The notes under the pieces: model-generated
What the model saw: only the letters and a program-made list of their open reading frames with translations
What the model was told of the DNA's origin: nothing
The model's database searches: none
Made by a program: the position numbers and the translations under genes
DNA from: Kiritimatiellia bacterium
GTDB taxonomy: Bacteria > Verrucomicrobiota > Kiritimatiellia > JAAZAB01
DNA length: 64,000 nucleotides
Direction: 5' to 3'
Assembly (NCBI GenBank): GCA_040767085.1
Contig: JAXGPF010000005.1
Location: 8,343-72,342 of the forward strand
Shown here: positions 1-64,000 of the stretch, in pieces
How the letters are laid out: every line of letters begins with the position of its first letter
How positions within the stretch are numbered: the stretch's first letter is position 1

Positions 1-349
1 TCAGCGCACAGCCTTTGTTGAACTGGTAGGGGAATCGTGTGGAGGCGGTGAAGAATTGCGATTGATACGAGTTGACTATTCCGTGCCCCAGGCCAAAAAA
101 GTCGCCCAACGGGCACAGCACGCTGGGGAATGCGGCGTTGTCCCACGTGATGCGTATCAGGCATTCCCGGTAGTGGTTTGGCTGAGTCATCCAGATGTGT
201 GTGATCTGTCCCGGTCCTTTGATGTCCGCTAAAACGCGGGCTTCTCCCGGTGGAATCGTCCATACATCCCCATTGCGACCGGACGTATCCCACGATGAAC
301 ACCGCCCGGTCTTCCGGTCCCGGATCCGAGTGATCTCATGAATCGGCAT
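1..349 (-). CDS. DUF2961 / glycoside hydrolase family 172-like protein, N-terminal 116 codons only (gene continues beyond window start)
   Basis: Manual minus-strand translation: ATG at 349..347 preceded by AAGGAG; product MPIHEITRIRDRKTGRCSSWDTSGRNGD...KGPGQITHIWMT...CPLGDFFGLGHG fits DUF2961 motifs; no stop before position 1, so absent from ORF track. Confidence 0.6.
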   Translation of the reverse strand, partial: MPIHEITRIRDRKTGRCSSWDTSGRNGDVWTIPPGEARVLADIKGPGQITHIWMTQPNHYRECLIRITWDNAAFPSVLCPLGDFFGLGHGIVNSYQSQFFTASTRFPYQFNKGCAL

Positions 350-430
350 GATTACTCCTTCTTTGTAGTCCAACGTTGGCGTTCACGGTCGCGAGCTTGC
401 GGGAGCACCGTGCTACGCCGTGTTCGGACC

Positions 431-907
431 TCATTCATCCATCCAGTGCAGGAATACTTCTGCTGTTCCGAGTGCTGGAACTGGCTGCTTCGCAGAGAGA
501 ACCAACTCATACGTCTTCCCCTCCCTGAACACGCCTGGGGACCACAGATCCCATGTGAACAGGATTGAGGTGGCAGGAGAGTGCCAATTTGTGAATTGGA
601 AATCGTTAGTTCCGAATTCCTTGGACAGCAGGAATGTTGGGTCTGTTGTTGGCATCCTGATTTGCAGCAACACGCTCAACGGCCAATCCGGATGACTGCA
701 GAATGCGCCGCTGTTCACCCTTTCGGCGGGGAAGGCTAAGACGAAACTCGCACCGCCTTTCGGTGCCACGAATTCTGTTTTGAAAATCGCGTTCGTTGCC
801 GCCAGGTCCATGTGGCCAAGCGACCGGTTTCGTGGGAGGGCTTTGCAGAAGCAGCCGGAAAGCAAGATGGCGGCTCCGAGAAGACCCATACTGAGTGTTT
901 TTTTCAT
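431..907 (-). CDS. putative lipoprotein, function unknown
   Basis: ORF track; N-terminal signal peptide with lipobox-like LLSGC. Confidence 0.5.
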   Translation of the reverse strand: MKKTLSMGLLGAAILLSGCFCKALPRNRSLGHMDLAATNAIFKTEFVAPKGGASFVLAFPAERVNSGAFCSHPDWPLSVLLQIRMPTTDPTFLLSKEFGTNDFQFTNWHSPATSILFTWDLWSPGVFREGKTYELVLSAKQPVPALGTAEVFLHWMDE

Positions 908-1256
908 CTCGCTTCCGAACAGTATTATTGAGCCTGCTTCGCGAAAGAAGGCTGGCCGGGGTTGATCATGTATTTTATAACTCCGACGCGCCCCATTGTC
1001 AAATGCCTTATCATTTGGCTATCAATGGATTATCCTGCCAGCTTGCTTTCGAGGTCGGCTTTATGCATATGGCAACGATGCGTCAGGCGCCAAACATGTC
1101 CAGGTAAATAATAACGATTCGCTCCAGGCATGACGGAACCTTCCATCATTGTTTTCAGGAATGAAAACCTTATTCTAAGCTCTGAAATCCCCACCCTTTT
1201 TTCTTTATCCATTACCCCGCGATATATTGCTCAGGTCCGGCCCGGCTGATCCGCAA

Positions 1257-1991
1257 TCATGTCTTGACGCAGGTGAAGGTCGCATATTCCTCATCGCCCG
1301 CGTTATACCGGTCCTCATGCACCTCGAAACCTGTTTCGCTTAAAACACGCCTCCAAACATCCATCGAGAACACGCCCATGGTCCAGAGATCGGCCTCAAT
1401 CCGCAGGCGTCTGTGTTCCCGGATGAGATACAGGATCGTCGTTTCGTACTGCTCATCCGTGGGATCGGGGTCATACACGTTCTCTATGAAAACCACGTCC
1501 AATCCGTTCCGCGCGGCCGGGGTGATACTGGTCTTGTTTTGCTGGAACGTCTCAGCCGTCACGTCCGGAGTAACAACCAGGACACCGCCTGGATTCAGAT
1601 GGGCGTGGGCGGTGCGGAACGCCGCCGCCAAGTCCGTCCGGCAGCTCATGTGCGAGATCGCATCGTCCATGAGCACGGCGTCAAAAGCCCGGCCGAGTCG
1701 GCATGTCCGCATATCGTCCTGGACGAACGTGCACTCGGGATTCAGTTCCTTCGCCTGCGCAAGCATGGCGGCGCTCAGATCGACGCCGGTGACGTTGAAC
1801 TGCCGCTTCAGGTTCCAGACGTTCTTCCCGCCCCCGCACCCTATGTCCATCAATGTGGTTGCCGGGCGCCGGGCGTGCCGGCGGATCAACTCCGTGATGT
1901 ATCGGCAGTAGTGCGCGTATTCCGTGGCAGCGTCGCCCCACAATGGCCAAAGCCACGCCAAGTCCGTATAAAGCCGGCAGGTATCATGCAT
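1257..1991 (-). CDS. class I SAM-dependent methyltransferase
   Basis: ORF track 1257..2168 trimmed to internal ATG at 1991 (2003 also possible); motif DIGCGGG. Confidence 0.7.
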   Translation of the reverse strand: MHDTCRLYTDLAWLWPLWGDAATEYAHYCRYITELIRRHARRPATTLMDIGCGGGKNVWNLKRQFNVTGVDLSAAMLAQAKELNPECTFVQDDMRTCRLGRAFDAVLMDDAISHMSCRTDLAAAFRTAHAHLNPGGVLVVTPDVTAETFQQNKTSITPAARNGLDVVFIENVYDPDPTDEQYETTILYLIREHRRLRIEADLWTMGVFSMDVWRRVLSETGFEVHEDRYNAGDEEYATFTCVKT

Positions 1992-2389
1992 ATCTATGCA
2001 CATGCTGAACGTCACAAAGCAAGGATTTGAGCGGCAACGCGCAAACATCATACGTTTGCTTGAGCCAGTATTAAATTCTCGGACGACGTGGAAGTTGTCC
2101 CTACGGAATGATAACGCAAGCAGTTTTGAAATTGGTTCACCAATCTGCAATCCTGCAAATCCGTCCAAATCCCGGTGACTGCCTCACCAACGTCCATATA
2201 AAATTCAGGCCGCTGTTGAACATGGCTTCCGTATCACCGGCTGGCGGTCAAGCAGGCTGCCGCCTCCGCCAGTTATTACCCGATATGTATTTTCACTTGC
2301 TCCGGCAAGTTACCCTGGCAAAGCAACGGAAAACCCCAATAGTTCCAGTGAATCACCTAAGATTGCCTGATAGACTCTGTTAACTGGAG

Positions 2390-2422
2390 AACCGTGAACC
2401 GCTTTAACCGTGAACCGTGCAA
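2390..2422. repeat. tandem direct repeat AACCGTGAACCG x2 plus partial third copy
   Basis: Read directly: copies at 2390..2401 and 2406..2417, immediately 3' of the methyltransferase stop at 2433. Confidence 0.4.
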
Positions 2423-2432
2423 CCGGAACTTC

Positions 2433-3131
2433 TCATCTTTTGCACAAATATGTCCCGATGGCGCCTTCTGCCATCTCTTTGGACAGAACCCGGAAGCCGG
2501 CTCTTTGAAGCAGGCCGTCCAGAATCCAGTCGAAGGTCGAAAACTCCTCCCGGACATGCGTTGCAATTTCATCGCGAAGCTGCGCCCCGCCCATTCCGCC
2601 CAGCTTATCTATCCAGCGCGCGATGTTGGTCTCGACGTCAACCGGATCGAAGATCACGTCGTGGATGTACAAAAGCCCGCCGGGCTTGAGCAGGCCGTGC
2701 ATCCGCGCCAGGGCTATGCCCTTCCAGAAATCCGGCAAATGGTGGAGGGCCATGCTGGTTACAATCGCATCTGCCGGAGCGCCTTTATGCTCGTACGTCA
2801 GGAAACCAGCGTGGCAACAGACGATGTTCTTGAGCCCCGTATTTTCCGCCCGCTGCCGGAGATATTCCAGCATGGGTTGGGAAACATCCACGGCGTAAAC
2901 GCCGGCACAGCGCTGCGCCGCATGGACGGCAAAAGCGCCGGTGCCCGCGCCGAATTCTATCACGACCGACTGCGGCGTGACGGCCAGCGCATCAAGGATG
3001 CGGATGCATTCGGCCGGCGCGTCGCGAAACCGGGCATGGCGGGCATCGTAGGCGGCAACCGCCGCGGTATCCGCATAATCCACGCCGACCTGCCGGTATT
3101 CATCATATTGCCATGTTGTCCGCATGTTCAT
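2433..3131 (-). CDS. class I SAM-dependent methyltransferase
   Basis: ORF track; motif EFGAGTG. Confidence 0.75.
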   Translation of the reverse strand: MNMRTTWQYDEYRQVGVDYADTAAVAAYDARHARFRDAPAECIRILDALAVTPQSVVIEFGAGTGAFAVHAAQRCAGVYAVDVSQPMLEYLRQRAENTGLKNIVCCHAGFLTYEHKGAPADAIVTSMALHHLPDFWKGIALARMHGLLKPGGLLYIHDVIFDPVDVETNIARWIDKLGGMGGAQLRDEIATHVREEFSTFDWILDGLLQRAGFRVLSKEMAEGAIGTYLCKR

Positions 3132-3134
3132 TTT

Positions 3135-3674
3135 CTAATCCAACTTGATCCCCGCATCCCTCCGGATGGATTCAATATCGAGGTCGGCGATCCAGGCTGG
3201 CAGATTCTGCCAGACTTCGTGGAAACCGAATCCGCCCTGGATCATCTCCCGGAGTGCTTCCTCTTTCGTCCAGCCCTGGACGGCGACACGGTACAGCGCG
3301 CACATGGCGCCGGTTCGATCGGCGCCATGTTGACAGTGGACGAGGACGGGGGTGCGTTTGGGGTCGGTGACAATCTGAAGAAACCGGACAATCTCCTTCC
3401 GTTCCGGGTGCCACGCCTTCATGTAGATGTGTTCGTATCCCAGTCCTGTCGCGCCGATTTCGTCCCGATCGGAGTGAAAAGACCGGAGATTCACGATCGT
3501 CAAAACGCCCTGCTGCTTGAGGTTCCGCATGCCCTGCGCGGTGGGCTGGGCGCTGCGGTAGAGGCTGGCGCTGACTGCATGCAGGTTGGAAACGCCCTCC
3601 AGCGTCAAGGGTTGCGCCCATGCTGCCGGCCGGCCGGCAGGCACCTCCCCGGCCATTGTGGCGCTCGCGAGCAT
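3135..3674 (-). CDS. protein-tyrosine / dual-specificity phosphatase, secreted
   Basis: CX5R active site HCQHGADRTG; start moved to ATG 3674 (signal-peptide-like MLASATMAG...) because the track's GTG start at 3710 lies inside the inverted repeat of the adjacent mobile unit. Confidence 0.7.
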   Translation of the reverse strand: MLASATMAGEVPAGRPAAWAQPLTLEGVSNLHAVSASLYRSAQPTAQGMRNLKQQGVLTIVNLRSFHSDRDEIGATGLGYEHIYMKAWHPERKEIVRFLQIVTDPKRTPVLVHCQHGADRTGAMCALYRVAVQGWTKEEALREMIQGGFGFHEVWQNLPAWIADLDIESIRRDAGIKLD

Positions 3675-3703
3675 GAATCCTAACCAGATGTTTTCTAAGA
3701 TCA

Positions 3704-4870
3704 GGGTCACACCTAAATTTAAAACTTAATTTTCACTCCTGGCCCCACATTGGTTGCCGGTTGCAGCATGCGATCTACTTCCGCAACCATGCCTTTCAGT
3801 TGCCGGTCAGATCCTAACAATCCAGCCATCTTCCTCAACTGGCGGCCCACCGCAGCGCCGCTCCCCATCCCCAACACCGCCGCCGCCTCGCGTTGCGTTA
3901 ATCCGGCATGCTTGCAGAGACATCGCGCCGCCACCCCGCGCAATACCGAATTCCGCCGACGCTGGCGGAAACATTCCTCCTGCGTTTCAAACACTTTCGA
4001 TAAAACTGCCAAAACCGTCGTTTTATCCACAGCATTTCTGATATTCCTAAAACGAGCATCTTTCGGCTGCCGGCTTTCCGCCACTCGCTTTTGATACAGC
4101 CCGTCCACCCACGCGCAGAATCTTTCGCCGCCTATGCCGTGCGGCGACGCTTTCAGCGCCGCCATCATACGTTCATCCCCTGTCGAACAGCCCACCTCAA
4201 CAAATTTCCGGTAACGTCCAGCACAAAGACGACGATTTGCGCTCATCTCCGTCAAAATCGGTTCATATTCCACAAATTTAAACGCATTGGCCTTACCGAC
4301 ATAACCCGGATAGCTGCTCCATGGATACGCCCGCAGATATCGCAACCGATCCGCCACTGACTTCTTTCGCAGCGCCCCAACCCGCACCGGATTCAAGTGG
4401 ACATACCGTGAAAGCGCCAGTAGATAAGCATCGCCATCAACCAGTTTCGCCTTATAACGGCCATCAAACAAATGCCCATGCCGATGGTGGCGCAAGTTGA
4501 AATAAACCGTGTAGGCCGTCAAAAGCGACTGCATGAATCTTGAGCAATTCCCGGCCGGGGTCTCGAACACCAAGTGAACATGGTTAACCATCAAAACAAA
4601 CACATACAGCCGGATGTTGTACTCCTCCACACGCGTCGCTAGACGTTCCAGGAAACGCGTGCGATCCGCATCATCGAGGAACAGGCGGTTATGCAGCAGC
4701 CAACTTGAGTCGCCATCGGTTCCCGGCGCAGGTGTCTCTCCCAGCATCCGGGCCATAACGTGGTAAATGGCCCCTTTAAATTCAATCCTTAATTGTCGTG
4801 CCATACACTCAATACTGCATATTTTTGCGAATTTTCGAAATATATTATCTTTTAAATTTAGGTGTGACCC
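3704..4870 (-). mobile_element. IS200-like (Y1 / RAYT-like) transposase unit bounded by inverted repeats
   Basis: GGGTCACACCTAAATTT at 3704..3720 is the exact reverse complement of 4854..4870; imperfect A/T-rich extension inward; single transposase gene inside. Confidence 0.55.
3719..4804 (-). CDS. IS200-like Y1 (HUH) transposase with C-terminal DnaA-like HTH domain
   Basis: ORF track 3719..5167 trimmed to ATG 4804 (MARQLRIEFKGAIYHV...); HxH motif VNHVHLV; C-terminal DnaA domain IV-like HTH. Confidence 0.8.
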   Translation of the reverse strand: MARQLRIEFKGAIYHVMARMLGETPAPGTDGDSSWLLHNRLFLDDADRTRFLERLATRVEEYNIRLYVFVLMVNHVHLVFETPAGNCSRFMQSLLTAYTVYFNLRHHRHGHLFDGRYKAKLVDGDAYLLALSRYVHLNPVRVGALRKKSVADRLRYLRAYPWSSYPGYVGKANAFKFVEYEPILTEMSANRRLCAGRYRKFVEVGCSTGDERMMAALKASPHGIGGERFCAWVDGLYQKRVAESRQPKDARFRNIRNAVDKTTVLAVLSKVFETQEECFRQRRRNSVLRGVAARCLCKHAGLTQREAAAVLGMGSGAAVGRQLRKMAGLLGSDRQLKGMVAEVDRMLQPATNVGPGVKIKF

Positions 4871-6785
4871 CGGATGTAGCTGTAACCCGCGAAAGCATGG
4901 CCTGCCCGTCCAGGCGTAGCGCGCCATCCATGGGATAATCCACCGCGAACCAGATGCTGTATGCCCCGGGCGGCAGCGCCATGTCCTGCACGAGGATGAT
5001 CGGCGCCAAATTTCGCAAAGCCCCCTGGAATGCCGGACGGCAGTTGGCCGGGTTGCCGTCAAACGGCGTCCAGGCCAGCCGATCGTTGCAATAAAACCAG
5101 AGCCCGGCATCATGCGCATACGCCGCCACCCACCAGTCCACCTGTATGCCGGCATAGGGTTCGACATGCAGCATGCTCACGGCCAGCGTCAAGGGATCGC
5201 CGGCGCCCAGGCAAACACCATCCCCGGCCAAGCCATTAACCGTGACCAGCGGCCCGACCGGCGCCAGCGTATCCAGGCGCAAGGCGCAGGCGGTGGCGGC
5301 AGGAGCAACGACGGACAGGAAGTAAGTGCCGGTCGCCGGGCATACCCAGTCCAGTTGGTTCATACTCCAATTGGGCGCGCCGGAATTGGCCGCCGGCGCC
5401 AGGCCCAACGACACATCGGCCGCGGCGCAATCGGCGGTGACGCGGTAATAGACGCCGGCACGAGCGGCCAGGGCGAACCGTTGCACGGCGTCGGGAGCCA
5501 GGTTGACGTTGGTCGCGGCGCCCGGCGAAAGCACCGGCATTCTCGGATATCCCAGCGCCTCGGTTGCGCTGATCGCCGCCGCCAGCAAAGCCTGACCGCA
5601 TTGGGTAAATGAATCCGGCCCGGACTCATCCCAAAACGGCAGGCAAACCGTCACCGACACCTCCGTATCGGGATTGTAGGCCATCAGCGAAAGATATCCC
5701 AGGGTAGCGCCGGTATGGCCGAATCCTATGTCCAGCATGTACGCGCAGCCGCAGCCGTAATTGGCGTTGTGGGGCGCCGTGTTGGTTTGCATGAAACGGA
5801 CCATCTGCGCATCGAGGATGTTTTCGCCCCGCATCATGGTGCGGATGTAGCGGTTGAGCGCGGCCAGGGTGCCGTAGCCATTGCCCTCGGCGACATTCGC
5901 GCTGATGTTGGCGTTGGAAGTGATCAGCGTCGCCCCGCCGGGCCGATATTGGACTCCCGGCACGAACGGCGCCGGCAAGGCCGTGTCCGCGGCCAGGCAT
6001 GGAAAGCGTATGGCGGCCAAAGGCACAGTGGCATTCCCGCCAACTACTTGCTCGTGCAGATAATCGGAATAAGTTTTGGGCGCGCCGCAATAAAGCGAAT
6101 AAACCCGGGCGATGATTTCACCAAGGATGGTGTAACCGGTATCGCTGTAATGATAATTCCGGTCCGGGGCGAAAAACTCCAGGCGGTGCAGGGCAACCTG
6201 CCCGACCAGCTCGGCGGCGGTAAACTGGTGTTCCGGCTCCAGGTCCAGGCGGTATGTGACGTAGGGATCGCCGCCGCAGCCTGGGACGGGATCGTTATCC
6301 ACATCATAGACGCCGGCGCTGTGCCGGAGCAGTTGCGCGATGGTGATCTCGTTCTTGTGCGGGATGTTCCAGTTGGTGTCGGCGGGGAGGTAAGGGATGC
6401 TGCTGCCAGGAATACTGTTCGTGATTTTGGCATGGATGTCCAGCAGGCCCTGGCGCTGCAGGCGCAGGATGGCCGCGGCGGTGAAATTCTTGGTATTGCT
6501 GGCAAACCGGAAAGTGGTGTCGGGAGTCAGAGCCTGATCCGGGGCAGCCGCCGAGGAGGCGAAAAAAGTCTCATTGGAAGTTTCCAGGAATACGCTCAGC
6601 GACGGCACGGGAACGCCCAAGGCAGTTTCCAGGCCCAGGCGCACGGCATGCACCGCGTTGCTGACTTTTTCCGCCGGCGCGGGCGTGGCCGCGCGCGCGC
6701 CGCCGCAGACGCACCCAACCGCCGCCAGCGCCGCCACATAATGCGAGGCACGACAAAAGCAGATTCCCCTGGCAATCCAATGCAT
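4845..6785 (-). CDS. serine hydrolase, beta-lactamase family, secreted, with C-terminal extension
   Basis: ORF track; signal peptide; SxxK motif in FRFASNTKNF; last 7 codons and stop lie inside the right inverted repeat of the Y1 unit. Confidence 0.75.
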   Translation of the reverse strand: MHWIARGICFCRASHYVAALAAVGCVCGGARAATPAPAEKVSNAVHAVRLGLETALGVPVPSLSVFLETSNETFFASSAAAPDQALTPDTTFRFASNTKNFTAAAILRLQRQGLLDIHAKITNSIPGSSIPYLPADTNWNIPHKNEITIAQLLRHSAGVYDVDNDPVPGCGGDPYVTYRLDLEPEHQFTAAELVGQVALHRLEFFAPDRNYHYSDTGYTILGEIIARVYSLYCGAPKTYSDYLHEQVVGGNATVPLAAIRFPCLAADTALPAPFVPGVQYRPGGATLITSNANISANVAEGNGYGTLAALNRYIRTMMRGENILDAQMVRFMQTNTAPHNANYGCGCAYMLDIGFGHTGATLGYLSLMAYNPDTEVSVTVCLPFWDESGPDSFTQCGQALLAAAISATEALGYPRMPVLSPGAATNVNLAPDAVQRFALAARAGVYYRVTADCAAADVSLGLAPAANSGAPNWSMNQLDWVCPATGTYFLSVVAPAATACALRLDTLAPVGPLVTVNGLAGDGVCLGAGDPLTLAVSMLHVEPYAGIQVDWWVAAYAHDAGLWFYCNDRLAWTPFDGNPANCRPAFQGALRNLAPIILVQDMALPPGAYSIWFAVDYPMDGALRLDGQAMLSRVTATSGVTPKFKR

Positions 6786-6944
6786 TTGATTGACTCCTTG
6801 ATTTTGTATCGGTTTTCAGCGGGGATGCTGACACATCCGCCGGGGCGTGTCAAATAAAACCGCCGCAATTCGGGATTGACAGCCGGCAAATTTTGGCAAA
6901 CAATGCGTCTGTTTTGTCACGGGAAATCCGCAGTCGTTGATGCC

Positions 6945-8102
6945 ATGAAAATTATTTGCGCCACCAGCATGCCGTTCGCGCGCGAGGCTTTCGGCCGGCT
7001 GGGCCACGTAGAAATCCTGCCGCCCCGCGAAATCACGTCCGCGCGCGTGCGCGACGCAGATATCCTGGCCGCGCGCTCCACCCTGCGCGTGAACCGCGCA
7101 CTGCTGGAGGGCAGCCGCGTGCGGTTCGTGGGAACCGCCACGATCGGCACCGACCACCTGGACATCCCCTGGCTGGAGCAGGCTGGTATCCGCTGGTGTT
7201 CCGCCGCCGGGTGCAACGCCAACAGCGTGGCGGAATATGTGGCGGCGGCGCTTTTGCGCCTGGCCGCCCGCCATGATTTCACCCTGGCCGGCAAAACCAT
7301 GGCCGTGATCGGCGTGGGCAATGTCGGCCGCCTGGTTGTCCGCAAAATGAGCGCCCTGGGGCTCCGCGTCCTGCAGAACGACCCGCCCCGGCGCGACGCC
7401 GAAAACGACCCGGTCTTCCAGCCGCTGGACGCCGTTCTGCGCGAGGCGGATGTCGCCACCCTGCACGTGCCGCTGACCGGCGACGGCCCTTATCCCACCC
7501 GCCGCATGGCAAATGCCGCGTTTTTCAAGATGCTCAAACCGGGTGCGATTTTCATCAATGCCGCCCGCGGCGGCGTGCAGAATTCGGACGCGCTCCTGGC
7601 CGCCATGGACCGCGGCCGGGTGGCGCATGCCATCCTGGACACCTGGGAAGGCGAGCCGGCATTCCGTCCCGACGTTCTGCATCGCGCCGCTTTCGGCACC
7701 CCGCACATTGCCGGGTACTCCTACGAGGGCAAGATCATGGGGACGGTGATGGTTTACCGCGAACTCTGCCGTTTCCTGAACGTCGAGCCGGACTGGGATT
7801 ATGAAGCGCTGCTGCCGCCGCCCGCGGTGCCGGAAATCTCCCTGGAGCCGCCGCCGCGCGGCACTCCGTCCGAGCGGCTGCTGGACCAGGCAGTGCGGCG
7901 GTTATACGATATCGAGCAGGACGATGCCAACCTGCGCCGGATTGCCGGCCTGGACGACCAGGCGCGCGGGCGCGCATTTGAGGAGTTGCGCCAGAAATAT
8001 CCCATGCGCCGGGAATTCCGGTACACGCGCATCGCCGGCCCCGGTTTGCCGGCCGATTTGCTGCGGCAATTGTCCGCGCTGGGATTCCGCTGCCACGGCT
8101 GA
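6945..8102 (+). CDS. pdxB: erythronate-4-phosphate dehydrogenase
   Basis: ORF track trimmed to ATG 6945 (MKIICATSMPFAREAFGRLG); NAD fold IGVGNVG; PdxB-type C-terminal domain. Confidence 0.9.
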   Translation: MKIICATSMPFAREAFGRLGHVEILPPREITSARVRDADILAARSTLRVNRALLEGSRVRFVGTATIGTDHLDIPWLEQAGIRWCSAAGCNANSVAEYVAAALLRLAARHDFTLAGKTMAVIGVGNVGRLVVRKMSALGLRVLQNDPPRRDAENDPVFQPLDAVLREADVATLHVPLTGDGPYPTRRMANAAFFKMLKPGAIFINAARGGVQNSDALLAAMDRGRVAHAILDTWEGEPAFRPDVLHRAAFGTPHIAGYSYEGKIMGTVMVYRELCRFLNVEPDWDYEALLPPPAVPEISLEPPPRGTPSERLLDQAVRRLYDIEQDDANLRRIAGLDDQARGRAFEELRQKYPMRREFRYTRIAGPGLPADLLRQLSALGFRCHG

Positions 8103-8150
8103 CCCGTCCGCCCCGCATCCGTCATGCCCGGGGCGGATAGCTGACTTCCC

Positions 8151-9347
8151 ATGCATGAACCCATCCACAACCTGTCATTGGAGCAGTTGGAATCGGCCTG
8201 TTGCGAACTGGGTCAGCCGGCCTGGCGCGCGGCGCAAATCTGGCATTGGCTGTATGTCCGCCGGGCCGGCGCTTGGGATGAAATGCGCAACCTGCCGCGC
8301 TGCCTGCGGGAACAACTGGCCGGCCGCTTCCTCTATGCCGCCGTCCAGCCGGAACAACAGGCCGAAGAAGCGGCGGCCGGCGCCGGCGCAGCCACACATA
8401 AGATCGGCAGCACGCTGGCGGATGGCGAAGTCATTGAAACCGTCCTGATTCCCGCGCCGGGGCGGGGCGGTGCCGGGCGCCAGACTGTCTGCGTATCCAG
8501 CCAGGCCGGGTGCAAGTTTCATTGCGCCTTCTGCGCCAGCGGCCAGGCGGGATTCACCCGCAACCTGTCCGTGGCGGAGATGGTGGAGCAGGTCCTGGTA
8601 TGCGCCCGCCGCCTGAACGCGCCGCCGACGCACGTAGTTTTCATGGGCATCGGCGAGCCGTTGGATAATTACGACAATGTGTTGGCGGCCATCCGCATCC
8701 TCAACCATCCCGACGGGCTGCGGATCGGCGCCCGGCGGATCACCATCAGCACCTGCGGCATCATACCCGGCATTCAGCGCCTGGCCCGCGAGGGACTGCA
8801 GACGGAACTCTCCGTATCGCTGCACGCCCCGACCGACGACCTGCGTTCGCAACTCATGCCGGTCAACCGCCGCTACGGCCTGGCGCCGCTGCTGGCGGCC
8901 TGCCGCGAATATGCCAGCCACACCGGCCGGATCATCACTTTTGAATACACGCTGATTGACAGGCTCAACGCCGCTCCGGAGCAGGCGCGCGCTCTGGGGA
9001 AACTGCTGCACGGCTGCCATTGCCGCGTCAACCTGATCCCGCTGAGCCCGGTGGCGGAGTTTGCCGGGCAGCCGCCGTCCCCGTCGGCCGCCCGGGAATT
9101 CATCCGCATACTCGAGCAGGCCGGGATCAATGCCACGCTGCGCGCATCGCGCGGCGCCGGCATAAACGCCGCCTGCGGGCAATTGCGCTTCACCCGCCGG
9201 GGTGTAGGACAAATTAGTTGGGGTAGTGCGGTGGTAGGGGTACGTAGCGAATTCCGTTCGAAAAGCACGGCGGCGATTTTGGGGCGTCTGTCCGCTACGC
9301 GGCCCCTGCGGGCGGGTTTGCCGGGAGCGGGGCAATCACCAGATTAG
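8151..9347 (+). CDS. rlmN: 23S rRNA / tRNA adenine C2-methyltransferase, radical SAM
   Basis: ORF track; CxxxCxxC as CKFHCAFC; MGIGEPLDN; C-terminal AACGQL. Confidence 0.9.
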   Translation: MHEPIHNLSLEQLESACCELGQPAWRAAQIWHWLYVRRAGAWDEMRNLPRCLREQLAGRFLYAAVQPEQQAEEAAAGAGAATHKIGSTLADGEVIETVLIPAPGRGGAGRQTVCVSSQAGCKFHCAFCASGQAGFTRNLSVAEMVEQVLVCARRLNAPPTHVVFMGIGEPLDNYDNVLAAIRILNHPDGLRIGARRITISTCGIIPGIQRLAREGLQTELSVSLHAPTDDLRSQLMPVNRRYGLAPLLAACREYASHTGRIITFEYTLIDRLNAAPEQARALGKLLHGCHCRVNLIPLSPVAEFAGQPPSPSAAREFIRILEQAGINATLRASRGAGINAACGQLRFTRRGVGQISWGSAVVGVRSEFRSKSTAAILGRLSATRPLRAGLPGAGQSPD

Positions 9348-9479
9348 CCCCGCCCACCGGCGCACCCGCATCCACCCCAAACTTGCCTTGTCTTTTCGAA
9401 CCCCTCGACAAGCTCGGGGAGCGGAATTCGCAACGCGGTGGCCCAATTTCGGCCAGGATGGTGTAACCTGGCCGAAATT
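9247..9479. repeat. structured inverted-repeat element spanning the rlmN 3' end (MITE-like or structured RNA)
   Basis: GCGAATTCCGTTCGAAAAG at 9247..9265 pairs with 9392..9400 plus 9422..9431 (arm split by a 21-bp insert); separate perfect 13-bp stem with 9-nt loop at 9445..9479. Confidence 0.3.
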
Positions 9480-9643
9480 ACCGGAATTTACAGGGTTGTA
9501 TCTATCGCGGAATCATAAATCACACTGAAATCCTCCGTGAAATTAAAGTTTATTCTAATCACCAACAAATTTGTCGTACACCCCCCGCCGCGGCCGGAAA
9601 ACCGGCGTGACACCGCGCAACCGGCATGGTAAAATATTCCACC

Positions 9644-11254
9644 ATGAACCATTGCCTTGCCAGTGTTTACCCCGAGGCGGCCGGCGAATTGCCCCCGGCC
9701 GCCGATCCGGCGGAACTGCCCGCCTACCTGACCGACGAATCGCGCCTGGCCGGACGCGCCGAAAAGATTTTTCTGCCGCGCAGCGAAGCCGAAATCCTGG
9801 CGCTGCTGCGCCGGGAGGATGCAGCGCCCTTGACAATTTCCGGCGGCCGGACCGGCATTACCGGCGGCGCCGTGCCGCGGAACGGCTGGCTGGTCAGCCT
9901 GGAAAACCTGCGCGCCTTCGCCGGCCTGCGGCGCGACCCGGAGCAACCCGGCTGTTTCCGCCTGCGCTGTCAACCCGGCGTGACCCTGGCCGGCATCGTC
10001 GAGGCCTTGGAAACCGGTCATTTCCCGGGCGCGGAAACCTGGCTGGAATCCGACCGCCAGGCGTTGGCGGAACTCCGCCAGGGGCCGCCCTGTTTCTTCC
10101 CGCCCGATCCCACGGAACGCACCGCCAGCCTGGGCGGCATGGTTGCCTGCAACGCCTCCGGTGCGCGCACCCTGGCTTACGGCCCCACGCGGCGTTATAT
10201 CACCGGCCTGCGCCTGGCATTGCCGGGCGGCGCCTTGCTGGCCATCCGGCGCGGCGAACATTGCGCCGCGCCGGACGGCGGCTTCCAGTTGGCGGCCCCT
10301 GACGGCCAGGTCCGCCGCGGCCGCATTCCGGGATACCGTATGCCGGATGTCAAAAACGCCGCCGGGTATTACAGCGCGCCGGGGATGGACTTGATTGACT
10401 TATTCATCGGCGCCGAAGGCACGCTGGGCATTTTCACGGAAATCGAAATCCTGCTGGTTCCCGCCCCGGAAGCCCTGCTGGGCGCTGTGGCCTTCTTCAC
10501 TGACGAACAGCGCGCGGTCGGATTCGTGCAGGCTGCCCGCGCGGCCGCCTGGTCCGGCAGCCGGCTGCTGGCGCTGGAATACTTCGATGCGCGCGCCCTG
10601 GACCTGCTGCGCGAACAGAAACAACGGCAGGGCGCCGGCAGCCCCATTCCCGCGTTGCCGGGCAATGCCGCCACCGCCGTTTATATTGAAATCGCCACCG
10701 CACCCGGCGCCATGGAAGAAACGGCCGAAGCCTTGCTGGCCATGCTGGAAGCCGCTGACAGCGATCCCGACAGCGCCTGGACCGCCATGGACGACGATGA
10801 ATCCATCCGGCTGAAAAACTTCCGGCATGCGCTGCCCGAAGCCGTCAACCAACACATCGGCGAACGCGCCGCAAAATATCCCGGCCTGACGAAACTGGGC
10901 ACGGACTTCGCCGTGCCGGATGCGGCGCTGTCGGCAATCCTGCCGGTTTACCATAACGCCTTGCAGGGGGCGGGCTTCGAATACGTGATTTTCGGCCACA
11001 TCGGCAACAATCACCTGCATATCAATATTCTGCCGCGCGATCTGGAAGAGTATCGGCGGGGCAAGGAACTGTACCTGCAGCTGGCGCGCGCCGCCCTGGA
11101 CCATGGCGGCACGATTTCCGCGGAACATGGCGTCGGCAAACTTAAAACCAACCTGTTGGGGATGATGTTCGGCGCCGACGGCATTGAGGCCATGCGCGCG
11201 GTCAAACGCGTCTTCGATCCCGGCGGCCAGATCAATCCCGGTAACATGTTTTGA
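9644..11254 (+). CDS. FAD-binding oxidoreductase (FAD-linked oxidase, GlcD / D-lactate dehydrogenase family)
   Basis: ORF track trimmed to ATG 9644; FAD-binding and FAD-oxidase C-terminal region (HIGNNHLHINIL). Confidence 0.8.
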   Translation: MNHCLASVYPEAAGELPPAADPAELPAYLTDESRLAGRAEKIFLPRSEAEILALLRREDAAPLTISGGRTGITGGAVPRNGWLVSLENLRAFAGLRRDPEQPGCFRLRCQPGVTLAGIVEALETGHFPGAETWLESDRQALAELRQGPPCFFPPDPTERTASLGGMVACNASGARTLAYGPTRRYITGLRLALPGGALLAIRRGEHCAAPDGGFQLAAPDGQVRRGRIPGYRMPDVKNAAGYYSAPGMDLIDLFIGAEGTLGIFTEIEILLVPAPEALLGAVAFFTDEQRAVGFVQAARAAAWSGSRLLALEYFDARALDLLREQKQRQGAGSPIPALPGNAATAVYIEIATAPGAMEETAEALLAMLEAADSDPDSAWTAMDDDESIRLKNFRHALPEAVNQHIGERAAKYPGLTKLGTDFAVPDAALSAILPVYHNALQGAGFEYVIFGHIGNNHLHINILPRDLEEYRRGKELYLQLARAALDHGGTISAEHGVGKLKTNLLGMMFGADGIEAMRAVKRVFDPGGQINPGNMF

Positions 11255-12256
11255 CTACAAAACCATGTCCGCCGGGCGCCCGCAGCCGGCGCAAACCGCG
11301 CCCTTGAGTCCGCACCGCCGGACGCGGTACCCGCGGCGTTCGATCTGCACCAATCCGCACTGCGGGCAGCGGGTGTCCTGTCCGGCCGGCGAGGCCACAT
11401 TCCCCAGATATACATAATGCAGGGCGCGGCGGCACACCGCGGCGGCGTGTTCCAGAGTTTCCGGCGGCGTGGGGGGCAGGTCCACCCGGTAAGCGGGATG
11501 GTATGCGCTTAAATGCAAAGGCGTGGCCGCGCCAAGGTTATCCCGGATCCACCCGGCCATCTCCTGGAACAACGTCTCGGCGTCATTCAACCCGGGGATG
11601 ACCAGGTTGGTGATTTCCAGGTGGCAGCCGGCGGCGCGGGCCTGCCGGGCGAAAGCCAGCACCGGCGCCAGCGGGCCGCCGCAATATTCGCGGTAAAACC
11701 GCGGGTCCATGCTCTTGATGTCAATATTCAAGGCATTTATCATTGGCAGTAGGTCCGCGGCCGGGGCGGGATTGATCAGCCCGTTAGTCACCAGGATGTT
11801 TTGTACGCCGGCAGCGCGCGCCGCGCGGGCGCAATCATGCACGAATTCAAAATTGATCAGCGGCTCATTGTAAGTGTAAGCGATGGCCGGCGCCGGATCC
11901 ACCCGCCCCCGCAGCGCGGAGGCGACCACATCCGCCGGCATGACGATACGATTTGAGCGGCCGATTTGCTGGGAGATGCCCCAATTCTGGCAGAACAGGC
12001 AGCTTAAATTGCAGCCCCAGCCCCCGATGCTGAAGACTTCCGCGCCGGGATAAAAATGGTAGAGCGGCTTTTTCTCCACCGGATCGGCTTGCGCGCCGGA
12101 AAGCATGCCGTAGCCGCTGGCCAGCAGAATCCCGCCGCGCAGCACCCGCACACCGCACCGGCCGGCATGGCCTTCGGTAATGAGACACGCATGCGGACAC
12201 AATCGGCATTGCGCCCGGCCGTCCGGCGCGCTTTCCCAGTATTTTGCGGGATGCAT
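11255..12256 (-). CDS. AmmeMemoRadiSam system radical SAM enzyme
   Basis: ORF track; N-terminal C..LCPH.C motif, DPVEKKPLYHF, radical SAM CNLSCLFCQN; stop abuts convergent FAD oxidase stop. Confidence 0.8.
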   Translation of the reverse strand: MHPAKYWESAPDGRAQCRLCPHACLITEGHAGRCGVRVLRGGILLASGYGMLSGAQADPVEKKPLYHFYPGAEVFSIGGWGCNLSCLFCQNWGISQQIGRSNRIVMPADVVASALRGRVDPAPAIAYTYNEPLINFEFVHDCARAARAAGVQNILVTNGLINPAPAADLLPMINALNIDIKSMDPRFYREYCGGPLAPVLAFARQARAAGCHLEITNLVIPGLNDAETLFQEMAGWIRDNLGAATPLHLSAYHPAYRVDLPPTPPETLEHAAAVCRRALHYVYLGNVASPAGQDTRCPQCGLVQIERRGYRVRRCGLKGAVCAGCGRPADMVL

Positions 12257-12334
12257 TGTCGGCGCTCCCTTGCGATGACTTTGGCGATCATTCTTGCTTG
12301 TGCCGCTTAATCCAGTATATTAACATGTCAATTA

Positions 12335-13513
12335 ATGAAAGTCATCCTGATTGTTCTGGATTCCGCGGGGATTGGCGCCGCACCGGATGCCGCCGACTAC
12401 GGCGATGCCGGGGCCAACACCCTGGGCCATATCGCCCGGGCCGCCGGCAGCGGACTGCGCCTGCCGAACCTGCAGCGGATGGGACTGGGCAACATTCCGG
12501 CGTTGCTGCCGGACGGCCTGTCCCTGGCAGGCGTGCCCCCGTCCGGCGCGCCTTCGGCCGATTACGGCGCCATGCGCGAAATATCCGCCGGCAAGGACAC
12601 CACCACCGGCCACTGGGAAATCGCCGGCTTGCTGCTGGCAGAAGGATTCGCGCTGTTGCCGTCCGGGCCGCCCTCTTTCCCGGAAACGTTGATAGCGGAA
12701 TTTGCCCGGCGCACCGGACGCAGCATCCTGGGCAACAAGGCTGCCAGCGGCACGGCTATCATCGAGGAACTGGGCGCGCGCCAGATGCAGACGGGCGCCT
12801 GGATTGTTTACACCAGCGCCGACTCCGTCATGCAGATCGCCGCGCACGAGGAAATCATTCCATTGGCGGAACTTTACAGCGCCTGCGCCATTGCCCGGGA
12901 ATTGTGCAACCCGCTGCGCATCGGGCGGGTCATCGCCCGCCCGTACACCGGCCGGCCCGGTCAATTCCAGCGCACCATCCGCCGGCGCGACTATTCCTTC
13001 CCGCCGCCCGAACCATTCGTCATGGAACGGCTGGTCCAGGCCGGCCGGCCGGTCGTCATGATCGGCAAGCTGGAAGATATTTACGCCGGTCGCGGCTTTA
13101 CGCAGGCATTCCACACCGGCAACAACCGGGATTCCCAGCAAAAGACCCTGGAACTGGCCGCAACGCAATCCGACGGCCTGATCATGGCCAATTTCATCGA
13201 TTTTGACATGCTGTACGGACACCGGCGCGATGCCGGCGGTTATGCCCGCGCGCTGGAACAAACCGACGCTTTCCTCGGAGAACTGCTGCCGCGGCTGGGC
13301 GCAGATGACCGGCTGATCATCACGGCCGACCATGGCAACGACCCAACCTTTGCCGGCACGGACCATACCCGCGAATACGCGCCGCTGCTGGTTTACCAGC
13401 GCCGCCGGCCGGGACGGGCCCTGGGCATCCGCCAGGGCTTCTTCGATATCGCACGGACCCTGACCGATTGGTTCAACCTGCCGCCTTGGCCGCGCGGCAA
13501 ATCCTTCGCCTGA
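12335..13513 (+). CDS. deoB: phosphopentomutase
   Basis: ORF track; MKVILIVLDSAGIGAAPDAADYGDAGANTLGHIA N-terminus typical of DeoB. Confidence 0.9.
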   Translation: MKVILIVLDSAGIGAAPDAADYGDAGANTLGHIARAAGSGLRLPNLQRMGLGNIPALLPDGLSLAGVPPSGAPSADYGAMREISAGKDTTTGHWEIAGLLLAEGFALLPSGPPSFPETLIAEFARRTGRSILGNKAASGTAIIEELGARQMQTGAWIVYTSADSVMQIAAHEEIIPLAELYSACAIARELCNPLRIGRVIARPYTGRPGQFQRTIRRRDYSFPPPEPFVMERLVQAGRPVVMIGKLEDIYAGRGFTQAFHTGNNRDSQQKTLELAATQSDGLIMANFIDFDMLYGHRRDAGGYARALEQTDAFLGELLPRLGADDRLIITADHGNDPTFAGTDHTREYAPLLVYQRRRPGRALGIRQGFFDIARTLTDWFNLPPWPRGKSFA

Positions 13514-15304
13514 TCATGGTGCGCGCGCCGCGCGCTGCAATAAATGGCGGGCGCGTTCTTCCGGGAAGAACCGCAGCCGGAATTCCGGCGTCATCACGTT
13601 GTAGGGGACAGTCAATTGGCCGGATTCGATTTGCAGCACCAGGCCTTCCCGGCCGATTTCCTGTAAAGTTCCCTCCCGCTTGGCCGCCTGGTGCTGCAAG
13701 TCAATCACGACCTTTTCGCCCACCCGCGGCATACTGCTCCGGCATAAATCCAGCAGCCGCGCATATTCCTGCGCCTGCTCCGGCTCCGGGGCGGCAGCGG
13801 GCGGGGCGGCGGACACCGGGCGCCAGCCGGAATAGGAAGATTCCTGCTCCGGAAGCGATTTTTCCGGCAATGCGGGTTCCGGCCTGGCTGGCGTTGTCGG
13901 CGGCGGAAGGAGAATTCCCGCCTCTTCACCGGCCGGCTCCACCGGCGCCGGCCGGCGCTCGAAAAATTCCGCCATGCCCAGCCGCGCTTTGCGCCAAGCC
14001 TCCCCCCAAGCGCGCTGAATCTTGACGCGCAGCGGCCAGATCACATCCCGGTCTTTAACGATCCGCTGATAACCGCAATACGCCAGGAACACCAGCAAGA
14101 CGATGGAAAGCACCATCCGCAAGTTTTCCATCATGCCGGAAATCCAGGCGCGGCTGATCCGGCGGGAAGGCCATCTGCTGGCTCGCGCCGGGTTCAATGA
14201 CGCCGACGCCGTCACCCCGGGCTTGGGTTTCGGGGCGACCATCCGCAGACGCAGTCCCGGTTTGTCCGTCGCGCCCGGGTTGCCCGGCAATTGCTTGCCG
14301 CAGTGGCGGCAGAAAGCGGCGTTGGCGCGGATGGAATATCCGCAATGCGGGCAGACGGTGGGGGTATGCAACGCCGGCGACTGTACGGCGGCCGGCACGG
14401 GCGCAGGCACGGGGGCGGGCGCAGGGGCAGCGACCGGTTTTTCAAGCGCGGCCACAGCCTCCAGCACCGCGTCCCATGTCTGGACGCGGTCATCCGGCAG
14501 CTTGGCCGTCATGCGCGCCACCAGTTGCGCGACGCCGGAAGACACAGCCGGATTAACCTCCTGGAGGGGCGGCAGCGGCTCGGACAACTGCTTTTCCATT
14601 ACATCCGCCGGCGCAGCCCCGGCAAACGGCAGTTGCCCGGTCAGCATGTGAAAGGAAGTCATGCCCAGGGCGTAAATATCGCTGCGGCAATCCAGCTTGA
14701 CATTCCCGCGCACCTGCTCGGGCGACATGTAGTTGGGGGTTCCCGTAACAAACTCATCCGGGCGTCCGGCGGCCAGACCGATATTGCTGACTACCTGCGC
14801 CAGCCCCAGGTCGGTGAGCTTGATCGTGCCGTCGCCATCCACCATGATGTTATCGGGCTTGAGATCGCAATGCACAATGCGCGCCGAGTCCCAGGCATAG
14901 CGCAGCACGGCCGCCACGCTGTGGACCACCACCAGGGCGTCGGGCTCCGGCAGGATTTGCTTGCGCCGCATCCATTCTCCCACGGAATAACCGGATATGT
15001 ATTCCATCACGAAGAAATAGCGCCGGTCTTCACGGGACTGGCCGAAATCGTATACCTGGACGATGCCCGAATGTTTCAGGTTGGCGGCCAAGCGGGCTTC
15101 AAGCCGGAACTGCTTGATGTCCGCCACGTCCCGGCCAAATTGCTCGCTCAGGACCTTGATCACCACCAAACGCTGGAGGGAAACCTGCCGGGCTTTCCAG
15201 ACGCTGGCGGTCCCGCCCTGCCCCAAACGTTCGATGATCTCGTAACCGTCAATGCGCGGTTCGGCTTCCGCAGTGTCAGTTTGCCAGGGTTTTTGTGATT
15301 CCAT
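13514..15304 (-). CDS. Hanks-type Ser/Thr protein kinase with zinc ribbon, TM helix and C-terminal domain
   Basis: ORF track; GxGxxG-like LGQGGTASV, VIK, HCDLKPDN, DLG, SPE; CPHCG...CRHCG zinc ribbon; hydrophobic segment VLSIVLLVFLAY. Confidence 0.85.
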   Translation of the reverse strand: MESQKPWQTDTAEAEPRIDGYEIIERLGQGGTASVWKARQVSLQRLVVIKVLSEQFGRDVADIKQFRLEARLAANLKHSGIVQVYDFGQSREDRRYFFVMEYISGYSVGEWMRRKQILPEPDALVVVHSVAAVLRYAWDSARIVHCDLKPDNIMVDGDGTIKLTDLGLAQVVSNIGLAAGRPDEFVTGTPNYMSPEQVRGNVKLDCRSDIYALGMTSFHMLTGQLPFAGAAPADVMEKQLSEPLPPLQEVNPAVSSGVAQLVARMTAKLPDDRVQTWDAVLEAVAALEKPVAAPAPAPVPAPVPAAVQSPALHTPTVCPHCGYSIRANAAFCRHCGKQLPGNPGATDKPGLRLRMVAPKPKPGVTASASLNPARASRWPSRRISRAWISGMMENLRMVLSIVLLVFLAYCGYQRIVKDRDVIWPLRVKIQRAWGEAWRKARLGMAEFFERRPAPVEPAGEEAGILLPPPTTPARPEPALPEKSLPEQESSYSGWRPVSAAPPAAAPEPEQAQEYARLLDLCRSSMPRVGEKVVIDLQHQAAKREGTLQEIGREGLVLQIESGQLTVPYNVMTPEFRLRFFPEERARHLLQRAARAP

Positions 15305-15416
15305 CCCAAGATTCCTTTTCCCCGCATCCCCTCGTGGAAAGAAACAACCCTTGAGGTTTCTATACTATCGCCGCCGTTAAAGCAAGCCAATCCCTCAAAA
15401 GCCAATCCGGCGCCGA

Positions 15417-16523
15417 TCAAGCCAGCAGCGGCGCCAGGTGTGCGCGCAATTCGGCCGCCAGATCGCGCCGGCGGTACTCCGCCACCCGCGCCTGCTGCCG
15501 GCGGATCACCGACCCGCGCAATGCCTGATCGCGCGCCAGCAGCCCGATAACTTCCGCCACGTACTCCCAGCGTTTCTGGTGAAACAAGATTCCGGCGCCG
15601 GCCATGGTTTCCGGCACTGCGCCCGCGGCATATGCCAGCGTGGGCACGCCGTGCGCCATGCTTTCCAGGAGCGGGATGCAAAAACCTTCGTGCTCGCTGA
15701 CGCACAGAAAAACATCCGCCGCAGCGTACACGGCGCTGATTTCCCGCTGGGGGACGGCGCCGAGAAACAGCGCCTCCCGCAGGCGCCAGGCCTTGACCTG
15801 CGCCGTCAGCAAGGCCTGGTAACGGGGCAGCCCCGCAAACGAGCCCGCATGCACCAGGCGCGAGGACGGCGCGACGGCTTGCTGCAAAACGTAAAAAGCC
15901 GCCAGCAAGTCCTCCAGTTTCTTGTTCGGCACGGCCCGCCCGACGAACACCACGTTCAACCGGCCGTCCCGCAGGCGCCGGAGCAGGCCGCGGTCCGGGG
16001 GAGTCATGATGCGGTCGAAATCCAGCAGCAGCGGCAATAATCCCACCCGGGCATAGCCCTGGCGCTCCAGTTCCGCGGCGTTAAACCGGCTGACGGCCAG
16101 CGCCACTTCCGTCTGGCCGGCCAGCGCCGCCGTCTGCTGGCGGCCCCAATCCAGGTCGCGCGCCAACTGTTCATGGAAACCGCGAAAATATTCCGGCGGG
16201 GTCATGTTATGATAGATCAACGCCTTGCGGCAGCGCAATTGTCCGAAAATGTCGTTCACGGCCGAGCCGATCGAAAGGTGCAGGATGGCCACGTCGTCCG
16301 GGCGCAGGATTTTGTCCGCCTGGCGCGCGTCGGGCGTCGCGCGCCGCCAGGCGGGCATGGTGCGTGCCGGCTCGCTGAAAATCTCGCTGGCATGGCCCCA
16401 CCGGCGCAAAACCGCGCGCATGGTCAACGCCGTGTTGCTGATGGCGTCGCCGGCGGTGAATCCGGCCACAAACTGGTGGATGGCCGGGCAATGTTGCGGA
16501 TTGGGCGAAACCATGGCAGTCAC
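15417..16523 (-). CDS. glycosyltransferase family 4
   Basis: ORF track; EGFCIPLLESMAHGVP motif. Confidence 0.8.
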   Translation of the reverse strand: MTAMVSPNPQHCPAIHQFVAGFTAGDAISNTALTMRAVLRRWGHASEIFSEPARTMPAWRRATPDARQADKILRPDDVAILHLSIGSAVNDIFGQLRCRKALIYHNMTPPEYFRGFHEQLARDLDWGRQQTAALAGQTEVALAVSRFNAAELERQGYARVGLLPLLLDFDRIMTPPDRGLLRRLRDGRLNVVFVGRAVPNKKLEDLLAAFYVLQQAVAPSSRLVHAGSFAGLPRYQALLTAQVKAWRLREALFLGAVPQREISAVYAAADVFLCVSEHEGFCIPLLESMAHGVPTLAYAAGAVPETMAGAGILFHQKRWEYVAEVIGLLARDQALRGSVIRRQQARVAEYRRRDLAAELRAHLAPLLA

Positions 16524-17707
16524 TCCTGGTCCAGCGCCGCAAGGAACCTGTTCAGGATGCGCGGCCAGGCATACTCGCGCGCGACATACGCGCGGCCCGC
16601 CTCGCCCATCCGCCGCCGGAGGTCCGGCCGGCGCAGCAGCAGCAGCAGTTCCGTTTCAAATTCGGCATAGGTCATGAACCAGAGTCCGCCGCCGCTGCTC
16701 CGGCAATGATCGCTGGTGACGTCGCACCGGGCATGCACCAGCGCCGGCGCGCCCGCCAGCCAGGCTTCCAGCAGGACGATGCTGAAGCTTTCATTGGTGG
16801 ACGGCTGGCAAAACACCGCCGCACCCGCCATGGCTTCGCGCTTTTCCGATTCGCTGACAAAGCCCACATCCAACACATGCCGCGCCAATGCGGCGGGCGG
16901 GTGTACCGGGCCCGAACCGGTTAAAACCAGCTTGACATCCATGCCCGTGCGCTGCCGGAAAAGGTTTAAATAATCCAGCAGCAGCGGCACCCCTTTGCCG
17001 GCTTCCCGCCGGCCGGAATAAATGACATACGGCGCCGTCAGGCCATGCCGCCGGACAAATGCCGCCGGATCGGCGGTGAAATTGTCCAATCCCATGCCGA
17101 CCACCCACGCGCGCTCCAGCGGCAGGTCATACAGCCGGCGCGCCAGCGCGCGCTCGGGCGCGGAATTAAAAAGCAGGCCATTGACCGCGCGGAACATTCC
17201 GCGGAAGGCCCGGACACGGGCGAAAGGCTCATCGTGCAGGCAGGGGACGAGATATGTCCGGCGCGGGTGCACCCGGCTGGCGAAATAACTCAGCCCGAAC
17301 AGATACGGCCCGACCACGATCCGGTCGTATGCGGCGCCCTCCGCCGCCAGATGCGCGCATAATTCCGGGCTGTTGACGCTGTTGGCCAGCCAGGCCTGCT
17401 CATCCGCCGGCGTATAATCCGCGCCGCGGCAGATTAAATCCTGCGCCCGCAGGAAGGCCGCCAGGTCGCGGTTTTCGGCGACGGGGAAAAAGCGCACGGT
17501 CATGTTGGGCGCGTGCTGGCGGGCGCCCGGCGGCAAGGCATTGGCCCAGGAGAAATGATCGGCGGCGCAGGTAGTGAGAAAATCCACCTGGCGTCCGGCG
17601 GCGGCGGCGCGTTCCGCCAGGTTTTTCAGCAAGGTCTCAGCGCCGCCCACCGTGCCGCCGGCCGCGAAGCGCGGGCACACGAAAGCTATGCGCCGGGCGG
17701 TGGACAT
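16520..17707 (-). CDS. glycosyltransferase family 4
   Basis: ORF track; ESFSIVLLEAWLAGAP motif; 4-bp overlap with downstream GT4. Confidence 0.8.
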   Translation of the reverse strand: MSTARRIAFVCPRFAAGGTVGGAETLLKNLAERAAAAGRQVDFLTTCAADHFSWANALPPGARQHAPNMTVRFFPVAENRDLAAFLRAQDLICRGADYTPADEQAWLANSVNSPELCAHLAAEGAAYDRIVVGPYLFGLSYFASRVHPRRTYLVPCLHDEPFARVRAFRGMFRAVNGLLFNSAPERALARRLYDLPLERAWVVGMGLDNFTADPAAFVRRHGLTAPYVIYSGRREAGKGVPLLLDYLNLFRQRTGMDVKLVLTGSGPVHPPAALARHVLDVGFVSESEKREAMAGAAVFCQPSTNESFSIVLLEAWLAGAPALVHARCDVTSDHCRSSGGGLWFMTYAEFETELLLLLRRPDLRRRMGEAGRAYVAREYAWPRILNRFLAALDQE

Positions 17708-18216
17708 ACCTGCTTCCCTTCTTTCGGCGCTGGCTGCAGCACGGCCAATTGCCGCTCCAAGGCCGCCAGGCGCGCCCGGTATTTTTCATCCAGGCTTTCC
17801 AGCGCCGTCACCAGCAGGCCGTTCACCTGGTTCTGCTGCGACCAGAGCCGGTAAGTGTAAAATTTCAACAACTGCCAGATCGCCTTCTTGAATGCCACCA
17901 GCAGGCCGGCGCCGCAACGGCGCCGCTCGCGGATGTCGAAATCGTTAATATCCACGCAGGCGGCCTCGTGCAGGCATTCCAGGTAAAAACGCAGGAATTT
18001 TTCGTCATCCCGCAGGTTCTGCAGATTATGGCGTTCCGCCTGGGCGATGCGCAAGTCGCGGTAAACGCCCGCTTCCGTCTTGCGGGCCACCGCCGCGCGC
18101 ACTTCCTCGACAATCCGCGCCGCATCCACGCCATCCGCCCCGATCTCCAGGTCAAACTCGATCCCGTCCGCGGCCGCGGGCGCGGCGGCAGCTTCAGATT
18201 TTGCGGCGTTAGTCAT
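17686..18216 (-). CDS. hypothetical protein co-transcribed with GT4 genes
   Basis: ORF track; ATG at 18216; overlaps GT4 start by 22 bp; no recognised domain. Confidence 0.4.
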   Translation of the reverse strand: MTNAAKSEAAAAPAAADGIEFDLEIGADGVDAARIVEEVRAAVARKTEAGVYRDLRIAQAERHNLQNLRDDEKFLRFYLECLHEAACVDINDFDIRERRRCGAGLLVAFKKAIWQLLKFYTYRLWSQQNQVNGLLVTALESLDEKYRARLAALERQLAVLQPAPKEGKQVCPPPGA

Positions 18217-18272
18217 GGCAAGTCCAGCCGGCGGCAGCGCGTGTTCAATCCCGGCTGCGCCTCCCGCTGAAT

Positions 18273-18845
18273 TCAGAAGCGCGCATTCAAAGACAGTTGA
18301 TATTCCAAATCCCGGAAATCAAAACCATCGAGGTACTCCCAGCGTTGAAAAACGTAATTCACGGAGGCGTCCAGCGCAAAACGTCCCGCCAGGGGCAGAT
18401 TCAAGCCCAGCAGGAACTGCCAGTAGGGATCAATCCATTCGCTGCCGTCGCCGGTTTCCACGTATGTGGCGCGCACGCCCATGCCGCCGCGGAAATAGTT
18501 GTCCTTGACGATTAAATTCAAAAGCGGCGTCACGGCATAATCCAGGTCTTCCACCACCCGGCCGCCGGCGCATACCATTTTCCCCGACAAATCCGGCGCC
18601 AAATCCACGCCCAGTTGCCAAAGCGCCCTCGATTCGGCATAGGAATACGCCAGCATGTATGAAATGTCGGCGTTGCCGAACGGCAACTTGTCGAACCGGT
18701 GATGCTCCGCATGATAGCGCGCGCCTAAATCAAGCAAATGCGCGGCCGGAACACAGGGCGCACCGCAGGCCCAGGCTGCCGCCAAAGCCAGCGGCAGGCG
18801 GCGCCGGATCAACCAGCGCCATGGGGTCAGGATTAACTTTTTCAT
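18273..18845 (-). CDS. putative outer-membrane beta-barrel protein
   Basis: ORF track 18273..18884 (TTG start) trimmed to ATG 18845 (MKKLILTPW...); signal peptide; C-terminal ...NARF. Confidence 0.5.
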   Translation of the reverse strand: MKKLILTPWRWLIRRRLPLALAAAWACGAPCVPAAHLLDLGARYHAEHHRFDKLPFGNADISYMLAYSYAESRALWQLGVDLAPDLSGKMVCAGGRVVEDLDYAVTPLLNLIVKDNYFRGGMGVRATYVETGDGSEWIDPYWQFLLGLNLPLAGRFALDASVNYVFQRWEYLDGFDFRDLEYQLSLNARF

Positions 18846-18885
18846 AATGCCGGACATGTTATCAACCGGGGCCGCATAATGCAAT

Positions 18886-18910
18886 CAGGTATTTTTTCAG
18901 GTATTTTTTT
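18886..18910. repeat. tandem direct repeat CAGGTATTTTTT x2 in divergent promoter region
   Basis: Read directly at 18886..18897 and 18898..18910. Confidence 0.4.
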
Positions 18911-18979
18911 CGGGATTAACAGCGGTTTTACAGGCAAAAAAACCCATGCGAATTTTTTATAAAATTTTTTGCTTGGCAT

Positions 18980-19036
18980 CCACTACAGGTAGTGTTAAAA
19001 GGGGATTGTTTTCGAAAAATGTAGCAAATATTGTGG
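18980..19036 (+). promoter_or_regulatory. two candidate NrdR-box-like palindromes upstream of nrdJ
   Basis: CCACTACAGGTAGTGT (18980..18995) and GTAGCAAATATTGTGG (19021..19036), centres about 41 bp apart, 60-115 bp upstream of nrdJ ATG; by-eye 11-12 of 16 match to NrdR consensus. Confidence 0.3.
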
Positions 19037-19094
19037 CAAGCACTTACCCCTTTTTGACGTAATTTGCTTACTGAATTGTAGTTAGGAGACCCCC

Positions 19095-22052
19095 ATGCTG
19101 GAAATTCGCGAGACGGCTGGACGAGGCTTGACGTTGGGCGGCAGCGCCGCTAATAATGCTGCCAGTGATAACCATCGGAATTTAAACGCGGAAGACCATG
19201 ATTCCGCCGCGGGCGCCCGTCCCCGCAGTCCGCGCAAGGGCGCCGGCAACGGACGCAAAGCCAAGGCTATGGGTATTGAGATTAAACCTTTATTCACCGT
19301 TCCCGACCGCCACCCCTGCGATGCGATCGAATGGGAACACCGCAAGGCCGTGATCAAGACGGATAAAGGCGAAGTGGTTTTCGAAGCCGACGACATCGAG
19401 GTGCCGAAAAGCTGGTCGATGCTGGCGACCAACGTGGTCGCCTCCAAGTATTTTTACGGCACGCACGCCACTACGATGCGCGAAAAATCCGTGCGGCAGC
19501 TGGTGCATCGCGTGGCGCGCACCATCGCCGATTGGGGCCTGGAGGACGGCTACTTTGCGACGGCGGACGATGCGGAAGTGTTTTACAAAGAACTGGTGCA
19601 TATTTGCGTCAATCAATACGCCTCCTTCAACAGCCCGGTCTGGTTCAACGTCGGGCTGCACCAGGCTTACGGCGTCAGTTCCAACAGCCGTTCCGCCTAT
19701 TACTGGAACGCCAAGAACGGCCAGATCGAAAAAGCCGAAGACGCCTACAAACACCCTCAGGCTTCCGCTTGTTTCATCCAATCGGTGGCGGACAACATGG
19801 AAGACATCATGCGGCTGGCCAGCGCGGAGGCCATGCTGTTCAAATACGGCTCCGGCACCGGCACGGACTTGAGCACCCTGCGCAGCAGCCGCGAAAAACT
19901 TTCCGGCGGCGGCACGCCTTCCGGCCCTCTGAGTTTCATGCGGGTGTTCGACCAGGTGGCGGCGGTGATCAAGTCCGGCGGCAAAACCCGCCGCGCGGCC
20001 AAGATGCAAAGCCTCAAGGTGCAGCATCCGGACATCATGGATTTCATCAACTGCAAAGTGGCAGAGGAGAAAAAGGCGCGGGTGTTGATTCAGTCCGGCT
20101 ATGACGGCTCCTTCAACGGCGACGCTTATTCCTCGGTGATGTTCCAGAACGCCAACCTTTCCGTGCGCGTAACGGACGATTTCCTCAACGCCGTGCAGGC
20201 CGGCGCCGTCTGGCACACCCGCGCCATCACCACGGGCGACATCGTGGAAGTGCTGGACGCGCGGCAGGTCATGCGCAGCATCGCGGAAGCGGCGCATTTC
20301 TGCGGCGATCCCGGGCTGCAATACGACACTACGATCAACCGCTGGCACACCTGTCCTAACAGCGGCGCGATCAACGCCAGCAATCCCTGTTCGGAATACA
20401 TGTTCGTGGACAACAGCGCCTGCAACCTGTCTTCGATCAACCTGATGAAATTTTCCGACGAGCGCCAGGTGTTCGACATCCGGCAATTCCAGCACGTGGC
20501 GCGCATCATGATCATCGCCCAGGAAATCCTGGTGGACCGCGGCAGTTACCCGACGCGCGAGATCGCGGAAAACTCGCACCGTTTCCGTCCGCTGGGACTG
20601 GGCTATGCCAACCTGGGGGCGCTGATCATGAGCCTGGGCCTGCCTTACGACAGCAAGGACGGCCGTTCCTTCGCCTCAGCCGTGACCGCCCTGATGACCG
20701 GCGCCGCCTACTCCGCTTCGATTGAACTGGCCGGGGTCAAGGGCGCCTTCGACGCATATGCCGCCAACCGCGAGCCGTTCAACCGCGTGATCGGCATGCA
20801 CCGGGACGCCCTGGGACACGTCCCGGCCACTGCCAGCAATGGCCCCATTTTACGGGAAGCCCAGGCGGTCTGGGAGCATGTGCACGCCGCCGGGCTGGCG
20901 CATGACTTCCGCAACGCCCAGGTTACGGTCCTGGCGCCCACGGGCACCATCGGCTTCATGATGGACTGCGACACCACGGGCGTCGAGCCCGATATCGCGC
21001 TGGTCAAGTATAAACAATTGGCCGGCGGGGGGATGTTCAAAATCGCCAACCAATCGCTTGCCATGGCGCTCAAGCGCCTGGGCTACACGCCGGCCCAGGT
21101 CCAGGCGATCATCGCGCATGTGGATAAAACCGACACCATTGAAGACGCCCCGGACCTGGACGAAGCGCATCTGCCCGTGTTCGACTGCGCTTTCAAGCCG
21201 CGGAACGGCAAGCGCTGCATCAAATACCAGGCCCACCTGCAAATGATGGCGGCGGTACAACCCTTCCTTTCCGGCGCCATCAGCAAAACCATCAACATGC
21301 CCGGCAACGCCACTGTCGAAGATGTGCTGCAGGCGTACATGGACGGCTGGAAACTGGGCTTGAAAGCCGTCGCCATCTACCGTGACGGTTCCAAGGGCAT
21401 CCAGCCGGTCAGCACCGCCCGCGCGGACGAGGCGGCGGTGACCGCGGAAACGCCCGCGGCGGCCGCCGCCAACAAACCTTTCCGGCGCCGCATGCCGGCG
21501 ACGCGCCAGTCCATCACGCACAAGTTCGAAGTGGCCGGCCACCAGGGCTACCTGACGGTCGGCTTGTATGAGGATGGCGCGCCGGGCGAACTATTCATCA
21601 CCATGGCCAAGGAAGGCAGCACGGTCGGCGGCATCATGGACGCCTTCGGCACGGCGATTTCGATGTGCCTGCAATACGGGGTGCCGATCAGCACCCTCAT
21701 CGACAAGTTCACTCACAGTCGTTTCGAACCCAGCGGATTCACCAAGAACCCGGAAATTCCGTTTGCCAAGTCGCTGGTGGATTACATTTTCCGCTGGATG
21801 GCCATGACTTTCCCCGACGGCCACTCCAAGAACGGGCATTATGCCGCCGCGCCCGTGACCGCCGCTGAACCGGCGGCGCCGGAAACGGATGCCGCGGAAA
21901 ATCCGGCGTCCGCCGCCGCGCCGCGCCTGGACAGCCAGTTCATGCACTTCCAGGAAGATGCGCCGGTCTGCGATCAATGCGGCGCCATTACCGTACGCAA
22001 CGGCACCTGCTACCGCTGCTTCGTCTGCGGCAATTCCATGGGTTGTTCTTGA
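19095..22052 (+). CDS. nrdJ: class II (adenosylcobalamin-dependent) ribonucleotide reductase
   Basis: ORF track; AGGAG SD 6 nt upstream of ATG; large RNR catalytic core with C-terminal CxxC...CxxC tail. Confidence 0.9.
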   Translation: MLEIRETAGRGLTLGGSAANNAASDNHRNLNAEDHDSAAGARPRSPRKGAGNGRKAKAMGIEIKPLFTVPDRHPCDAIEWEHRKAVIKTDKGEVVFEADDIEVPKSWSMLATNVVASKYFYGTHATTMREKSVRQLVHRVARTIADWGLEDGYFATADDAEVFYKELVHICVNQYASFNSPVWFNVGLHQAYGVSSNSRSAYYWNAKNGQIEKAEDAYKHPQASACFIQSVADNMEDIMRLASAEAMLFKYGSGTGTDLSTLRSSREKLSGGGTPSGPLSFMRVFDQVAAVIKSGGKTRRAAKMQSLKVQHPDIMDFINCKVAEEKKARVLIQSGYDGSFNGDAYSSVMFQNANLSVRVTDDFLNAVQAGAVWHTRAITTGDIVEVLDARQVMRSIAEAAHFCGDPGLQYDTTINRWHTCPNSGAINASNPCSEYMFVDNSACNLSSINLMKFSDERQVFDIRQFQHVARIMIIAQEILVDRGSYPTREIAENSHRFRPLGLGYANLGALIMSLGLPYDSKDGRSFASAVTALMTGAAYSASIELAGVKGAFDAYAANREPFNRVIGMHRDALGHVPATASNGPILREAQAVWEHVHAAGLAHDFRNAQVTVLAPTGTIGFMMDCDTTGVEPDIALVKYKQLAGGGMFKIANQSLAMALKRLGYTPAQVQAIIAHVDKTDTIEDAPDLDEAHLPVFDCAFKPRNGKRCIKYQAHLQMMAAVQPFLSGAISKTINMPGNATVEDVLQAYMDGWKLGLKAVAIYRDGSKGIQPVSTARADEAAVTAETPAAAAANKPFRRRMPATRQSITHKFEVAGHQGYLTVGLYEDGAPGELFITMAKEGSTVGGIMDAFGTAISMCLQYGVPISTLIDKFTHSRFEPSGFTKNPEIPFAKSLVDYIFRWMAMTFPDGHSKNGHYAAAPVTAAEPAAPETDAAENPASAAAPRLDSQFMHFQEDAPVCDQCGAITVRNGTCYRCFVCGNSMGCS

Positions 22053-22099
22053 TACGCAGCCCCAGCGCGGCCGGCCCCAGGCAGAAAGAATTAAAAAAT

Positions 22100-22609
22100 A
22101 TGCGCCGAAAAATCATACTGGGGCTGGCCACGGGCGGCGGCTTGGGATATGCCCCGGTGGCATCCGGCACGTTTGGCACCTTGCCGGGGCTGTTGCTGAT
22201 GCTGGCGCTGGCGCCGCTCTGGCGCGAGCCGCGGTTATGGCCCTGGCAAGCCCTGGCAGCCCTGGCCCTGGCGGCCCTGGCGATCCCCATCTGCGGCGCG
22301 GCGGAACGGCACTTTCAGAACAAGGATGACGGCCGCATCGTGGCGGACGAATATCTTACCTTTCCCATCGGCCTGTTGGGATTGCCCCTGACAGCCCCGG
22401 TGCTGATTCTGGCGTTTTTGACCAACCGGGCGATGGACATTCTCAAGCCGCCGCCGGCCCGCCGGCTGCAGGACTGTCATGGCGGACTGGGAATTGTGAT
22501 TGACGATTGCATTGCGGCGTTTTACAGTCTTTGGATAAATCACTTGCTATGGCGGCTGTGGCAGGTTTTGCGCATAGATGAAATTATCCATTGTCATACC
22601 GGTTTATAA
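22100..22609 (+). CDS. pgpA: phosphatidylglycerophosphatase A
   Basis: ORF track 21977..22609 trimmed to ATG 22100 ([28 protein letters not shown]). Confidence 0.75.
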
Positions 22610-23276
22610 TGAAGTCCACACCCTGGAACCATTGCTGCAGGCGGTGCGCGATGCGCCTGTCGCGCTCCCCCGGGAAATCATCGTGGTGGACGACGGTTCC
22701 ACTGACGGCACGCGGGAATTGATGCGGCGACAGCCGGCGGATATCCGGTGTTTTTACCACGAACGCAATCAGGGCAAAGGCGCGGCCTTGCGCACCGGCT
22801 TTGGGGCGGCCGGCGGCGACATCGTACTGATCCAGGACGCCGACCTGGAATACAATCCGCGGGACTACCCGGTCTTGCTGGCGCCCATTCTGCAAGGCCA
22901 CGCCGACGCGGTTTACGGCTCGCGTTTTCTCGGCGGCCCGCACCGGGTGGTTTTTTACTGGCATTACCTGGGCAACCGCTTCCTGACCATGCTGTCCAAC
23001 ATGTTCACCAACCTGAACCTGACGGATGTTGAGGTCTGCTACAAGGTTTTCCGCCGGGAAGTCCTGCAGGGCCTGGTCCTTCAGGAAAAACGCTTCGGGA
23101 TCGAGGTGGAACTCACCGCCAAAATCGCCCACAAATCCTGGCGGATTTACGAAGTGCCGGTCAGCTATTACGGCCGCGATTATTCCGAAGGCAAAAAAAT
23201 CACCTGGCACGACGGCGTGGCGGCGTTCTGGTGCATCGTCAAATACAATGCCCGTGAAATCCTGGGAGGCGACTAG
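22578..23276 (+). CDS. glycosyltransferase family 2 (polyprenyl-phosphate glycosyltransferase-like)
   Basis: ORF track; [18 protein letters not shown] motifs. Confidence 0.8.
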
Positions 23277-23285
23277 CCCTACACC

Positions 23286-24701
23286 ATGCGCGCCAGAGAT
23301 ACATTCGATGTGCTGGCCAGTTGCCTGGCGGTGGGCGGCGACGCCCTGGCGGTATTCGCCGGCTTCATACTGGCCACCTGGATCAGGTTCGACAGCGGCT
23401 GGATTCCGCTGTTCCATGACAAGCCCCCGGCGCAACTTTACACCATGTACACCGGCGGCGCGGTGGTGACCACCCTGGTCATACTCTTCGCCTTTCAATC
23501 TCTGAAACTTTACGTCCGCCCGCAAATTGGCGACTTCGCCGGCCGCATACCCCGCCTGATCCGCGGGGTGATCACCGGCATCGTCATCGCCATTGCCCTG
23601 ACCTTCATGGTGCGCACCAAGCCGGAATTTGCGCGCATGGTCGCCTTTCTGGCCATCCCCACCATCAGCCTGAGCGTCCTGGTCGAGCGCTGGCTGCTTT
23701 TCCACTGGGAAATCCGCCTGGCCCGGCGCCGCCGGGCGGTCAACCGTGTGATCCTCCTCGGCACCGACGCAATTGCCGCCCGGCTGCGCCAAGCCTTGCA
23801 GCGCGAGCCGCGCCTGCGCTCGGAAGTGGTGGCCTGCCTGAAAATCGGCGAAGCCCCAATCCATCCCGACATCCCTCCCGACCTGGTCAAAGGCACGCTC
23901 GAGGAAACGCGGGGCTTCCTGGAAAGCCACCTGGCCGACCAGGTGATTCTGACGGAAACCAGCATCGGCCATGACCAGATGCTGGAACTGCTGCTGTTGT
24001 GCGAACAGAATCTGGTGGTCTTCAATATCGTGCCTGACCTCTTCCGTATCATGACCAACAGCGTGGATTTGCGCATCATCGATGATATTCCCCTGCTGGG
24101 AGTCAGCCGCTGGCCGCTCGACCGTTTCTGGAACCGGCTTTTAAAGCGCTTGGAGGATGTGTTCGGCGCCACCCTGGGGCTGGCGGTAACCGCGCCGCTG
24201 ATGCTGCTGATTGCCGCGGCCATCCGCCGCGATTCGCCCGGGCCCGTGCTTTTCCGCCAGGAACGCTGCGGCGAACAGGGGCGGGTGTTCCAACTCTACA
24301 AGTTCCGCACCATGCGCCCGGATGCCGAGGCGGCGACCGGCCCGGTCTGGGCCGTGGCCGATGATCCGCGGCGCACGCGCCTCGGCGCCTGGCTGCGGCG
24401 GAACAACCTGGATGAACTGCCGCAGTTATGGAACGTGCTCAAAGGGGAAATGAGCCTGGTGGGTCCACGGCCCGAACGGCCGTGTTTCGTGGAGCAATTC
24501 AAGGAGGACATCAGCCGGTACATGTGGCGGCACGTCTCCAAGCCCGGCCTGACCGGCTGGGCGCAGGTCAACGGCTTGCGGGGCAACACCGACATCCGCG
24601 AACGGGTCAAATACGACCTGTACTACCTGGAAAACTGGTCCCTGGCGTTCGATTTTAAAATCCTGATGAGAACCATCCACTGCCGCAAAAACGCCTACTG
24701 A
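23286..24701 (+). CDS. polyprenyl glycosylphosphotransferase (WbaP-like initiating sugar transferase)
   Basis: ORF track; N-terminal TM helices; C-terminal LYKFRTMR...[21 protein letters not shown]. Confidence 0.85.
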
Positions 24702-24727
24702 CCAGGTTGCTGGGAGCGTGAATCGAA

Positions 24728-25174
24728 ATGGAAAACCTCTGGCACAATCCAACCTTCTGGGCCGCATTATGCGGCTGGGTGGTGGCCCAACTCACCAAAA
24801 TGATGTGTTTTTTCGCCGTCACCCGGCGCATCAAGCCCAGTTACCTGGTCAGCACCGGCGGCATGCCCAGCGCGCATTCCGCCATGGCAACGGCCCTGGC
24901 CACTTCCGTCGGCATTCGTTGCGGCATAGGCGCACCGCTGTTCGCCGTGACACTGGCGTTCGCCATCGTGGTAATGTTTGACGCGCAAAGCGTCCGCCGC
25001 GCCGCCGGCATTCAGGCGCGCATTATCAACCAGATGATTGACGAACTTTTCAAAAATCACCGTCTTTCCGAAAAGCGGCTGGTGGAATTGCTGGGGCACA
25101 CCCGACTGGAAGTTTTGACAGGGCTGCTGATGGGCATCCTGTCCGCCATGCTCGTCCACGGGCTCATGGGCTGA
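24728..25174 (+). CDS. divergent PAP2 family membrane protein
   Basis: ORF track; GGMPSAHS motif. Confidence 0.7.
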   Translation: MENLWHNPTFWAALCGWVVAQLTKMMCFFAVTRRIKPSYLVSTGGMPSAHSAMATALATSVGIRCGIGAPLFAVTLAFAIVVMFDAQSVRRAAGIQARIINQMIDELFKNHRLSEKRLVELLGHTRLEVLTGLLMGILSAMLVHGLMG

Positions 25175-26003
25175 GGCGCCCGATACGCCGGCGGTGCGCC
25201 AGCGCCGGCAGGCAACTCCGCGCCCGCTGCAAAGTCTCCGGCAGGAGCGTCGCGCTGACGAATCCCTCCCGCGCGCCGCCATCCGCCAGCACGCGTCCCC
25301 AGGGATCCACCGCCAGGCTATGCCCGTAGGCGGCGACGCCGTCGGCCGGATTGGCGCCGCACTGGTTGGGCGCCAGCACATAAGCTTGATTTTCGATGGC
25401 GCGCGCGCGCAGCAAAACCTCCCAGTGCGCGCGCCCGGTGGCGCGCGTGAAGTTGGCCGGCACGCACAGCATATGCGCACCCGCTGCGGCGTAGCACCGG
25501 AACAATTCCGGGAAACGCAAGTCGTAGCAGACGGACATCCCGCACAGCCAGCCTTCAATCCGCGCCAGCACGGGCCGCGCTCCAGGCGTGTACACGGAGC
25601 TTTCCCGCACGGCGCGCCCGCCGGGCAACTGCGCGTCAAAGAGATGAATTTTACGGTAGCGGGCCGCCAACCGGCCCCGGCGGTCGAACAGCAAACTGGT
25701 GTTGTAAACCCGCGCGTGTTCCTTCTCCGCCAGGCTGCCGGCCAGCACCCAGGCGCGCCGGCGGCGCGCCCATCCCGCCGCCCAGGCGCACCAGGCGCCG
25801 GGCACGGCTTCCGCGGCGGCGCGTTGGACGGCCGGCGCGGCGCGCAACGCGAAACATTCCGGCAGGAGCAGCAGGTCGGCCGGCGGGGCCGCGGCGAGCA
25901 ATTCGTCCAAACGCCGTAAATTCGCCGCCGGATCGTCGCCGGCGGCATTCTGCACCAGGCTTACCCGCAGCGGGCGCCGCGGCTCTGGCAAAACATCACG
26001 CAT
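25164..26003 (-). CDS. carbon-nitrogen hydrolase (nitrilase superfamily)
   Basis: ORF track 25164..26093 trimmed to ATG 26003; catalytic Cys context MSVCYDLRFPE. Confidence 0.75.
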   Translation of the reverse strand: MRDVLPEPRRPLRVSLVQNAAGDDPAANLRRLDELLAAAPPADLLLLPECFALRAAPAVQRAAAEAVPGAWCAWAAGWARRRRAWVLAGSLAEKEHARVYNTSLLFDRRGRLAARYRKIHLFDAQLPGGRAVRESSVYTPGARPVLARIEGWLCGMSVCYDLRFPELFRCYAAAGAHMLCVPANFTRATGRAHWEVLLRARAIENQAYVLAPNQCGANPADGVAAYGHSLAVDPWGRVLADGGAREGFVSATLLPETLQRARSCLPALAHRRRIGRLSP

Positions 26004-26089
26004 GGCGGAACATGCCCAAAAACCGGGAGAAAAAAAGGGCCGCGCCCGTCGCCGGGGCGGCCCTTGTCCGATAAGGTTCGCTGCAATTT

Positions 26090-26374
26090 TCAACCAAGCA
26101 CTGCATCCTTGGCCGCTTTGGCAATCCGGAATTTCAGCACGCGTTTAGCCTTGATCTTGATGGTCTCGCCCGTCGCCGGGTTGCGGCCCATGCGCGCCTT
26201 ACGGTTGACGATCACCAGCTTGCCCAAGCCGGGAATGGTAAAACCGTTCTTGGCTTCCTTGCACGCCATGGTCACCAGCGTCTCCAGCATCATTGCCGCC
26301 TGCTTCTTGGTGATCTCCGTCTTCTCCGCCAATTCCGCGACGATCTGACTTTTGGTTTTCGCTTTGCCTGCCAT
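26090..26374 (-). CDS. hup: HU family DNA-binding protein
   Basis: ORF track; 94 aa; GFTIPGLGKL...RNPATGE. Confidence 0.9.
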   Translation of the reverse strand: MAGKAKTKSQIVAELAEKTEITKKQAAMMLETLVTMACKEAKNGFTIPGLGKLVIVNRKARMGRNPATGETIKIKAKRVLKFRIAKAAKDAVLG

Positions 26375-26460
26375 GGAGCATCTCCTTTGGTTGGTTAAAC
26401 AAACAAGGTCAAGGGCTGCCCAGCACCTTTACTTGGCATACATATATTGAGTTTTCTAGA

Positions 26461-26494
26461 AAAAAGCAAATAAATTCTTCACCTTTTTTGAAGA
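26461..26494 (-). terminator. candidate intrinsic terminator after kdsD
   Basis: Stem TCTTCA/TGAAGA (26476..26494), then U-rich tract on minus strand (26461..26475); weak AT-rich stem. Confidence 0.3.
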
Positions 26495-26512
26495 CCGGGC
26501 CCGGCGCGCGTT

Positions 26513-27484
26513 TTAAAGAATTTTGAACTTCGGCAAATCCTGGATATCCACCAGGCCGATCAACCGTCCATCCGCGTCCACCACCAGCAAATCGTCAATA
26601 TTGTGCTCTTCGTACAATTTCAGCGCCGCCACCGCCAGGTCGTCCCCGCGCACGGTCAACGGATGCGCGGTCATCACCTCGCATACCCGGCGCGACGGCA
26701 GGTCCGCCGCCTCGCCGATCAGCCGGCGCAAATCGCCGTCGGTGAAAATTCCCGCCGCCCGCCCCGCGTCATCCACCACGCCCACGGAACCCGAACGCGC
26801 GCGGGTCATGGCCAGGATGGCGTCCTTGAGTGTAGCCTGCAACGGGACGGCGGCCAGGCGTTCGCCCGCGCGCATGATGTCCGCCACGCGCAGCAGCAGC
26901 GCCCGTCCGATGGCGCCGCCGGGATGCAGCTTGGCGAAATCCTCGCGTTTAAAACCGCGCGCCTCCAGCAACACGATCGCCAGGGCGTCGCCCACGGCCA
27001 GCATCGCGGTCGTGCTGGCCGTCGGCGCCATGTTAAACGGACAAGCTTCGCGCGCTACCCGCATAACGACAACCGCATCGCTCAGCCGCGCCAGCGCGCT
27101 TTCCGGCATGCCCGTCAGGGCCACGATCCCGGCCCCCTGCCGGCGCACCACGGGCAGCATTTCCAGCAGTTCTCCGGACTCGCCGGAAAAGCTCAACCCC
27201 AGCAGCACGTCGTGCCGGTTGAGGATACCGATATCGCCATGCATGGCCTGCGCCGGATGAATGGCCACACTGGGCGACCCCGTGCTGGCCAGCGTCGCCG
27301 CGATTTTCTGCCCCACCAGAAAACTCTTGCCGACGCCGGCCACCACGATTTTGCCGCCATCCGCCAGACGCTGCAGCATCAACTCCGCCGCGCGGCTGAA
27401 CCCGACATCCAGATTATCGCTGACCCGCTGCAGTTCCTCGATTTCGATCTGCAGGACATTGCGGGCCCGTTCCAGGATTTTCAT
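26513..27484 (-). CDS. kdsD: KpsF/GutQ family arabinose-5-phosphate isomerase (SIS + CBS pair)
   Basis: ORF track trimmed to ATG 27484 (MKILERARNVLQIE); SIS domain VVAGVGKS; tandem CBS. Confidence 0.85.
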   Translation of the reverse strand: MKILERARNVLQIEIEELQRVSDNLDVGFSRAAELMLQRLADGGKIVVAGVGKSFLVGQKIAATLASTGSPSVAIHPAQAMHGDIGILNRHDVLLGLSFSGESGELLEMLPVVRRQGAGIVALTGMPESALARLSDAVVVMRVAREACPFNMAPTASTTAMLAVGDALAIVLLEARGFKREDFAKLHPGGAIGRALLLRVADIMRAGERLAAVPLQATLKDAILAMTRARSGSVGVVDDAGRAAGIFTDGDLRRLIGEAADLPSRRVCEVMTAHPLTVRGDDLAVAALKLYEEHNIDDLLVVDADGRLIGLVDIQDLPKFKIL

Positions 27485-27622
27485 AGCTTGTATTTCCTCC
27501 GCGCGGCGGCCAGCCGCACGCCTGCCGCCGGCGCGCGCGGTTGGAAGCATACTACGCCAAGCCGGCCGGCAAAGCAAGCTTTCGGAATTCCCGCGGCGGG
27601 CAGTTTAAATTTGACCGGCCGG

Positions 27623-27641
27623 ACACATCCCCGAAAAACCT
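27623..27641. repeat. 19-bp direct repeat ACACATCCCCGAAAAACCT, left flank of IS (target-site duplication)
   Basis: Identical copy at 29024..29042 read directly. Confidence 0.6.
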
Positions 27642-27727
27642 GTCGTAAACAAATGACTTGGCCGCATAATTAACAAATGATTTGTCCGCTTAAAGCTGTC
27701 AGGATGGTGCATTCAAAGGGGGGTTAT

Positions 27728-28912
27728 ATGGATGAATATCCGAAGGCAGCACTGGAGCGGGCAATGAAGGTACAGGAAGTGATCTTGCGTGCGATTGAAG
27801 GGCGGTTAATGTGGTGGGAGGCGGCGGAGATACTAGGTGTGAGCTACCGGACCATGCGGCGCTGGAAAGGGCGCTACGAGCGGTATGGTTACGACGGGCT
27901 GCTGGATCGTCGGCGGAAGATACCGGGGCCGCGGCGCGTGCCCCTTGCGACGGTGAAGCAGGTGCTGAGGTTGTACCGAGAAGAATACATGGATTTCAAT
28001 GTGAGGCATTTTCACGAGAAGCTGCAGGCGGAGCATGGGATCGAGCTCAGTTATCAGTGGGTCAAGAGCGCCTTGCAGACGGCCGGGTTGGTGGCGAAGG
28101 CCCGGAAACGAGGGCCGCATCGGCAGCAGCGGGAACGGCGACCAATGGCGGGGATGATGTTGATGGTGGATGGCAGCACCCATGCCTGGTTGCCCCTGCT
28201 GGCGGGCCAGAAGCAGGATCTGATCCTGGTGATGGACGATGCCACCAGCGAAGTCTACACGGCCTATCTTGTGCCCCAGGAAGGGACATTAACGGTGATG
28301 AAGGGGTTGAAAGAAGTCATTATTAAACATGGGGTTTTCTGCAGTCTGTACACGGATCGTGGCAGTCATTTCTTTTATACGCCCAAAGAAGGCGGGGCGG
28401 TGGACCGGCGTCAATTGACGCAAATTGGACGGGCGTTGCAACAGTTGGGGATCGAACATATTCCGAGCTATAGCCCCCAGGGACGTGGGCGAATAGAGCG
28501 GATGTTTAAGACCTGGCAAGGGCGCCTGCCGCAGGAATTAAGGCAGGCGGGAATCCGGACGATGGCCGAGGCCAACGTCTATATTCAACAACAGTTTCTG
28601 CCTTCCTTCAATCGCAACATGAAGGTGAAGGCGCGGGAAACAGGAACGTGTTTCGTGCCTTGCGGTGAGCAGGATTTGGACAGCATTTTCTGTGTGCAGC
28701 ATGCGCGAGAGGTTCAAAATGACAATACCGTGGCTGTCGGGAGTCGCCGCTTGCAGATTGGACCATCAAAATGGCGTTTCAGCTTCGCCAAGTGCCGGGT
28801 TAAAGTCTGCGAGCACCTCGATGGCACGGTGTCCATCCGTTATGGCCCGCATGTGGTTGGCCGCTACCAAGGACCGTTGAACATTTCGGCGTCGCTGGAG
28901 GACGTCGCATAA
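27728..28912 (+). CDS. DDE transposase (HTH + integrase-core rve domain)
   Basis: ORF track 27677..28912; ATG 27728 (MDEYPKA...) preferred because 27677 lies in the terminal repeat and 27728 follows AAAGGGGGG; DDE-region motifs MVDGSTH, VMDDATS, YTDRGSHF. Confidence 0.8.
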   Translation: MDEYPKAALERAMKVQEVILRAIEGRLMWWEAAEILGVSYRTMRRWKGRYERYGYDGLLDRRRKIPGPRRVPLATVKQVLRLYREEYMDFNVRHFHEKLQAEHGIELSYQWVKSALQTAGLVAKARKRGPHRQQRERRPMAGMMLMVDGSTHAWLPLLAGQKQDLILVMDDATSEVYTAYLVPQEGTLTVMKGLKEVIIKHGVFCSLYTDRGSHFFYTPKEGGAVDRRQLTQIGRALQQLGIEHIPSYSPQGRGRIERMFKTWQGRLPQELRQAGIRTMAEANVYIQQQFLPSFNRNMKVKARETGTCFVPCGEQDLDSIFCVQHAREVQNDNTVAVGSRRLQIGPSKWRFSFAKCRVKVCEHLDGTVSIRYGPHVVGRYQGPLNISASLEDVA

Positions 28913-28915
28913 ACT

Positions 28916-28941
28916 TTTTCCTCCCCCGCGGGGGAGGAAAA
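28916..28941. terminator. GC-rich hairpin just after transposase stop, inside the IS
   Basis: TTTTCCTCCCCC-GCG-GGGGAGGAAAA inverted repeat read directly; no clean U-tract. Confidence 0.35.
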
Positions 28942-29023
28942 TCCTCACCCCAGGAGCAACAACACACAATAACAAATCGGACAGATCACTTGTTACAAAA
29001 AGCGGACACTTGACTTGTTACGA

Positions 29024-29042
29024 ACACATCCCCGAAAAACCT
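29024..29042. repeat. 19-bp direct repeat ACACATCCCCGAAAAACCT, right flank of IS
   Basis: Identical to 27623..27641. Confidence 0.6.
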
Positions 29043-29113
29043 TGCCAACTTCCCGGCAATCCGGCATGATTTAATTTCCATTTGGGAACCGAATAACCGC
29101 GCGAACCAGTCTG

Positions 29114-30727
29114 ATGAACTCCTCCGAAAAAAAAGATCCAGAGGCGCCGGCCGATCCGCTGGTAGACCTGCAGCGTCAATTCCAGGACGCCATGCGGCAT
29201 TATAACCTCGACGGCATGTTTCCCGGGGCCGGGTCCGACCCGGCCCCGTCGGTCAAACCGGCCGCGCCGCCGCCCGACCCGTTGCGCTGCATCCGGGAAT
29301 TCAATCACAAGCCCCGCGAAATCAGGGACTATCTGGACCGTTTCGTCATTCAGCAGGCGGACGCCAAAAAAGTGCTCGCCGTGGCCATCTGCGACCATTA
29401 CAATCATGCCCGGCAATGCATCGAAAATCCGGCCCTGCGCGAACGGGAATACGCCAAGCAAAATGTGATTCTCCTGGGCCCCACCGGCGTAGGCAAGACC
29501 TACCTCATCCGCTGCATCTCCCGGCTGATCGGCGTGCCGTTCGTCAAGTCCGACGCCACCAAGTTTTCCGAAACCGGCTATGTGGGCCATGACGTCGAGG
29601 ATCTGGTCCGCGACCTGGTCAAGGCCGCCGACGGCGACGTAGACCTGGCGCAATACGGCATCATTTACATTGACGAAATCGATAAAATCGCCGCCGCCGG
29701 CAATGCCGGGACGCGCGACGTCTCCGGGCGCGGCGTGCAGGTGAACCTGCTCAAGCTGATGGAGGACACTGATGTCAGCCTCCAAAGCCAGACCGACCTC
29801 CTGGGCCAGATGGAAGCCATCATGCAACTGCAGCGCAGCGGCAAGCCGCCCAAACGCACCATCAATACCCGCCACATCCTCTTCATCGTCAGCGGCGCTT
29901 TCGACGCGCTGGGCGAGCTGGTAAAAAAAAGACTGCAGGCCGGCGCAATCGGATTTGCCGCCGCCGGCCGCGCCACGCGGTCCGACAGCGAATGGCTGAA
30001 AAAGGCGGGCACCGCCGATTTCATCCAGGCCGGGTTCGAGCCGGAATTCGTCGGCCGCCTGCCGGTGCGCGTGGTCTGCGACGGCTTGACCGCCGCCGAC
30101 CTGGAGCAGATCATGCTTACGGCGGAGGACAGCATCCTGACGCAATACCGCCGGGACTTCGCGGGGTACGGCATTGACTTCAGCCTGACCCGCGAAGCCA
30201 TCGGCGCCATCGCCCAGCGGGCGGACGGCGAGCGCACCGGCGCGCGCGGGCTGATGACGGTCATGGAGCGGATTTTCCGGAACTTCAAGTTCGAGTTGCC
30301 GTCCACCGCCGTCAAATCACTGGAAGCCTCGACCGACACCATCGCCGACCCGGACGCGGCCCTGGCCGCCCTGTTGCGCGCCAACCTGCACGCGCAGGCG
30401 GGGCTGCTGAAGAAGGAAGTCGCCGCCTTCGCCGAGCGCTTCCGCCACGAACACGGCCTGGAACTGGTTTTCGAAGAATCCGCCATCTGTGCGCTGGCCG
30501 ACCTGAGCCTCCAGAAAGACCGGACGGTGCGCGCCATCTGCGAAGAAAAATTCCGCGACTTCCAGCACGGCCTGAAGCTGATCGCCAACAACACCGGCCA
30601 GACCCGGTTCGTCATCAACGACGCCATGCTGGCTGCGCCCGACCGCGAACTATCCCAATGGATCGTGGCGAGTTTCAAAGCCGTCCGGAACAAGCCGGCG
30701 CCCGCCGGCCCGCCGGAAGCGGTTTAA
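29114..30727 (+). CDS. ClpX-like AAA+ ATPase lacking the N-terminal zinc-binding domain
   Basis: ORF track; Walker A LLGPTGVGKT; GYVG pore loop; IYIDEIDKI; TRDVSGRGVQ; IGF-like loop AIGFAAAG; no C4 zinc ribbon; about 120-aa C-terminal extension. Confidence 0.75.
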   Translation: MNSSEKKDPEAPADPLVDLQRQFQDAMRHYNLDGMFPGAGSDPAPSVKPAAPPPDPLRCIREFNHKPREIRDYLDRFVIQQADAKKVLAVAICDHYNHARQCIENPALREREYAKQNVILLGPTGVGKTYLIRCISRLIGVPFVKSDATKFSETGYVGHDVEDLVRDLVKAADGDVDLAQYGIIYIDEIDKIAAAGNAGTRDVSGRGVQVNLLKLMEDTDVSLQSQTDLLGQMEAIMQLQRSGKPPKRTINTRHILFIVSGAFDALGELVKKRLQAGAIGFAAAGRATRSDSEWLKKAGTADFIQAGFEPEFVGRLPVRVVCDGLTAADLEQIMLTAEDSILTQYRRDFAGYGIDFSLTREAIGAIAQRADGERTGARGLMTVMERIFRNFKFELPSTAVKSLEASTDTIADPDAALAALLRANLHAQAGLLKKEVAAFAERFRHEHGLELVFEESAICALADLSLQKDRTVRAICEEKFRDFQHGLKLIANNTGQTRFVINDAMLAAPDRELSQWIVASFKAVRNKPAPAGPPEAV

Positions 30728-30761
30728 TCCGGCGGCGAATCCGGCGCGTCGAACCAGCCGT

Positions 30762-32189
30762 TCACCGCAGTTTGAACAATGCGCCCCGCGGAATAGTTTC
30801 ATAGGCGCCCATATCCACAATACCGGAAAATCGGTCCCGGCGCACAAATCCCGCAAGATCCACGGCGCCGGTCATCCAATCCATGTTGGTACCGGCGTTG
30901 ACGCCCGGCGACTGCGCATCCAGCCGGAAAGATTCATCGCTGAATAACGGCGGACTGGTTATATTGCCTTCGCCAGAACCCATCTCAGACGCGGGATATG
31001 AACAGGAATACACCACACCGCCGGTCAGTGCGGCTCCGCTCAAGTTAAGATTAGACTGCAACCCCGCCGCATTATTGTAAATGACGCAATTGACGGCGTG
31101 GACGCCGCTGACCTCCGCCGTGGTCACGCCGATATACAATCCCCCCCCGCTGGTGGTTGCCGCGTTTGACACAATCGTGCAATTGGCCAGTGAATTGCCG
31201 TTGTCGCGGTTTTGCGCCGCACAGTAGATTCCGCCGCCATAGGGCGCCGAGTTATAAGCGAACACATTATTGCGCAACACGATGCGGCAGGCATCGCCGC
31301 GAATGTATAATCCGCCGCCGTAGTAATAACCGGCGCGGGTCACCAGATTGCTTATGATCCGGCAATTTTCAATCACTGCCTCCCCGGACGCGGCGGCGCC
31401 ATAATAACAGTACATCCCCCCTCCCTGATTGGTTGCCGCGTTACAGGCGATAGTAGAATTAGCCACCACCCCCTCCATTTTCAAATGGATGCCGCCGCCA
31501 TACAAGCCGGCATTAGCAAAGATCACGCAATTGGAGATGAAACCGTTTTGCTCCACAAACACGCCGCCGCCATAATTGGGACACCGATTGGAAATGATGG
31601 AGCATTCGATTAACGCGCCGCTTTCCCGGATCAGCACTCCGCCGCCGCCATAGGAAGTATCCCGTTCGGACAAATTATTAAAAATGCTGCACCTTTCCAC
31701 CCGGGCCAACGGCCCGTTCAGGCAGACGCCCCCGCCATGCAGCCCGACATTTTCTTTTACCCGGCAATCGCGAAGCATTCCGGCAGAAATATAAACGCCG
31801 CCGCCATAAACTGCAGAATTGGCCGAGCCATTGCTGATGGTAAAACCGGTGACTACGGCATTGGAATGGCTGATGTTCAGACAGCGCACCGAAGCCTTGC
31901 CGTCTATCGATGTCTGCTCGGTGCCAGCGGCGCCGACCAGCCTAACGCCTTTGCTGACCGCCAATTCAGCTTCCAGAAAATATACGCCGTTGGATACCAG
32001 AATCATATCATCTGTCAGGGACTGATCCAGGGCATTGCTGATCGTACGCAAGGCCGTCGGCCAGTTCGTGCCGTCCGCCCCATCCTGTCCCAAAGTCGAA
32101 ACATACCATGTAGTTGCACCGCGGCCGGGCAGCGGCATCCCCAACCCTATAATCCATGCTAATGTCAGACAGCGCTGTAGTGCTTGCAT
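30762..32189 (-). CDS. secreted right-handed parallel beta-helix repeat protein
   Basis: ORF track; signal peptide; repeated YGGG motifs; C-terminal DMGAYE. Confidence 0.6.
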   Translation of the reverse strand: MQALQRCLTLAWIIGLGMPLPGRGATTWYVSTLGQDGADGTNWPTALRTISNALDQSLTDDMILVSNGVYFLEAELAVSKGVRLVGAAGTEQTSIDGKASVRCLNISHSNAVVTGFTISNGSANSAVYGGGVYISAGMLRDCRVKENVGLHGGGVCLNGPLARVERCSIFNNLSERDTSYGGGGVLIRESGALIECSIISNRCPNYGGGVFVEQNGFISNCVIFANAGLYGGGIHLKMEGVVANSTIACNAATNQGGGMYCYYGAAASGEAVIENCRIISNLVTRAGYYYGGGLYIRGDACRIVLRNNVFAYNSAPYGGGIYCAAQNRDNGNSLANCTIVSNAATTSGGGLYIGVTTAEVSGVHAVNCVIYNNAAGLQSNLNLSGAALTGGVVYSCSYPASEMGSGEGNITSPPLFSDESFRLDAQSPGVNAGTNMDWMTGAVDLAGFVRRDRFSGIVDMGAYETIPRGALFKLR

Positions 32190-32434
32190 CTCTATCCTTT
32201 CTCGTTGGCTACAACCTAAACCGCCAATGGCATGCCAGAAACAGTTTGCTATTTAAGTTAATTTCAAAGTCCGCTGGTCTATAATGCCTCAAGCTGACAC
32301 TAACTGACTTTTATACAAGTTAATCGCCACCTGATTTAAGAATTATAACAAACGAAAACCAGGGACGGCAAATATTTCCCATGTTGTGAGCAAACAAATC
32401 GTCCAGTTTGAGACTCTTGCACGTGGCTCGCATT

Positions 32435-34090
32435 TCAATTAAACATTACAGCTTGGGAAAAAAGCATATCCACTATTGGAATCGGCGCAGGCTCGCGCTT
32501 GTCGGAATCGACCGTTCCGCTGTAACCGCCCCCGCGAAAATCGTGCAGGCGGCTGATCTCCAGCACGTTCATGGATGCCATGGTCTCCGCCGTGAGCGGT
32601 TGGCCCTGGCAATGTGTTGCGGGATAAGCAAAGGCTTCGATTCTCACATATTTTTCCAGGATGCGGCCGGCGGGATCGCGGGAGAGTGTGTAAGCCGCCT
32701 GCGGCTGGTTTTCAATGAGGGCCACACCTTGGTCGGTGATGAAACGCACCTGCACGCGCGGCCTTTTGGTCTGATCCGCACCCGCCACTGCGACGGTTAC
32801 CGCGGTGGGATTCCCGGTTTTATCCTTTTCCAGGGCGATACGGGCGAATCGGAAACTACTGTAATCGTATGGCGGGGTTTTACGTCCCTGGCCATCGGTC
32901 GCCAGCGCGCCCAGCAGACCGTAAAAAGTTCCATTGCGGTAAGCGCGCGCGGCGTTATGCTCCCTGGCCTCCCGGGAAAGCTCCCCGGACTCCGGCACCA
33001 GCAGTATGTTGCGGCCCCGGGCGTAAACAAAATGATCGCGCACAAAAAAACCAAAACATCTTTGCCCGGTTGACAGCACTTCATCCCAGTGGTTGTAAAA
33101 AGCCAAGGTGCCCTTGCGGCCGAAAGCCAGGTGCTGGTTCCAAACCTCTATGCCCAGGACGCGCGGATCGAATGCCAGCTTTTCGAGCGTGGCTTCCAGC
33201 GGGCCGCCCGTGTGGTTGAGGGTGATACCGCCCCCGTCCCTGAAGCGGAGACCTTCTATCGGATGGCCCTGGCCATCTTGCATTGTGCCGTCAAGCGCCG
33301 CCTTATACGCATCGCGCCATGGCCGATGCACGCCCTGCCGCAGGACAAAGCGCAAGTCGGTAATTTCCTCCGGATTAAAATCGAACCGGACTTGCATCCG
33401 GCCGGATTCCGCCCGGAGATAGATTCTTCGCGTATTGACGGGGATGCTCCTTTTTTGCAGGTCGCTGTCCGGAGTGAGTTCGTAAGTTGCCGGGTCAACC
33501 TCGCGCGCGCCGGCTACCGCCAAGGTCATAGCCGCATCGGCTTTCCCGCTGATAAACATGTCCAGGCGGTAAATGCTCAGCCATGGCTTTTTATCGTCAT
33601 AGGGGTTCAGATTTTCGAACGCGTATGCCACGGGGGAAGTCCGGTTATTGCGGTATGACGTTTTTGCGCTTTCGCCATGCCCGGTGGCGTAATAGCTGTC
33701 CAGCGTATTGAAATGGCCGGGACCGTGAGCGCTATGATGCTCGGCGTTGGGCGCCCAGAGGGCGTCCGGGTGCTGCGCCCGGAACTTCTCGGGCAAGGGT
33801 TGCGGTTTGGAAGGATAGTAGTTGGAAAAAGGGAAATGGCGAAATCCCATTTCCCAGAATAGTTCGGGATTGACATCATAATCCGGCACGCGCCCGCCAT
33901 GCTGATGGGAAAAGGAATGCAGATGTTCGACGCTGCTCCAGTCAACGTTTTCGTATGGGTTCATAATTCTGTTCGGGGCGGCGGATGCATGTTCCTGTCC
34001 CGCGGTTGGCCGGGTGAAGACAAGCCCGGAGTAAACAAACAGCGTCACCAATATGGCGCTATTTCTGCGAACCTGCCTTGGACGCATCAT
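32435..34090 (-). CDS. secreted hypothetical protein (possible glycan-active or metal-dependent hydrolase)
   Basis: ORF track 32435..34096 (GTG) trimmed to ATG 34090; signal peptide; His-rich HLHSFSHQHGG; no confident family. Confidence 0.45.
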   Translation of the reverse strand: MMRPRQVRRNSAILVTLFVYSGLVFTRPTAGQEHASAAPNRIMNPYENVDWSSVEHLHSFSHQHGGRVPDYDVNPELFWEMGFRHFPFSNYYPSKPQPLPEKFRAQHPDALWAPNAEHHSAHGPGHFNTLDSYYATGHGESAKTSYRNNRTSPVAYAFENLNPYDDKKPWLSIYRLDMFISGKADAAMTLAVAGAREVDPATYELTPDSDLQKRSIPVNTRRIYLRAESGRMQVRFDFNPEEITDLRFVLRQGVHRPWRDAYKAALDGTMQDGQGHPIEGLRFRDGGGITLNHTGGPLEATLEKLAFDPRVLGIEVWNQHLAFGRKGTLAFYNHWDEVLSTGQRCFGFFVRDHFVYARGRNILLVPESGELSREAREHNAARAYRNGTFYGLLGALATDGQGRKTPPYDYSSFRFARIALEKDKTGNPTAVTVAVAGADQTKRPRVQVRFITDQGVALIENQPQAAYTLSRDPAGRILEKYVRIEAFAYPATHCQGQPLTAETMASMNVLEISRLHDFRGGGYSGTVDSDKREPAPIPIVDMLFSQAVMFN

Positions 34091-34240
34091 AATCACTGTA
34101 ATCCATCTCCCATGGAAATATTATGCCGGCAATATACGAGTTGTTTACAAAAGCCTGGCGCAATATGGATTTTTAGTTTTACGTTGAAAATCCAATCGTG
34201 TCAAATTTAAGGCTCCTAACCAGAATTTGTGGGTAAAAAA

Positions 34241-35936
34241 CAGGTTTTAAAGTTTAAGAAGTTCTCCAAGCAATGGCGCCAAAAGATGGTGGAGTTATTA
34301 ACAGCCTGCCGCTTTGGGCGTTTGGCGGCCCCGCAGCAGCCTGATTAATAACTCCTGATTGGCGCGATGGCGGAACGGAGATAAAGCGGCGGCAAAAAAA
34401 TAGGCTGGCCTTTCCGTAATCCATTGCGTATGCAATGGGTGAACACAAAAAAAGGAGGACCAGCCCAAGGTGAAACTTAAAACAATTTTGAATCGTTTGC
34501 AACCTTTGAAACGTTTTATTTATCAGGAAACTTGTATGGTTTTGGATCGTCGCGGCCAATGGAAAGTGGATATAAGCATTCGTCCGCATCGCCAACGCGC
34601 GGCATGCTGCTCGCGTTGCGGGCGACCGCTGGCGACATACGACACTCTGCCTGAACGGATATGGGCGTTTGTGCCCATTTTGAATGTGCCGGCTTTTTTG
34701 CATTATAGTCCGCGCCGGGTAAATTGCCCCGAACATGGCGTGGTGGTGGAAGCGCTGCCTTGGAGCGATGGCAAACGACCCTACAGCAAGGCGCTGATGC
34801 TTTTTTTGGGGAACTGGGCGCGGAGGTTGTCCTGGAAAGAGACGGCGCTGATTTTCAAAGTCAGTTGGCAGGCGGTTTATCGGTCGGTCGAGTGGATGGT
34901 GGAATGGGGCTTGGCGCACCGGGAATTGGCCAATATAACGGCGATTGGTGTTGATGAACTCCACGTAGGCAACGGTAAAAAGAGCAAGAACTATCTGACC
35001 TTGATCTATCAGATTGATGCGCAATGCCGCCGATTGCTCTGGGTCGGCCAAACCCGCCGGGCGGCCGCGCTGCGTAAAGGGTTGCAATCTTTGGGAAAAC
35101 CCGTGCTGGCCGGCATTCGACATATATGTAGCGATATGTGGCGACCTTATCTGAAAGTCATTGCTGCGAGCCTCAGCCACGGTTGCCACATGATTGACCG
35201 CTTCCATGTCGTGCAAACCTTGAATGCCGCCGTGGACGAGGTCCGGCGCCGGGATATGGCGGCGATGACAGCGCGTCCGGCGGCCAAGCAAAAACTCAAG
35301 AAAATGCGCTGGACCTTGCTGCGCCGCAAAACCCGCGTGCGCGGCAAAGCTCGCGAAATGCTTGATCGGATATTGGGCACAAGACTGCAAACCGGCCGCG
35401 CCTATTTGTTCAAGGAAAGCTTTCAGCATTTTTGGAGCTATCACAGCCCAACCTGGGCGCGTAATTATCTCCAGGCATGGGTCAAGCGCGCCTGTCGTAG
35501 CCGCATTGCGCCAATCATTAAGGCGGCTAAAACCATTGCTAAACACGAGGAGCTGCTTTTGAACTGGATCAGAGCCAGAAACGAGGTTTTTACTGGCGCA
35601 ACCGAGGGCTTGAACAATAAAGCTCGAGTGGTTACCAAACGATCTTATGGCTTCAGAACTTTTCATGGCGCGGAAATGGCGCTATATCATACCCTTGGGC
35701 AATTGCCCGAACCGGTAATCACCCACAAATTCTGGTGAGGAAACAAATTTAATAACTCTACGAATTTTGCTGAATTTTCACGTTTTTACTGTATTTGGAC
35801 GGACGCGCCTGTTTACGGCCTTTACGCGCTATACGTTAATCTGCCTGGAGTGACAACAAGCGAAAACGGGATAAAACCAATGTTTGCCCAAATTTCAGCA
35901 AAACAAAGCATCCATTTTTAGACTTTTGAAACCAGA
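34241..35936 (+). mobile_element. ISL3-family insertion sequence (boundaries approximate)
   Basis: ISL3 transposase flanked by imperfect inverted repeats (about 34241..34263 vs 35913..35936, roughly 17 of 22 matched); GC visibly lower than surroundings. Confidence 0.5.
34470..35738 (+). CDS. ISL3 family transposase
   Basis: ORF track; GTG start after AGGAGG; N-terminal zinc-finger cysteines; C-terminal TGATEGLNNKARVVTKRSYGFR and terminal HKFW. Confidence 0.85.
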   Translation: MKLKTILNRLQPLKRFIYQETCMVLDRRGQWKVDISIRPHRQRAACCSRCGRPLATYDTLPERIWAFVPILNVPAFLHYSPRRVNCPEHGVVVEALPWSDGKRPYSKALMLFLGNWARRLSWKETALIFKVSWQAVYRSVEWMVEWGLAHRELANITAIGVDELHVGNGKKSKNYLTLIYQIDAQCRRLLWVGQTRRAAALRKGLQSLGKPVLAGIRHICSDMWRPYLKVIAASLSHGCHMIDRFHVVQTLNAAVDEVRRRDMAAMTARPAAKQKLKKMRWTLLRRKTRVRGKAREMLDRILGTRLQTGRAYLFKESFQHFWSYHSPTWARNYLQAWVKRACRSRIAPIIKAAKTIAKHEELLLNWIRARNEVFTGATEGLNNKARVVTKRSYGFRTFHGAEMALYHTLGQLPEPVITHKFW

Positions 35937-35943
35937 TTAATGA

Positions 35944-37197
35944 TTATCTTGTTATTAATCTGATCGCAATATTTTCACAACCGGCCGGCGGCGCATAATT
36001 TTCCAACCGGCTGATCGTTCGCCCGTTCGATTCCGCTATGATGTCATAATGGAAAAAGGTCGTCACGGGCACGCCATCCGCATCCGCCGCGATTATGCTG
36101 TGGGTTAAAATAATAGCGCGGGCATCGCCGGCGCCCGGCGTGCATCCATCCGTTCCGGTGATGGCGTAATTATTGGCGACCAGGTCTTCCCCCGTCTCGC
36201 GGGGTACGGCGCGCACGCGCGCCCGTGCGACAGGGTCACCGGCATCATTTTCCACACGGACTGCCACTTGCCGACGGAAAACGGCCCGGCTGCTTTGGCC
36301 AGGTTGCGCCGCGTAAACATCCGGCTGTGCGCCGGGAGCAACCTGGCAATCCGTCAATTCAATCCGGCCGCCGCTGGTCAATTGCCAATTGCGCGCATTG
36401 CGTTCGAATCGGCAGCCATGCAAAAGGATGGTATTGCCCTGGATACCGGCAATAACCGTGGTGTTTTCCCGGAAACAGCAGCCTTCCGCCGCTTGATCCG
36501 GCGCGCTGAAAACAGATGCATTATTTTCGAAAATCGAATCGCGGATTGACGCGCGCTGCCGGGCGGCGCCAAATAAAGCGGCAGCGTTGAATCCGGCAAC
36601 CAACGCGCGGTCCAGGGTGACCAGCCCTGACCAATAAGGGCGGGCTATTTCCCGCCGCCCGCTCGCCGATGCAAGCACACCATGATAAATATGCAACTCG
36701 CCGCCATAGCCGTTTTGCCACCCCCCACGTCCATCGGGCAACTTGCCGGAAACAATCGTGTGGTCTTTCCCGCCGATCTTAAGCGCCGCCCGGATGGCGG
36801 AGTTTGTGCGGTTGCCCAAGGTCAAGCGGTTGACGCACGCGGGAGCGTATCGGTCGTTCACGCCGACCACCAGATAAGGCGCAAGAATCAAAGTTCCGTT
36901 CAGGATCAAAGTTTCGTTGGCCAACAGTGGACATCCGATTTGCATCCACGTTTCAGAACCGTCATTCCGGCCAACCTGCAGGTTGGCGTCAACGGTATAT
37001 GTTTGCGCGCCGGCATCCTTCCGTACCAGGTTCCAACCATTGGCGCGGTCAGCGCGCAACAGTGACTCCAGTCGCGCCGGCGCTGACTCGGCAAAGTCAG
37101 CCACAATCATCGTGCGCGTACCGGACTCAAAAACGACTGTCGCCGGCAAGGGGAGGCTGATCAACAGGCATGCCAGACAGGCAATAATTTTACCCAT
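35944..37197 (-). CDS. secreted beta-helix-like hypothetical protein
   Basis: ORF track 35944..37236 trimmed to ATG 37197 (AGGTGG SD upstream; signal peptide MGKIIACLACLLISLPLP); stop lies within about 10 bp of ISL3 right end. Confidence 0.5.
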   Translation of the reverse strand: MGKIIACLACLLISLPLPATVVFESGTRTMIVADFAESAPARLESLLRADRANGWNLVRKDAGAQTYTVDANLQVGRNDGSETWMQIGCPLLANETLILNGTLILAPYLVVGVNDRYAPACVNRLTLGNRTNSAIRAALKIGGKDHTIVSGKLPDGRGGWQNGYGGELHIYHGVLASASGRREIARPYWSGLVTLDRALVAGFNAAALFGAARQRASIRDSIFENNASVFSAPDQAAEGCCFRENTTVIAGIQGNTILLHGCRFERNARNWQLTSGGRIELTDCQVAPGAQPDVYAAQPGQSSRAVFRRQVAVRVENDAGDPVARARVRAVPRETGEDLVANNYAITGTDGCTPGAGDARAIILTHSIIAADADGVPVTTFFHYDIIAESNGRTISRLENYAPPAGCENIAIRLITR

Positions 37198-37223
37198 ATT
37201 ACCACCTGAATCCGTTATGAGGT

Positions 37224-37357
37224 CGGGATGCCGCATCCCGCTGGAAGTGCGACAAGAATACGCGGCGCGAAGGATGAAGCTGGATCAACATATCCCGCGA
37301 TAGCGGGACAAGCTGCAAGTTTATCCCGCGAGCGGGATTTATCCCGCACAGCGGGAT
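37224..37357. repeat. array of four short GC-rich hairpin palindromes sharing half-site ATCCCGC/GCGGGAT
   Basis: CGGGATG-CCG-CATCCCG (37224..37240); ATCCCGC-GATA-GCGGGA (37292..37308); ATCCCGC-GA-GCGGGAT (37323..37338); ATCCCGC-ACA-GCGGGAT (37341..37357); extra half-site at 37497..37503. Confidence 0.5.
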
Positions 37358-37530
37358 TCTTCGCAATAGAGCAGATGCGGCATAATGGCCTCACCCGCAG
37401 GGCGGTCTTTCCCGTCAAACCGAGCCGTGCTTTTTTGGTGATATTGTAAAACGCCATAAATTGTTGTTTATTCAGGCATTATCTTAACAATATAAAATCC
37501 CGCCACGGATTCAGGTTGCATTGCCGCGGG

Positions 37531-40500
37531 TTATGGCTCGAATTCCGTCGCCGCAGCGCCGCGTTCTATCTGCAACCCATCCACCCAGACAGTGCTGCTG
37601 GCATCGGACACAAAATGCACTCCCAGCATGCTGGCGCCCGACCCGGCTTCGAAAGCCACACTGCAGCGTTGCCATTGGCGTTGCAGTTGGAAAGAAGTGT
37701 CGCCTTTTCCGCCGGCGCGCAGCTTGGCGGTCACGCCCTCTCGATCCGCGCGCAGCCAGGCGGAAAATACATATTTTTCCGGCGTCATATGGCTGGTATG
37801 CAAATTGATATAAATAAACCGCCAGCTACCGCCATCCGCAATCATTTCCAGACATTTAGCGCCATGGTACGGAGCATTGGTGGTCAACCCCCACACTTGA
37901 TTGGAACCGCCAATGCGTTCCCAGGGCTTCAGCGGCGTTCCTGTCTGGCGCCAGTAATCGGGACGGCCGGGAATGGATTCCTCTTCCAAACTCGGATTCG
38001 GCGCCAGGTTTTTCATATCAACCCGCCCCGCCCGCCCGTAAGTCGGCGTCCGCGGCGGCGGCATGCCCCGCGGCTGCATGGCGACCCCGATGGCAAGCGC
38101 CCCGTCTAGCACGGAATCATGGCCGGCTTTTTGTATATGATAGGCGCGCACTCCCAGCGGTTCCAGTTGATCATCAAAGGCGCCGGCGGTAACGGGATAA
38201 GCAGCCGCCAGGAAAAGTTCTTGAATGGCTTCGGCGCGCTCAAACAGGGGGGAATCGTATCGCACCGCAACCGGGTAATCGGCGACATTGGCGGCCAGCA
38301 AGATAAAGCCCCCGTCCGGGTCGCGCTTCAGCGCAACATGTACATCCGGCATGCGCCGGGCGTCAAAATCATACGGCCCGCCGGAATAATTCACGGTTTG
38401 GGGCAGATCCGGTTCCAGGCATGCGGGACTTAACCGCCGCAGGCGCCGTGCCAATTCGCGCAGCGTATCCCAGTTAGCCTGAGCGCGCTCCGGGTAGCAG
38501 AAATATCCGATGCCTTTGACGCCGTGGATCAAAGCCAGGTAGGTTTGGCACACCTGCTCGGCGGGCAGCAAGGCGCGCTTGACGATCCCGCTGTATTCGG
38601 CGCCCTGCATGACGACCAGGGGCACCACGCGCATCCGCCGCGCTTTCAGCCGCAAGTGATGCGCCATCCAAGCGACATAATCAATAGTGCCGTTGACGCC
38701 TGCATGTTCCGGCGTCCAGTATGGATCAATCCCCAACATATCCGCCCAATCAAACCAGTCATCCGAACATTGGTACACGCCCGGATTACAATTGAGAAAA
38801 ACCGGATGGTAGCCGTCCAGTTTTTTTATCCGGCGATAGAATTCCCGGCCGACGGGAATCTGGCCGTAATTGATATTCAACAACGGCTCGTCGAAAATGA
38901 AACAAGCGGCCAGCGCCGGATGCCGCATTCCCGCCTGCAATACCGCCGCAAGATAAGGCATCTGATTGTCAAGATACTCCAGCAATACTGCGGTTTTAAC
39001 TTGCGCAGCGCGTCCGGGAATGGCGGAGAGAATGACATCTTTGCTGCGGATGCCCAACGAGCAGGTGGCATGTTGCAAGGCGCGGTTGACCGCATGCAGT
39101 TCCTCCGGATTCAGTAGTTGATCCCGGTTTTTGACCTTGGTGCGGGCGTTGAACGGCGTATAATTCATATCCACAGCCGCAATGACTTTCAGACCATGCC
39201 GCGCCGCGGCATCCAGGTATGCCTGCATATCTTTAACTTGATCGCCCTCAGGATCGCTGCGGTCGCCCGCCGGCTGATATGACCATTGGTACATGGTGTT
39301 AAAACCGGCGTCCGCTATTTCGGCGAAAGCATAATCATCCGCCGGCGTAATGCCGGCCATGATCATCCCGCACGGAAAAAACGGCTTGCCGTTGTCAAGC
39401 AGCCGTTGATTGGCCCGATCCACTTTCCACTCGCAACCCGGGCGCGGAGCGCGCTTAATCAGCGGCAGTGCCAGCACCGACCCGGCGCCGCCATCCGCCA
39501 GCACGAGTTCCAAGTGCAATTGGTGTTCCCCCGCCGGCACCCGATCGAGCGGCACGGCAAAATCCAACCGGGGGGGTGGCGCGTCCAGACTAGCCAGCAC
39601 CTGCGCTCCCAGCCGCGCCTGGAGATGGAGATCGCGCAAGGTTTCCGCCGGCATTCCGATACGGCAAGCGGCATACGCCGCCGATTCCGTCGTGTAATAA
39701 TCGCGGTCTAACTCTGCCGCGAACAGGTTCAGTACGCCAGCATCTGCGATAGCCAGCTTTTGCCAGGTCTCGCGTGTCGTACCGTCCACCAAACACACCG
39801 TGACGGCGCGTTCCGTCATGGCCGCGACCGGAACCGGCACACGCGCCGACAGCATGACAGCGCTGCCATCCGCGAAAACAACCTTTTCAGCCAGAGTGCT
39901 TTCGCCATGGCGGGGTTCGTCCTTCACGGCAATGAGCACGGTCCCGGTGGCAGAACTGAACAACTGCAAGTCGGCCTGAATGTCATAAAAAGCCGTCCCA
40001 TTGGTGACATAATACTGACTGACTTCCGCCGATTTAATATAGGGCAGCAAAGGCGCAACCAGGCTATTTATTTCCAAATCGAGCAGGCGCCCGAAACGCG
40101 CCGCCTCCGTCCAGGCGTTGGCGGGTGAACTGCCTGAAAGCGCCGCCCAACTGAGGCATTCGCGCTCTGCACCAATTTTCACCCGGCAAGCGTCGCGGTA
40201 AACGCGGAAACAATCAATGATAAAATTCATCCGAGCTTGCTCGGGGTGACCTACCTCGGTCAGAAGCGCAAGCGGCAGCGCAATTTCAACTTGCCAGCCC
40301 CGGGGATCGGTTGTCACCGCCGATTTCCATGGAATATTCCATTCCTCGCGTTCGCGGCCCTTATCCGTAGTCACCCGGAAATCGGCCCGGGTGTTGGCTT
40401 TATTGACTAGAAACTGATAAAACATTTGGCCGCCCGTGCCGGGATCGAAGGAAACCTGCACATTATCTTCGCGTTGCACAGGCTGGTCGTGTGATAAATA

Positions 40501-40791
40501 AAGCGGCGGATCGCGCTGATCTTCCGGTTGGTCAACCGTGAAAGCCGCGTAAAGCCAGCGGCTGTCACGCAAAACGCGCACATAATGCCTGCGGACGGCG
40601 CCGGAGTCTCCTCCAACCTGACGAAATTCATCCACCAGCGCGGCTGCCGACCAGCAAGCATCCGTTATAATCCCGTCAATGAGCGGCGCTTCCATGGCGC
40701 ATGGAACCCGGATTTCGGGGATACCGCCGGCGCCGGCGCGCATGGCCAGAGCAAACAGACCGATTTTCACATATTGGCTCAAATCACGCAT
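37531..40791 (-). CDS. large secreted multidomain protein, CBM9-like N-terminal domain, putative glycoside hydrolase
   Basis: ORF track; 1086 aa; signal peptide; N-terminal APLIDGIITDACW pattern; domain calls tentative. Confidence 0.5.
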   Translation of the reverse strand: MRDLSQYVKIGLFALAMRAGAGGIPEIRVPCAMEAPLIDGIITDACWSAAALVDEFRQVGGDSGAVRRHYVRVLRDSRWLYAAFTVDQPEDQRDPPLYLSHDQPVQREDNVQVSFDPGTGGQMFYQFLVNKANTRADFRVTTDKGREREEWNIPWKSAVTTDPRGWQVEIALPLALLTEVGHPEQARMNFIIDCFRVYRDACRVKIGAERECLSWAALSGSSPANAWTEAARFGRLLDLEINSLVAPLLPYIKSAEVSQYYVTNGTAFYDIQADLQLFSSATGTVLIAVKDEPRHGESTLAEKVVFADGSAVMLSARVPVPVAAMTERAVTVCLVDGTTRETWQKLAIADAGVLNLFAAELDRDYYTTESAAYAACRIGMPAETLRDLHLQARLGAQVLASLDAPPPRLDFAVPLDRVPAGEHQLHLELVLADGGAGSVLALPLIKRAPRPGCEWKVDRANQRLLDNGKPFFPCGMIMAGITPADDYAFAEIADAGFNTMYQWSYQPAGDRSDPEGDQVKDMQAYLDAAARHGLKVIAAVDMNYTPFNARTKVKNRDQLLNPEELHAVNRALQHATCSLGIRSKDVILSAIPGRAAQVKTAVLLEYLDNQMPYLAAVLQAGMRHPALAACFIFDEPLLNINYGQIPVGREFYRRIKKLDGYHPVFLNCNPGVYQCSDDWFDWADMLGIDPYWTPEHAGVNGTIDYVAWMAHHLRLKARRMRVVPLVVMQGAEYSGIVKRALLPAEQVCQTYLALIHGVKGIGYFCYPERAQANWDTLRELARRLRRLSPACLEPDLPQTVNYSGGPYDFDARRMPDVHVALKRDPDGGFILLAANVADYPVAVRYDSPLFERAEAIQELFLAAAYPVTAGAFDDQLEPLGVRAYHIQKAGHDSVLDGALAIGVAMQPRGMPPPRTPTYGRAGRVDMKNLAPNPSLEEESIPGRPDYWRQTGTPLKPWERIGGSNQVWGLTTNAPYHGAKCLEMIADGGSWRFIYINLHTSHMTPEKYVFSAWLRADREGVTAKLRAGGKGDTSFQLQRQWQRCSVAFEAGSGASMLGVHFVSDASSTVWVDGLQIERGAAATEFEP

Positions 40792-40998
40792 GCATATCCC
40801 GTTTGATGTCAGACGGCACTCCGCCGCGGTATGCTGGCAGTCTTTGGACAGCCGTTGCGATTGAAGGTATTCCTGCCGGCAATTTTCCGCAACTGGAAAA
40901 ACTTGCTTTTTTGTGGAAAATATTGCTGCCCCGGTCAGACCGCTGCCTGGTCAGTGCGCCAAGGGGTGACGGGCATGCAGTTCCGCGGCCGGGCGCCG

Positions 40999-41910
40999 TC
41001 ATTTCCGCCGGCCCGGGGTGGTCATCAGCCAGACGCCCAGCAACACTCCGGCAAAGGCAATCCCAAATGTGAGCGTCAGCCGTTCCTTCACCAGCAGCAT
41101 GGCCAGGGCGGCGGTGATCATGGTGGAAATATAGCCAAACGCCCCCAGTTCGCCGGCCTTGAGATATTTTAAAGCGCTGAACCAGGCCACGTAGGCCAAT
41201 CCGGAAGCGCCCACCCCCAGGTAAGCCATGCCCCACCAGACCGGCGCCGGCAGGGCCGGCAACACCGGGCGGCCGGTAGCCAGCAGAAACGCCAGGGTAA
41301 GCGCGGTGCCTGCCAGCATGGCGGCGGAGGCGCTGATCAAGCCGCCATATTGCCGGGTCACGCCGTTGCCGCCGACCGTATAAGCCGACCAACAGACCGC
41401 CGACATCAGCGCCAGCAGATCGCCAACGTAACTGCTGCGATCCATGAACTGGTCGCTGCCGGCCTGGCCGCCCATGCCCAGGATCATCGCCAGCAGGCCC
41501 ACGGCCATCCCGGCGGCCATGCGCCGGGTGATGGGCTCTTTCAGCAGCATGGCGGCAATCAGCACCGTCAAAATCGGCGAAGCGTTGGCGAACAAACAAC
41601 TGCGCGCCGCCGTCGTGTATTGCAGGGAATAAAACTGCAGGGCGCCTTCCCCGAAAACCCCGGTCAGGCCCAGGAAGGCGAAAGTCCAGCCATGCCGGCC
41701 CAGGGCGCGGAACAATTCCCGGCCGCGTCCCAATGCCGCCGCCAGCCCCACAAAAAACACGCTGGCCATCAGAAACCTGAGAAATGTCAGGGTTAACGGA
41801 TCAACCGTGAAATTGCCGAAAAGCAGGCGGGTCACCACATACAAACTCGCCCAGAATATCGTCGCCAGCAATCCCAACCCCAACCCCGCCAGCCGTGCGC
41901 GCGCGATCAT
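40999..41910 (-). CDS. EamA/DMT superfamily permease
   Basis: ORF track 40999..42081 trimmed to ATG 41910; about 10 TM helices. Confidence 0.75.
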   Translation of the reverse strand: MIARARLAGLGLGLLATIFWASLYVVTRLLFGNFTVDPLTLTFLRFLMASVFFVGLAAALGRGRELFRALGRHGWTFAFLGLTGVFGEGALQFYSLQYTTAARSCLFANASPILTVLIAAMLLKEPITRRMAAGMAVGLLAMILGMGGQAGSDQFMDRSSYVGDLLALMSAVCWSAYTVGGNGVTRQYGGLISASAAMLAGTALTLAFLLATGRPVLPALPAPVWWGMAYLGVGASGLAYVAWFSALKYLKAGELGAFGYISTMITAALAMLLVKERLTLTFGIAFAGVLLGVWLMTTPGRRK

Positions 41911-42047
41911 GTCAGCTCCGTTCACTATGAAAATTGTCCGACTTCGTTTACCGCCGGCGCCGTCCCGTCGCATCCTGGCGGCCAGAAACCGGCAGGCGCA
42001 AAATGCAGGGCAGATCAGCCTTATAATGCGGCGCGGGAGCGGCGTCT

Positions 42048-43250
42048 TCAGGGGGCCGCGGCAGCGCCGGCGGCCATGCACCAGTTCTTCAGCCAGGAAT
42101 AAAGCGAATCGGCCATCTGGTGGTAGCCTTCCCGGGAGGGATGGACGCCATTATTCAGGCGGGTGGCTTCCACCGCGGCGCGCGCATTGGCCGGCGCGGT
42201 GATCTTGGGATAGTTATTCACGGTATCCAGGTTGACGTAAGCCGGGATCAATTCGATGCCTTCCTGCTCGCGGCCGGCGTATGCGGCCAGCATGCGCTCG
42301 ACCACCCGGTGCTGGTTGCGCCGGTACTGCCAGCGGGTTTGGGTGCATTTGTAATTCGAGCCGAAGGCATCCTGCGTCGCCGCCGGCGGCGGGATCAGAA
42401 ACAGCCCGATCACAGTGTCCGACCGGGCGGCCCGGAAAGCGGCAATCATCTGATTCAGGTGCAACAGCATTCCGTCAATGCTGGCTTCAATGGTCTCATC
42501 CGTTGCCCGGAAATTGTCATTGATGCCCAGGCAGATGGTGATCACGTCCGGCCCCCGCTCCAGGCCGCATGCGCGGAGATACCGGTTGAAATCAAACTCC
42601 GGCACGCCGGCGGCGCCGGGAAACACGAATGGGCTGCACCCGCGCCGGCCGGACGGCAGCGTGCCTTCCTCAGAGTAAAACGTGGCGAACCGGGCGGCGG
42701 TCCAGCCGCCGTAACCTTCATGGCGGATATCGGGCAAGGCGGCGTTGGTATGGCTGCCGATCAAAGTCAGCGCGGGATTACCCGGCGCGCGGCACAATTC
42801 GAACAGTTCGGCGGGATAGGCGCTATTGGCGGTCAAGCTGTCGCCGATGATCAGGCAGGCCAGCGGCCGGCCGGCGCCGGCATCGGCTGCGGCCACCCTG
42901 ACGCAAGTGGTGGCGGCGGCAATTTCAGTGTTGACCGCGTTGAAAACCGCGAGGCGCAGGGGATAGTCGCCGGCATGATTGGTGGCGGGCAGAAACGTCC
43001 AGCGTTCCGACTGTTGGATGCCCAACTCGCAATCCACGTCGAACACGTATCCGCTCAAGTCCGGCGCCAGCACGATGTTGTCGAAATAAATATTGATTTC
43101 CCGGCCGGGCGCCGCATGCACGATCGGCGGCAGCGCCAGGCGCAGCGGGTCGGCCGGCGGGATCGCGTTGGTTTCTTCCGCCCGGACTGAGGCGGCCCCA
43201 CAAACACAAACAACCGTCAATGCGGCGATTTTTTTCAATATTTTCTGCAT
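42048..43250 (-). CDS. secreted SGNH/GDSL hydrolase
   Basis: ORF track; signal peptide; GDSL motif LIIGDSLTANS. Confidence 0.7.
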   Translation of the reverse strand: MQKILKKIAALTVVCVCGAASVRAEETNAIPPADPLRLALPPIVHAAPGREINIYFDNIVLAPDLSGYVFDVDCELGIQQSERWTFLPATNHAGDYPLRLAVFNAVNTEIAAATTCVRVAAADAGAGRPLACLIIGDSLTANSAYPAELFELCRAPGNPALTLIGSHTNAALPDIRHEGYGGWTAARFATFYSEEGTLPSGRRGCSPFVFPGAAGVPEFDFNRYLRACGLERGPDVITICLGINDNFRATDETIEASIDGMLLHLNQMIAAFRAARSDTVIGLFLIPPPAATQDAFGSNYKCTQTRWQYRRNQHRVVERMLAAYAGREQEGIELIPAYVNLDTVNNYPKITAPANARAAVEATRLNNGVHPSREGYHQMADSLYSWLKNWCMAAGAAAAP

Positions 43251-43307
43251 CTGCTCCTCCCGTTGATTACCATGTCCCAGCCTGTAGTCGAAACAAAAGG
43301 ATCGTTC

Positions 43308-44027
43308 TTATGTCACGGAAATGACGTTCGTCATGTCACTGCCGGCGGCCGGCGCATATTCCAGCGGATCCGCCGCGCCGGCGGCGCGGAAGGCGGCCAG
43401 GCGCTCGACGCAGGACGGGCAGACACCGCAGGCCTGCGTTCCCCCGCGATAACAGGTCCAGGTATGGGCGTAATCCACGCCCAATTGCATACCGATGCGC
43501 AATACCGCGGCCTTGTTCAGCGCGGCGAACGGCGCGCGAACCTGCACCGGCGCGCGCCGATTAAGCGCCAGCAGATTGTTCAACCGCCGTAAAAATTCTT
43601 CCGTGCAATCCCAGTAGCCGTAACAATCCTGATGCTGGGCGGCGTAAAACACTTCCGCGATGCCGTGCGCCTCGGCATAAGCGGCAGCCAGGGTCAGGAG
43701 GAGGAGATTGCGGTGGGGCACATAGGTTGGCGGCTGATCGAGTTGCGCGGGCGCAAGGTCCGCCAGGGCCGGCACCGGCGCGCCGCCAATCAGCGCCGTG
43801 GCGGCGCCGGCTAATTGCCGCAGAACATCCAGGTCTAAAATTTCATGCGCGGCGGCGCCGGCCGCGGCCGCCTGCCACGCCGCGCATTCCAGTTCGCGCG
43901 CGTGACGCTGGCCGTAACGAAATGTCAGGGCGTGGATATCGGTCCCGGGGCGGTTGCGCCGCAGGTGGTGCAGCAGCGTGGCAGAATCCAGCCCGCCGCT
44001 TAAGAGAATGGCCCGCGCGGAATGCAT
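43308..44027 (-). CDS. queC: 7-cyano-7-deazaguanine synthase
   Basis: ORF track 43308..44141 trimmed to ATG 44027; PP-loop SGGLDS; C-terminal Zn cysteines CGVCPSC. Confidence 0.85.
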   Translation of the reverse strand: MHSARAILLSGGLDSATLLHHLRRNRPGTDIHALTFRYGQRHARELECAAWQAAAAGAAAHEILDLDVLRQLAGAATALIGGAPVPALADLAPAQLDQPPTYVPHRNLLLLTLAAAYAEAHGIAEVFYAAQHQDCYGYWDCTEEFLRRLNNLLALNRRAPVQVRAPFAALNKAAVLRIGMQLGVDYAHTWTCYRGGTQACGVCPSCVERLAAFRAAGAADPLEYAPAAGSDMTNVISVT

Positions 44028-44226
44028 AGCTATGATCTGAGGCCGACACCGCGCCGGGCGCCGGGCTTGTTCAGCCAGCATGCTACCATTCCGCGCCGGG
44101 TTGTCAATGTTTTCCCCGGCCGGACGCCGGCCAAGCACCAACCAGGAGTGGCGCGGGCTTGGCGGAATGGCCGGCGCTGCATTTACAGCCTTGACTTGCC
44201 GGAAACTTTGGGTAACTTATGTTTTC

Positions 44227-45279
44227 ATGCATTCTGCGGGAAAAATCAGCCTGCTCTTTCTAGCGGTTCTGCTGGCCGCCGCGCCGTTGTCCGCTCAATT
44301 TTCCGGGACGGAGCCGGCCGGCGCCGGCATGCCGGCCGTGCCGGCCGCCGCCAAGTCCCGCCGCAGCCTGCACTGGTGGGAACGCCGGCAGCCGGCCGCC
44401 GATAATCCAACCGCGCAGTTGCAGCTGGCCGACCAGTTGCGCGCCGAGGGACGGCTGCGGAGTGCCGCCCGGCATTACCGCATCCTCACCTTTGCCTGGC
44501 CCAACGCTCCGGAAGCGCCCATGGCCCAATTCCGCTATGCCGGCATTCTCCAGCAACGCGCCCAATACAAACGGGCCTTCGAGGAATATCAATACCTCCT
44601 GGATACCTATGCGGGGTTTTTCCCTTACGAAGAAGTGCTGGAGCAGCAATACGCCATTGCCGATCATATTGCCACACGCCGCAAAAGGCTGCTGTTCGTC
44701 GCTTACCAGGACGAAGCCGAGGCCATCCCGATGTTCGAACAATTGGTCGCCAATGCCCCGTCCTGGAAACGCGCCGCGGAATTACAGTTCCGCGTCGCCC
44801 GCATTTATGAAAAGGATAAGGAATACGAACTGGCCGTGGATGCCTACAGCGCTTTTCAACAGCGTTTTCCGCTGGCGCCCCAGGCGGAAGCGGCGTTTTA
44901 CAGCCACGCCCGCTGCTGGAAGCACCTCGCCGACCGCCATCCCAACGACGCCAGCCTGCGCGAGCAGGCGGCCGCCGCGCAACAACTGTTCCTGAACACC
45001 TACCCCCGCAGCCCGCTGGCGGAAACCGCGCGCATGTATCTGCAGGAATTGCAACTGGAGCAGGCAGGAGATTTTTACCGCCAGGCGCGCCTGTATGATT
45101 CCATGGCGCGCCATCCCCGCGATTACGGGGCCCAGCCGGAACAGTTGCTGAGCGCCGCCAAAATCTGCTACCAGCGGTTGGAGCGGGAATTCCCGGACTC
45201 GCGCTGGCATGCCTCCGCCGCCGCCCGCCTTGCTGAAATCGACCGCCGCCTGCAGGCGGCCGCCCAGGAGAACCAATGA
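44227..45279 (+). CDS. secreted TPR-repeat protein
   Basis: ORF track 44080..45279 trimmed to ATG 44227 (signal peptide MHSAGKISLLFLAVLLAAAPLSAQ); helical TPR-like repeats. Confidence 0.55.
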   Translation: MHSAGKISLLFLAVLLAAAPLSAQFSGTEPAGAGMPAVPAAAKSRRSLHWWERRQPAADNPTAQLQLADQLRAEGRLRSAARHYRILTFAWPNAPEAPMAQFRYAGILQQRAQYKRAFEEYQYLLDTYAGFFPYEEVLEQQYAIADHIATRRKRLLFVAYQDEAEAIPMFEQLVANAPSWKRAAELQFRVARIYEKDKEYELAVDAYSAFQQRFPLAPQAEAAFYSHARCWKHLADRHPNDASLREQAAAAQQLFLNTYPRSPLAETARMYLQELQLEQAGDFYRQARLYDSMARHPRDYGAQPEQLLSAAKICYQRLEREFPDSRWHASAAARLAEIDRRLQAAAQENQ

Positions 45280-45806
45280 TGCGTCCGATTGTTTTGCCGC
45301 CGCCGCGCTGCCGGCTGGCGCTGATGATGGTTATGCTGCTGGCATTGCAAGCCGGCTGCGCCGGCTATCGCCTGGGCAGCACCCTTGCGCCTGAAATCAA
45401 GTCTATTTTCATTCCCACCTTCGGCAACCGTTCCGGCGAGCCGCTGGCGGAACACGAGCTGACCAAGGCCGCCATCGAAGAATTTCAAAAGGATGGCACA
45501 CTGAAAATCGCCCGCATGGACCAGGCCGACCTGGTGCTCCAATGCTCGCTGGTCAAGGTGGACCTGGACCCGTTGCGTTATGACCGCGCGGACCGCTCCA
45601 AGCCTAATGAATACCGGTTGCGTGTAACGGTGTTATACAGTCTCAAACGCGGCGGCTCGATGGAAACCATTGACGAGGGGGATGCGGAGGGCGAGGCGAC
45701 CTTTGTCTTTGCCGGCAACCTGACGCTGGCCAAGAAGAACGCCCTGCCCGACGCCGCCAAGGACCTGGCCAAGCGGCTGGTGGAAACCGTGGTTGAAACC
45801 TGGTAA
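45276..45806 (+). CDS. lipoprotein, LptE-like
   Basis: ORF track; lipobox LQAGC; overlaps upstream TPR gene by 4 bp; LptE assignment by pattern only. Confidence 0.45.
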   Translation: MMRPIVLPPPRCRLALMMVMLLALQAGCAGYRLGSTLAPEIKSIFIPTFGNRSGEPLAEHELTKAAIEEFQKDGTLKIARMDQADLVLQCSLVKVDLDPLRYDRADRSKPNEYRLRVTVLYSLKRGGSMETIDEGDAEGEATFVFAGNLTLAKKNALPDAAKDLAKRLVETVVETW

Positions 45807-45817
45807 AGGCGCAGGGC

Positions 45818-46099
45818 TCAGGCTTGCGGCGCGGCGGCCGCGGCGGCCACCAACTGGGCAGCGGCGCGGCGTTTGCGCCGGATCGCGGTGTTTTTCTTGA
45901 TGATCCCGCGCTTGGCCGCCTTATCCAACACCGAGCAGTAAGCGCGGAAAGACTGGTTGGCTTTTTCAACGTTGCGCTGTGAGCATTCGGTCAAAACATC
46001 GCGGCGGGCGGTTGCCACGCGCGATTTCACTGCCCGGTTGCGCCCGCGCGCGGTTTCAGACGTCCGCACACGCTTCATTGCACTTTTGATGTTTGGCAT
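45818..46099 (-). CDS. rpsT: 30S ribosomal protein S20
   Basis: ORF track; 93 aa; MPNIKSAMKRVRTSE N-terminus. Confidence 0.9.
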   Translation of the reverse strand: MPNIKSAMKRVRTSETARGRNRAVKSRVATARRDVLTECSQRNVEKANQSFRAYCSVLDKAAKRGIIKKNTAIRRKRRAAAQLVAAAAAAPQA

Positions 46100-46161
46100 A
46101 ACCTGATCATCCCCCGGATTTTTTCGTTTGGTCGGCCGTTACCGTCAGCCCAGATTGAAAA

Positions 46162-46236
46162 TGGCACGCCCAAGGAGAGTCGAACTCCTCTTCCCAGGAT
46201 GAAAACCTGGTGTCCTGACCGATAGACGATGGGCGC
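46162..46236 (-). tRNA. tRNA-Glu (anticodon UUC)
   Basis: Manual cloverleaf on minus strand: acceptor GCGCCCA/TGGGCGT, anticodon stem CCAGG/CCTGG, loop TTTTCAT, T-arm AGGAG-TTCGACT-CTCCT, 3' GCCA; 75 nt. Confidence 0.85.
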
Positions 46237-46264
46237 AATAAAGTGTTGATTTATACGCCAGGAA

Positions 46265-47056
46265 TCAGGCAAATGCAAGCCTAAAATAATTCCGCGCGAT
46301 TCGGCCGGCCGCCGCCCATATCCCGGCGCGCCGGCCCGCCGGCCGGAATGCTCCGGGCGGCTGCGCCAGCAAGGCGCGCAAGGCAGAGACCGGATGTTCC
46401 GGATCGTCATCGCCTGCTCCCACAAATCCGTATGAACCCAGGCGCCGTTCCTCGCCCGGCCAGGGCAGCGGATCGGAGCCGGGCAACCAGGGCATGCCCG
46501 CTGTTGCCCCGCGGCGCAACAATTCGGGCAAGGGCCAGATGCCCGGGCGCAAGGCCGTGTCGCCCAGCCACAAGCCGCCGGGCCGGTTTTCGCAGATCAA
46601 TTCCGCCACCTGCCGGCCGCGTTTGAAAAACCATTTGCCCGGCGACCAGGGCAACACCGGCAAACCGCCGGCCTGCCGGATATGCCGGATGATTTTCCGC
46701 GCCGGCAAACCGTCCCAGGCCCCCGCTGCCGGGAGCGCCAAGCCCAGGACTTCCAGCCGTTCCGCCGCGGCATACTGCCGGCCCAGCACCAGGAACAAGA
46801 CCGTTGTCCCCTCCCGCTGCACCGTCAGCGAGGCCGGCTCCGGGCCGGGCTGGATTTCAAATGGCCCGGCGCGCATGGGGAAATCGCTCCCATAGAACAC
46901 CTGCGCCCCCGCGCGTTCCGCCAGGCAGGCCAGCACCAGCGGCGGCCGATCGCCCGGCGGCGCCAGATTCCGCAAGTTGGCCAACAGGCAATGCAAAGCC
47001 AAACCCAAGTCGAAACACGGATAAATATGCGCATGGCCGTCGCAGATTAACATCAA
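46265..47056 (-). CDS. hypothetical protein, metal-dependent hydrolase-like N-terminus
   Basis: ORF track; N-terminal ICDGHAH; 4-bp overlap with upstream giant beta-helix gene. Confidence 0.4.
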   Translation of the reverse strand: MMLICDGHAHIYPCFDLGLALHCLLANLRNLAPPGDRPPLVLACLAERAGAQVFYGSDFPMRAGPFEIQPGPEPASLTVQREGTTVLFLVLGRQYAAAERLEVLGLALPAAGAWDGLPARKIIRHIRQAGGLPVLPWSPGKWFFKRGRQVAELICENRPGGLWLGDTALRPGIWPLPELLRRGATAGMPWLPGSDPLPWPGEERRLGSYGFVGAGDDDPEHPVSALRALLAQPPGAFRPAGRRAGIWAAAGRIARNYFRLAFA

Positions 47057-50000
47057 CCTACCCTCCCCGGGACGCGCTGATCCGCCGGAAACGCGCCGAT
47101 GTCGGCCCCGTTTTCGCCCGCGCCCACAGCCGGGCTGTCCGGCCGCAGATGAAAATTGGCGTTCGTTTCACCATGGCCGACCGGCATCAACTCAAACAAC
47201 GGATCCGCCGCCAGGCTATGCCGGTCATGACCGGTCAAGTTTCGCCATTCGTCCAAATCCCGCGCCAGCAAGGTGGTGACGCGCGCATTATTCTGGAACT
47301 GGCCGATGGCGAGCTGGTGCGCATGCGGGGAGAAGAACAGGTTGTAATCGCTGGAAAAGTTTTTAACTTCGCCGCGCAGGTAATAACGCGGGTTGTTTTT
47401 CTTGGGGCTGCAGGGCAGGTAAAAAATATTGTTCACGAAACGCGCACCGTCGGTGCCGGCGGTAATGACCGCATGGTAGATATTAACTCGCGCGAAAGTA
47501 TTGTTGCGCACCAGCACATTCCGGCAGCGGCCGTCCAGGCGCAAGTGATAGGCGCCGCCCCAGAACAGGTTGCCCTCCAACCGCAAATCCCGGCAGTCGC
47601 TGACCGCGGCCAGGATGCCGACATCGCGGGTCATGGCCTCCATACGGCAATTTAACAGTTCCACACCTTGGCAATCATCAAACCTGAACAAGCCCGAGCG
47701 GTCGCCGGACGGCGCGTGGATGAAGGTGAACCCGTCAATGGTGACATGGTCGCAACCCGCAAGAAGCACCAGCGGCGCCGCGTAAAACTCGCCGTCCACG
47801 ACCACCGCGCCGGCGCCCTGGCGCCGGAAAACCAAACGCTGATCCGCCGTGCCGCCGAGCAACGGCCGGATAACATCCCGGTAAGTCCCCGCCGCCACCA
47901 GCACCTTGTCGCCCGGCCCGGCGGTGGCGCAAGCCTTGCGTAAAGTGCGCCAGGCTTTGTCGGGCGCCTGGCCATAGGCGGCGTCATCGCCGTCGGGCGC
48001 CACGTAATATGTCTGCGCGGGCGGCGCATCCGCCGCCGCCGGCGTTGTGAAGCCCAGCAATTCCCCGATGCGCTCGCCGCCGCGGCGCCCAACGGCCACG
48101 ATGCGGCAGACATATTCCGCCGCCGGTTGCAGGCTGGAAAGTCCCGCCCCATGCACCGTCCCCTGGGCGGTGGCGCGGGAGGTCTGCCATGCGCCGCCGG
48201 CCGCCGGCCGGAACTCCACCCGGCAGACCGTATCGTCGAACGGCGTGGTCCAATGCAACAGGGCGGCCGTGGGCCATGTCCGGACTACCTGCGCATCGGC
48301 TATCTGCGGCGCGCGCGGCACGCCGCCGGCGGCGCCGGGCGGCTGCCCGTCAGGAGCGATAAAAGCCGTCGGACTGTCCCAGCGCAGGCGAAAATCATCC
48401 GCCGCGGGGTTTTCAAACACGGGCGGCGCGGCCAGGCTGCCGCATTCCTCCGCCTCCGGCCGGTGCAGGCCGGGACCGAAATAGCAATTCTGGCCGGCGG
48501 CATAACCGGCGCGGGAATCCCCGTCAACCTCCGTCTGGGCCAGGCGGTTGCCGGCAATGACGCATTCGCGCACTTCCGCACACGTGGACGATTCGGCCAG
48601 GACCAGTCCCCGGTCGCATTCGATGATGGTTAAACGATACAAGGCCAGGTATGGAGCCTGGCGCGCATGCACCCCGGCCGCGGCCCGTCGCACCAGGCAC
48701 TCGCGCAGCGCGACCCGCGGCGCCAATACCGCCACGGCGCTGGACGGCGCCACGGCAGCGCGCGGCAGCCGGCTGCCGTCAATTGCAAACCCGGCTAATT
48801 CCACGTGCGGCGCGCGGATTTCCGCCGCCGGCAGGACGGCCGGCCCCCTCCCGTAAGCGCGGACCGCCACCGGGGCGCCCTCCGTGCCGCCGCGGTCCAC
48901 AACCAGCTGCTCCGTATAATGTCCCGGCAGAACATAGAGCGCATCGCCAGGATGCAATGCCGCCACGGCGCGCTGAAAAGTCCTGAACGCCAGGCGTTCC
49001 GAGGTGCCGGCGGCGGCATCGTTGCCGCCGGGCCCGATGTAATAGACGCTGGTGGTTTGCCGTGGAACCGGTCCGCGGTTGTAGCCGTTCAAGCCGGCGC
49101 CGCGCAAGGGGCTGTCGGATTGCAGCCGGTAATCATGCCAGGCGGGATCGGCAAACCGGGCGGCCTGCATGGCGGCGGCGTCGCCCAGCCCGCCGGCGTT
49201 GTTGATAAACGCACGGTCAGGCGCAGCCCAGTCGCCGCCAACGCCGCCCGGGCCGAGCGGCGCTCCTTCCCAGGCGATATTCGGGCCAATCAGGTTGTTC
49301 CTCAGCACCACGCGGGAGTCAGGCGCCAGGCCGCGCGTGCCGGAACAATACAATCCAGCAAAAACATTGCCCTGGACAATCGCGCCCGGCGATACGGGTT
49401 TCCATTCCAGCAATGAATGGCCTGCCACCACGTTATCCGCCCAGTGATTGCTCGCGGCGTTCAGGGTGCCGCCGTAATTGGCCAGCACGCTGCCGCTGGC
49501 CCAGGTCCGTACACGGGAGGAAGGCGGACGGACATGCACCAGGTTGCGCCGGATCAAATTATTGCGGGCATTCTGAGTGAAGCAGGCGCCGCGGAAGCCG
49601 CCGCTGAGAAACACGTTGTTCCGCACCAGGCAGCGTTCGGCGCCGACGGTGAGCAGCACCCCGGCATTTTCGTTGGCGAAAAAGACACAATCTTCTATCG
49701 TGTTATGCTGGCCGCCCAACGGGCGGTCCAATCCCGGCACGGGCGCGCCGGTGCGGAAACTGGCATTGGCGCCGACCACCACGGACTCCATGTGATGCTT
49801 GAACCAGAGTCCTTGCACCAGCACATAGTCGCCGTGGATGCGCAGTCCGTGGCGCACGTCGCGCGGACCGCCCAGGGCGCCGGCGCCCTCGAGGTAAGCC
49901 TCCGGGAAGGCATATTGTTGCGCCGCCGCAGTCACGGGCATGAGGCGCACCCCGCGGTTGGCGGCCGCGTCCCGGCTGTCTGAGAAATGAACATACAGCC

Positions 50001-50622
50001 GGTTGCCAGCCGGGTCATGCCAGTAAGCGCCGGGCAATTCATCCGCCAAGGCGGCCGAAGGCACGCGCTGCAATTCTATATTCCGCAGGTTTTCCCACAC
50101 TGTGGCCAGGACCGGATAAGGGCTGGGCGCCGACCATAAATAACGCCACTTCGGCGCGCGCTGAAAATCATCCAGGACCGGCGCGCCGCTGATGATCACC
50201 CGGCTGCGCGGCGCGGCCATGATCCGGATCGGCCGGCCGGGCGCGCCGGTTTGCGGCCGGCGCACATTGATTTCCAGTTGCGGCTCAAGGTATTCGCCTT
50301 CGCCGATGAGCAGCGTGTCGCCCGCCTGCAGTTCCGGCAGGCCGCGCCGGATGGTGCGCCAGGCGGAGGCGGGCGACAGCCCGTCGGCGGCGTCATCGCC
50401 GGCGTTCGCCACGTAAAAAGTCCGGCCCGGGGCCAGCAGCGGGCCGCAGCCGTAATCCTCCTCACGCCAGGCGGCCGGCTCAGCCAACTGCCGCAGCGTC
50501 TCCGATTCCTGGTTGGTTTCCATCACTTCCGCTTCCATGACCGCCCCCGGAGCGGCGGCGCCCAGGCACGTTCCAATCAAAATCAATCCGCCGAGACGCA
50601 TTGTGAATTTCTCCGCGCGCAT
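47053..50622 (-). CDS. giant secreted right-handed beta-helix repeat protein (about 1190 aa)
   Basis: ORF track 47053..50682; start ambiguous (ATG 50622 or 50601, latter followed by signal peptide MRLGGLILIGTCLGAAAPGA); repeated beta-helix-like segments. Confidence 0.6.
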   Translation of the reverse strand: MRAEKFTMRLGGLILIGTCLGAAAPGAVMEAEVMETNQESETLRQLAEPAAWREEDYGCGPLLAPGRTFYVANAGDDAADGLSPASAWRTIRRGLPELQAGDTLLIGEGEYLEPQLEINVRRPQTGAPGRPIRIMAAPRSRVIISGAPVLDDFQRAPKWRYLWSAPSPYPVLATVWENLRNIELQRVPSAALADELPGAYWHDPAGNRLYVHFSDSRDAAANRGVRLMPVTAAAQQYAFPEAYLEGAGALGGPRDVRHGLRIHGDYVLVQGLWFKHHMESVVVGANASFRTGAPVPGLDRPLGGQHNTIEDCVFFANENAGVLLTVGAERCLVRNNVFLSGGFRGACFTQNARNNLIRRNLVHVRPPSSRVRTWASGSVLANYGGTLNAASNHWADNVVAGHSLLEWKPVSPGAIVQGNVFAGLYCSGTRGLAPDSRVVLRNNLIGPNIAWEGAPLGPGGVGGDWAAPDRAFINNAGGLGDAAAMQAARFADPAWHDYRLQSDSPLRGAGLNGYNRGPVPRQTTSVYYIGPGGNDAAAGTSERLAFRTFQRAVAALHPGDALYVLPGHYTEQLVVDRGGTEGAPVAVRAYGRGPAVLPAAEIRAPHVELAGFAIDGSRLPRAAVAPSSAVAVLAPRVALRECLVRRAAAGVHARQAPYLALYRLTIIECDRGLVLAESSTCAEVRECVIAGNRLAQTEVDGDSRAGYAAGQNCYFGPGLHRPEAEECGSLAAPPVFENPAADDFRLRWDSPTAFIAPDGQPPGAAGGVPRAPQIADAQVVRTWPTAALLHWTTPFDDTVCRVEFRPAAGGAWQTSRATAQGTVHGAGLSSLQPAAEYVCRIVAVGRRGGERIGELLGFTTPAAADAPPAQTYYVAPDGDDAAYGQAPDKAWRTLRKACATAGPGDKVLVAAGTYRDVIRPLLGGTADQRLVFRRQGAGAVVVDGEFYAAPLVLLAGCDHVTIDGFTFIHAPSGDRSGLFRFDDCQGVELLNCRMEAMTRDVGILAAVSDCRDLRLEGNLFWGGAYHLRLDGRCRNVLVRNNTFARVNIYHAVITAGTDGARFVNNIFYLPCSPKKNNPRYYLRGEVKNFSSDYNLFFSPHAHQLAIGQFQNNARVTTLLARDLDEWRNLTGHDRHSLAADPLFELMPVGHGETNANFHLRPDSPAVGAGENGADIGAFPADQRVPGRVG

Positions 50623-50775
50623 GCCATCTATCTTGAAAACCCGGAAAAGTCTGCCATCGTCCGCCGTGAATGGCAAGCGCAAACGCGGTGGATAGGGATT
50701 GACAGACAGCGCCCTCCATGCATATTATGCGCCCGTTAATCCACGCAGGCTGCTGCGTCACGGAAAGGAACCACG

Positions 50776-51675
50776 ATGTATTTCACCGGATTCGCGGACG
50801 AGGCCGGCAAGGAACTGGGGACTCAAATCAAGGTCACCCGGGAACTGGGCTGGCAAAACATCGAAGCCCGCGGCATCCAGGTGGACGGCTTCCCCGCCGG
50901 CAATCTGCATGACATCCCGGACGCCGCTTTCGAGCGGGCGGCGGAACAGCTTGCGGCCGCCGGCGTGCAAATCAACTGCTTCGGCTCGGCCATCGGCAAT
51001 TGGGGCAAGAAAATTGACGAACCCTTCGATTCCTCGCTCGCGGAAATCCGCCGCGCCATCCCCCGCATGCAGCGCCTGGGCACGAAGCTGGTGCGCATCA
51101 TGAGTTTTGCCGTGCGCGACGGCGATGATCAGATGGAAAACGAGCGCTTCCGGCGCGTGCGCGAAATCCAGCGTATGTTTTCCGATGCCGGGCTGACTCC
51201 GGTGCATGAAAACTGCATGAATTACGGCGGTATGGGCTGGCCTTTCACCCTGAAATTGCTGGAAAACGTGCCGGGGCTGCAACTGGTGTTCGACACCGGC
51301 AACCCCATATTCAGCGATGACCGCAGCCGGCCGCCGCCCTACCCCAAACAATCCTCCTGGGAATTTTACCGCCATGTGCGCGACCGGGTGGTTTACATCC
51401 ACATCAAGGACGGCCGGGTAGATCCGGCGACCGGCCAAAGGACCTATACCTATCCCGGCGAAGGCGAAGGCGACGTGCGGCGCATCATACAGGACCTGCT
51501 GGAACGCGGCTACGACGGCGGCATTTCCATTGAACCGCACATGGGCGCGGTTTACCACGATCCCGCCTCCCGGCATGCTTTGAATGCGCCTGATATTTAC
51601 GTGGAATACGGGCGGCGCATGATGCGCATGGTGCGGGAACTTCAGGGCGAAGCCCCGCGGGCCGGCCGCGCTTGA
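50776..51675 (+). CDS. sugar phosphate isomerase/epimerase (xylose-isomerase-like TIM barrel)
   Basis: ORF track; pattern recognition only. Confidence 0.65.
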   Translation: MYFTGFADEAGKELGTQIKVTRELGWQNIEARGIQVDGFPAGNLHDIPDAAFERAAEQLAAAGVQINCFGSAIGNWGKKIDEPFDSSLAEIRRAIPRMQRLGTKLVRIMSFAVRDGDDQMENERFRRVREIQRMFSDAGLTPVHENCMNYGGMGWPFTLKLLENVPGLQLVFDTGNPIFSDDRSRPPPYPKQSSWEFYRHVRDRVVYIHIKDGRVDPATGQRTYTYPGEGEGDVRRIIQDLLERGYDGGISIEPHMGAVYHDPASRHALNAPDIYVEYGRRMMRMVRELQGEAPRAGRA

Positions 51676-51777
51676 ACGGAACGGCAGCAGCCAATCTTAC
51701 AGGAACAGGAACGGCGGAAGCGCAGGCCGGCCGCGCCCCGCCAATCCCAGCGACTTGTGAAAGCAACCGGCGCGACA

Positions 51778-52566
51778 ATGAATATCCTGGGCCGGATCGG
51801 GGCGCGCGCCATCGCCCGGCTGGCGGGGATCAATTACCTGGCGGCCGCCGCCGGAACGCTGCTCTGGCTGGCCTGGCAGCCCCGGCACTGGCCGCGCACC
51901 ACCCGTAATGTTTTCGCCCGCCAGCTTTTATTCACCGGCTTCGAGGCCTTGAACTTTGTGGCGCTGGCGGCGCTGATGGCCGGCATCTCGGTGGTGGTGC
52001 AAGCCCAATTATGGCTGGGCAAGGCCGGCCAGACCGAGCTGCTTGGCAAAATCCTGGTCATGGTCATCATCCGGGAACTGGGTCCGCTGCTGGTGAATTT
52101 CATCATCATCGGCCGCAGCGGCAATGCCATCGCCACGGAACTGGCCGGCATGAAAATCAATGGCGAAATCCAGGTGCTCGAGTCGCAGGGAATCGACACT
52201 TTGCTGTATCTGGCCATGCCCCGCGCCCTGGCCATGGCGCTGGCGGTGCTGTGCCTGACCGTCTGGTTCATTGTCATTTCGTTCGCCGGCGGTTATATTT
52301 GCGGCATCCTGGCGGGCGTCGGCGCCGGCGATCCGCTGATTTTTCTGGACAGCGTGCTGAAGGGACTGCGGCCGGCGGATGTCTTCAACCTGCTCTTCAA
52401 GACCCTGGCCCCCGGCATGGCGACGGGCATGATTTGCGTGATGGAAGGCTTAAGCGTCAAAACCGCCTTGACGGAAGTGCCGCAAGCCGCGACGCGCGCC
52501 GTCGTCGCTTCAATCGGAGCGCTCTTCGTCATTTCCGCCATGATTTCCGTGATCACTTATTTGTAA
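51778..52566 (+). CDS. mlaE: MlaE-family ABC transporter permease
   Basis: ORF track 51757..52566 trimmed to ATG 51778; MlaE-like VIIRELGPLLVNFIIIGRSGNAIATELAGMK. Confidence 0.8.
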   Translation: MNILGRIGARAIARLAGINYLAAAAGTLLWLAWQPRHWPRTTRNVFARQLLFTGFEALNFVALAALMAGISVVVQAQLWLGKAGQTELLGKILVMVIIRELGPLLVNFIIIGRSGNAIATELAGMKINGEIQVLESQGIDTLLYLAMPRALAMALAVLCLTVWFIVISFAGGYICGILAGVGAGDPLIFLDSVLKGLRPADVFNLLFKTLAPGMATGMICVMEGLSVKTALTEVPQAATRAVVASIGALFVISAMISVITYL

Positions 52567-52604
52567 GGAATTAGGCTGAACGCGCCGGCGCCAAAGGAAA
52601 CGGC

Positions 52605-53300
52605 ATGCCAGAATCTGAAGTCATTTTAGATTTCGACCGGGCGCTGCCAGCGCCCCTGCCGGGGCAGACCCCGATGGAGGAGTTTACCCTGCAACTGCGC
52701 GCCGGCGAAATCCTCCTGGTGCGGGTGGAGCCAGGCAACGAACAATTGCCCCTGGCCGATGCCGCCCTGGGACTGGCGCCTCCGGCGCGAGGCCGGGTGC
52801 TGTTCCTGGGGACCGACTGGCAAGCTGCCGCGCCGGATGCAGCTTTAAGGATGCGCGCGCGCATCGGACGGGTTTTCGACCGCAGCGGCTGGATCAGCAA
52901 CCTGGACGTCATCGAAAACATCACCCTGGCCCAGCGCCACCATACCCGGCGGCCCATCGCCGAGATCGAGGAGGAAGCGCAGCAACTGGCGCGGCAGTTC
53001 GGTCTGGCGGGCGTGCCCCCGGGCCGTCCGGCCGGCGTGCCGCACCGGGACTTGCGCCGGGCGGAATGGGCGCGGGCATGGATGGGCCGGCCGGACCTGG
53101 TCTGCCTGGAGCGGCCGGGCCAGGGCGTAGCCAATGAACACATCGCCGGCCTGGCGGCCGCCGTCCGTCAATTATGCGCGCGCGGTGGAGCGGCGCTCTG
53201 GATCGCCGGCGACGCCCGGGAAATCGAGGCGGTCGGCGCGGGAGCAAATATTCGGCGCCGGGCCATGCGCGGCCCGGCGCTGTCGGAGGAAAACTTATGA
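52605..53300 (+). CDS. degenerate MlaF-like ABC ATPase homolog lacking Walker A, signature, Walker B and H-loop
   Basis: ORF track; collinear with MlaF by eye, but GPSGxGKT position reads VEPGNEQL, LSGG position reads VPHRD, hhhhDEP reads LVCLERP, H-loop His absent (IAGDA); stop overlaps mlaD start as ATGA. Confidence 0.6.
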   Translation: MPESEVILDFDRALPAPLPGQTPMEEFTLQLRAGEILLVRVEPGNEQLPLADAALGLAPPARGRVLFLGTDWQAAAPDAALRMRARIGRVFDRSGWISNLDVIENITLAQRHHTRRPIAEIEEEAQQLARQFGLAGVPPGRPAGVPHRDLRRAEWARAWMGRPDLVCLERPGQGVANEHIAGLAAAVRQLCARGGAALWIAGDAREIEAVGAGANIRRRAMRGPALSEENL

Positions 53301-54094
53301 ATACAGCCTTTAAATTCCGGTTTGTCAACGAAATCACCGGCGCCTTCGTCCTGTTGGCCGTGGCGGCCCTGGCGGCGGGCATTTTTTTCGCCGGCCGGGC
53401 GCAAGGCCTGTTTGAGCCGAAATTTCACCTGCACGCGCGGTTTACCACTGACGAAGGCAGTTTCGGCTTGAAGCGCGGCGCCGAAGTCCGCATCCGCGAT
53501 ACCGCCGCCGGCAGCGTTATCCGGCTGGCGCCGGACGCTGAAGGCAACATCCAGGCCACCTTCGAAATCAAGGAGAGTTTCCATGGATTTGTGCGCACCA
53601 GTTCCCGCGCCGTGGTCCGCAAGACCCTGGTGGTGGCCGGCGACGCCTACGTGGAAATCCTGGTCGGCAGCCGCCAGGATCCGCTGCTGCCGCACAACGC
53701 TTTGATCGAATGCGTCAAAGACACGGAAATCATCGGGCAGGCGATGAAACTGCTGGACGACCTGCGCGCGCAAACCATCCCGGCGCTGGAAAAACTGAGG
53801 GAGTTCCTCGACCAACTCCCCGCCGTTGCCGCGCAAACCACCGGCACGCTCGCCGCCGCCGAGACGCTTCTGCGCGTGGAAGCGCCGGCTTTAACCAGGC
53901 AAACCCGCGCCACGCTCGGCGCCGCCGAAGAACTCCTGCGTCGGGAAGCCCCCGACCTGGCCCGGCAAACCCAGGACACGCTCCGGGAAACCCAAAAAAT
54001 TCTCGATGGGTTGCAACGCCACTGGCTCCTGCGCAAGTACATGCCCCCGCCGGAGCATGACCTGCTGCTGGCGCCGGAGGGCATCGGCCCATGA
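53297..54094 (+). CDS. mlaD: MlaD-like MCE-domain protein
   Basis: ORF track 53174..54094 trimmed to ATG 53297; N-terminal TM helix, MCE domain, C-terminal coiled coil. Confidence 0.75.
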   Translation: MNTAFKFRFVNEITGAFVLLAVAALAAGIFFAGRAQGLFEPKFHLHARFTTDEGSFGLKRGAEVRIRDTAAGSVIRLAPDAEGNIQATFEIKESFHGFVRTSSRAVVRKTLVVAGDAYVEILVGSRQDPLLPHNALIECVKDTEIIGQAMKLLDDLRAQTIPALEKLREFLDQLPAVAAQTTGTLAAAETLLRVEAPALTRQTRATLGAAEELLRREAPDLARQTQDTLRETQKILDGLQRHWLLRKYMPPPEHDLLLAPEGIGP

Positions 54095-54164
54095 CTGCCG
54101 GCGCCGCGGCCGAACCGCGGTTTGAACATTCCGCATTCAGAACAAATCAAACAGCGAGCCAACT

Positions 54165-55097
54165 ATGAAAAATATCCTCCATAGCATCAGGCTATGCCTG
54201 TGCTTGTGCGCCGGCGTCTTGGCCCTGGCCGGTTGCCGTACCCCGCCGCCCCAGCGGCTGGACCCGGCCATCGAGCGGGAAGCCGCCGCCGGACGCAGCG
54301 CCTATGCCGCCGGATCGCTCGACCGCGCCGCCGTCTCTTTCGAGCGCGCCCTGCAGCGCGCCCGCCTGGTGGATGACAGCGCCGAAATCGCCCGCAACGC
54401 TTACAACCTGGCGGCTTGCCTGTCCGCGCTCCAGCGCTGGGATGATGCCGCCCTCCGCCTGGATGAAGCCGCGGCTGCCGCCGGCCCGCCGGCGCCGGCG
54501 GAATTCGTCATGCTGCGGATCAAGATTTTACGCGGCGCCGGCCGGACCAACGACGCCATTGCGCACGCTCGCGGCTGGCTGGATGACAGCCGCCGGTCTC
54601 CCCGTGCCGCTGAACGCCGGCCGGCCATGCAGGTTTTGCTCGCCGACATGCTGTGCGATGCCGGCGACCAGGCGGGCGCCGCGTCGGCGCTGGCGCAGGT
54701 TTCGGAACAATCGGCCGCCACCGCCGATCGCCTGACCCATGCCGATTGGCTGCGCACCCGGGCCCGGATCGCCGCCGCCAAGGGCGACCAAACCGCCGCC
54801 GGTCATTTATTCGACCAGGCCGCGGAAACTTGCCGGCAAGCCGCCCGTTATGCGGTCATGGCCGCCTGCCTGGCCGACGCCGGCCGCGCTTATGCCGCGC
54901 AGGGTGAACGCGCCGCCGCCGCCGACCGCCTGTACCGCGCCGCCCGCAGCCTGCACGAGCAAGGCGCGCCGGCCCCGGCCCGGGCCCTGTTGGACCAGGC
55001 ACGTCCTCTGGCCAGCGGCACCGCGCGCCAACTCATTGAAAATCTGGCCGCTGAAATTGACCAAGCCGATCAGGATGTCCAGAACGTCCAGCCTTAA
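54165..55097 (+). CDS. Ala-rich TPR-like lipoprotein downstream of Mla-like genes
   Basis: ORF track; lipobox LALAGC. Confidence 0.5.
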   Translation: MKNILHSIRLCLCLCAGVLALAGCRTPPPQRLDPAIEREAAAGRSAYAAGSLDRAAVSFERALQRARLVDDSAEIARNAYNLAACLSALQRWDDAALRLDEAAAAAGPPAPAEFVMLRIKILRGAGRTNDAIAHARGWLDDSRRSPRAAERRPAMQVLLADMLCDAGDQAGAASALAQVSEQSAATADRLTHADWLRTRARIAAAKGDQTAAGHLFDQAAETCRQAARYAVMAACLADAGRAYAAQGERAAAADRLYRAARSLHEQGAPAPARALLDQARPLASGTARQLIENLAAEIDQADQDVQNVQP

Positions 55098-55135
55098 ATG
55101 GCGGGCAGTCCCGGCAAATTCGACCCAGGCCGAGC

Positions 55136-56152
55136 ATGGAAACCATTACCCCGCCAACTTCGCCGGCCGTCCCGGCATCCTGCGCCGGCATTCCGGCGGC
55201 CGCCGCCTGCCTGAGGGCCGGCGGCCTGGCGGTCTTTCCCACCGAGACGGTTTACGGACTGGGCGCCATTTATAACAATCTGCCGGCGCTGGCCCGTATT
55301 TTTGAAATCAAAAACCGGCCGCGTTTTGATCCGCTGATCGTGCATATCGCCGACCTGGCACAGATGGCTGGCCTGGCCGCCGCGATTCCGCCGGCCGCCC
55401 TGGCCCTGGCGGAAAAATTCTGGCCCGGCCCCCTGACCCTGGTGCTGCCAAAACGCGACTGCGTCCCCGACCTGGCCACCGCCGGCATGCCCAGTGTAGC
55501 CCTGCGCATGCCCCGGCATCCGCTGGCGCTGGAACTGATCGAAAGCGCCGGTGCGCCGCTCGCGGCGCCCAGCGCCAACCGGTTCGGCGGCATCAGCCCG
55601 ACTACCGCCGCGGCGGCGCGCGCGGAACTGGGGGCGGCCGTGGAGATTTACCTGGACGGCGGCCCATGCGTTGTGGGATTGGAATCCACCGTGCTTTCCC
55701 TGCTGGAACCGGCGCCGGTGCTGCTGCGGCCTGGCGGCATCACCCTGGAAGCCATCGCCCGTGTGGCCGGCGGGGTGCGCCTGCCCGCCGGCGATGCCGA
55801 ACGCCGGCGCCTCAGTCCCGGCGGACTTCCGCGCCATTACGCCCCGGCCACCCCGTTGCGCCTGTGGCAGCCTCCCGACCCGCCGCCGGATGCCGGCCGC
55901 GCGGCCTTGCTAACGCCATTGCCAGTGCCGGGAACCGAAGCTTTCGCCCAAGCGGAAATCCTGGCGCCGGACGGCGATCTGGCCGCGGCCGCGGCCGATT
56001 TATTTGCCGCGCTGCGTCGGCTGGATGCGGCGGGCTGGCCCTGCCTTTACGCGGTCCTGGCGCCGGAAGAAGGTCTGGGCCGGGCTATCAATGACCGCCT
56101 GCGCCGCGCCGCCGCTCCCGGCCGCTCTGCGCCGGCGGATGCGCGCGGCTGA
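55136..56152 (+). CDS. L-threonylcarbamoyladenylate synthase (Sua5/TsaC family, long form)
   Basis: ORF track; FPTETVYGLGA; C-terminal Sua5-like domain. Confidence 0.85.
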   Translation: METITPPTSPAVPASCAGIPAAAACLRAGGLAVFPTETVYGLGAIYNNLPALARIFEIKNRPRFDPLIVHIADLAQMAGLAAAIPPAALALAEKFWPGPLTLVLPKRDCVPDLATAGMPSVALRMPRHPLALELIESAGAPLAAPSANRFGGISPTTAAAARAELGAAVEIYLDGGPCVVGLESTVLSLLEPAPVLLRPGGITLEAIARVAGGVRLPAGDAERRRLSPGGLPRHYAPATPLRLWQPPDPPPDAGRAALLTPLPVPGTEAFAQAEILAPDGDLAAAAADLFAALRRLDAAGWPCLYAVLAPEEGLGRAINDRLRRAAAPGRSAPADARG

Positions 56153-56218
56153 TCCGCCTCCTGGAATCCGCCTCCTGGAACTTGACAACCGGCAGAGGCC
56201 GGGTTATGGTGCCTATAC

Positions 56219-56860
56219 ATGCAAGCAATCGCGGCAGCGCATATCGGCAAATTTGTCCAGGCCTGCCGGGAGGCAGGCCGCCGCGGCCTGGTGCGCGCCA
56301 GCAGCGGCAACCTGTCCCTGCGGATTCCCGGCGGCCGCATGCTGGTCACGGCATCGCGCAGTTGGCTGGGACGTTTGACCGCAATGGACGTCTCCGTCTG
56401 CCGCATCAGCGACGGTGCGCCGCTGGCGGGGTGCCCGCCTTCGGTTGAGTCGGCCTTCCACGCGGGCATTTTCCAAGCGCGGCCGGATATACATGTTGTG
56501 CTGCATTTCCAGACGCCCTGCGCCACCGCGCTGGCCTGCCGGGCGGCGCCGCCGCGAAACTACTTTGTCATTCCGGAAATTCCGTTTTACATCGGCCCGG
56601 TGGCCGCCGTGCCCTACCTGCCGCCCGGGTCGCCGGCATTAGCTCGTGCGGTCATCGCGGCCATGCGCGGACACAACCTGGCTATGCTGGCCAATCATGG
56701 CCAGGTCACAGCGGCCTGCGATCTGGATCACGCGCTGCAGAATGCCGAGTTTTTCGAGCTGGCCTGCGAGATCATACTCCGCGGCGGCAAACAAGTCAGG
56801 CCGCTGCCCAAAAAGGCGGCGCAGGCGCTGCAAGCGGCCGCCCGCCCGGCCGTCTGCTAG
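56219..56860 (+). CDS. class II aldolase/adducin family protein
   Basis: ORF track; pattern recognition only. Confidence 0.7.
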   Translation: MQAIAAAHIGKFVQACREAGRRGLVRASSGNLSLRIPGGRMLVTASRSWLGRLTAMDVSVCRISDGAPLAGCPPSVESAFHAGIFQARPDIHVVLHFQTPCATALACRAAPPRNYFVIPEIPFYIGPVAAVPYLPPGSPALARAVIAAMRGHNLAMLANHGQVTAACDLDHALQNAEFFELACEIILRGGKQVRPLPKKAAQALQAAARPAVC

Positions 56861-56961
56861 AACTAGGGGAAGATTCTCTCACGAAGCCGCAAAGACATCA
56901 AGACGGATGAAAACCAAATTTTCACGGGACGCCCCGCAGGCGCCGGCGGTCCGGCCGCGCT

Positions 56962-59900
56962 TTACTTGCGGCGCCGCCGGCTGGCAACGTCTGGTACAAT
57001 GACAAAATGTGCGCTGGCATGAGGCGCCAGTTCCAGGCTGAGCCGCAGATATGCGGCGTTTTTTTCCACTAAATGCCAGGGGCAATCGCACCGGATGCGC
57101 GCCGGGGCCAGCCGGGGCAGGCGGATGGTCAGCACCGGCCGGATGGTTTGCGCCGGCGCGGGGTGGTTGTCTTCCATGACGACGATATTCGCCTGTCCGC
57201 GGCGGTCGTAAAAGGCGATCAACTTGCCCGCGGTGGATTCGACTGCCGGCCGGCCCGCCCAGCGCAGCGCCAGGGCCATGGCCCGGTTCATCAACACGCT
57301 CCGGCTTTCCTTGCCGTAGGACACCAGGTTTTTCAAATCCAGCCGCTGAACCATGGTCGGAGGTATGGTGAAAAAAACCGTCCGGCCCCATCGGGTTTGC
57401 CGGCATACCAGGGCGGCCGCCAGTTTCCGGCCGCGTGCATCCAGTCCCGCGATCAGCGTTGCGGCCGATGCGGCATCGTAGGCCGCCCGGCAATGCGGCG
57501 TAGCGCATTCCTCCGCCGCGGCCGGCAAGTCCCGCCAAATGCCGGCGCGGCCGGCGGCCGCCTGCAGAGCGCGCAGTGGGAGCGGCCGCTCCAGGCGGCG
57601 GATGCCGAACAAGTCGGCCAGGCTGCCGGCTTCCTCGAACCCGACCAGGGCCACACCCCGCGCATGCAGGCGGCGGATCGCCTGCTGGATTGCCATGGAA
57701 ACGCCGGTCAGCGGCGGCAGCACCAGGGAATGCGCGTCTGCCGGATCGAGTTGCTCGATCGCCGCCAAGTCCGCCAGGAACCCGGCCTGCTGGCCATCCA
57801 AACGCGCCTGCTCATAGGCGAAGGCCGGCGCTTCCTCGGCCGTATTGACGACATCGTGGTAGTCCAGGCGCAACTCGAAATCAGGATTGGTGCGGGTGGG
57901 CGTAAATGTATCCGGATGCGCCAGGCAGGCGCCGCGGCTGACGGCAAAGGCGGTTGTCCGCAACGGCCGCGCCGGCGGATGCTTGCGGATCGTTCCCCAG
58001 GCGCGGAGCATTTCGCGGTAATGCGCCTGGTTCCAGGCCATGGCCTGAAACCCGTTGTCCCGCCAAAAATGCCAGCCGGCGGCGTCGAACCAGGCGGCCG
58101 CAAAGGCATACTCGAAAAAAGTTTTCCGGAAGAACGGCGGCGGGGTATGCGAGTGGCCGTAAGGCGGCCTGCCGTACACCGGGCGCAAATCGCTGGCGCA
58201 GCCGTTAATGCCATAGACTTCGGGGTAGATTTTCAGGCCCGGCCCTTCCATTTTCAGGGCGGCAAGCATGAAGACCGCGCGTTGCAGCGGATAGCCGCAC
58301 ATGTAGGGATAATCCTCCAGCAGCATCGGGCCGTCATAAAACCGCTCCAGGCGGCGGCGCAAGTCGCGGCCGGTGTACCGCGCGAAATACGCGCCCTTGT
58401 AAGCGGAACCATAAGGCGGGTAAATGCCGTAAGTCACCCATTCCGCGCCGGCATTGACCGCGCGCAAGCGCCGGTGCATGGCCGGCAAATGTTCCTGCAG
58501 CATGTACTGGTTGAAAAATTCCACCCACTCCTTCCAATGCCGGGTCAGCAGTTCGCAATACATTTCAAAGCTCAATTTCCGGCTGCTCGCGATCGCCGCC
58601 GCGTCCAGGCTGGCGGCTGCCTGGTTCCGGCTCCGGCGGTCCGCCGGCGCCGGGCCGGCCGGCGGATGCCGCCGGAGGAATTTCAGCAATGCGTCCAGCA
58701 CCACCTGGTCGTAACCGCCGTGCCACAGATCGTGCCGCTGATTCCAGTAAATCCGGTCGGCATGCGGCAACACGTCCGCATTTTTTTCCGGGTCTTTCTC
58801 CGGCGTCATGCGGCGGTGCAGTTCCACTACCCATTTGCGCCGGTAAAGATGGACTACATTCCAGATCCGATCGCGCCGCGCCGGCAAAATCTGATGGCAG
58901 CAATTGGCCAGGTAATGCGCGGCGTCCACCCCGCGTCCCACCCAGGGATCGAAGGCGCCGGTTTCCGTGGCGTAGTCCGGGATATTCGGAATCAGGTCCG
59001 GCAGCCCGGAAGCCTGCGGAGGCGACGGCGCCGCCGGGTCGGCGGACATCACTTCAAACGCGCTGCGGGTTGCAAGGATCCGTTCCTCGCCGCGCCGTAA
59101 TTCCGCGCGGAGATGATATACCCCGATCCGCAGTCCCGTAAAAATCACCGGCGCGGAGATGAAGGTGGCGGCGCCCAGGCGCGCGGCCAGTTGCGCCGAT
59201 AAATCGTCGCCCGCCGCGGTCAGTTTCACCGGCCGGGCCCGCTGTTTGGGCGCTTGATAAGCATCCTCCAAAGTCACCTGGAGCGACAAGTCCGCGGCGC
59301 GCCAATCCGGTCGGCGATGGCGCACCCGGCAGGTCAGCCGTACGCGCTCGGAAGTCAGGAAAAAGTGGTTGTTTTGCGCGAAGGCCAGCGCCGCCGCGCG
59401 GCGTTTTTCGGTCCGGGGTATCATGGCGGCGATTTGCTTGTCGGGCGGCGATAGAATTTCCAGCACGGCCGCGCCGGGATCGAGCGCCGGACCGTTGTAA
59501 ACCACTTTCCCGGTTTGCGGACACACCAGCATTTCGGCGGGGCCGCCCGCCAGCGCCAGGCGGTCTTCCGCCTCGTAATATTCATAGCCCAGCGCCAGCC
59601 AGGTCCGGTCCGGCAACCCCCGGAACAGCAACTCCCGGCACGCCGGCCCTTCCGCGTCGCAGGGCCAATCGCCGGACGAGCGCGGATTCCAATGTTCCTT
59701 CAAACCCAGGGATCCGGTATGCAGGTAATATTTTTGCGGCGCGTCTTCGCCGCTTTCCACCCGCACGTAAGGCCGCGTCAAGCGCGAATTCCCGCGCAAC
59801 CCGCGGAAGTCGCACACCGACGGCGGACGCTGAGCAGGACCGCCTTCCAGCGCGGCCGCCAGCTTTGTCCGCCGCGGACTGCGCCAGCCGGCGATGCGGA

Positions 59901-60603
59901 ACCGCCAGGGATCGGTCATCCCGTTCCAATCGGCGGGCAATTCGAAGCAGCGTTCGGGCCAGAGCCGCCGCCATGTTTCGCGTTCGCGCGATTGAATCCG
60001 CACCTGCCGGATATCCAGCACATAAAACTGAGCTGCATAAGCGCGGTCCAGGCCGATCAAGCCCGGCCCATCGCATGTGCGCGCCGGGTCGGCAAACCGG
60101 GCCGCGCAAATATCCTGGTGGTAAAACGCAAACGAGCAGGCGCCGATTTTCAGTCGCAGCCGGCAATCCGACGTCGGCGGCGTCGCGGGCGCGCCGGACA
60201 GCCGCGGCGCGCGCGCCAGGGTGTCAATATTCCCGTCGCGATAGATGCCAAAGACGGTTTCCAGCCCCTGGTCGCCGCCCCAGGCGTGTTGAATGCAATA
60301 GCCTGCGCGCCGCCGGGGATCATACCGGAAATAAATGCGCAAGGCGCACCGCGCGCTGTAAACGTCGCTGCGCGCCGTGAACGTCACCTGGGCCGTCCGC
60401 GCCGGGGGGGCCGGCGGGAAATGCAGGTTGCCGGCGAACAGGAAGCGCAGGGCGCCGCCGCGTATTTCCGCCAGGTCATGGAACAGGTCGGCATGCCGTT
60501 CCACCGCCCATCCCTGCGGCGCCGTCCCATCCAACTGGGACTGGAAATCATCCTGGTAAATCAAGTTGTCAGACACCTTTGATTTGCAGAATGGTGTTTG
60601 CAT
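56962..60603 (-). CDS. large hypothetical protein, 1213 aa, no signal peptide
   Basis: ORF track; ATG at 60603; no family recognised. Confidence 0.5.
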   Translation of the reverse strand: MQTPFCKSKVSDNLIYQDDFQSQLDGTAPQGWAVERHADLFHDLAEIRGGALRFLFAGNLHFPPAPPARTAQVTFTARSDVYSARCALRIYFRYDPRRRAGYCIQHAWGGDQGLETVFGIYRDGNIDTLARAPRLSGAPATPPTSDCRLRLKIGACSFAFYHQDICAARFADPARTCDGPGLIGLDRAYAAQFYVLDIRQVRIQSRERETWRRLWPERCFELPADWNGMTDPWRFRIAGWRSPRRTKLAAALEGGPAQRPPSVCDFRGLRGNSRLTRPYVRVESGEDAPQKYYLHTGSLGLKEHWNPRSSGDWPCDAEGPACRELLFRGLPDRTWLALGYEYYEAEDRLALAGGPAEMLVCPQTGKVVYNGPALDPGAAVLEILSPPDKQIAAMIPRTEKRRAAALAFAQNNHFFLTSERVRLTCRVRHRRPDWRAADLSLQVTLEDAYQAPKQRARPVKLTAAGDDLSAQLAARLGAATFISAPVIFTGLRIGVYHLRAELRRGEERILATRSAFEVMSADPAAPSPPQASGLPDLIPNIPDYATETGAFDPWVGRGVDAAHYLANCCHQILPARRDRIWNVVHLYRRKWVVELHRRMTPEKDPEKNADVLPHADRIYWNQRHDLWHGGYDQVVLDALLKFLRRHPPAGPAPADRRSRNQAAASLDAAAIASSRKLSFEMYCELLTRHWKEWVEFFNQYMLQEHLPAMHRRLRAVNAGAEWVTYGIYPPYGSAYKGAYFARYTGRDLRRRLERFYDGPMLLEDYPYMCGYPLQRAVFMLAALKMEGPGLKIYPEVYGINGCASDLRPVYGRPPYGHSHTPPPFFRKTFFEYAFAAAWFDAAGWHFWRDNGFQAMAWNQAHYREMLRAWGTIRKHPPARPLRTTAFAVSRGACLAHPDTFTPTRTNPDFELRLDYHDVVNTAEEAPAFAYEQARLDGQQAGFLADLAAIEQLDPADAHSLVLPPLTGVSMAIQQAIRRLHARGVALVGFEEAGSLADLFGIRRLERPLPLRALQAAAGRAGIWRDLPAAAEECATPHCRAAYDAASAATLIAGLDARGRKLAAALVCRQTRWGRTVFFTIPPTMVQRLDLKNLVSYGKESRSVLMNRAMALALRWAGRPAVESTAGKLIAFYDRRGQANIVVMEDNHPAPAQTIRPVLTIRLPRLAPARIRCDCPWHLVEKNAAYLRLSLELAPHASAHFVIVPDVASRRRRK

Positions 60604-60644
60604 GAGTAATTCTTTGGAGCCTTAAACTACGGCAACTGCCAAAA

Positions 60645-60668
60645 AAGACAAGCAAATTTGCTTGTCTT
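60645..60668 (-). promoter_or_regulatory. perfect 24-bp palindrome with U-tract in the 5' leader of the 1213-aa gene (attenuator or operator candidate)
   Basis: AAGACAAGCAAA/TTTGCTTGTCTT read directly; on minus strand followed by T-tract, ending about 36 nt upstream of ATG 60603. Confidence 0.4.
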
Positions 60669-60776
60669 CCTTAACGGCGCGCAGTTAATATGCAGCTTAT
60701 AAATTTTTTCGAGATCGGATCCGGCCGTCAGATTGACGCCGGCGCCGGCTCCCGGATCGTTTTTTTTACATAATAT

Positions 60777-63700
60777 ATGTCAAACGTAAAAGACCGACTG
60801 CCCGGCTGGATGTTGATATCGTTCGCGGCCGCCATGCTGGCCCTGTCTGCCGCCACGGGTTGGTACTACCAGCATGGACGGCGGATGATCGAAGCAAGAG
60901 CCGCGGACCATTTAACCGCCATCGGCCGTTTGAAAACCGGCCAGATCGCCGCGTGGCGCAGAGAGCGGCTGGCCGACGCCGCCGTCCTGGCCCAGGGCGT
61001 CGCCTTTTCCGCTAAAGTCGCCCGGTTTCTGGCGGGTCAGGACAGGGAAGACACGCAAGAATTGCGGGCGTGGTTGCGCCGTTACCAGGAGCATTATCAT
61101 TATGCGGATATCCTGCTGATTGACCGCCAGGGCTCCTGCCGGCTCAACCTCTCGGGCAAGCAGATGGCGGCGGAAAAATTCCAGCCGGCGCTGGCGCCCG
61201 CCTTTGAAATGCGGCGGCCTTATTTGACCGACCTGCACTCCGATCAGGATATTCCCGCCGCGCATGTCGGCGCAATCGCGCCCATCTTCGCCGGGAACGA
61301 TCCGGCGACCGAACCCCTGGGCGCGATCATCCTGATTACCTACGCCGACCAGTACCTCTTTCCGCTGTTGCAAACCTGGCCCGCGCCCAGTTAAACCGCG
61401 GAAACCATCCTTTCCCGCCGGGATGGCGCGGACATTTTATTGATAACACCACTGCGGCATCAGCCGGATGCCGACCAGCCCCGGCGTATGCCCTTAACCC
61501 AGACGAATGTGCCGGCCGTTCAGGCGGCCCTGGGACACGCGGGGGTCGCGGCGGGCGTGGATTACCGCGGCGCCAGGGTTCTGGCCTACGCCGCTGCCAT
61601 CGCCAACACACCCTGGTTCCTGGTGGCCAAGCAGGACGAGGCGGAAATCTTCGCCGATTGGCGGTATCGCAGCCGGATGATCCTGGGCGCCTTCCTGGCC
61701 TGGGCCGCCGGCATCATCGGCATCGGGGCCGCTGCCTGGCAGCGCAACAACAAGGCGCATTACTGCGCCTTGTATCAAGCCGAAGCCCGGCAGCGCGCCG
61801 CGGCGGAAGAGGAAGCGATGATCCTGTGCTCCATCGGCGACGCCGTCATTGCCGCCGACTCGGCCGGCCGGGTGAAAGTAATGAACGGCGTGGCCGAGGA
61901 ACTTACCGGCTGGACCGAGCAAGAAGCCATCGGCAAACCGCTGGCCGAGGTCTTCAACATCATCAACGAAGAAACCCGGCAGCCGGCGGAAAATCCGGTG
62001 GCGAAAGTCCTGCGGGAAGGCGTCGTGGGCGGCCTCGCCAACCACACCCTGCTGATCTCCCGGGACGGCCGCGAGCGGCCCATCGCCGATTCCGCCGCGC
62101 CGATTTACGACGAGGCCGGCGGCATCGTCGGGGTGGTTTTGATCTTCCGCGACAAGACCGCCGAATGGAACTACCGGACGCTCTTCGAAAAAATGCTTGA
62201 CGGCTTCGCCGTGCACGAATTGATCTGCGACGAGCAGGGCCGGCCGGCGGACTACCGCTTCCTGGAAGTCAATCCCGCCGCCGAAAGCATGCTGGGCAAG
62301 CCCGCCGGGGAGATCATCGGCAAGACGATCAGCCAGTTGCTGCCCAAAACCGAGCGTAACTGGATTGAAATCTACGGCCGCGTGGTGCAAACCGGCCGTC
62401 CCGCCCGCTTTGCGGCTTACGCCCAGGCGTTGAACAAGCATTTCGAGGTATCGGCCTTCCGCACGCATGCCCATCAATTCGCCGCTATCTTCCAGGATGT
62501 CACCGCGCGCCACCAGACCGAGCAGGCGCTGCAGGAGAGCGAACGCCGGCACCGTTCGCTCACCGACGATGTGCTGGACAACACGGAAGTCGGCATAATC
62601 ATCCTGGACGCCCAGTTCAACGTGGTTTTGATCAACCATGCCATCGAGCGTTTCTTCGGATTGCAGCGGGAACAGGCTGTTGGCCAAAACAAGCGGCGCC
62701 TGATACAGGAGCAGATTGCCGGCATCTTCGAGGATCCGGTGGAATTCCAAGCCCGGCTCTTCGCCACGTATGCCAACAACTCCTATGTCGAAAAATTTGA
62801 ATGCCGGGTGATGCCCGACGGGCCGCGGGAAGGGCGCTGGCTCCAGCATTGGAGCAAGCCGATCGGCGCCGGCCTGTATGCCGGCGGCCGGATCGAGTAT
62901 TATTACGACATCACCGAACTCAAACAGGCGGAAGAAGAGCAGCGGCGGCTGTTCTCGGCGATCGAACAAAGCGGCGATATTGTCATCATCACCGATCCGG
63001 AAGCGAATATCCAGTACGTCAACCGGACCTTCGAGCAAATCACCGGCTACATCCGCGCGGAAGTCCTGGGCAAGAATCCGCGCCTCCTGAAAAGCGGCAA
63101 ACAGGGCGAAGGCTTTTACCGCGAGATGTGGGATCACCTGGCGGAAGGCAAGGTTTTTCGCGCGTGCATGATTAACAAGTGCAAAGACGGCTCGTTATAC
63201 ACTGAGGACGCCACCATCTCGCCGGTCTTCGACAAAGCCGGCAAAATCGTCAATTACGTTGGCGTCAAGCGCGATATGACCGAGCGCCTGTCCATGGAAG
63301 CCCAACTGCAGCAGGCGCAGAAAATGGAACTGGTCGGCCGGCTGGCGGGCGGCGTGGCTCACGATTTCAATAACATGCTCAGCGCCATCCTGGGCAATGC
63401 GGAATTAGTATTGGAGCAAACGCCGGCGGAATCTCCGACTTACCCGGAAATCCAGGAAATCATCGCCGCCGCCAAGCGTTCCGCGGGCATCACGCAGCAG
63501 TTGCTGGCGTTTGCCCGCAGGCAAATCATTTCTCCCAAAATGCTGGATTTGAATGATAGCATATCCAGCATGCTCAAGATGCTGCAACGCCTGATCGGGG
63601 AGAATATTGACCTGGCCTGGCTGCCTTCCAAAACCGCCTGCATCGTGAACATAGATCCTTCGCAACTGAGCCAGGTGCTGGTCAACCTTTGCGTCAATGC

Positions 63701-64000
63701 CCGGGATGCCATCCATAATATCGGCAAAATCACGATTGAAACCAGCAAGATCAAGCTGGATGAACAGTATCGCGCCATCCATCCGGAAGCCGCACCCGGC
63801 CCGTATGTCATTTTAAAAGTCAGCGATAACGGCAGCGGCATGGATGCGGAAACGATGAGCCATCTTTTCGAACCGTTTTTCACGACCAAAGAAGTCGGCC
63901 GCGGCACCGGCCTGGGCCTGGCCACGGTGCATGGCATCGTGACGCAAAATCACGGATTCATCCAGGTGGAAAGCCAGCCCGGCCAGGGCGCCTATTTCCA
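60777..64000 (+). pseudogene. sensor histidine kinase (Cache-like sensor, TM, 3 PAS, HisKA, HATPase) interrupted by in-frame TAA at 61392..61394; 3' end beyond window
   Basis: Track ORF 60777..61394 ends at TAA; same frame continues without further stops through second Cache half, TM2, PAS domains, H-box VAHDFNN and HATPase GTGLGL to window end. Confidence 0.7.
61488..64000 (+). CDS. C-terminal portion of the histidine kinase if the stop is genuine (restart at ATG 61488; TTG 61440 also possible), partial
   Basis: First in-frame ATG after the TAA; not in ORF track because no stop inside window. Confidence 0.35.

Follow-up and report, generated by a model that had tools for sequence, protein, structure and literature searches.

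A probable TIRtron with inverted repeats that run into neighbouring reading frames in an uncultured Verrucomicrobiota bacterium

What kind of unit is a lone HUH/Y1 transposase gene that stands between perfect inverted repeats and is wedged between the ends of two other genes? The arrangement occurs in a 64-kb stretch of DNA, hereafter the window, and a sequence-only reading had likened it to a RAYT/REP-type system whose insertion might have rewritten the 3' end of a neighbouring hydrolase gene. Our analysis indicates that the unit is very probably a TIRtron, that is, a RAYT-like tyrosine transposase gene bracketed by the inverted repeats of its own family, and a long-standing single-copy resident. 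The arrangement is already known and named, if little studied, and the unit is an ordinary member of that class, not a new kind of system. The terms TIRYT and TIRtron were introduced for RAYT-like genes flanked by long inverted repeats, many of which have GGGGWSAS in common, placed about equally far from the gene, and moderately abundant repeat families of this kind were found in some genomes (Di Nocera, De Gregorio & Rocco, 2013, BMC Genomics 14:522; PMC3733652). A later classification placed 20 of 26 TIRYTs in TnpA-REP subclass 2.1, which is equated with RAYT group 1 of Bertels et al., 2017, and is marked by a C-terminal tail resembling Bac_DnaA_C, HTH_23 or HTH_28, by a lack of REP-like structures, by low copy number and by divergent copies within a genome (Quentin et al., 2018, BMC Genomics 19:475; PMC6006769). 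A literature search for experimental work on TIRYTs found none.

The sequence GGGTCACACCTAAATTT at 3704–3720 is the exact reverse complement of 4854–4870, as the sequence-only reading had stated, and a repeat finder extends these 17 perfectly paired nucleotides inward to arms of 27 nt with 93% complementarity (3704–3730 and 4844–4870). When up to three mismatches are allowed, the 17-mer matches the 64-kb window at two sites only, the arms themselves, against 0.03 matches expected, and none of 100 shuffled sequences reached two matches. This result, together with the conservation of the repeat across the family (see below), rules out a chance inverted repeat. The upstream repeat, on the 5' side of the gene (4844–4870, minus strand), reads GGGTCACACCTAAATTTAAAAGATAAT on the gene strand and is preceded by a fourth G at 4871, with weak similarity that may run on to about 4876. 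The downstream repeat (3704–3730, plus strand) reads GGGTCACACCTAAATTTAAAACTTAAT when followed inward and holds both the stop codon of the transposase gene (3719–3721) and a GTG codon of the adjoining phosphatase gene (3708–3710). The ends of the element, GGGGTCAC upstream and AGGGTCAC downstream, both fit GGGGWSAS and lie in the 27-nt arms. Homology with the hydrolase genes of two related genomes, L001 (CAYXEK01, the closest relative genome) and L086, stops at 4876, six bases beyond the 17-mer, and on the phosphatase side homology with L001 picks up again at 3692. Taken with the related elements described below, these breakpoints suggest that the true ends lie 1–7 nt beyond the 17-mers, with the fourth G at 4871 included, at about 4876 upstream and possibly near 3698 downstream. 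An A/T-rich spacer (4805–4843, minus strand) separates the upstream repeat from the ATG of the transposase gene. One promoter-like match is found there, with a −35 element GTCACA (4868–4863) inside the repeat core and a −10 element TATATT ending at 4839; it is a match to consensus only, and such matches occur in about the number expected by chance.

The arms enclose a single minus-strand gene (3719–4804; ATG 4804–4802, stop 3721–3719), which encodes a 361-aa HUH/Y1 tyrosine transposase-like protein. Because all homologs open with MAR(Q/H)LR, the ATG at 4804 is taken as the true start, and the 482-aa frame of a mechanical ORF list is an upstream read-through of the same gene. The N-terminal catalytic core (about residues 1–150; 4355–4804, minus strand) was delimited with Pfam and Foldseek. 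It contains a Pfam Y1_Tnp match over residues 42–136 (E=1.8e-9), the HUH motif NHVHLV (H75, H77) and the class-2 tyrosine motif RYVHLNP (Y134). In an alignment of 32 homologs that are 52–76% identical to the query, N74, H75 and H77 of the HUH motif are invariant, as are Y134, V135, H136, L137, N138 and P139 of YVHLNP. The spacing Y---NP is the signature of RAYT-like class 2, where IS200 has Y----Q (PMC6006769). The N-terminal part of the AlphaFold model is of low confidence (mean pLDDT 60.9 for the catalytic half); in Foldseek it matches IS608 TnpA, ISDra2 TnpA and the E. coli RAYT (4er8), each with a probability of 1.00. The best NCBIfam match of the protein is REP_Tyr_transpos, which scores 46.3 bits where the cutoff is 80. 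Homologs, about 350 aa long, number more than 3,300, and the named ones come from Verrucomicrobia, Lentisphaerae and related groups.

The C-terminal region (about residues 255–352; 3749–4042, minus strand) yields no Pfam match to Bac_DnaA_C even at E≤1, so a test at the level of the fold was needed. The AlphaFold model is confident here (pLDDT 80–95 over residues 261–350) and superposes on the DNA-binding domain of M. tuberculosis DnaA (3pvp_B) with a target-normalised TM score of 0.80 and an rmsd of 2.0 Å over 94 columns. Similarity to DnaA is not significant at the level of sequence, where the profile match to domain IV of DnaA 8btg (residues 353–445) has E=0.44, and HTH_23 is matched in two of the 32 homologs. 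As modelled, the C-terminus of the transposase is a DnaA-domain-IV-like DNA-binding fold; the DnaA-like helix-turn-helix that had been read from the sequence is thus borne out structurally, with weaker support from sequence comparison. The DnaA-box consensus TTATCCACA is itself found three times in the window (4023–4031, 6295–6303 and 21119–21127), against 0.21 expected, and 0 of 100 shuffles reach three; the copy in the hydrolase gene is kept in L001 and L086. DnaA boxes were rejected as binding sites of the transposase, the copy inside its own gene (4023–4031) not being conserved in relatives. The repeat core does not resemble a DnaA box (PMC6006769), an objection that also stands against the binding mechanism proposed below.

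The unit therefore combines an HUH/Y1 core, the Y---NP motif, a long protein with a C-terminal HTH-type fold and GGGGWSAS inverted repeats, the features by which TIRYTs are recognised. It shares with described TIRtrons the fixed distance between repeats and gene, a 3' repeat that lies over the gene end, the lack of REP hairpins, the low copy number, here one in 64 kb, and, among its relatives, the divergence of copies within a genome. It differs from them in its host, an uncultured Verrucomicrobiota bacterium, and in having both repeats fused to neighbouring reading frames. On the basis of motifs, architecture and repeats, the protein probably belongs to subclass 2.1, subgroup 2.1.2.

We then asked how far this arrangement is shared, using 80 loci of relatives (40–78% protein identity) from species-representative genomes, which with the window make 81 loci. 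These come mostly from Verrucomicrobiota, Lentisphaerota/Victivallales, Kiritimatiellia and Planctomycetota, with a few from other groups. Nearly all loci with flanks present have inverted repeats that open with GGGTCA-NN-CC, most often as GGGTCAGCCC. A loosely defined core of this type is found at both ends in 57 of the 81 loci; of the remainder, most run into a contig end or have a core that has degenerated. The left core lies 56–68 nt upstream of the ATG in nearly all of them, and the right repeat ends 15–45 nt past the transposase stop, so that it often overlaps the end of the gene. When the left and right ends of one element are compared, agreement is 0.9–1.0 at positions 1–14 and falls to background after about position 27; outward it is 0.67 at position −1, corresponding to the fourth G, and about 0.45 at −2 to −4. 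Down to 40% protein identity, then, relatives keep both the repeat core and its distance from the gene. The CACACC variant of the core is seen in the window and in L001 only. To our knowledge this PVC-wide clade, with its more than 3,300 homologs and nearly invariant GGGTCAGCCC core, is not among the 26 published TIRYTs.

The ends of the related elements display several kinds of local rearrangement. In L001 a 15-nt unit, TGACCCCCAATGCTT, is repeated 3.9 times in tandem directly outside the right repeat (5103–5160), followed by a further degenerate copy; the unit consists of the repeat tip and its outward flank. A similar four-fold array of tips is found at the 3' end of a different element, L088 (about 1135–1215). 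Extra cores in direct orientation lie just beyond the element ends in L015 (3631–3952), where there are up to six left cores, in L038 (3768–3946), in L006 (5097–5126), and in L022, L028, L034, L078 and L080, the last of these with 56 nt of its left end duplicated exactly. Solo cores away from elements are rare in the related loci. Inspection of the 14-nt outside flanks of about 60 elements with both ends revealed no direct repeats of the kind left by target-site duplication, and the bases that do match there are outward extensions of the inverted repeat. In L087 (3539–4721) the right repeat is truncated, reading GGGCTGA and then unrelated sequence, and a gene for an IS110-family transposase (DEDD_Tnp_IS110) starts 160 nt downstream, so the tip may have been disrupted by insertion of an IS110 element.

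In the window both repeats are joined to host genes, and the overlaps described by the sequence-only reading are all present: the transposase stop and the phosphatase GTG lie in the low-coordinate arm, and the last seven codons and the stop of a gene for a beta-lactamase-family serine hydrolase (4845–6785, minus strand) lie in the high-coordinate arm. Comparison with orthologs assigns the C-terminal tail (G)VTPKFKR and the TAA stop of the hydrolase (4845–4871, minus strand) to the repeat. Orthologs that are 87% identical end in ...RVTATVGR* and paralogs in ...TVAVGH* or ...TVIVQP*, whereas the window protein ends in ...TATSGVTPKFKR (over a longer stretch, ...RVTATSGVTPKFKR). Since homology stops at 4876, the native stop codon is gone and the frame runs on into the repeat, which adds a net six residues and a stop. 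The proposal that insertion rewrote the hydrolase end therefore stands as far as the altered end is concerned. The change is small, and it is not attributable to the insertion event itself, because L001 has a related element in the same interval and an intact native hydrolase end.

On the other side, the gene for a DSP-type protein tyrosine phosphatase (3135–3710, minus strand) has a candidate GTG start at 3710–3708, 8 nt after the transposase stop. Homologs of the phosphatase have a signal peptide of about 20 residues (MK, a hydrophobic stretch, then AGE), and this GTG is the only ATG, GTG or TTG start that keeps it, giving a product that begins MTLILENIWLGF...; gene callers in other records start the protein at internal ATGs, M13 or M19. 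The GTG inside the repeat is the probable start. The signal peptide so encoded (3672–3710) is without the usual Lys or Arg near its start, reading MTLILENIW... where homologs have MK..., and this copy may be poorly exported or translated from another start. The hydrolase, transposase, phosphatase and a methyltransferase gene are co-oriented and separated by gaps of 40, 8 and 3 nt, from which read-through transcription is a reasonable inference, and the four genes are probably co-transcribed.

The corresponding interval in L001 is more spacious. The element there, which has the same CACACC variant and lies between the same hydrolase and phosphatase genes, is 2.3 kb from the hydrolase gene, a span that includes a transglutaminase-like gene (1832–3220, minus strand), and 0.5 kb from the phosphatase gene, a span that includes a 153-aa hydrophobic ORF (5156–5617). 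Neither the transglutaminase-like gene nor the 153-aa ORF has a counterpart in the 64-kb window. In a third genome, L086, the hydrolase gene is likewise followed by a transglutaminase-like gene. The flush junctions of the window most likely arose when intervening DNA, still present in L001, was lost on either side of the element; the comparison does not polarise deletion here against gain in the relatives, L001 and L086 resembling each other slightly more than either resembles the window. The microhomology seen at the two junctions, GGGG beside the hydrolase and TGTGA beside the start of the phosphatase, is too short to interpret. An empty site was not found among relatives: the two 87% hydrolase orthologs (L001 and L086) are followed by the transglutaminase-like gene, and hydrolase homologs at 59–61% identity are paralogs in other contexts.

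Whether such a unit still moves is the point at which the TIRtron reading meets its closest rival, in which the gene is domesticated and immobile, is kept for a host function, and has repeats that serve as operators or binding sites for its own HTH domain and not as transposon ends. The two explanations overlap and differ only on whether the window copy can still move; we consider immobility possible but doubtful. The local evidence points to residence. The element is a single copy in the 64-kb window. In L001, where the flanking genes have diverged to a dS of about 0.3 (0.27–0.31), a related element is found in the same interval. The transposase gene has a dN/dS of 0.24 against L001, similar to the 0.21–0.32 of its neighbours, and a 99%-identical strain from another sample has an identical junction between repeat and phosphatase gene. 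These observations suggest that the element has probably been in place for a long time, its gene under purifying selection. The dS of the transposase gene is 0.57, twice that of the flanks, so the elements of the window and L001 may not be strict orthologs. Copies within one MAG are 67–84% identical, which is evidence of slow turnover; old and divergent copies within genomes are also known for RAYT-like class 2 genes (PMC6006769).

Elsewhere in the family there is evidence of movement. Over a stretch of 906 nt, the element of L049 (989–1894; a Terrimicrobiaceae MAG) matches that of L080 (3929–4834; from a MAG labelled Akkermansia) at 99.8% identity, although the two MAGs are assigned to different families and the flanks are unrelated. 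Their homology begins sharply 7 nt outside the GGGG, and the 56-nt left-end duplication of L080 starts at the same base. The pair indicates recent transfer or transposition, or else mis-binning. A further element is common, at 93% identity, to MAGs of different phyla, L052 (Caldilineaceae) and L059 (Sedimentisphaerales). The patchy distribution over phyla, the invariant catalytic HUH and Tyr residues, and the end duplications and repeat-tip arrays, which suggest ongoing processing of DNA at the ends, likewise argue against a purely domesticated gene. Logan contigs of 1.15 kb that break inside or at the repeats were set aside as proof of multiple copies, since the inverted repeat itself could break a de Bruijn graph. 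Carriage by phage or plasmid was also rejected: no viral relatives were found, and all plasmid-borne relatives are below 35% identity.

A second alternative, suggested by the sequence-only reading, is a RAYT/REP system (a REPtron), in which a single-copy RAYT spreads short palindromic REP or REPIN sequences and the flanking repeats are members of that population. The protein does belong to the RAYT-like clade, and this part of the proposal holds. In favour of a REPtron are the best NCBIfam match, the class-2 Y---NP motif, the small clusters of extra repeat cores beside the element in several relatives, and the moderately abundant repeat families of some genomes (PMC3733652). The NCBIfam score nevertheless falls below the cutoff, and the repeats do not behave as REPs. 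The arms at 3704–3730 and 4844–4870 lack self-complementarity and hence are not palindromic, GTAG-tagged REPs, and single-stranded folding of both ends on both strands found no hairpin better than in shuffled sequence (z-scores −0.05 to +0.79). No further copies of the repeat are present in the 64-kb window, where three other GGGTCA-NN-CC matches equal the chance expectation. A scan of a very large metagenome contig set with the exact 17-mer returned 15 isolated matches with unrelated continuations, none beside a Y1 gene. These two results, from the 64-kb window and the metagenome contigs, also speak against a genome-wide repeat unlinked to the gene. A 20-mer that contains the window 17-mer, GGGTCACACCTAAATTTTCC, is common to the unrelated metagenome contigs L096, L100 and L106, with no transposase seen nearby. 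The E. coli TnpA-REP/RAYT with its REP-BIME (PDB: 4ER8; subclass 2.2) resembles the window unit in its HUH/Y1 fold, Y---NP motif, inverted flanking sequences, low copy number and vertical persistence. It is, however, a protein of about 165 aa without the HTH tail, against 361 aa here, and its flanks are GTAG-tagged palindromic REPs in hundreds of copies, where the window has non-palindromic 27-nt repeats and no dispersed family in 64 kb. A REPtron is accordingly very unlikely.

A classical IS200/IS605 insertion sequence is barely conceivable, and was already discounted by the sequence-only reading: the Pfam Y1_Tnp match and a fold like that of IS608 and ISDra2 TnpA speak for it, but elements of that family lack terminal inverted repeats and have subterminal hairpins, a transposase of about 130–150 aa with Y----Q, often a tnpB gene, and identical multicopy elements, whereas the window unit has true 27-nt terminal inverted repeats without subterminal hairpins, a 361-aa protein with Y---NP (PMC6006769) and no tnpB, and no near-identical copies were found within one genome among the sampled loci.

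Returning to the TIRtron reading, we infer that TIRYTs bind, cleave and mobilise DNA at their repeats, and the architecture of the protein suggests how this could be done. The C-terminal helix-turn-helix domain would bind the repeat boxes in double-stranded form, and the HUH/Tyr core would nick a single DNA strand and rejoin it, either at the GGGG tips or just beyond them. Such nicking and rejoining could produce rare movement of the whole 1.17–1.18-kb unit, and it could also produce local duplications of the ends and deletions of adjacent DNA. A bolder and speculative proposal, which we consider rather unlikely, is that the TIRtrons of the PVC clade are an active, autonomous and uncatalogued family of insertion sequences, in which the DnaA-domain-IV-like domain guides a single-strand HUH/Y1 nuclease to double-stranded repeats. 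The tip arrays and duplicated ends would then be footprints of nicking and rejoining, and the flush fusions would be element-mediated adjacent deletions that halted on reaching sequence under selection in the neighbouring genes.

The TIRYT name dates from 2013 and the classification from 2018, and the question at stake is whether they move and how a nuclease that acts on single strands uses inverted repeats. The survey offers material for this question: a large clade in the PVC group whose 10-nt core hardly varies and keeps its distance from the gene, two elements of 99.8% identity whose unrelated flanks mark out where the element ends, and repeat tips that have repeatedly been duplicated in tandem. 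What goes beyond the literature is this survey of the PVC clade and, locally, the fusion of both repeats to host reading frames. The window thus offers a clear case of a resident element whose ends have been absorbed into two host reading frames and, probably, into an operon, with consequences for how the C-terminus of the hydrolase and the start of the phosphatase are annotated.

Follow-up and report, generated by a model that had tools for sequence, protein, structure and literature searches.

A probable 384-bp MITE with ISKra4-family ends at the rlmN / FAD-linked oxidase junction of a Kiritimatiellia bacterium

Putting the probability at roughly 85%, we surmise that positions 9200-9583 of the window (the whole 64-kb stretch of Kiritimatiellia DNA analysed here) are a MITE with ISKra4-family ends, which has inserted upstream of the promoter of a FAD-linked oxidase gene and has truncated the preceding gene, rlmN. 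Judged by its sequence features, this 384-bp unit is a MITE: it is short and carries no transposase gene, it has terminal repeats and a flanking target duplication, and both an empty site and dispersed copies have been found. The initial annotation had suggested that a MITE-like insertion may contribute to an unusually long C-terminal tail of RlmN, a proposal borne out by empty orthologous loci, terminal repeats, a direct repeat and copies elsewhere. The element would represent, in Kiritimatiellia, a derivative that is non-autonomous and has the ends of the little-studied ISKra4 family. The finding holds little surprise for the specialist, who will already know of MITEs, of chimeric gene ends and of promoter targeting in the ISKra4 transposase family.

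Element ends, empty sites and the rlmN reading frame

The region was originally delimited as an inverted-repeat element at 9247-9479, but the unit is wider than that, its limits being set by outer 22-nt repeats that had been missed (Table 1). These outer repeats extend over 22-23 nt (9199/9200-9221 vs. 9562-9583/9584) with 2 mismatches, and chance matches of this kind numbered 0 in 100 shuffles. Outside them, the heptamer CCCGCCG is present on both sides of the 384-bp insert, at 9193-9199 for the perfectly repeated part of the left duplication, with the junction reading ttcacccgccg, then the 384 bp, then cccgccgcggccggaaaaccggcgTGA. The coding capacity of the element is limited to the read-through from rlmN and a 46-aa ORF, and a tblastn search with an ISKra4 transposase gave no transposase similarity in the 64-kb window. 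The A+T-rich stretch just inward of the right repeat contains weak promoter-like matches on both strands.

Table 1. Features at the rlmN / oxidase junction, with positions counted from the first nucleotide of the window
Feature	Position	Strand	Basis
Chimeric rlmN ORF, 398 aa	8151..9347	+	Orthologue comparison and domain search
Left target-site duplication copy, CACCCGCCG if 9 bp as elsewhere in the family	9191..9199	.	Sequence
384-bp MITE without transposase gene	9200..9583	+	Absent from empty sites, copies at other loci
Left terminal inverted repeat, GGGTGTAGGACAAATTAGTTGG, 22 nt	9200..9221	+	Repeat search and other copies
Long branched hairpin, apex at about 9330-9350	9238..9440	+	Folding and pairing across 10 copies
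21-nt side hairpin (helix 10), variable spot in the family	9402..9422	+	Alignment
Perfect 13-bp stem (9445-9457/9467-9479), 9-nt loop, no T-run after it (helix 11)	9445..9479	+	Repeat search
A+T-rich right subterminal region, about 44% G+C	9480..9561	+	Conserved in family copies
Right terminal inverted repeat, minus-strand sequence GGGTGTACGACAAATTTGTTGG	9562..9583	-	20/22 against the left repeat
Right target duplication copy, CCCGCCG, 7 nt perfect	9584..9590	.	Sequence and empty-site alignment
Leftover of the original rlmN 3' end, cggccggaaaaccggcgTGA	9591..9610	+	Comparison with L001
Sigma-70-type promoter-like site GTGACA-17-TAAAAT, TGn before the -10	9607..9635	+	Consensus match
FAD-linked oxidase gene	9644..11254	+	Start by L002 orthology; alternative ATG at 9626

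Evidence for an insertion comes from relatives in which the same rlmN / FAD-linked oxidase junction is found without the 384-bp unit (L001, L002/L003, L048 and L049). In these loci, the oxidase start lies 15-34 bp past the end of rlmN (15-31 bp in L001 and L002), and the window is collinear with them apart from 9200-9583. The rlmN end of the empty site reads ttcacccgccgcgcggccggaaaaccggcgTGA in L001, and L002 reads likewise. Because the 384-bp insert split the 3' end of rlmN, the old rlmN tail and stop are now found downstream of the element, as a remnant with 2 nt fewer than L001 and out of frame.

The product of the upstream ORF is RlmN, as evidenced by radical SAM and RlmN_N domains, with residues 1-350 being native and residues 351-398 coming from the inserted element. 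Accordingly, the last six rlmN codons have been replaced by 48 element codons, ending in a TAG at 9345-9347 inside the element. The four closest orthologues, from Kiritimatiellia-type metagenome bins, are 356-361 aa long with 79-95% identity, and three of the four carry the C-terminus AACGQLRFTRRAAGKPA or a near variant of it, ending ...FTRRAAGKPA* at 356 aa. No exact record of the 398-aa product itself was found by look-up. The conserved AACGQL motif, at residues 340-345 of the 398-aa protein, is followed by 53 residues here vs. 11 in the three 356-aa orthologues, so that the long tail noted earlier is real; the native part runs five residues beyond the motif before the 48-residue foreign tail begins. 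It had also been claimed that a 19-nt repeat arm (9247-9265) lies within the last codons of rlmN; the arm is indeed inside the ORF, but the codons that it occupies are foreign ones belonging to the element and not native rlmN. For annotation, this means that the 398-aa "RlmN" is a chimera whose last 48 residues are transposon-derived, while the native stop codon and tail persist as a remnant beyond the element. With the catalytic core untouched, AACGQL included, the enzyme probably still works; relatives tolerate different RlmN tails, which likewise suggests that RlmN activity has probably been retained.

Since a coding sequence is interrupted by 384 nt of heavily structured sequence, within the size range of small group I introns, one might consider a self-splicing intron or similar intervening sequence whose removal restores the rlmN frame. 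We regard this reading as improbable in the extreme: 1) no Rfam intron model matched, even at E <= 10; 2) precise removal leaving one repeat copy would join rlmN to a remnant that is 2 nt short, giving read-through without a stop; 3) most other copies examined lie in non-coding DNA upstream of genes; 4) the segment is bounded by inverted repeats and flanked by target duplications.

Dispersed copies and the link to ISKra4-family transposases

A scan for copies with the terminal repeat, taking one genome per species, yielded 35 loci. When these were oriented, the conserved terminus was GGGTGTA and the preceding base was A, C, G or T; as the base before GGG varies, the limits of the element are fixed at 9200-9583. 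At unrelated loci of three sister MAGs, blastn and alignment recovered the non-coding unit itself, which is present in one metagenome as well (77-91% identity); two of these three MAGs also gave empty rlmN sites. The dispersed copies amount to at least 14 loci with differing flanks in the three sister MAGs, plus nine further metagenome contigs, all from one sample (L039-L047), which were recovered by scanning with an internal 22-mer. Among the copies are one complete copy of 402 bp with 87.6% identity (L036), an internally deleted 139-bp copy (L022) and a number of partial ones (L012, with 91% identity, L013, L035, L026, L018, L010, L030, L004, L031, L021, L005 and L009). Many of the partial copies stop at contig ends, as expected because repeats break assemblies. 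Target duplications of 9 bp are seen in L022 (perfect), in L023 and, among the IS copies described below, in L027 and L034, with a match of 8/9 in L013 and of 7/9 in L036. Most other copies examined reside in non-coding DNA upstream of genes. The initial annotation had listed orthologues with the same tail, together with a lack of other copies, as grounds against an insertion; what we found is the opposite, the tail being absent from the orthologues and copies being present elsewhere. No second copy of the element was found within the 64-kb window, and we infer from the sister genomes that the window's own genome holds the element in multiple copies along with a helper element.

One flank among the partial copies, that of L026, was considered as an independent insertion at the same locus on account of an 11-nt string, TTCACCCGCCG, in common with the rlmN end. 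This was rejected as a coincidence, the flank of L026 being an unrelated intergenic region upstream of another gene.

The ends are shared with IS that encode a transposase. In three Pseudomonadales and Azotimanducaceae chromosomes, the terminal repeat adjoins the 3' end of a gene, and one of them, the Pseudomonadales chromosome OY764266.1, contains three full, identical 1,842-bp IS copies (L025, L027 and L034) bounded by the terminal repeat of our element; the end 21 bases of the right repeat, GGGTGTACGACAAATTTGTTG, are the same as the IS end in these three. Two of the three copies have perfect 9-bp duplications (CGAGGCGGT and CTTCGATAC). The IS encodes a 534-aa protein that scored 297.8 bits with NF033572, the ISKra4 family transposase model (cutoff 205), vs. 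only 83 bits with the ISLre2 model (cutoff 200). Closer to home, the contig of locus L008, from a Kiritimatiellaeota MAG, starts within a gene that stops a few codons before the terminal repeat of the element; the final 97 residues of its product align with the C-terminal part of NF033572 (E = 6e-26, covering profile positions 346-420 of 422). The presence of a transposase C-terminus beside the terminal repeat in L008 indicates that an autonomous-type partner exists in the phylum. It is thus most likely, from these matches in other genomes, that the element was moved in trans by an ISKra4-family DDE transposase encoded elsewhere in the genome.

The resemblance to ISKra4-family IS is confined to certain traits. 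The MITE and the IS copies with NF033572 transposases have the terminal repeat sequence in common and only that, the MITE being 384 bp, devoid of transposase and unrelated in its interior. The ISKra4 family corresponds to p-MULT 4 of the prokaryotic Mutator-like DDE transposons, whose members have inverted repeats 18-39 bp long and 8-9-bp direct repeats, and for ISKra4-group elements with near-perfect inverted repeats, insertion upstream of sigma-A promoters at a constant spacing has been reported, the end-to-promoter distance published for ISKra4/TnGBS-type elements being 13-17 nt (Guerillot et al. 2014, PMC3942029). Our 22-nt repeat falls within the published 18-39 bp. Other copies show 9-bp duplications, the one of the window copy being perfect over only 7 nt, and a fixed distance to promoter-like sites of the sigma-70 type is seen in the family, with the window copy at 23 nt. 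Two differences from the ISKra4 group are that the end-to-(-35) distance in the MITE family is 27 nt, vs. the published 13-17 nt, and that the family is strongly biased in orientation despite its near-perfect repeats, whereas both orientations were reported in that paper. TnGBS / ISLre2 (p-MULT 3) differs in belonging to another transposase clade with a published spacing of 15-17 nt, and in comprising autonomous elements or ICEs rather than MITEs. Within the searchable literature, we found no relevant description of ISKra4 MITEs or of Kiritimatiellota IS elements.

Our first hypothesis was a Tn3-family-derived miniature element (TIME), which is likewise miniature and non-autonomous; the ends of the window copy look G-rich, and the window taken by itself allows the repeat to begin GGGGTGTAGG... 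between two CCGCC copies, which would give a GGGG start and a 5-bp duplication as is typical of the Tn3 family. We dropped it after other copies had fixed the terminus and the duplication length, and now consider it highly improbable. Across the 35 loci the terminus is GGG, preceded by any of the four bases, rather than GGGG; complete copies have duplications of 9 bp and not 5 bp; the repeat is 22 nt long and not ~38 nt; and the gene found beside the same end encodes a transposase of the ISKra4 family and not of the Tn3 family.

Bacterial MITEs that fold into long stem-loops beside or inside gene ends include the Correia/NEMIS elements of Neisseria, ERIC, RUP and the Rickettsia palindromic elements. 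The present family resembles these in being small, non-coding and multi-copy, with terminal repeats and a target duplication, in having a structured single strand, in a capacity to lengthen or change host reading frames and in lying near promoters, but differs from them in transposase family and sequence. Targeting in register with a promoter is not known to be a general MITE trait.

A branched hairpin conserved among copies

The interior of the element is predicted to fold into a 13-bp hairpin and a long branched one, the apex of the latter including the TAG that ends rlmN. Every repeat reported earlier for this region, the 19-nt arm with its two-part partner and the hairpin downstream, was present at the stated position: 9247-9255 (GCGAATTCC) pairs 9/9 with 9423-9431, 9256-9265 (GTTCGAAAAG) pairs 10/10 with 9392-9401, and the 13-bp stem is perfect. 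No further match to the 19-mer arm turned up in the window (0 expected by chance). The 21 nt described as an insert splitting the partner are present too, but they form a side hairpin conserved in the family and are not a secondary insertion; this spot holds tandem repeats in L041 and L010. The stability of the fold is well beyond that of shuffled sequences, with z = -8.9 for the DNA fold of 9199-9584 and z = -6.4 and -7.2 for the RNA folds of the two strands of 9236-9484.

For the pairing test, ten copies were aligned over 9236-9484, and the minimum-free-energy structure of the window was scored on this alignment. Standard pairs occupied 95.9% of cells, vs. 29-50% with the partners slid by 1-3 columns, and the covariation score exceeded those of all 500 shuffles. 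Changes on both sides were seen at 13 pairs, three of them in helix 11, as exemplified by GCGAATTCC/GGAATTCGC vs. GTGAATTCC/GGAATTCAC, GTTCGAA/TTCGAAC vs. GTTTGAA/TTCAAAC, and AATTTCGG/CCGAAATT vs. AATTCCGG/CCGGAATT; these compensatory changes come mainly from two sub-lineages, and the independent events are few. Even so, pairing is clearly kept across copies, and the fold is under some constraint. Among the pair columns, five are conserved as G-T on the plus strand and none as A-C, which weakly suggests that folding takes place on the strand running from rlmN to the promoter; in silico, both strands fold equally well.

A conserved fold of this kind might suggest a native structured RNA of the rlmN / oxidase intergenic region, either a cis-regulatory element or a small RNA gene, with the long RlmN tail being an accident of annotation. 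In its favor are the strong predicted folds on both strands, the pairing conserved through compensatory changes and the five conserved G-T columns vs. no conserved A-C. Nevertheless, we judge it very unlikely, considering that the segment is missing at the same junction in four related genomes and that copies bearing terminal repeats and target duplications are found elsewhere, at loci unrelated to this one; the conserved fold is also compatible with a MITE. A scan of 8900-9900 against Rfam at E <= 10 gave no match near the gathering score, the best one reaching 20.5 bits vs. a gathering score of 50 (E = 0.18), and all matched families were implausible. The earlier suggestion of a structured RNA therefore does not hold as far as an independent RNA gene is concerned, although the fold itself is conserved across copies. 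The 13-bp hairpin is followed by ACCGGAATTTACA, which is not a T-run, and is thus not an intrinsic terminator by the usual definition; terminator-like sites numbered 0 in 9000-9800. Within a MITE, the conserved fold may serve in recognition by the transposase or otherwise at the DNA level, or may act as RNA on transcripts that head for the targeted promoter, both being possibilities.

Register of the right end with promoter-like sites

Beyond the right end of the element, the promoter-like site upstream of the oxidase gene is conserved in L001, L002 and L049. Its -35 hexamer, GTGACA, starts 23 nt from the right end of the element and contains TGA, the ancestral rlmN stop, and the oxidase ATG assigned by orthology follows the site within 8 nt. 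From its position and consensus match, the site is presumed to be a candidate promoter of the oxidase gene. All such calls are consensus matches only, the sigma-70 consensus being assumed to apply in Kiritimatiellia.

To assess the family as a whole, the flanks of all element ends were read outward and scored by a combined -35/-10 criterion at offsets 0-39, with a -10-like hexamer 16-18 nt beyond the -35-like hexamer in right-end flanks. In nine of 20 right-end flanks, a -35/-10 pair begins precisely 27 nt beyond the end, while across the remaining offsets between 0 and 39 a single flank carries one. In 2,000 trials with shuffled flanks, the mean count was 0.12 and the highest 2. Similarly, TTG occurs at offset 27 in 8/18 flanks and at most twice at every other offset. 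The left-end flanks (n=13) showed no peak, with one match each at offsets 26 and 27. A few copies have a promoter-like site at the opposite end, with most having it at the A+T-rich right end. On these counts, a constant spacing of 27 nt between the MITE family and sigma-70-type promoter-like sites is clearly present as a sequence pattern. This 27-nt register, lying about one helical turn further out than the published one, may be genuinely characteristic of the Kiritimatiellia lineage.

The discrepancies between the window copy and the family, 23 nt vs. 27 nt in spacing and 7 nt vs. 9 nt in the duplication, might be rooted in two 2-nt losses after insertion (23 + 4 = 27), which we find plausible. 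If the duplication was originally CACCCGCCG, then the right flank lacks CA, and it also lacks a GC that L001 has; adding these back would restore the 27-nt register. Such small deletions are plausible because this right-flank stretch ceased coding after the insertion.

It remains to be weighed whether the MITE is real but its position merely reflects chance or tolerance at intergenic and gene-end sites, without promoter targeting. The window copy is 23 nt and not 27 nt from its -35-like hexamer, the window promoter is itself a consensus match only, a clean promoter at 27 nt is missing in 11/20 right-end flanks, and selection against gene disruption alone would enrich insertions upstream of genes. 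However, tolerance predicts no single-nucleotide register, in contrast to the nine matches at offset 27 vs. one elsewhere (0-39); the 13 left-end flanks yield just the one match each at offsets 26 and 27; and promoter targeting is documented for this transposase family (PMC3942029). We consider a purely chance position unlikely.

Promoter targeting by a MITE with ISKra4-family ends would account for the arrangement in the window as follows. An ISKra4-family DDE transposase from elsewhere in the genome would move the 384-bp MITE in trans, aiming it at the promoter of the FAD-linked oxidase gene, with the A+T-rich right end facing that promoter. Because rlmN and the oxidase gene are tightly packed, the insertion site, located upstream of the -35 by 18 nt plus the duplication, would fall within the last rlmN codons, the -35 overlapping the original rlmN stop. 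The native tail AAGKPA* would be cut off and left as the out-of-frame remnant at 9591-9610, while translation of rlmN would run 48 codons into the element and stop at the TAG in the apical part of the long hairpin. The oxidase gene would keep its own candidate promoter, but with 384 bp of structured DNA now lying between rlmN and the gene, any co-transcription from rlmN is likely reduced.

A more speculative extension, which we hold to be doubtful, is that of a promoter-homing MITE whose branched hairpin is a functional module held at the 27-nt register, possibly as an insulator or as an RNA-end-forming structure that shields the promoter from read-through. If this were true, operon boundaries would be redrawn at each insertion of the family, in this case by uncoupling the oxidase gene from rlmN, and the targeting geometry would be one so far undescribed for Mutator-like transposases. 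As a natural insertion set with single-nucleotide register relative to the -35/-10, the copies could serve for promoter mapping in uncultured lineages and for studying how ISKra4-family transposases read promoters.

Among the related IS, five copies showed nothing clear at their left ends, and two of the three Pseudomonadales IS copies have TTGACT and TTGCGA at 16 nt from the left end, numbers too small to establish a register. As a separate observation, with ORF calls in this G+C-rich DNA being too noisy to serve as evidence, several right-end flanks of the MITE family carry long ORFs that start 60-160 nt outward, which would fit real promoters.

Promoter-like site and start of the oxidase gene

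The oxidase start used by orthologues, the ATG at 9644, begins 8 nt past the end of a promoter-like site (GTGACA-17-TGnTAAAAT), a position which, as judged from the sequence, would render the mRNA of this FAD-linked oxidase gene leaderless or almost so. Among the rlmN/oxidase junctions compared that lack the miniature element (MITE), this site was kept in L001, L002 and L049, and not in L048.

Coordinates of promoter-like and terminal features in the window and in loci from other genomes
Feature	Position	Source or basis
GTGACA-17-TGnTAAAAT and oxidase ATG	window 9607-9646	consensus match; ATG by orthology
Transposase-proximal ends of the IS	L025 4262; L027 6677	Pseudomonadales OY764266.1
Ends of the second non-coding family	L006 5288; L023 2143/4210	Kiritimatiellae MAG STD1_155

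Spacing and orientation relative to promoters

Two of the three copies of the ISKra4-family insertion sequence (IS; 1,842 bp) have TTGACT or TTGCGA on the transposase-proximal side, at a distance of exactly 16 nt beyond the repeat. The published register is likewise 16 nt, and that of the MITE is 27 nt. We also noted a MITE sub-lineage whose right half and right terminus have diverged (ATCAAAACAGG...; L013 5754-6138, L043, L046 and L047); two of its members, L013 and L046, still have a TTG hexamer at a spacing of 27-28 nt from the diverged terminus. In L043 and L044, the promoter-like site adjoins the left-type end, and thus the orientation of the MITE relative to the promoter is not absolute.

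Variation within the MITE and other elements sharing its ends

In L041 (about 100-185) and L010 (about 4790-4890), tandem repeats of ~27 nt (AAGGCCCTGAGCAGAGTCGAAGGGCTC...) replace the 21-nt side hairpin; as read from these copies, the side-hairpin position is a hypervariable spot. An 11-nt string, TTCACCCGCCG, is common to L026 (212-240), an unrelated insertion site, and the rlmN target (window 9189-9199), at differing distances to the element end; we judged the sharing to be coincidence.

A second non-coding family in MAG STD1_155 has 22-nt ends as in the MITE and an unrelated interior (GGTGATCAGTGGGCAAGGTATTG...). Its complete copy of ~426 bp (L023 3785-4210) is flanked by a perfect 9-bp duplication, CTTGACACC, and a -35-like hexamer lies 27 nt out from two right ends of the family (L006/L023). 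The terminal repeat also occurs in very distant phyla (L019, L028 and L032; Paceibacterota, Nitrospirae and Deltaproteobacteria MAGs), followed there by short palindromic interiors, e.g. CCTCCCCTCCCCTTGCGGGAGGG, which suggests that this IS group has given rise to further miniature elements across phyla.

Follow-up and report, generated by a model that had tools for sequence, protein, structure and literature searches.

Conservation of AMMECR1 and Memo extends from archaea to humans, and both have been linked to human disease. Together with a radical SAM enzyme they form the AmmeMemoRadiSam system, a trio for which we know of no identified substrate. Contexts of Memo were reportedly linked by Burroughs et al. 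in 2019 to the modification of nucleotide bases and of aliphatic isoprenoids. Full-text literature searches for experimental characterisation of the AmmeMemoRadiSam family found none, and RNA base modification was predicted from comparative work (Balaji and Aravind 2007, PMC2034487). An earlier note on the DNA described here had called the substrate of the enzyme unknown, and this statement stands, as the literature contained comparative-genomic predictions and no experiments were found. The family itself is already known and is named by automatic annotation. It is also large, with 1,245 representatives at E <= 1e-30 among the 1.84 billion cluster representatives searched, and a homologue, MFN2351607.1, which is 66% identical to the protein considered below, has already been named 'AmmeMemoRadiSam system radical SAM enzyme' by NCBI. 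A PDB sequence search with the protein considered below returned no solved structure for any family member, and PFL-AE, the pyruvate formate-lyase activase of the glycyl-radical-enzyme activase group, was the sole relative found (3c8f best, E 2e-9).

The window, by which is meant the whole 64-kb stretch of DNA that was analysed, carries a gene of this family, and its features are collected in Table 1. The encoded protein scored 313.1 bits (E 1.9e-93) on the NCBIfam model TIGR04337, whose curated cutoff is 220, with an alignment that spans protein residues 4-328 and profile positions 1-328 out of 349, and Pfam returned PF04055 alone, with 64 bits. The runner-up model was PflA (TIGR02493), at 54.7 bits (cutoff 231.75); PFLE_PFLC (TIGR02494) reached 49 bits against 174.35 and NrdG2 (TIGR02495) 36.6 bits against 131.15, and no QueE model was present among the 15 NCBIfam families matched at E <= 0.001. 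The earlier note had taken the protein for the radical SAM enzyme of the AmmeMemoRadiSam system, to be abandoned if an activase, QueE or another radical SAM subfamily scored better in an HMM search. Because TIGR04337 lies above its cutoff and the rival radical SAM models far below theirs, that search does not refute the family call, and the protein is a member of TIGR04337.

Table 1. Coordinates of the radical SAM gene, its motifs and its immediate surroundings in the window.
Feature	Position	Strand	Basis
FAD-linked oxidase, GlcD-like, convergent	9626..11254	+	PF01565 + PF02913
AmmeMemoRadiSam-system radical SAM enzyme gene, 333 aa (TIGR04337)	11255..12256	-	ORF, profile match
C-terminal Cys4 motif C297/C300/C322/C325 (CxxC...CxxC), zinc ribbon-like	11282..11368	-	
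Radical SAM [4Fe-4S] motif C82-x3-C86-x2-C89 (CNLSCLFC)	11990..12013	-	CX3CX2C
N-terminal Cys4 motif C17/C20/C24/C34 (CxLCPHxC...C), candidate auxiliary Fe-S or Zn site	12155..12208	-	
Divergent intergenic spacer between the radical SAM gene and deoB, 78 bp	12257..12334	.	ORF coordinates
AGGGAG, Shine-Dalgarno-like, 8 nt upstream of the radical SAM ATG	12265..12270	-	Read from sequence
Phosphopentomutase deoB, divergent from the radical SAM gene	12335..13513	+	NF003766, 493.5 bits vs cutoff 256

The start codon of the radical SAM gene is the ATG at 12256. The N-terminal motif reads C17-R-L-C20-P-H-A-C24 followed by C34, and the cluster motif reads in full C82-NLS-C86-LF-C89-QN, its CX3CX2C aligning with the cluster motif of E. 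coli PFL-AE. Both motifs had been pointed out in the earlier note, where the first was written C..LCPH.C, with one dot too many for the real spacing of C.LCPH.C. Conservation was assessed in an alignment of the window protein with 65 family members from related genome loci. C17, C20, C24 and C34 were invariant in 66/66 aligned members and in 62/62 of a second alignment, C82, C86 and C89 were invariant in 66/66, and each of C297, C300, C322 and C325 was conserved in 98% of the 66 members, all four being present in the window protein. In total, 75 positions were at least 90% conserved among the 66 members, and the window protein keeps all 75, including 11 cysteines. The N- and C-terminal Cys4 modules probably bind metal. 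The gene is under purifying selection, with dN/dS of 0.10-0.17 relative to relatives of 83% and 66% identity, and is intact and a typical member of a widespread, already named family.

An AlphaFold2 model of the protein was obtained with a pLDDT of 90.6 and a pTM of 0.90. Its best fold match in the PDB was E. coli PFL-AE (3cb8, E 1.5e-13, target-normalised TM 0.80), followed by NifB, BioB, LipA and HydE. In the model, a compact PFL-AE-like core is predicted to be flanked by the N- and C-terminal Cys4 modules, with short beta strands predicted at residues 303-314 in the C-terminal Cys4 region.

A search for the two partners of the system was made with verified partner seeds taken from related loci, which were used singly and as profiles at the most sensitive settings. 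The related loci, 73 in number with one genome per species, were sampled with query peptides as seeds and are therefore enriched in relatives of the query. Partner proteins in them included a 178-aa protein beside the radical SAM gene in a Nitrospinales genome, which matched TIGR04335 with 147 bits against a cutoff of 99, a 531-aa deltaproteobacterial protein in which Memo (TIGR04336, 174 bits) is fused to AMMECR1 (158 bits), and a protein of a Bacillota locus in which a LigB-like domain is fused to AMMECR1. Neither phmmer nor hmmsearch gave a match better than E = 0.017 for AMMECR1 or Memo in the 64 kb translated in all six frames, and Pfam scans of about 50 window genes did not find AMMECR1, Memo or LigB (PF01871, PF01875 and PF02900). 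The observation in the earlier note that neither partner adjoins the gene thus holds for its immediate surroundings and for the whole of the 64 kb.

Across the related loci, AMMECR1 was adjacent to the radical SAM gene and on the same strand in eight, being fused to Memo in L067 and to a LigB-like domain in L045. Among the 43 loci that had at least 3 kb on both flanks, AMMECR1 was nearby in six. The PVC clade, by which are meant here MAGs labelled Kiritimatiellia, Lentisphaerae, Victivallales, Verrucomicrobiota or Planctomycetota, had a partner nearby in 0/18 loci flanked on each side by 3 kb or more and in 0/32 loci of any flank length (about 372 kb of flanking DNA). The PVC sequences formed one clade in a neighbour-joining tree, and the linked members, from Nitrospinota, Bacillota, Bdellovibrionales, a deltaproteobacterium and Moranbacteria, did not group together but were scattered among unlinked ones. 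One Nitrospinota MAG, JADGAO01, contained two family copies on different contigs (L039 and L047), each 46% identical to the query. The word 'orphan', applied to the gene in the earlier note, is therefore apt for the lack of an adjacent partner within 64 kb and fails as the description of an oddity, since 37 of the 43 related loci are likewise without one; in the PVC lineage, genes of the family as a rule stand apart from those of the partners. Adjacency or fusion to AMMECR1 and Memo, though frequent, is no requirement for membership of TIGR04337. TIGR04337 scores were 298-371 bits for AMMECR1-adjacent members, 306-330 bits for unlinked PVC members and 313 bits for the window protein, and because these ranges overlap, the window protein is, as far as its sequence can tell, indistinguishable from members demonstrably in the three-gene system. 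A profile built from seven verified AMMECR1 sequences was also run against 5.8 billion proteins; the best 120 matches listed, at 249-280 bits, carried labels such as Nitrospinota, Nitrospirota and Chloroflexota, and none of these 120 was labelled as PVC.

Gene fusions were sampled by scanning with Pfam ten long proteins from the best 150 of the 1,245 representatives. Three of the ten (P0299, P0313 and P0330, 1070-1152 aa) were fusions in the order radical SAM, AMMECR1, Memo; another (P0306, 835 aa) had the order Memo, AMMECR1, radical SAM, and P0274 (558 aa) was an AMMECR1-radical SAM fusion. The occurrence of fusions of the three in both domain orders is strong evidence that radical SAM enzyme, AMMECR1 and Memo act in a single pathway. 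N-terminal NosR/NapH-like membrane redox modules (a DsbD_2 transmembrane region, FMN_bind, Fer4_5) were found in P0265 (1055 aa), P0286 (753 aa) and P0281 (593 aa), which suggests that in some lineages the radical SAM enzyme draws its electrons from a membrane-bound donor.

Taken with what is known of the family, the gene is likely to encode a functional, canonical radical SAM enzyme of the AmmeMemoRadiSam system in a Kiritimatiellia-like PVC bacterium, with its partners encoded elsewhere in the genome. By analogy with established radical SAM chemistry, C82, C86 and C89 would coordinate a [4Fe-4S] cluster for the reductive cleavage of S-adenosylmethionine. The resulting 5'-deoxyadenosyl radical would then remove a hydrogen atom from a substrate on which the enzyme acts together with two partners, an AMMECR1-type protein (A) and one of the Memo/LigB type (B). 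Both Cys4 modules may bind an extra metal, serving electron transfer or docking, and an open, compact barrel like that of PFL-AE would be well suited to substrates that are large or are presented by a protein. Both partner genes, A and B, are assumed from the family definition to be sited elsewhere in this genome, and the radical SAM gene would be a stand-alone transcription unit, in an unlinked arrangement common to the whole PVC clade.

With regard to the nature of the substrate, the sole neighbour association that recurred in unrelated lineages was with a polyprenyl synthetase (PF00348), whose gene lay directly upstream on the same strand in 7 of the 73 loci (L038, L043, L044, L046, L051, L052 and L056); in L044, from Nitrospinota, the order was polyprenyl synthetase, AMMECR1, radical SAM. 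As six of these seven loci come from related genomes, the association may partly reflect shared ancestry. The adjacency of polyprenyl synthetase and the membrane redox fusions together lean weakly towards a membrane-associated, isoprenoid-type molecule as substrate, a reading that is held tentatively and falls somewhat short of an even chance, with a nucleotide or RNA base and a protein residue as the alternatives. The 64-kb window itself contained no polyprenyl synthetase and no membrane-redox feature.

The immediate neighbours of the gene are, as the earlier note had it, a convergent FAD-linked oxidase with abutting stop codons and deoB. The TGA of the oxidase gene (11252-11254) touches the TAG of the radical SAM gene (11255-11257) with zero bases between them, so that no terminator can fit between the genes at 11252-11257. 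The oxidase gave a partial glcD match of 170 bits, under the cutoff of 568. On the other side, the 78-bp spacer presumably holds both promoters; neither a sigma-70-like promoter nor a terminator-like site was found in the spacer or at the abutting stops. Farther neighbours encode RlmN, PdxB, a Ser/Thr kinase and two glycosyltransferases. Conservation of the neighbourhood, which the earlier note had proposed to examine in related genomes, proved to be limited to the closest relatives as far as the oxidase and deoB are concerned. The order deoB, radical SAM, FAD oxidase, RlmN recurs in L002 (66% identity) and L004 (83%), the only loci in which the oxidase adjoins the radical SAM gene; in L003 (83%) deoB adjoins it before the contig ends, and L018 (60%) retains deoB alone, less close to the radical SAM gene. 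The stops also abut in L004, and L002 has a 165-bp gap at this place.

Neighbours in other lineages included a SurA-N/PPIase protein (16 loci), an ArnA-like protein (5 loci) and a GAF-GGDEF protein (5 loci). The SurA-N + PPIase protein (about 576 aa, PpiD-like) adjoins the radical SAM gene in two separate clades, with examples in L021 (2049-3779), L020, L026, L031, L038 and L056; its gene is convergent in Lentisphaerae/Victivallales and, in the CSSED10-310-related group, co-oriented with the radical SAM gene and about 1 kb upstream of it.

Three other readings of the gene were weighed against the one given above. Functional coupling between the enzyme and the flanking genes, such as a pathway shared with the FAD oxidase and/or deoB, would accord with the gene order kept in L002 and L004, with deoB adjacent in L003 and nearby in L018, and with stops that abut both here and in L004, but the gene is convergent with one neighbour and divergent from the other and hence shares no transcript with either. 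Moreover, only relatives with 60% identity or more show the synteny, which is missing from the other 28 or so PVC loci, while other lineages place SurA/PPIase-like, ArnA-like or polyprenyl synthetase genes beside the enzyme. Coupling was rejected as very unlikely on the ground that the synteny is limited to close relatives, and the FAD oxidase/deoB neighbourhood gives no functional clue. Even less credible is that the protein is a glycyl-radical-enzyme activase of the PFL-AE type, mislabelled by the family model. PFL-AE is indeed its closest solved structure and closest PDB sequence, and many homologues are labelled 'pyruvate formate lyase activating enzyme' by JGI, but all activase models fall far under their cutoffs, and the match to PFL-AE is limited to residues 80-254, which excludes the invariant Cys4 modules at residues 1-60 and 290-333. 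The fusions with AMMECR1 and Memo, too, define a partnership other than that of an activase. The Pfam scans, which covered about 50 window genes, found no glycyl-radical enzyme domain, and the sole ribonucleotide reductase in the window is of the B12-dependent class II; the activase reading was rejected on the model scores and on the missing glycyl-radical enzyme in the window.

The third possibility is that the PVC clade is truly without partners, keeping the radical SAM enzyme in the absence of AMMECR1 and Memo for a substrate of its own. An A or B gene was met in none of the 32 PVC loci and nowhere in the window, the single PVC clade fits vertical inheritance, and the gene is under purifying selection. 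These observations have to be read against the fact that the examined flanks cover well under 1% of each PVC genome. In addition, the PVC members match TIGR04337 as well as the linked members do and retain every family-invariant residue, including both Cys4 modules, and the presence of linked and unlinked members side by side in Nitrospinota indicates that linkage varies without any change of family. A partner-less clade is accordingly considered improbable, though less so than the two preceding readings, and a canonical enzyme with partners encoded elsewhere is preferred. If PVC genomes did prove to be without AMMECR1 and Memo, the defining co-occurrence of the system would be broken, the enzyme would have a substrate independent of two proteins conserved up to humans, and its chemistry could be studied free of the partners. 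As matters stand, this gene, as an ordinary member, adds nothing to the substrate question.

Several other features were recorded in the window. The segment at 27677-40791 has a lower and uneven G+C content, down to 0.50 at 34-36 kb compared with about 0.62 overall, and holds a transposase-like HTH_28/HTH_32 protein, an AAA_2 ATPase and four large ORFs (430-1086 aa) without a Pfam match or a meaningful PADLOC match; it may be acquired DNA. The PADLOC scan covered the unannotated large ORFs of the window and gave nothing meaningful. An ORF of about 1210 aa at 56962-60603 (minus strand) had no Pfam or PADLOC match, and another of about 1210 aa at 47053-50682 (minus strand) has right-handed beta-helix repeats like those of a secreted polysaccharide lyase. 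Genes for RNA modification are scattered at 8151-9347, 43308-44141 and 55136-56152 (RlmN, QueC and Sua5/TsaC, respectively); they are unrelated and not linked to the radical SAM gene. The gene for the class II B12-dependent ribonucleotide reductase (19095..22052) is likewise not linked to it.

In comparison with known systems, the window protein shares with PFL-AE (E. coli PflA; 3c8f, 3cb8) a compact radical SAM core, the CX3CX2C motif and about 20% identity. It differs from PFL-AE in carrying extensions at both ends, of about 60 residues with an invariant Cys4 motif at the N-terminus and of about 45 residues with a second Cys4 motif at the C-terminus, in scoring far under the PflA cutoff, and in having no glycyl-radical enzyme partner in the window. 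The radical SAM domain of the fused proteins, both those joined to partners (P0299, P0313, P0330, P0306 and P0274) and those with membrane modules (P0265, P0286 and P0281), is 41-46% identical to it over the full length; compared with these, the window protein is the bare enzyme, with neither a fused partner nor a membrane electron-donor module. Relative to the linked members of TIGR04337, it stands without a partner within 64 kb, as do the PVC clade and most of the sampled relatives, and it has in common with the family its length, the three Cys motifs and a score in the range of the members that lie beside, or are fused to, their partners.

Follow-up and report, generated by a model that had tools for sequence, protein, structure and literature searches.

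The 64,000-nucleotide stretch of DNA analysed here (hereafter, the window) very probably carries a recent insertion of an ISTde1-type element of the IS1202 family, which duplicated 15 bp of target DNA and for which landing at the edge of a promoter would be the rule. The element is an ordinary, recently active insertion sequence (IS) of a described family, and its promoter targeting appears unexpectedly precise. What seems to be new is insertion exactly upstream of a canonical -35 hexamer, across many phyla and in subgroups without a reported target. Indeed, no target was found for the ISTde1 and IS1202 subgroups (Siguier et al., bioRxiv 10.1101/2022.12.17.520857; Harmer & Hall, PMC10132070), and the literature that we searched contained no prior report of promoter-directed IS targeting, which is not proof of absence.

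A recent insertion between kdsD and a clpX-like gene

In a PVC-group bacterium, the element interrupts the 228-bp spacer that separates the divergently oriented kdsD and clpX-like genes (Table 1). A whole-window search on the + strand returned two exact copies of the 19-mer ACACATCCCCGAAAAACCT, at 27623-27641 and 29024-29042, as had been noted before; 100 shuffles produced no match at all, with up to two mismatches tolerated. [quoted passage not shown] No second copy of the element was found within the window.

Judging from an empty site, the insertion is genuine and recent: in L008, an independent contig of metagenomic origin, the same kdsD/clpX-like spacer is intact and contains the 19-mer once. 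Compared to this contig, which also encodes an identical copy of the KdsD protein, the window contains exactly 1386 + 15 = 1401 extra bp. The original prediction of a true target duplication thus held when the check it called for, a search for a single-copy empty site, was run. The insertion allele of the window is also present in another sample, as seen from the right junction on contig L005.

Table 1. Features of the insertion locus (positions in the window)
Feature	Position	Strand	Basis
kdsD/kpsF-type arabinose-5-phosphate isomerase gene, 323 aa, left neighbour	26513..27484	-	TIGR00393
Left copy of the 15-bp target-site duplication, CATCCCCGAAAAACC	27626..27640		L008 has single copy
Complete insertion sequence, 1386 bp, tips 5'-TGT...ACA-3'	27641..29026	+	Identical copies, L013 alignment
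Left terminal inverted repeat (IRL), TGTCGTAAACAAATGACTTGGCCGC	27641..27665	+	Aligned to reverse-complemented right end
Internal repeat of the inner part of IRL, binding-site-like, TAACAAATGATTTGTCCGC	27671..27689	+	Direct D4, inverted I2/I3, motif search
Transposase gene, 394 aa, HTH + DDE	27728..28912	+	NF033594, catalytic-residue alignment
GC-rich hairpin, 4 nt past the transposase stop codon	28916..28941	+	Perfect palindrome (I5)
Internal repeat near the right end, second binding-site-like motif	28975..28995	-	Inverted I2, direct D2
Right terminal inverted repeat (IRR)	29002..29026	-	TIR alignment
Right copy of the 15-bp target-site duplication, CATCCCCGAAAAACC	29027..29041		Repeat search, empty site L008
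Candidate sigma-70-like promoter of the clpX-like gene, TTGCCA-N17-CATGAT	29042..29070	+	First base after duplication
ClpX-like AAA+ ATPase gene, 537 aa, without N-terminal C4 zinc-binding domain	29114..30727	+	ClpX models

Insertions abut promoter-like sequences

The position of the window copy at the edge of a promoter appears to reflect the preferred target of the element and not a coincidence. Across 20 independent junctions of this IS and its relatives, TTG begins 15-17 nt from the left tip in 16 cases, compared to a mean of 1.4 (maximum 4) in control windows and a maximum of 6 in 5000 shuffles. Sites fetched after the hypothesis had been formed gave the same picture, with the motif at 9 out of 10 (P = 3.5e-10). 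At the metagenomic junctions, the best -10 match averages 3.56, versus 2.08 in controls, and reaches at least 4/6 at 50% of the sites (6% of the controls); the observed mean was attained in none of 20000 resamples. The TTGnnn and TAnnnT elements are separated by 16-18 nt, mostly 17, the promoter reads away from the element, and the left neighbour gene is divergent at 14 of 15 sites. The abutting promoter usually lies at the left end; a minority of copies have it at the right end, including that of the window and the distant relative on contig L009 (TTGACT-N17-TATATT). About a quarter of the junctions are devoid of the motif. The promoter-edge preference was no part of the original prediction.

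The published tables of IS1202-family insertions display the same arrangement. In the ISTde1 group, the duplication abuts TTGnnn-N16-18-TAnnnT in 27 of the 36 rows (left side 22/36, P = 1e-29; right side 9/36, P = 1e-8), with a mean -10 match of 4.56 compared to 2.42 in the control. In the IS1202 group, 12 out of 15 rows abut a promoter (P = 6e-20), and nine of these 12 have a perfect TATAAT. Nineteen rows of the ISAba32 group served as an in-family negative control: they abut XerC arms, never CAA. The promoter-edge rule thus appears to hold for the IS of the window, for three related IS species and for the published ISTde1- and IS1202-group tables.

How promoters may be targeted

We consider it likely that the ISTde1 and IS1202 subgroups are promoter-targeting elements that presumably dock on promoter-bound RNA polymerase and insert, to the exact base, just upstream of the sigma-70/sigma-A -35 hexamer. 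They would thereby duplicate the region of the UP element and spare the core promoter. The DDE transposase would make cuts staggered by 15-17 bp: one nick would fall right before the -35 hexamer and the other 15-17 bp further upstream, the transpososome being docked on a promoter to which the RNA polymerase holoenzyme is bound. Such docking, which we prefer with about even confidence, is proposed by analogy with the ISAba32 subgroup, whose members insert 5 bp from XerC-bound dif sites. The geometry is indeed alike, in that the duplication lies directly beside the binding site of a host protein (a putative one in the present case), usually with the left end adjoining. By contrast, members of the ISAba32/ISAjo2 subgroup duplicate 3-6 bp and insert at a distance of 5 bp from XerC arms of dif/pdif sites, and no dif-like XerC/D site was found in the flanks of the window element, where a promoter-like block lies instead.

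The alternative to docking is that promoter targeting is real but that the transposase itself reads the promoter DNA, RNA polymerase playing no part; we regard this as possible, though the less probable scheme. Many members of the family have tips reading ...TTGACA on the right and TGTnAT or TATGAT on the left (in the published table, most IRR entries start with TGTCAA and many IRLs with TGTAAT, TGTTAT or TATGAT), so that a promoter is similar in sequence to the joined ends of a circle: a junction whose spacer measures 16-17 bp would itself look like TTGACA-N17-TAtnAT. In addition, the transposase contains two HTH domains, as recognized by Pfam. However, the IS of the window and its close relatives, whose tips are CGAACA, GGACA, AAGACA and CCGACA, still target TTGACA-type promoters, and the target therefore does not co-vary with the tips. 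Moreover, the cuts are made upstream of the -35 hexamer, unlike those of a real junction, and in the IS1202 subgroup the spacer would measure 27 bp, which is not promoter-like. A related idea, that the flank motif is a TGTCAA mimic of the element tip, was dropped as the main explanation because TTGACA followed by a -10 hexamer at 16-18 nt and then by a divergent gene fitted all sites, and because of the same lack of co-variation.

It is unlikely that promoters are not recognized at all and that the adjacency of TTG results from a short active-site preference (cutting after CAA or ACA) combined with the survival of harmless intergenic insertions. It is true that the boundary sequence of the nicked strand, ...CAA^, resembles the ...ACA^ tip of the element, that the insertions that persist are intergenic ones, and that, in L001, L041 and L006, elements of the family lie 15-17 nt away from the tip of another member, in a non-promoter context. 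Nevertheless, a preference for three nucleotides cannot account for a -10 hexamer located at exactly 17 nt and often a perfect TATAAT, all the more so as this spacing holds even with weak -35 hexamers (TTGCGC, TTGCCG, TTGATT and TTGAAA). It also leaves unexplained the divergent orientation of nearly all left neighbour genes, and phasing to a single base cannot come from selection.

Promoter targeting, if true, would explain the odd duplication lengths of the IS1202 family, and each insertion would mark a -35 hexamer, allowing promoters to be found from sequence only in uncultured phyla. It would also suggest a single-protein tool that inserts DNA beside promoters without breaking them, and would represent a bacterial analogue of the docking of Ty3-type elements on the transcription machinery. 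The yeast elements Ty3 and Ty1 dock on this machinery upstream of RNA polymerase III genes, and Tn7 inserts at attTn7: these are safe-haven strategies, in which a host protein-DNA complex guides insertion beside a gene. The window element likewise inserts precisely next to a gene and not inside it. However, Ty3 and Ty1 are eukaryotic retroelements and Tn7 is a transposon that uses several proteins, among them a dedicated target selector, whereas the window element relies on a single transposase and on a bacterial sigma-70-type promoter, the host protein being a presumed partner.

Neighbouring genes and expression of the clpX-like gene

The left neighbour, which is divergent from the transposase gene, encodes a product that scores 307 bits against TIGR00393 (cutoff 204), and a GGAGGA ribosome-binding site (RBS) precedes its ATG at 27484. 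On the right, the product of the downstream gene scores below the cutoffs of the ClpX equivalog models (325 versus 359, and 292 versus 371), the matches beginning at model position 60-68. It displays the GPTGVGKT Walker A motif (residue 122), the GYVG pore loop (155) and the IGF ClpP-docking loop (279), lacks any CxxC motif, and belongs to a family conserved in Kiritimatiellia, Lentisphaerota and Verrucomicrobiota. The description of this gene as ClpX-like is therefore retained.

The candidate promoter of the clpX-like gene is the sole promoter-like site in 27400-29250, where about one is expected by chance. It matches the consensus at 9 of 12 positions, and its support comes from its conservation and its exact position: the block CATCCCCGAAAAACC-TTGCCA...CATGAT is conserved in the uninterrupted loci L008, L022 and L021, while the remainder of the spacer varies. 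The -35-like TTGCCA starts 72 nt before the ATG. Note that a minus-strand terminator-like hairpin overlapping the -35 hexamer was set aside, as it is not conserved in L021 or L022.

The effect of the insertion on clpX-like expression is expected to be small, and its neighbours are probably little affected. It had been proposed that the element may displace the native promoter of the clpX-like gene or supply a new one, a rewiring that we now find quite unlikely. The element does end 87 nt upstream of the ATG, in the same orientation as the gene, so that, from about -51 upstream, the native sequence has been replaced by that of the element, and its IRR bears an outward TTGACT (29010-29015), 11 nt from the tip. 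However, the duplication ends where the -35-like hexamer begins, and the conserved core promoter and 15 native upstream bases consequently stay joined to the gene. Neither was an outward replacement promoter found: the TTGACT is not followed by a -10 hexamer at 16-18 nt, where CCGAAA, CGAAAA and GAAAAA are present. The stable, conserved hairpin past the transposase stop codon may further limit read-through, and the recurrence of the allele in another sample is consistent with neutrality.

Borders of the element and length of the duplication

Identical copies of the element (100% identity) occur on seven further contigs, giving eight with that of the window. A metagenome scan with the left-end sequence retrieved one contig, L013, which carries a 91% identical isoform, and a scan of the genome collection retrieved a single distant relative, that of L009; a scan of IMG/VR gave no match. 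A relative on a Mesorhizobium plasmid (L010, 46%) has no recognizable ends. Chimeras joined across the repeat are frequent among the metagenome contigs (L003/L004 and L005, for example), which is why some flank pairs were matched across contigs.

The element had been described as 1382 bp long (27642-29023) and flanked by a 19-bp duplication, as if it belonged to the IS1202 subgroup that makes very long ones. The 19-mer is exact on both sides and L008 holds the whole of it once; the window copy alone cannot separate 19 + 1382 from 15 + 1386. The other copies make the longer duplication very improbable. Indeed, the T that precedes GTCG... and the ACA that follows ...ACGA around the 1382-bp core are constant in all eight identical copies, despite at least five distinct left flanks and at least six distinct right flanks. 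In the pair formed by the left flank of L003 and the right flank of L002, the T and the initial AC of ACA mismatch the other target copy. Similarly, the isoform of L013 aligns across exactly 27641-29026, i.e. positions 1-1386 of the element, and is flanked by a clean 16-bp duplication outside its TGT/ACA tips. Such tips are a trait of the IS1202 family, and 19 bp matches none of the duplication lengths described for its subgroups (5-6, 15-17 or 27-28 bp).

The element thus measures 1386 bp, and only 15 of the 19 repeated bases (27626-27640 = 29027-29041) were truly duplicated; the repeat seems longer because the 15-mer was preceded by ACA and followed by T in the target, bases that match the tips of the element. 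The other duplications verified among isoforms and relatives are 16, 16, 16, 17 and 16 bp long: besides that of L013, they include L003/L002 and L040 (16 bp each) and two related IS species (16 and 17 bp).

Transposase and placement in the IS1202 family

The transposase ORF spans 27677-28912, and the best start is at 27728, where an AGGGGGG RBS precedes the ATG. The longest ORFs of the transposase and clpX-like genes gave no match in exact-protein look-ups; these succeeded with the shorter starts, 27728 for the transposase and 27484 for kdsD, and the exact 394-aa transposase was found on seven contigs.

The protein scores 352.4 bits against the NCBIfam model NF033594 (ISNCY_2; cutoff 250), which is also matched by the ISAjo2 transposase of pXBB1-9 (490 bits) and by the ISNCY transposase of a Klebsiella pneumoniae plasmid (ISAjo2-type, 506 bits). 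The assignment to the ISNCY/IS1202 family made by the original prediction is thereby supported. Residues D148, D170, D171, D210, E257 and Q264 are invariant in an alignment with ISAjo2 and its relatives and provide the D-DD-D-E-Q(+7) signature. Pfam reported no rve domain in the transposase, and the DDE assignment therefore rests on the ISAjo2 alignment. Members of the IS1202 family are about 1.3-1.75 kb long, contain one transposase ORF of 394-507 aa, and have TGT/ACA outer ends and imperfect TIRs of about 24-27 bp; 394 aa and 1386 bp both fall inside these ranges. Membership of the IS481 family, which shares HTH + DDE transposases and TGT ends, is suggested by a secondary NCBIfam match (NF033577), a weak Pfam match to LZ_Tnp_IS481 and a distant relationship to the IS1202 family mentioned in the literature, but is hardly conceivable, given that NF033577 reaches only 113 bits for a cutoff of 224 while the ISNCY_2 model passes, that the E+7 residue is Q and not K/R, and that an extra DD pair is present.

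Within the family, the 15-bp duplication places the element, by all appearances, in the ISTde1 type (15-17 bp), not in the IS1202 subgroup proper as first thought; this placement is based on duplication length, size and the absence of markers of the other subgroups. In the segment where a 5-10-aa indel has been reported for ISTde1, an alignment (MAFFT) with the ISAjo2 and K. pneumoniae transposases displays a 3-aa insertion only. Members of the ISTde1 subgroup include ISTde1, ISCARN63 and ISHahy13 (bioRxiv 10.1101/2022.12.17.520857; PMC10132070). The window element resembles them in its size (1386 bp, compared to 1327-1404 bp for ISTde1 and the ISCARN elements), its 394-aa transposase devoid of the C-terminal domain of ISAjo2, its TGT/ACA tips, its imperfect TIR of about 25 bp, its second internal sites, its 15-17-bp class of duplication and the distribution of the subgroup among diverse environmental phyla. 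The window element, unnamed to date, differs in its origin, a PVC-group host and biogas/digester metagenomes, and in its right tip, CGAACA, the common one being TTGACA.

The ISAba32/ISAjo2 subgroup shares the transposase profile and the catalytic signature (26-32% identity), but its transposases are 441-457 aa long and possess a C-terminal domain. Elements of the IS1202 subgroup proper (IS1202, ISSeq2) belong to the same family and also abut promoters, of the TTGACA-N16-18-TATAAT type. They differ by their 24-29-bp duplications, about one helical turn longer, by their occurrence in Firmicutes and Tenericutes, and by an insertion of about 30 aa before the catalytic domain, which is absent before D148 in the window transposase. 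Note that the duplication classes of the three subgroups (5-6, 16-17 and 27-28 bp) differ from one another by about one helical turn.

Ends, mode of movement and conserved hairpin

The TIRs predicted earlier are indeed imperfect, with 19 identities over 27 aligned columns between IRL and the reverse complement of the right end, and IRR hardly varies among isoforms whose overall identity is 75-91%. Each end also bears a repeat pair (D4, 27648-27669 and 27672-27693, on the left; D2, 28974-28998 and 28999-29023, on the right), and the internal copies are related to each other as an inverted repeat (I2, 28975-28995 versus 27671-27691, 86%). A second repeat resembling a transposase-binding site is a trait of the IS1202 family (Harmer & Hall, PMC10132070).

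The element probably moves by a copy-out-paste-in pathway, via a circle whose joined ends would enclose a spacer as long as the duplication. Contig L006 consists, in this order, of a T, the IS, ACA, 15 nt, another T and the opening 112 nt of the IS, its two termini overlapping by 113 nt; this junction could correspond to a circle or to a genomic tandem dimer. Elements that use this pathway (IS3/IS911, IS481; ISKpn21, itself of the IS1202 family) likewise have a DDE transposase and TGT ends, and ISKpn21 circles have been reported to carry abutted ends with a 5-bp spacer, which, like the 15 bp of L006, has the length of the duplication. Unlike in these elements, no classical junction promoter spans the L006-type junction.

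The hairpin expected after the transposase stop codon is present as a perfect palindrome, within a fold of -25.5 kcal/mol (MFE; z = -2.8). Rfam and tRNA scans of the region gave no matches. The position of the hairpin is kept, with a compensatory change, in the 75-91% identical isoforms, as well as in two more distant IS species.

An insertion with a 15-bp target duplication

As originally predicted, the 19-mer ACACATCCCCGAAAAACCT is present in exactly two copies in the window, and no match to it was found in any of the shuffles, even with two mismatches permitted. The predicted features between the copies (one long ORF with HTH domains at its N-terminus, imperfect inverted ends and a hairpin) and the clpX-like ATG that follows were all found.

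Contig L008, found through an exact KdsD match, provides an uninterrupted locus. Its kdsD and clpX-like genes lie 228 bp apart, and the left and right flanks of the window are joined via one copy of the 19-mer, the arrangement anticipated for an empty site; relative to L008, the window contains exactly 1386 + 15 additional bases. The single copy indicates that the insertion is real and recent. A 1382-bp core is 100% identical on seven other contigs with differing flanks, in all of which it is preceded by T and followed by ACA. Judging from these constant bases and from the limits of the alignment with a 91%-identical isoform (L013), the element comprises 1386 bp, with 5'-TGT...ACA-3' tips, instead of the 1382 bp first proposed, and the target duplication is 15 bp long (CATCCCCGAAAAACC). 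The repeat appears 19 bp long, as initially claimed, because the target before insertion carried ACA 5' of the 15-mer and T 3' of it, both matching the element tips.

Features of the insertion locus and of related contigs
Feature	Sequence	Coordinates	Strand
19-mer, left copy	window	27623-27641	
Element, as deduced; extent of the L013 alignment	window	27641-29026	
Transposase gene (394 aa)	window	27728-28912	+
Palindrome past the transposase stop codon	window	28916-28941	
TTGACT	window	29010-29015	
19-mer, right copy	window	29024-29042	
Right junction shared with L005	window	29027-29120	
Terminator-like hairpin	window	29042-29059	-
ClpX-like ATPase gene (537 aa, ATG at 29114)	window	29114-30727	
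Adjacent elements	L001	5297-5882	
Contig with the shared right junction	L005 (ENA ERZ28654960)	1-1677	
Putative circle or tandem dimer	L006 (JGI 3300015214)	1-1514	
Adjacent elements	L041	2797-4188	

Duplications in isoforms and relatives were measured using both flanks. They amount to 16 bp in L013 and L040 (both flanks on one contig, of 29 kb for L040); with flanks paired across contigs, they are 16 bp for L003-left/L002-right and for Group A (L026-left with L023/L027-right), and 17 bp for Group B (L034-left with L032-right).

The right junction of L005 is 100% identical to that of the window across 94 nt, and the insertion allele of the window is therefore present in another sample. Its left flank is unlike that of the window: it is rich in AT and has TGTCAA at a distance of 17 nt from the tip. 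The contig is thus an assembly chimera formed at the repeat, or else the product of a rearrangement involving two copies. The flanks of the 100%-identical element contain 40-50% GC in several contigs (L002-L005 compared) and 62% GC in the window and L001, a difference that points to insertion into AT-rich spacers or to a very recent transfer from one host to another.

On its left, the element is flanked by a gene for a KdsD/KpsF-type isomerase, which is oriented divergently to the transposase gene. The right neighbour encodes a ClpX-like ATPase that scores just below the ClpX cutoffs: it has no N-terminal zinc-binding domain, retains the Walker A motif, GYVG pore loop and IGF loop, and carries a C-terminal extension of ~120 aa. 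Conservation of this family (520-550 aa; labelled 'AAA family ATPase' or ClpX depending on the source) across Kiritimatiellia, Lentisphaerota and Verrucomicrobiota assigns the host to the PVC group. In two orthologous loci, L022 (ClpX-like identity 92%) and L021 (86%; on an NCBI contig of 98 kb), the genes keep this order and the element is absent.

Family assignment and structure of the element

The longest transposase ORF has no exact protein on record; the product that starts at the ATG at 27728, behind a good ribosome-binding site, recurs unchanged on seven further contigs, which come from different samples. It scores 352 bits against NF033594 (NCBIfam; cutoff 250) and 113 bits against the IS481 model (cutoff 224). 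We probed the meaning of NF033594 with the pXBB1-9 copy of ISAjo2, which serves as type element in Harmer & Hall (PMC10132070), and with an ISNCY-annotated transposase of a Klebsiella plasmid. Both match the model, and D148, D170, D171, D210, E257 and Q264 (E+7) are invariant in their alignment with the window transposase, which is the catalytic signature given for the family (PMC10132070; 10.1101/2022.12.17.520857).

In the same papers, the IS1202 family is split by duplication length into the ISAba32/ISAjo2 (5-6 bp), ISTde1 (15-17 bp) and IS1202 (27-28 bp) subgroups; ISTde1-type elements measure 1327-1404 bp and their transposases range from 394 aa upward. The window element shares this duplication length, element size and transposase length. 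Its transposase has neither the insertion of ~30 aa that marks the IS1202 subgroup nor ISAjo2's C-terminal domain. Of the 5-10-aa indel that has been described in some members of the ISTde1 subgroup, our alignment shows only 3 aa. Assignment to the ISTde1 type, by the published descriptions of ISTde1 and not by phylogeny, is thus well supported, and the element is an unnamed, not previously described member of a known IS family. The ISNCY/IS1202 assignment initially made therefore stands at the family level (NF033594, signature), but not the IS1202-type long duplication associated with it.

The terminal repeats are imperfect (19/27 columns identical), and a second copy of their inner part lies 24-25 bp further inward at each end, a trait described by Harmer & Hall and likened to Tn7 (PMC10132070). 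The hairpin predicted after the transposase stop is a perfect GC-rich palindrome four bases downstream. Its position is kept among isoforms and also in two IS species of greater distance (L013, L020, L015, L023-L036), with a compensatory change (CCTCCCCC/GGGGGAGG vs CCCACCCCC/GGGGGTGGG). Because no T-run follows, it is not a canonical terminator.

Insertion at the upstream edge of promoters

The kdsD/clpX-like spacer is mostly variable in alignments, apart from a conserved block, CATCCCCGAAAAACC-TTGCCA-(17 nt)-CATGAT. TTGCCA-N17-CATGAT was the sole sigma-70-like site in a scan of 27400-29250, in which about one match is expected by chance. Its conservation directly after the duplication places the element at the exact upstream edge of a probable -35 box. 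The original prediction that the element displaces or supplies this promoter is unsupported: the core block is retained, the duplication restores the 15 native bases upstream of the -35 box, and no usable outward promoter was found in the element, TTGACT near its right end having no -10 at the right distance. A terminator-like hairpin on the minus strand (TTGCCGGGAAGTTGGCAA then GGTTTTTCGG), overlapping the -35 hexamer and the duplicated 15-mer, is probably fortuitous; it is not conserved in L021 and L022.

In aligned left junctions of identical copies and close isoforms, (T)GTCAA occurs just beyond the duplication, i.e. TTGACA on the opposite strand, oriented away from the element. The same pattern was observed in four more distant IS species, three with 65-67% transposase identity and one, from a genome scan, with 57%; examples are TTGACA-N16-TATACT ahead of a cold-shock gene and TTGTAA-N16-TATGAT ahead of a kinase gene. 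A TTG starts 15-17 nt from the left tip at 16 of 20 independent junctions (other 3-offset windows: mean 1.4, maximum 4; 5000 shuffles: maximum 6), and at 9 of the 10 sites that were retrieved once this hypothesis was in place (P = 3.5e-10). The best -10 match 16-18 nt past the hexamer averages 3.56/6, compared to 2.08 for controls; 0/20000 resamples attained the mean of 3.56. The left neighbour gene is divergent at 14/15 sites; in L009 and the window, the promoter adjoins the right end, not the left.

As an independent test, we transcribed and scored the flanks published by Siguier et al. (10.1101/2022.12.17.520857, supplement 3) for rows with a recorded duplication. Among the 36 ISTde1-group rows, TTG adjoins the duplication on the left in 22 (P = 1e-29), on the right in 9 (P = 1e-8) and on either side in 27; the -10 spacing is nearly always 17, with a mean match of 4.56 vs 2.42 in controls and seven perfect TATAAT. 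In the IS1202 group, TTG adjoins on the left in 12 of 15 rows (P = 6e-20), nine of these 12 having a perfect TATAAT, and is displaced by 1-2 nt in two of the other three. The ISAba32-group rows inspected adjoin XerC arms, as published, not CAA. The promoter edge thus appears to be the element's target, which the window illustrates and the family's published data confirm, and this precise targeting is its main interest. Neither paper on the family (PMC10132070; 10.1101/2022.12.17.520857) identified a target of the long-duplication groups, and further literature searching found no earlier report of promoter-edge targeting.

In the left flanks of the ISCde4, ISDku2, ISFersp1 (third row), ISArba2 and ISThsi1 rows, a tRNA-like sequence (...GAGCTAC...) lies just beyond the promoter, so some insertions are probably upstream of tRNA gene promoters, reminiscent of yeast Ty3/Ty1. 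In L001 and L041, different IS1202-family elements lie end to end, which is not a promoter context: 16 nt after the window-type IS of L001, TGTCGTGG... is the end of an inverted element (transposase 27% identical), and 17 nt after a related IS in L041, TGTCAAAAC... is the left end of another element (32% identity).

Possible basis of target recognition

The target cuts are staggered by 15-17 bp, one nick coinciding with the upstream boundary of the -35 hexamer, where the cut strand reads ...CAA^, and the core promoter remains intact after insertion. With moderate confidence, we favour a transposition complex that would recognise the promoter-bound RNA polymerase holoenzyme, because good -10 boxes are found at exactly 17 nt even beside weak -35 hexamers in the published rows, the target sequence does not co-vary with the element tips, and a sister subgroup inserts with the same geometry beside XerC-bound sites. 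The main alternative to such docking, direct readout of the DNA, is possible but less probable; on its side, many right tips of the family read ...TTGACA and left tips TGTAAT or TATGAT in the published table, so that the junction of a circle whose spacer is 16-17 bp long would look like a promoter. A pure trinucleotide preference combined with selection strikes us as unlikely.

According to the published numbers, the three duplication classes (5-6, 16-17 and 27-28 bp) are ~11 bp, or one helical turn, apart, in keeping with a complex whose anchor point stays constant.

A putative circle or tandem dimer

Contig L006 consists of T, the full IS, ACA, 15 nt (GATATTTACAAAAAA), T and the first 112 nt of the IS. 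Its 113-nt terminal overlap implies either a circle of 1401 bp or a tandem dimer, in which the spacer is as long as a duplication. Movement via a copy-out-paste-in circle would yield this layout, as would a tandem dimer. In the ISTde1 and IS1202 groups, the listed IRR sequences mostly start with TGTCAA (supplement 3 of 10.1101/2022.12.17.520857), the right tip thus being ...TTGACA-3', and many IRLs start with TGTAAT, TGTTAT or TATGAT; in circles of such elements, a junction with a 16-17-bp spacer, TTGACA-N16-17-T(G/A)TnAT, would form a promoter for the transposase gene. Unlike these members, the window element does not have such tips. Circles with 5-bp spacers have been reported for ISKpn21, the remainder of the family being left open by the authors, and L006 is possibly the first sign that an element of the ISTde1 type forms a copy-out-paste-in circle.

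Follow-up and report, generated by a model that had tools for sequence, protein, structure and literature searches.

Insertion sequences (ISs) of the ISL3 family, such as ISL3, IS1411, ISPpu12, ISPst2/CLJ-ISL3 and ISAeme19, encode a single DDE transposase that combines an ISL3 domain with a zinc ribbon, and they are bounded by imperfect terminal inverted repeats of roughly 15-40 bp starting with GG. The size range of the family includes elements of 1534 bp, AT-rich targets are preferred, and a copy-out-paste-in mechanism is suspected for some members. CLJ-ISL3 has 24-bp imperfect inverted repeats, and the 8-bp direct repeat that accompanies it has been termed classical for ISL3 (PMC7643977). 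ISAeme19 is likewise flanked by 8-bp direct repeats and lies in AT-rich flanks (PMC12554700). We observed that the window, as we call the whole 64-kb stretch of Kiritimatiellia DNA analysed here, carries a complete ISL3-family IS of 1534 bp at positions 34211..35744 on the + strand, which shares the single transposase with an ISL3 DDE domain, the 24-bp imperfect repeats beginning with GG, the 8-bp target duplication and the AT-rich target with the described members. We regard it as almost certain that this unit is a complete, apparently functional ISL3-family IS that was recently inserted into an AT-rich host spacer.

The ends of the IS were fixed by two independent lines of evidence, namely metagenome copies with unrelated flanks and a contig that carries the empty site (L011). 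An identical transposase was found on 10 contigs, nine of which are metagenome contigs (L002-L010). Eight of these (L002-L009) hold complete 1534-bp copies that are 99.8-100% identical over the whole length but sit in unrelated flanks, and their similarity to the window begins at 34211 and ends at 35744, to within a few bases of chance agreement. The ninth contig (L010) is 98.4% identical, begins inside the IS and has the same right end as the window copy. Terminal inverted repeats of 24 bp each lie at exactly these ends, which were set by the other copies and the empty site; they agree at 21 of their 24 positions. The left repeat, GGCTCCTAACCAGAATTTGTGGGT, occupies 34211..34234 on the + strand, and the right repeat, at 35721..35744 on the − strand, holds the last five codons of the transposase gene (T-H-K-F-W) together with its TGA stop at 35736..35738. 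The inverted-repeat listing of the window gives 95% complementarity for the arms 34214-34234 and 35721-35741, and the window contains the 16-nt repeat core at exactly two places, where chance would give 0.01. Immediately outside the repeats, a perfect 8-bp duplication of AAATTTAA, 100% A+T, is present at 34203..34210 on the left and at 35745..35752 on the right, as read from the sequence and from the direct-repeat listing. The C that precedes the right AAATTTAA belongs to the IS, whose conserved final base it forms in every copy.

The empty-site contig comes from another sequencing run and contains the locus without the IS and with a single AAATTTAA. It matches window positions 35974..35744 and 34210..32166 at 100% identity, 2267 bp in all, and these matches share 9 bases, made up of one AAATTTAA copy and one chance C; the empty junction lies at L011 positions 223-231. 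The occupied and empty alleles thus differ solely by the IS and one 8-bp repeat. Since the uninterrupted allele is 100% identical and eight copies elsewhere are 99.8-100% identical, a recent insertion is strongly supported by these sequence comparisons, in agreement with the recent acquisition suggested in the original prediction. The presence of an IS-free locus in one sequencing run indicates that the insertion is still polymorphic, and from this population polymorphism, together with the identity of the copies, we infer that the IS is currently active. In the proposed sequence of events, the transposase would bind both 24-bp terminal inverted repeats, and the IS landed in an AT-rich, 305-bp spacer between two minus-strand host genes, where a staggered cut at the target followed by repair duplicated the 8-bp AAATTTAA. 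The right repeat doubles as the final codons and stop of the transposase gene.

These ends differ from those proposed originally, which ran from 34241 to about 35936, with imperfect boundaries, a right inverted repeat at 35913..35936, no clean 8-bp duplication, and an end some 10 bp short of the stop in a beta-helix gene whose 3′ end or terminator might have been altered. Some features of the local sequence favour that arrangement: an AT-rich imperfect inverted repeat surrounds the stop codon (35915-35941 and 35954-35980, 70% complementary), and there is weak complementarity between 34236-34249 and 35872-35885. However, 35745..35974 is host DNA, because L011 joins it directly to 34210, and the proposed right repeat falls inside this stretch and is present in the empty site. 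Furthermore, all eight complete copies and the partial one end at 35744, the perfect duplication flanks 34211..35744, and the C-terminus of the neighbouring protein matches its homologues, so that there is virtually no chance that the wider boundaries are correct. An assembly artefact, in which a multi-copy IS was mis-threaded into the locus by the assembler, was also considered. The flanks of IS-bearing metagenome contigs do not match each other, which indicates that assemblers mis-join around this IS, and the IS-free locus was assembled from another run. Yet a mis-join would not yield a perfect 8-bp duplication of a sequence that is single in the empty site, and both junctions sit at the exact IS ends, which makes an artefact extremely improbable. 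It is also very unlikely that the occupied allele is ancestral and that L011 arose by precise excision instead of a new insertion having occurred in the window's genome. The alleles differ by nothing other than the IS and one repeat, and two alleles by themselves give no direction of change, but for DDE elements precise excision with restoration of a single target copy is rare in comparison with new insertion, and the full-length identity of 99.8-100% to eight copies at other sites points to ongoing spread.

Next, we searched for target duplications around other copies of the IS. Seven metagenome contigs carry the identical IS with both flanks, and matching 8-bp sequences were absent from all of them (0/7). 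Most simply, these unmatched flanks would result from recombination between copies or from short-read assemblies that became chimeric at a multi-copy repeat. The copies in relatives also gave no matching duplication, the best being 7 of 8 positions in L080. L002-L009 and the relatives are short-read contigs, and they cannot confirm the 8-bp duplication as general for this IS. The 20 bp adjoining the ends of the other copies have a mean A+T content of 71%. A metagenome scan with the 16-nt repeat core, which is too short as a metagenome query, yielded chiefly chance matches and distant members of the ISL3 family; it added no close copy whose flanks were reliable.

The sole gene of the IS (34470..35738, + strand) encodes a 422-aa transposase that has an ISL3 DDE domain and a putative zinc ribbon. 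The gene is intact, and the ISL3 assignment and HKFW C-terminus (here ...THKFW) given in the original prediction are borne out. The protein matches Pfam PF01610 (DDE_Tnp_ISL3) with an E-value of 1.1e-60 and 234 of 240 profile positions covered, and the NCBIfam equivalog for ISL3 transposases, NF033550, with 248.9 bits (cut-off 180). The match to PF14690, the zinc ribbon of the IS204/IS1001/IS1096/IS1165 type, scores 25.4 bits, just below the gathering score of 25.5. The N-terminal CxxC...CxxH pattern is present, and in an alignment of 10 relatives C47, C50 and C86 are invariant, as are D162 (GVDE), D222 (CSDMW), E379 (EGLNxK) and K384. D162, D222 and E379 would form the catalytic acidic triad D, D, E. 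The reading frame is uninterrupted, and the putative zinc-ribbon cysteines and the D, D, E residues are kept as in relatives at 43-68% identity. A GTG start is supported because K4, L7, N8 and F16, which are conserved in the N-termini of relatives, are all encoded ahead of the alternative ATG at 34536. This GTG is preceded by a Shine-Dalgarno-like AGGAGG at 34453..34458 (+ strand), read from the sequence 11 nt ahead of it. Exact-product look-ups for the 400-aa product with the ATG start (P0014) and for a fragment (P0021) returned no record. Between the left repeat and the gene lies a non-coding leader of 49% GC (34235..34469, + strand) with an 11-nt perfect inverted repeat in the inverted-repeat listing and a long hairpin at 34291..34355, which may have a regulatory role. 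Folded as RNA, 34211..34490 scores z = -2.72 relative to shuffled sequences, and a sigma-70 consensus scan of the leader found no promoter for the transposase.

The lower GC content that had been noted for the element was also recovered, at 52.7% for the IS compared to 62.0% for the rest of the window, and among 1534-bp windows taken from outside the IS, just 0.08% have a GC content as low. The transposase gene itself has 53.4% GC and a GC3 of 59.8%, against 56-59% GC and a GC3 of 63-66% in the neighbouring genes. Part of the low GC attributed to the element originally is due to host spacer (35-38%) and to the IS leader.

To the right, the IS lies downstream of a minus-strand host gene at 35944..37197, with 199 bp between the right end of the IS and the stop codon (35944..35946) of that gene. 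This gene, which had been called correctly, encodes a 417-aa secreted protein with an exact product on record. An AlphaFold2 model of the protein (pLDDT 82) gave weak matches to beta-helix enzymes, and the protein probably folds into a parallel beta-helix followed by a beta-sandwich at the C-terminus. In the comparison with L011, neither the final 31 bases of the gene nor the 199-bp spacer beyond its stop differs between the occupied and the empty allele. The C-terminus aligns with nine homologues, ending within a few residues of theirs, and the 3′ end is thus intact, contrary to the proposed modification. The intergenic DNA from 35753 to 35943 has a GC content of 37.7%, lies outside the IS and is part of the sequence joined to 34210 in L011 at 100% identity. 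The RNA fold of the host spacer and gene end at 35745..35990 was no better than that of shuffled sequence (z 0.17), an Rfam search gave no matches near the locus, and a scan of the host spacer found no terminator-like sites. To the left, a second minus-strand gene (32435..34096) has its GTG start codon, at 34096, 114 bp from the IS, which therefore lies within the upstream region of this gene. Its 553-aa product, of unassigned function, had no match in Pfam, NCBIfam or PDB sequences. The orientation of the IS is opposite to that of both flanking genes, and both coding sequences are untouched.

Of the two neighbours, the 553-aa gene is the more likely to be affected by the IS, and any effect would be exerted through transcription. 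The insertion might uncouple this gene from read-through out of the 417-aa gene, or might change the upstream context of its own promoter, but we consider a regulatory consequence of either kind unlikely. The position of the IS, 114 bp ahead of the GTG and within the spacer of two co-oriented genes that has no terminator-like site, is consistent with such a consequence, as is a perfect TTGACA (34205..34200, minus strand) that overlaps the duplicated target and directly adjoins the left repeat. A promoter-like site at 34147..34120 (minus strand) stays attached to the 553-aa gene. However, the scan gave 3 promoter matches where 2.5 were expected in shuffled sequence, and the promoter rules of the host may differ from the consensus scanned; the left repeat contained no promoter-like site facing outward. 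A further extension of this idea, in which the IS would be a segregating regulatory polymorphism that splits a two-gene secreted-protein unit, shifts the expression of the 553-aa gene and has both alleles kept by selection in the bioreactor or wastewater population, appears distinctly improbable.

The significance of the insertion is small beyond annotation. The neighbouring beta-helix gene is unaltered by the IS. With corrected ends, repeats and duplication, the IS can be named and properly masked in Kiritimatiellia-like genomes and metagenome-assembled genomes. The IS breaks such assemblies: most of the contigs that bear it are 1.7-2.7 kb long, and one related copy lies where a contig ends. 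Occupied and empty alleles together also document a single transposition event cleanly, as it occurred in nature. Taken at the level of sequence, the comparison shows an IS that would be mobile now, or was very recently, in anaerobic digester and wastewater communities.

To place the IS among its relatives, we compared it with copies from metagenomes and metagenome-assembled genomes that share the same repeat core, in Deltaproteobacteria (L012), Acidobacteria (L013 and L014), Verrucomicrobiia (L015) and Omnitrophica (L016), and with L058, L096 and L080. Like the window IS, these elements conform to a common repeat consensus, GGCTCCTCACCAGAATTTGTGGGT, measure 1.4-1.6 kb, have AT-rich flanks and encode the C-terminus LPEPxxTH(K/R)F(W/C) inside the right repeat. 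They differ in their transposases, with 43-68% protein identity, and in their leaders, which are not alignable. The only close copy in relatives is the fragment at the end of a contig in a Kiritimatiellia metagenome-assembled genome (L018), which has 96% DNA identity and a flank GC of 62%, similar to that of the window. ISPpu12 and CLJ-ISL3 carry passenger or regulator genes, whereas the window IS has none. A search of 72,556 plasmids gave no ISL3 transposase with 50% or more identity to that of the window IS, and the nearest full-length relative in GTDB species genomes has at most 68% protein identity; an isoform of a named IS is defined by at least 95% amino acid or at least 90% nucleotide identity to an ISfinder entry. 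In conclusion, judged against these plasmid and GTDB relatives, the window IS is probably an unnamed member of the well-known ISL3 family.

We found that the ISL3-family insertion sequence (IS) is genuine and complete, spans window positions 34211..35744 and was inserted recently. This bears out the recent acquisition suggested in the original prediction but moves both ends, which had been placed at 34241 and about 35936. The left terminal inverted repeat (34211..34234, + strand) was read from the sequence as GGCTCCTAACCAGAATTTGTGGGT, and the right repeat (35721..35744, - strand) is its imperfect reverse complement. The two match at 21 of 24 positions, and the repeat finder scored the arms (inverted repeat I2) as 95% complementary over 21 nt. 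The whole 64-kb window contains just two occurrences of their 16-nt core, one per strand, where chance predicts 0.01. Directly outside both repeats we observed a perfect 8-bp target duplication, AAATTTAA (34203..34210 and 35745..35752; direct repeat D3), where no clean duplication had been recognized. Since the right repeat's final C is kept in all copies of the IS while the following base varies, the duplication is 8 bp and not 9.

The decisive result for the ends came from an empty site. Look-up of the 553-aa protein encoded beside the IS retrieved a contig from run SRR13306813 (L011) that is 100% identical to the window in two blocks: its bases 1-231 correspond to 35974..35744 and its bases 223-2267 to 34210..32166. 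The two blocks overlap by a single target copy. In window orientation this contig reads ...CCAATCGTGTCAAATTTAATAACTCTACG..., that is, both window flanks joined with one AAATTTAA.

Next to the repeats and the empty site, other copies place the ends at the same positions. An exact look-up found 10 contigs with the identical transposase in unrelated metagenomes, among them an anaerobic digester and wastewater, and nine of these contigs (L002-L010) were compared with the window. In all eight of L002-L009, a unit of exactly 1534 bp lies between the same two repeats, in unrelated flanks; similarity to the window (99.8-100% identity) runs from 34211 to 35744, to within a few bases of chance agreement. 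The ninth contig, L010, is 98.4% identical, starts within the element and has the same right end. A matching 8-bp duplication was not found in any of the seven metagenome contigs showing both IS flanks (L002-L004, L006-L009). Chimeras formed when short reads of a multi-copy repeat were assembled, or recombination among the copies, probably account for this. The window duplication is unaffected by these mismatched contigs, because the empty site proves it.

These ends change the relation of the IS to the 417-aa gene (35944..37197, - strand). The distance from the element to the TAA of this gene (35944..35946) is 199 bp, instead of the roughly 10 bp originally proposed. The interval 35745..35974 is host DNA, including the previously proposed right inverted repeat at 35913..35936, a stretch that is present in the empty site. 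What had been taken for that repeat is probably I3, an AT-rich host palindrome that surrounds the stop codon and occurs in the empty site as well; its perfect 9-bp core pairs CAGATTAAT at 35933..35941 with ATTAATCTG at 35954..35962. Its 12-nt loop holds the stop codon, and no T run follows the palindrome at 35933..35962. The host spacer as a whole folds no better than chance (z 0.17). It also carries a 14-nt inverted repeat pair (35765..35778 and 35890..35903), 93% complementary and 111 nt apart, found within the window only at this site. The occupied and empty sites do not differ in the last 31 bases of the 417-aa gene or anywhere in the spacer downstream of it, and the C-terminus of the protein lies no more than a few residues from those of nine homologues. 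The suggested modification of the gene's 3' end is thus not borne out; an element ending elsewhere, beside a 3' end intact relative to homologues, is the outcome that the original prediction had itself named as refuting.

The one long + strand ORF of the IS is the transposase gene (34470..35738), which encodes 422 aa from a GTG start and ends in ...PVITHKFW. It matches Pfam DDE_Tnp_ISL3 (E 1.1e-60, 234 of 240 profile positions covered) and the NCBIfam ISL3 transposase equivalog model (248.9 bits; cut-off 180); against the Pfam ISL3 zinc ribbon it scores 25.4 bits, just short of the 25.5-bit cut-off. The ISL3 transposase with an HKFW C-terminus was correctly recognized. Zinc-ribbon residues C47, C50 and C86 are conserved in nine aligned relatives (43-68% identity), as are D162 (GVDE), D222 (CSDMW), and E379 and K384 (EGLNxK); the transposase therefore looks intact. 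Because N-terminal K4, L7, N8 and F16 are conserved among relatives, the GTG at 34470 is a better-supported start than an ATG at 34536. A 470-aa antisense ORF (34254..35666, - strand) was without support and was dismissed as a shadow ORF of the GC-rich coding region.

A ribosome-binding site, AGGAGG (34453..34458, + strand), precedes the start within a 280-nt leader (34211..34490, + strand) that is predicted to fold more stably than shuffled versions (z -2.72) and is identical in all copies. The leader contains a long hairpin with an 11-nt perfect stem (34291..34355), and its lowest-energy predicted fold pairs the ribosome-binding site with 34261..34267. Such a fold could exert translational control of the transposase, damping translation from read-through transcripts.

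The lower GC content attributed to the element holds: 52.7% versus 62.0% for the rest of the window, a value this low being reached by just 0.08% of segments of equal length taken outside the IS. The contrast is smaller against the immediate neighbours, as the transposase gene has 53.4% GC and 59.8% GC3, and four neighbouring genes have 56-59% and 63-66%, respectively. The deepest troughs of the GC profile are the host spacer (35-38%) and the IS leader (49%).

The IS lies in the upstream region of the 553-aa gene (32435..34096, - strand), which follows the 417-aa gene, and is oriented opposite to both. The spacer, 305 bp long in its absence, is divided by it into parts of 199 bp and 114 bp; a scan of this spacer gave no terminator-like site, and promoter-like matches were no more numerous than in shuffled sequence. 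One such match (34147..34120, - strand) remains on the side of the 553-aa gene, as does a perfect TTGACA that overlaps the target (34205..34200); an influence on transcription of this gene is possible but unsupported. The 553-aa protein has an apparent signal peptide and no match in Pfam, NCBIfam or PDB sequences. The 417-aa protein likewise has no match in Pfam or NCBIfam and belongs to a tiny family (10 homologues among 5.8 billion proteins). It has a hydrophobic N-terminal helix, and its AlphaFold2 model (pLDDT 82) consists of short repeated strands. The best structural matches, parallel beta-helix enzymes, are weak (AlgG, E 2.7e-3, then tailspikes and a PL6 lyase), and the earlier description as a secreted beta-helix is plausible but only weakly supported. 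The C-terminal part of the model matches a transthyretin-like sandwich, and the model suggests a beta-helix with a transthyretin-like C-terminal domain. Both genes belong to a run of four large minus-strand ORFs (30762..40791), of 475, 553, 417 and 1086 aa. A hydrophobic signal-like N-terminus is present in three or more of them, and GGG(V/I)Y-type repeats abound in the 475-aa ORF. Across the window, Rfam and ARAGORN matched only a tRNA-Glu (anticodon TTC; 46162..46236, - strand).

By the mechanism standard for the ISL3 family, the transposase would bind both terminal repeats and the target would be cut with an 8-bp stagger, repair then duplicating the 8 target bp. Transposition through a circular intermediate has been reported for some members. 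The last five transposase codons and the TGA stop (35736..35738) sit inside the right repeat. Among relatives, conservation of the C-terminal motif LPEPxxTH(K/R)F(W/C) goes hand in hand with that of the repeat core, since one stretch of DNA specifies both. The core, ACCAGAATTTGTGGGT, encodes the conserved T-H-K-F-W and stop codon and is nearly unchanged in seven relatives (L012, L015, L022, L043, L058, L080 and L096) despite protein identities of just 43-68%, which places the right repeat and the gene end under a shared constraint.

The nearest full-length relative in GTDB species genomes is 68% identical, and the nearest annotated plasmid relatives are less than 50% identical. A 96%-identical IS fragment lies at a contig end in a metagenome-assembled genome of Kiritimatiellia, obtained from an anaerobic membrane bioreactor; its flank has 62% GC, like the window, a hint of the group to which the host belongs. 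From these comparisons the IS most likely belongs, as an unnamed member, to a very well-known family, and the finding, an ordinary ISL3 element, is of low interest. All testable defining features of ISL3 were found save the zinc-ribbon Pfam score, 0.1 bit short of its cut-off. The duplicated target is 100% A+T, and A+T averages 71% in the 20 bp adjoining other copies; AT-rich flanks have been reported for ISAeme19 (PMC12554700). Direct repeats of 8 bp are called classical for ISL3, and one member has 24-bp imperfect inverted repeats (PMC7643977).
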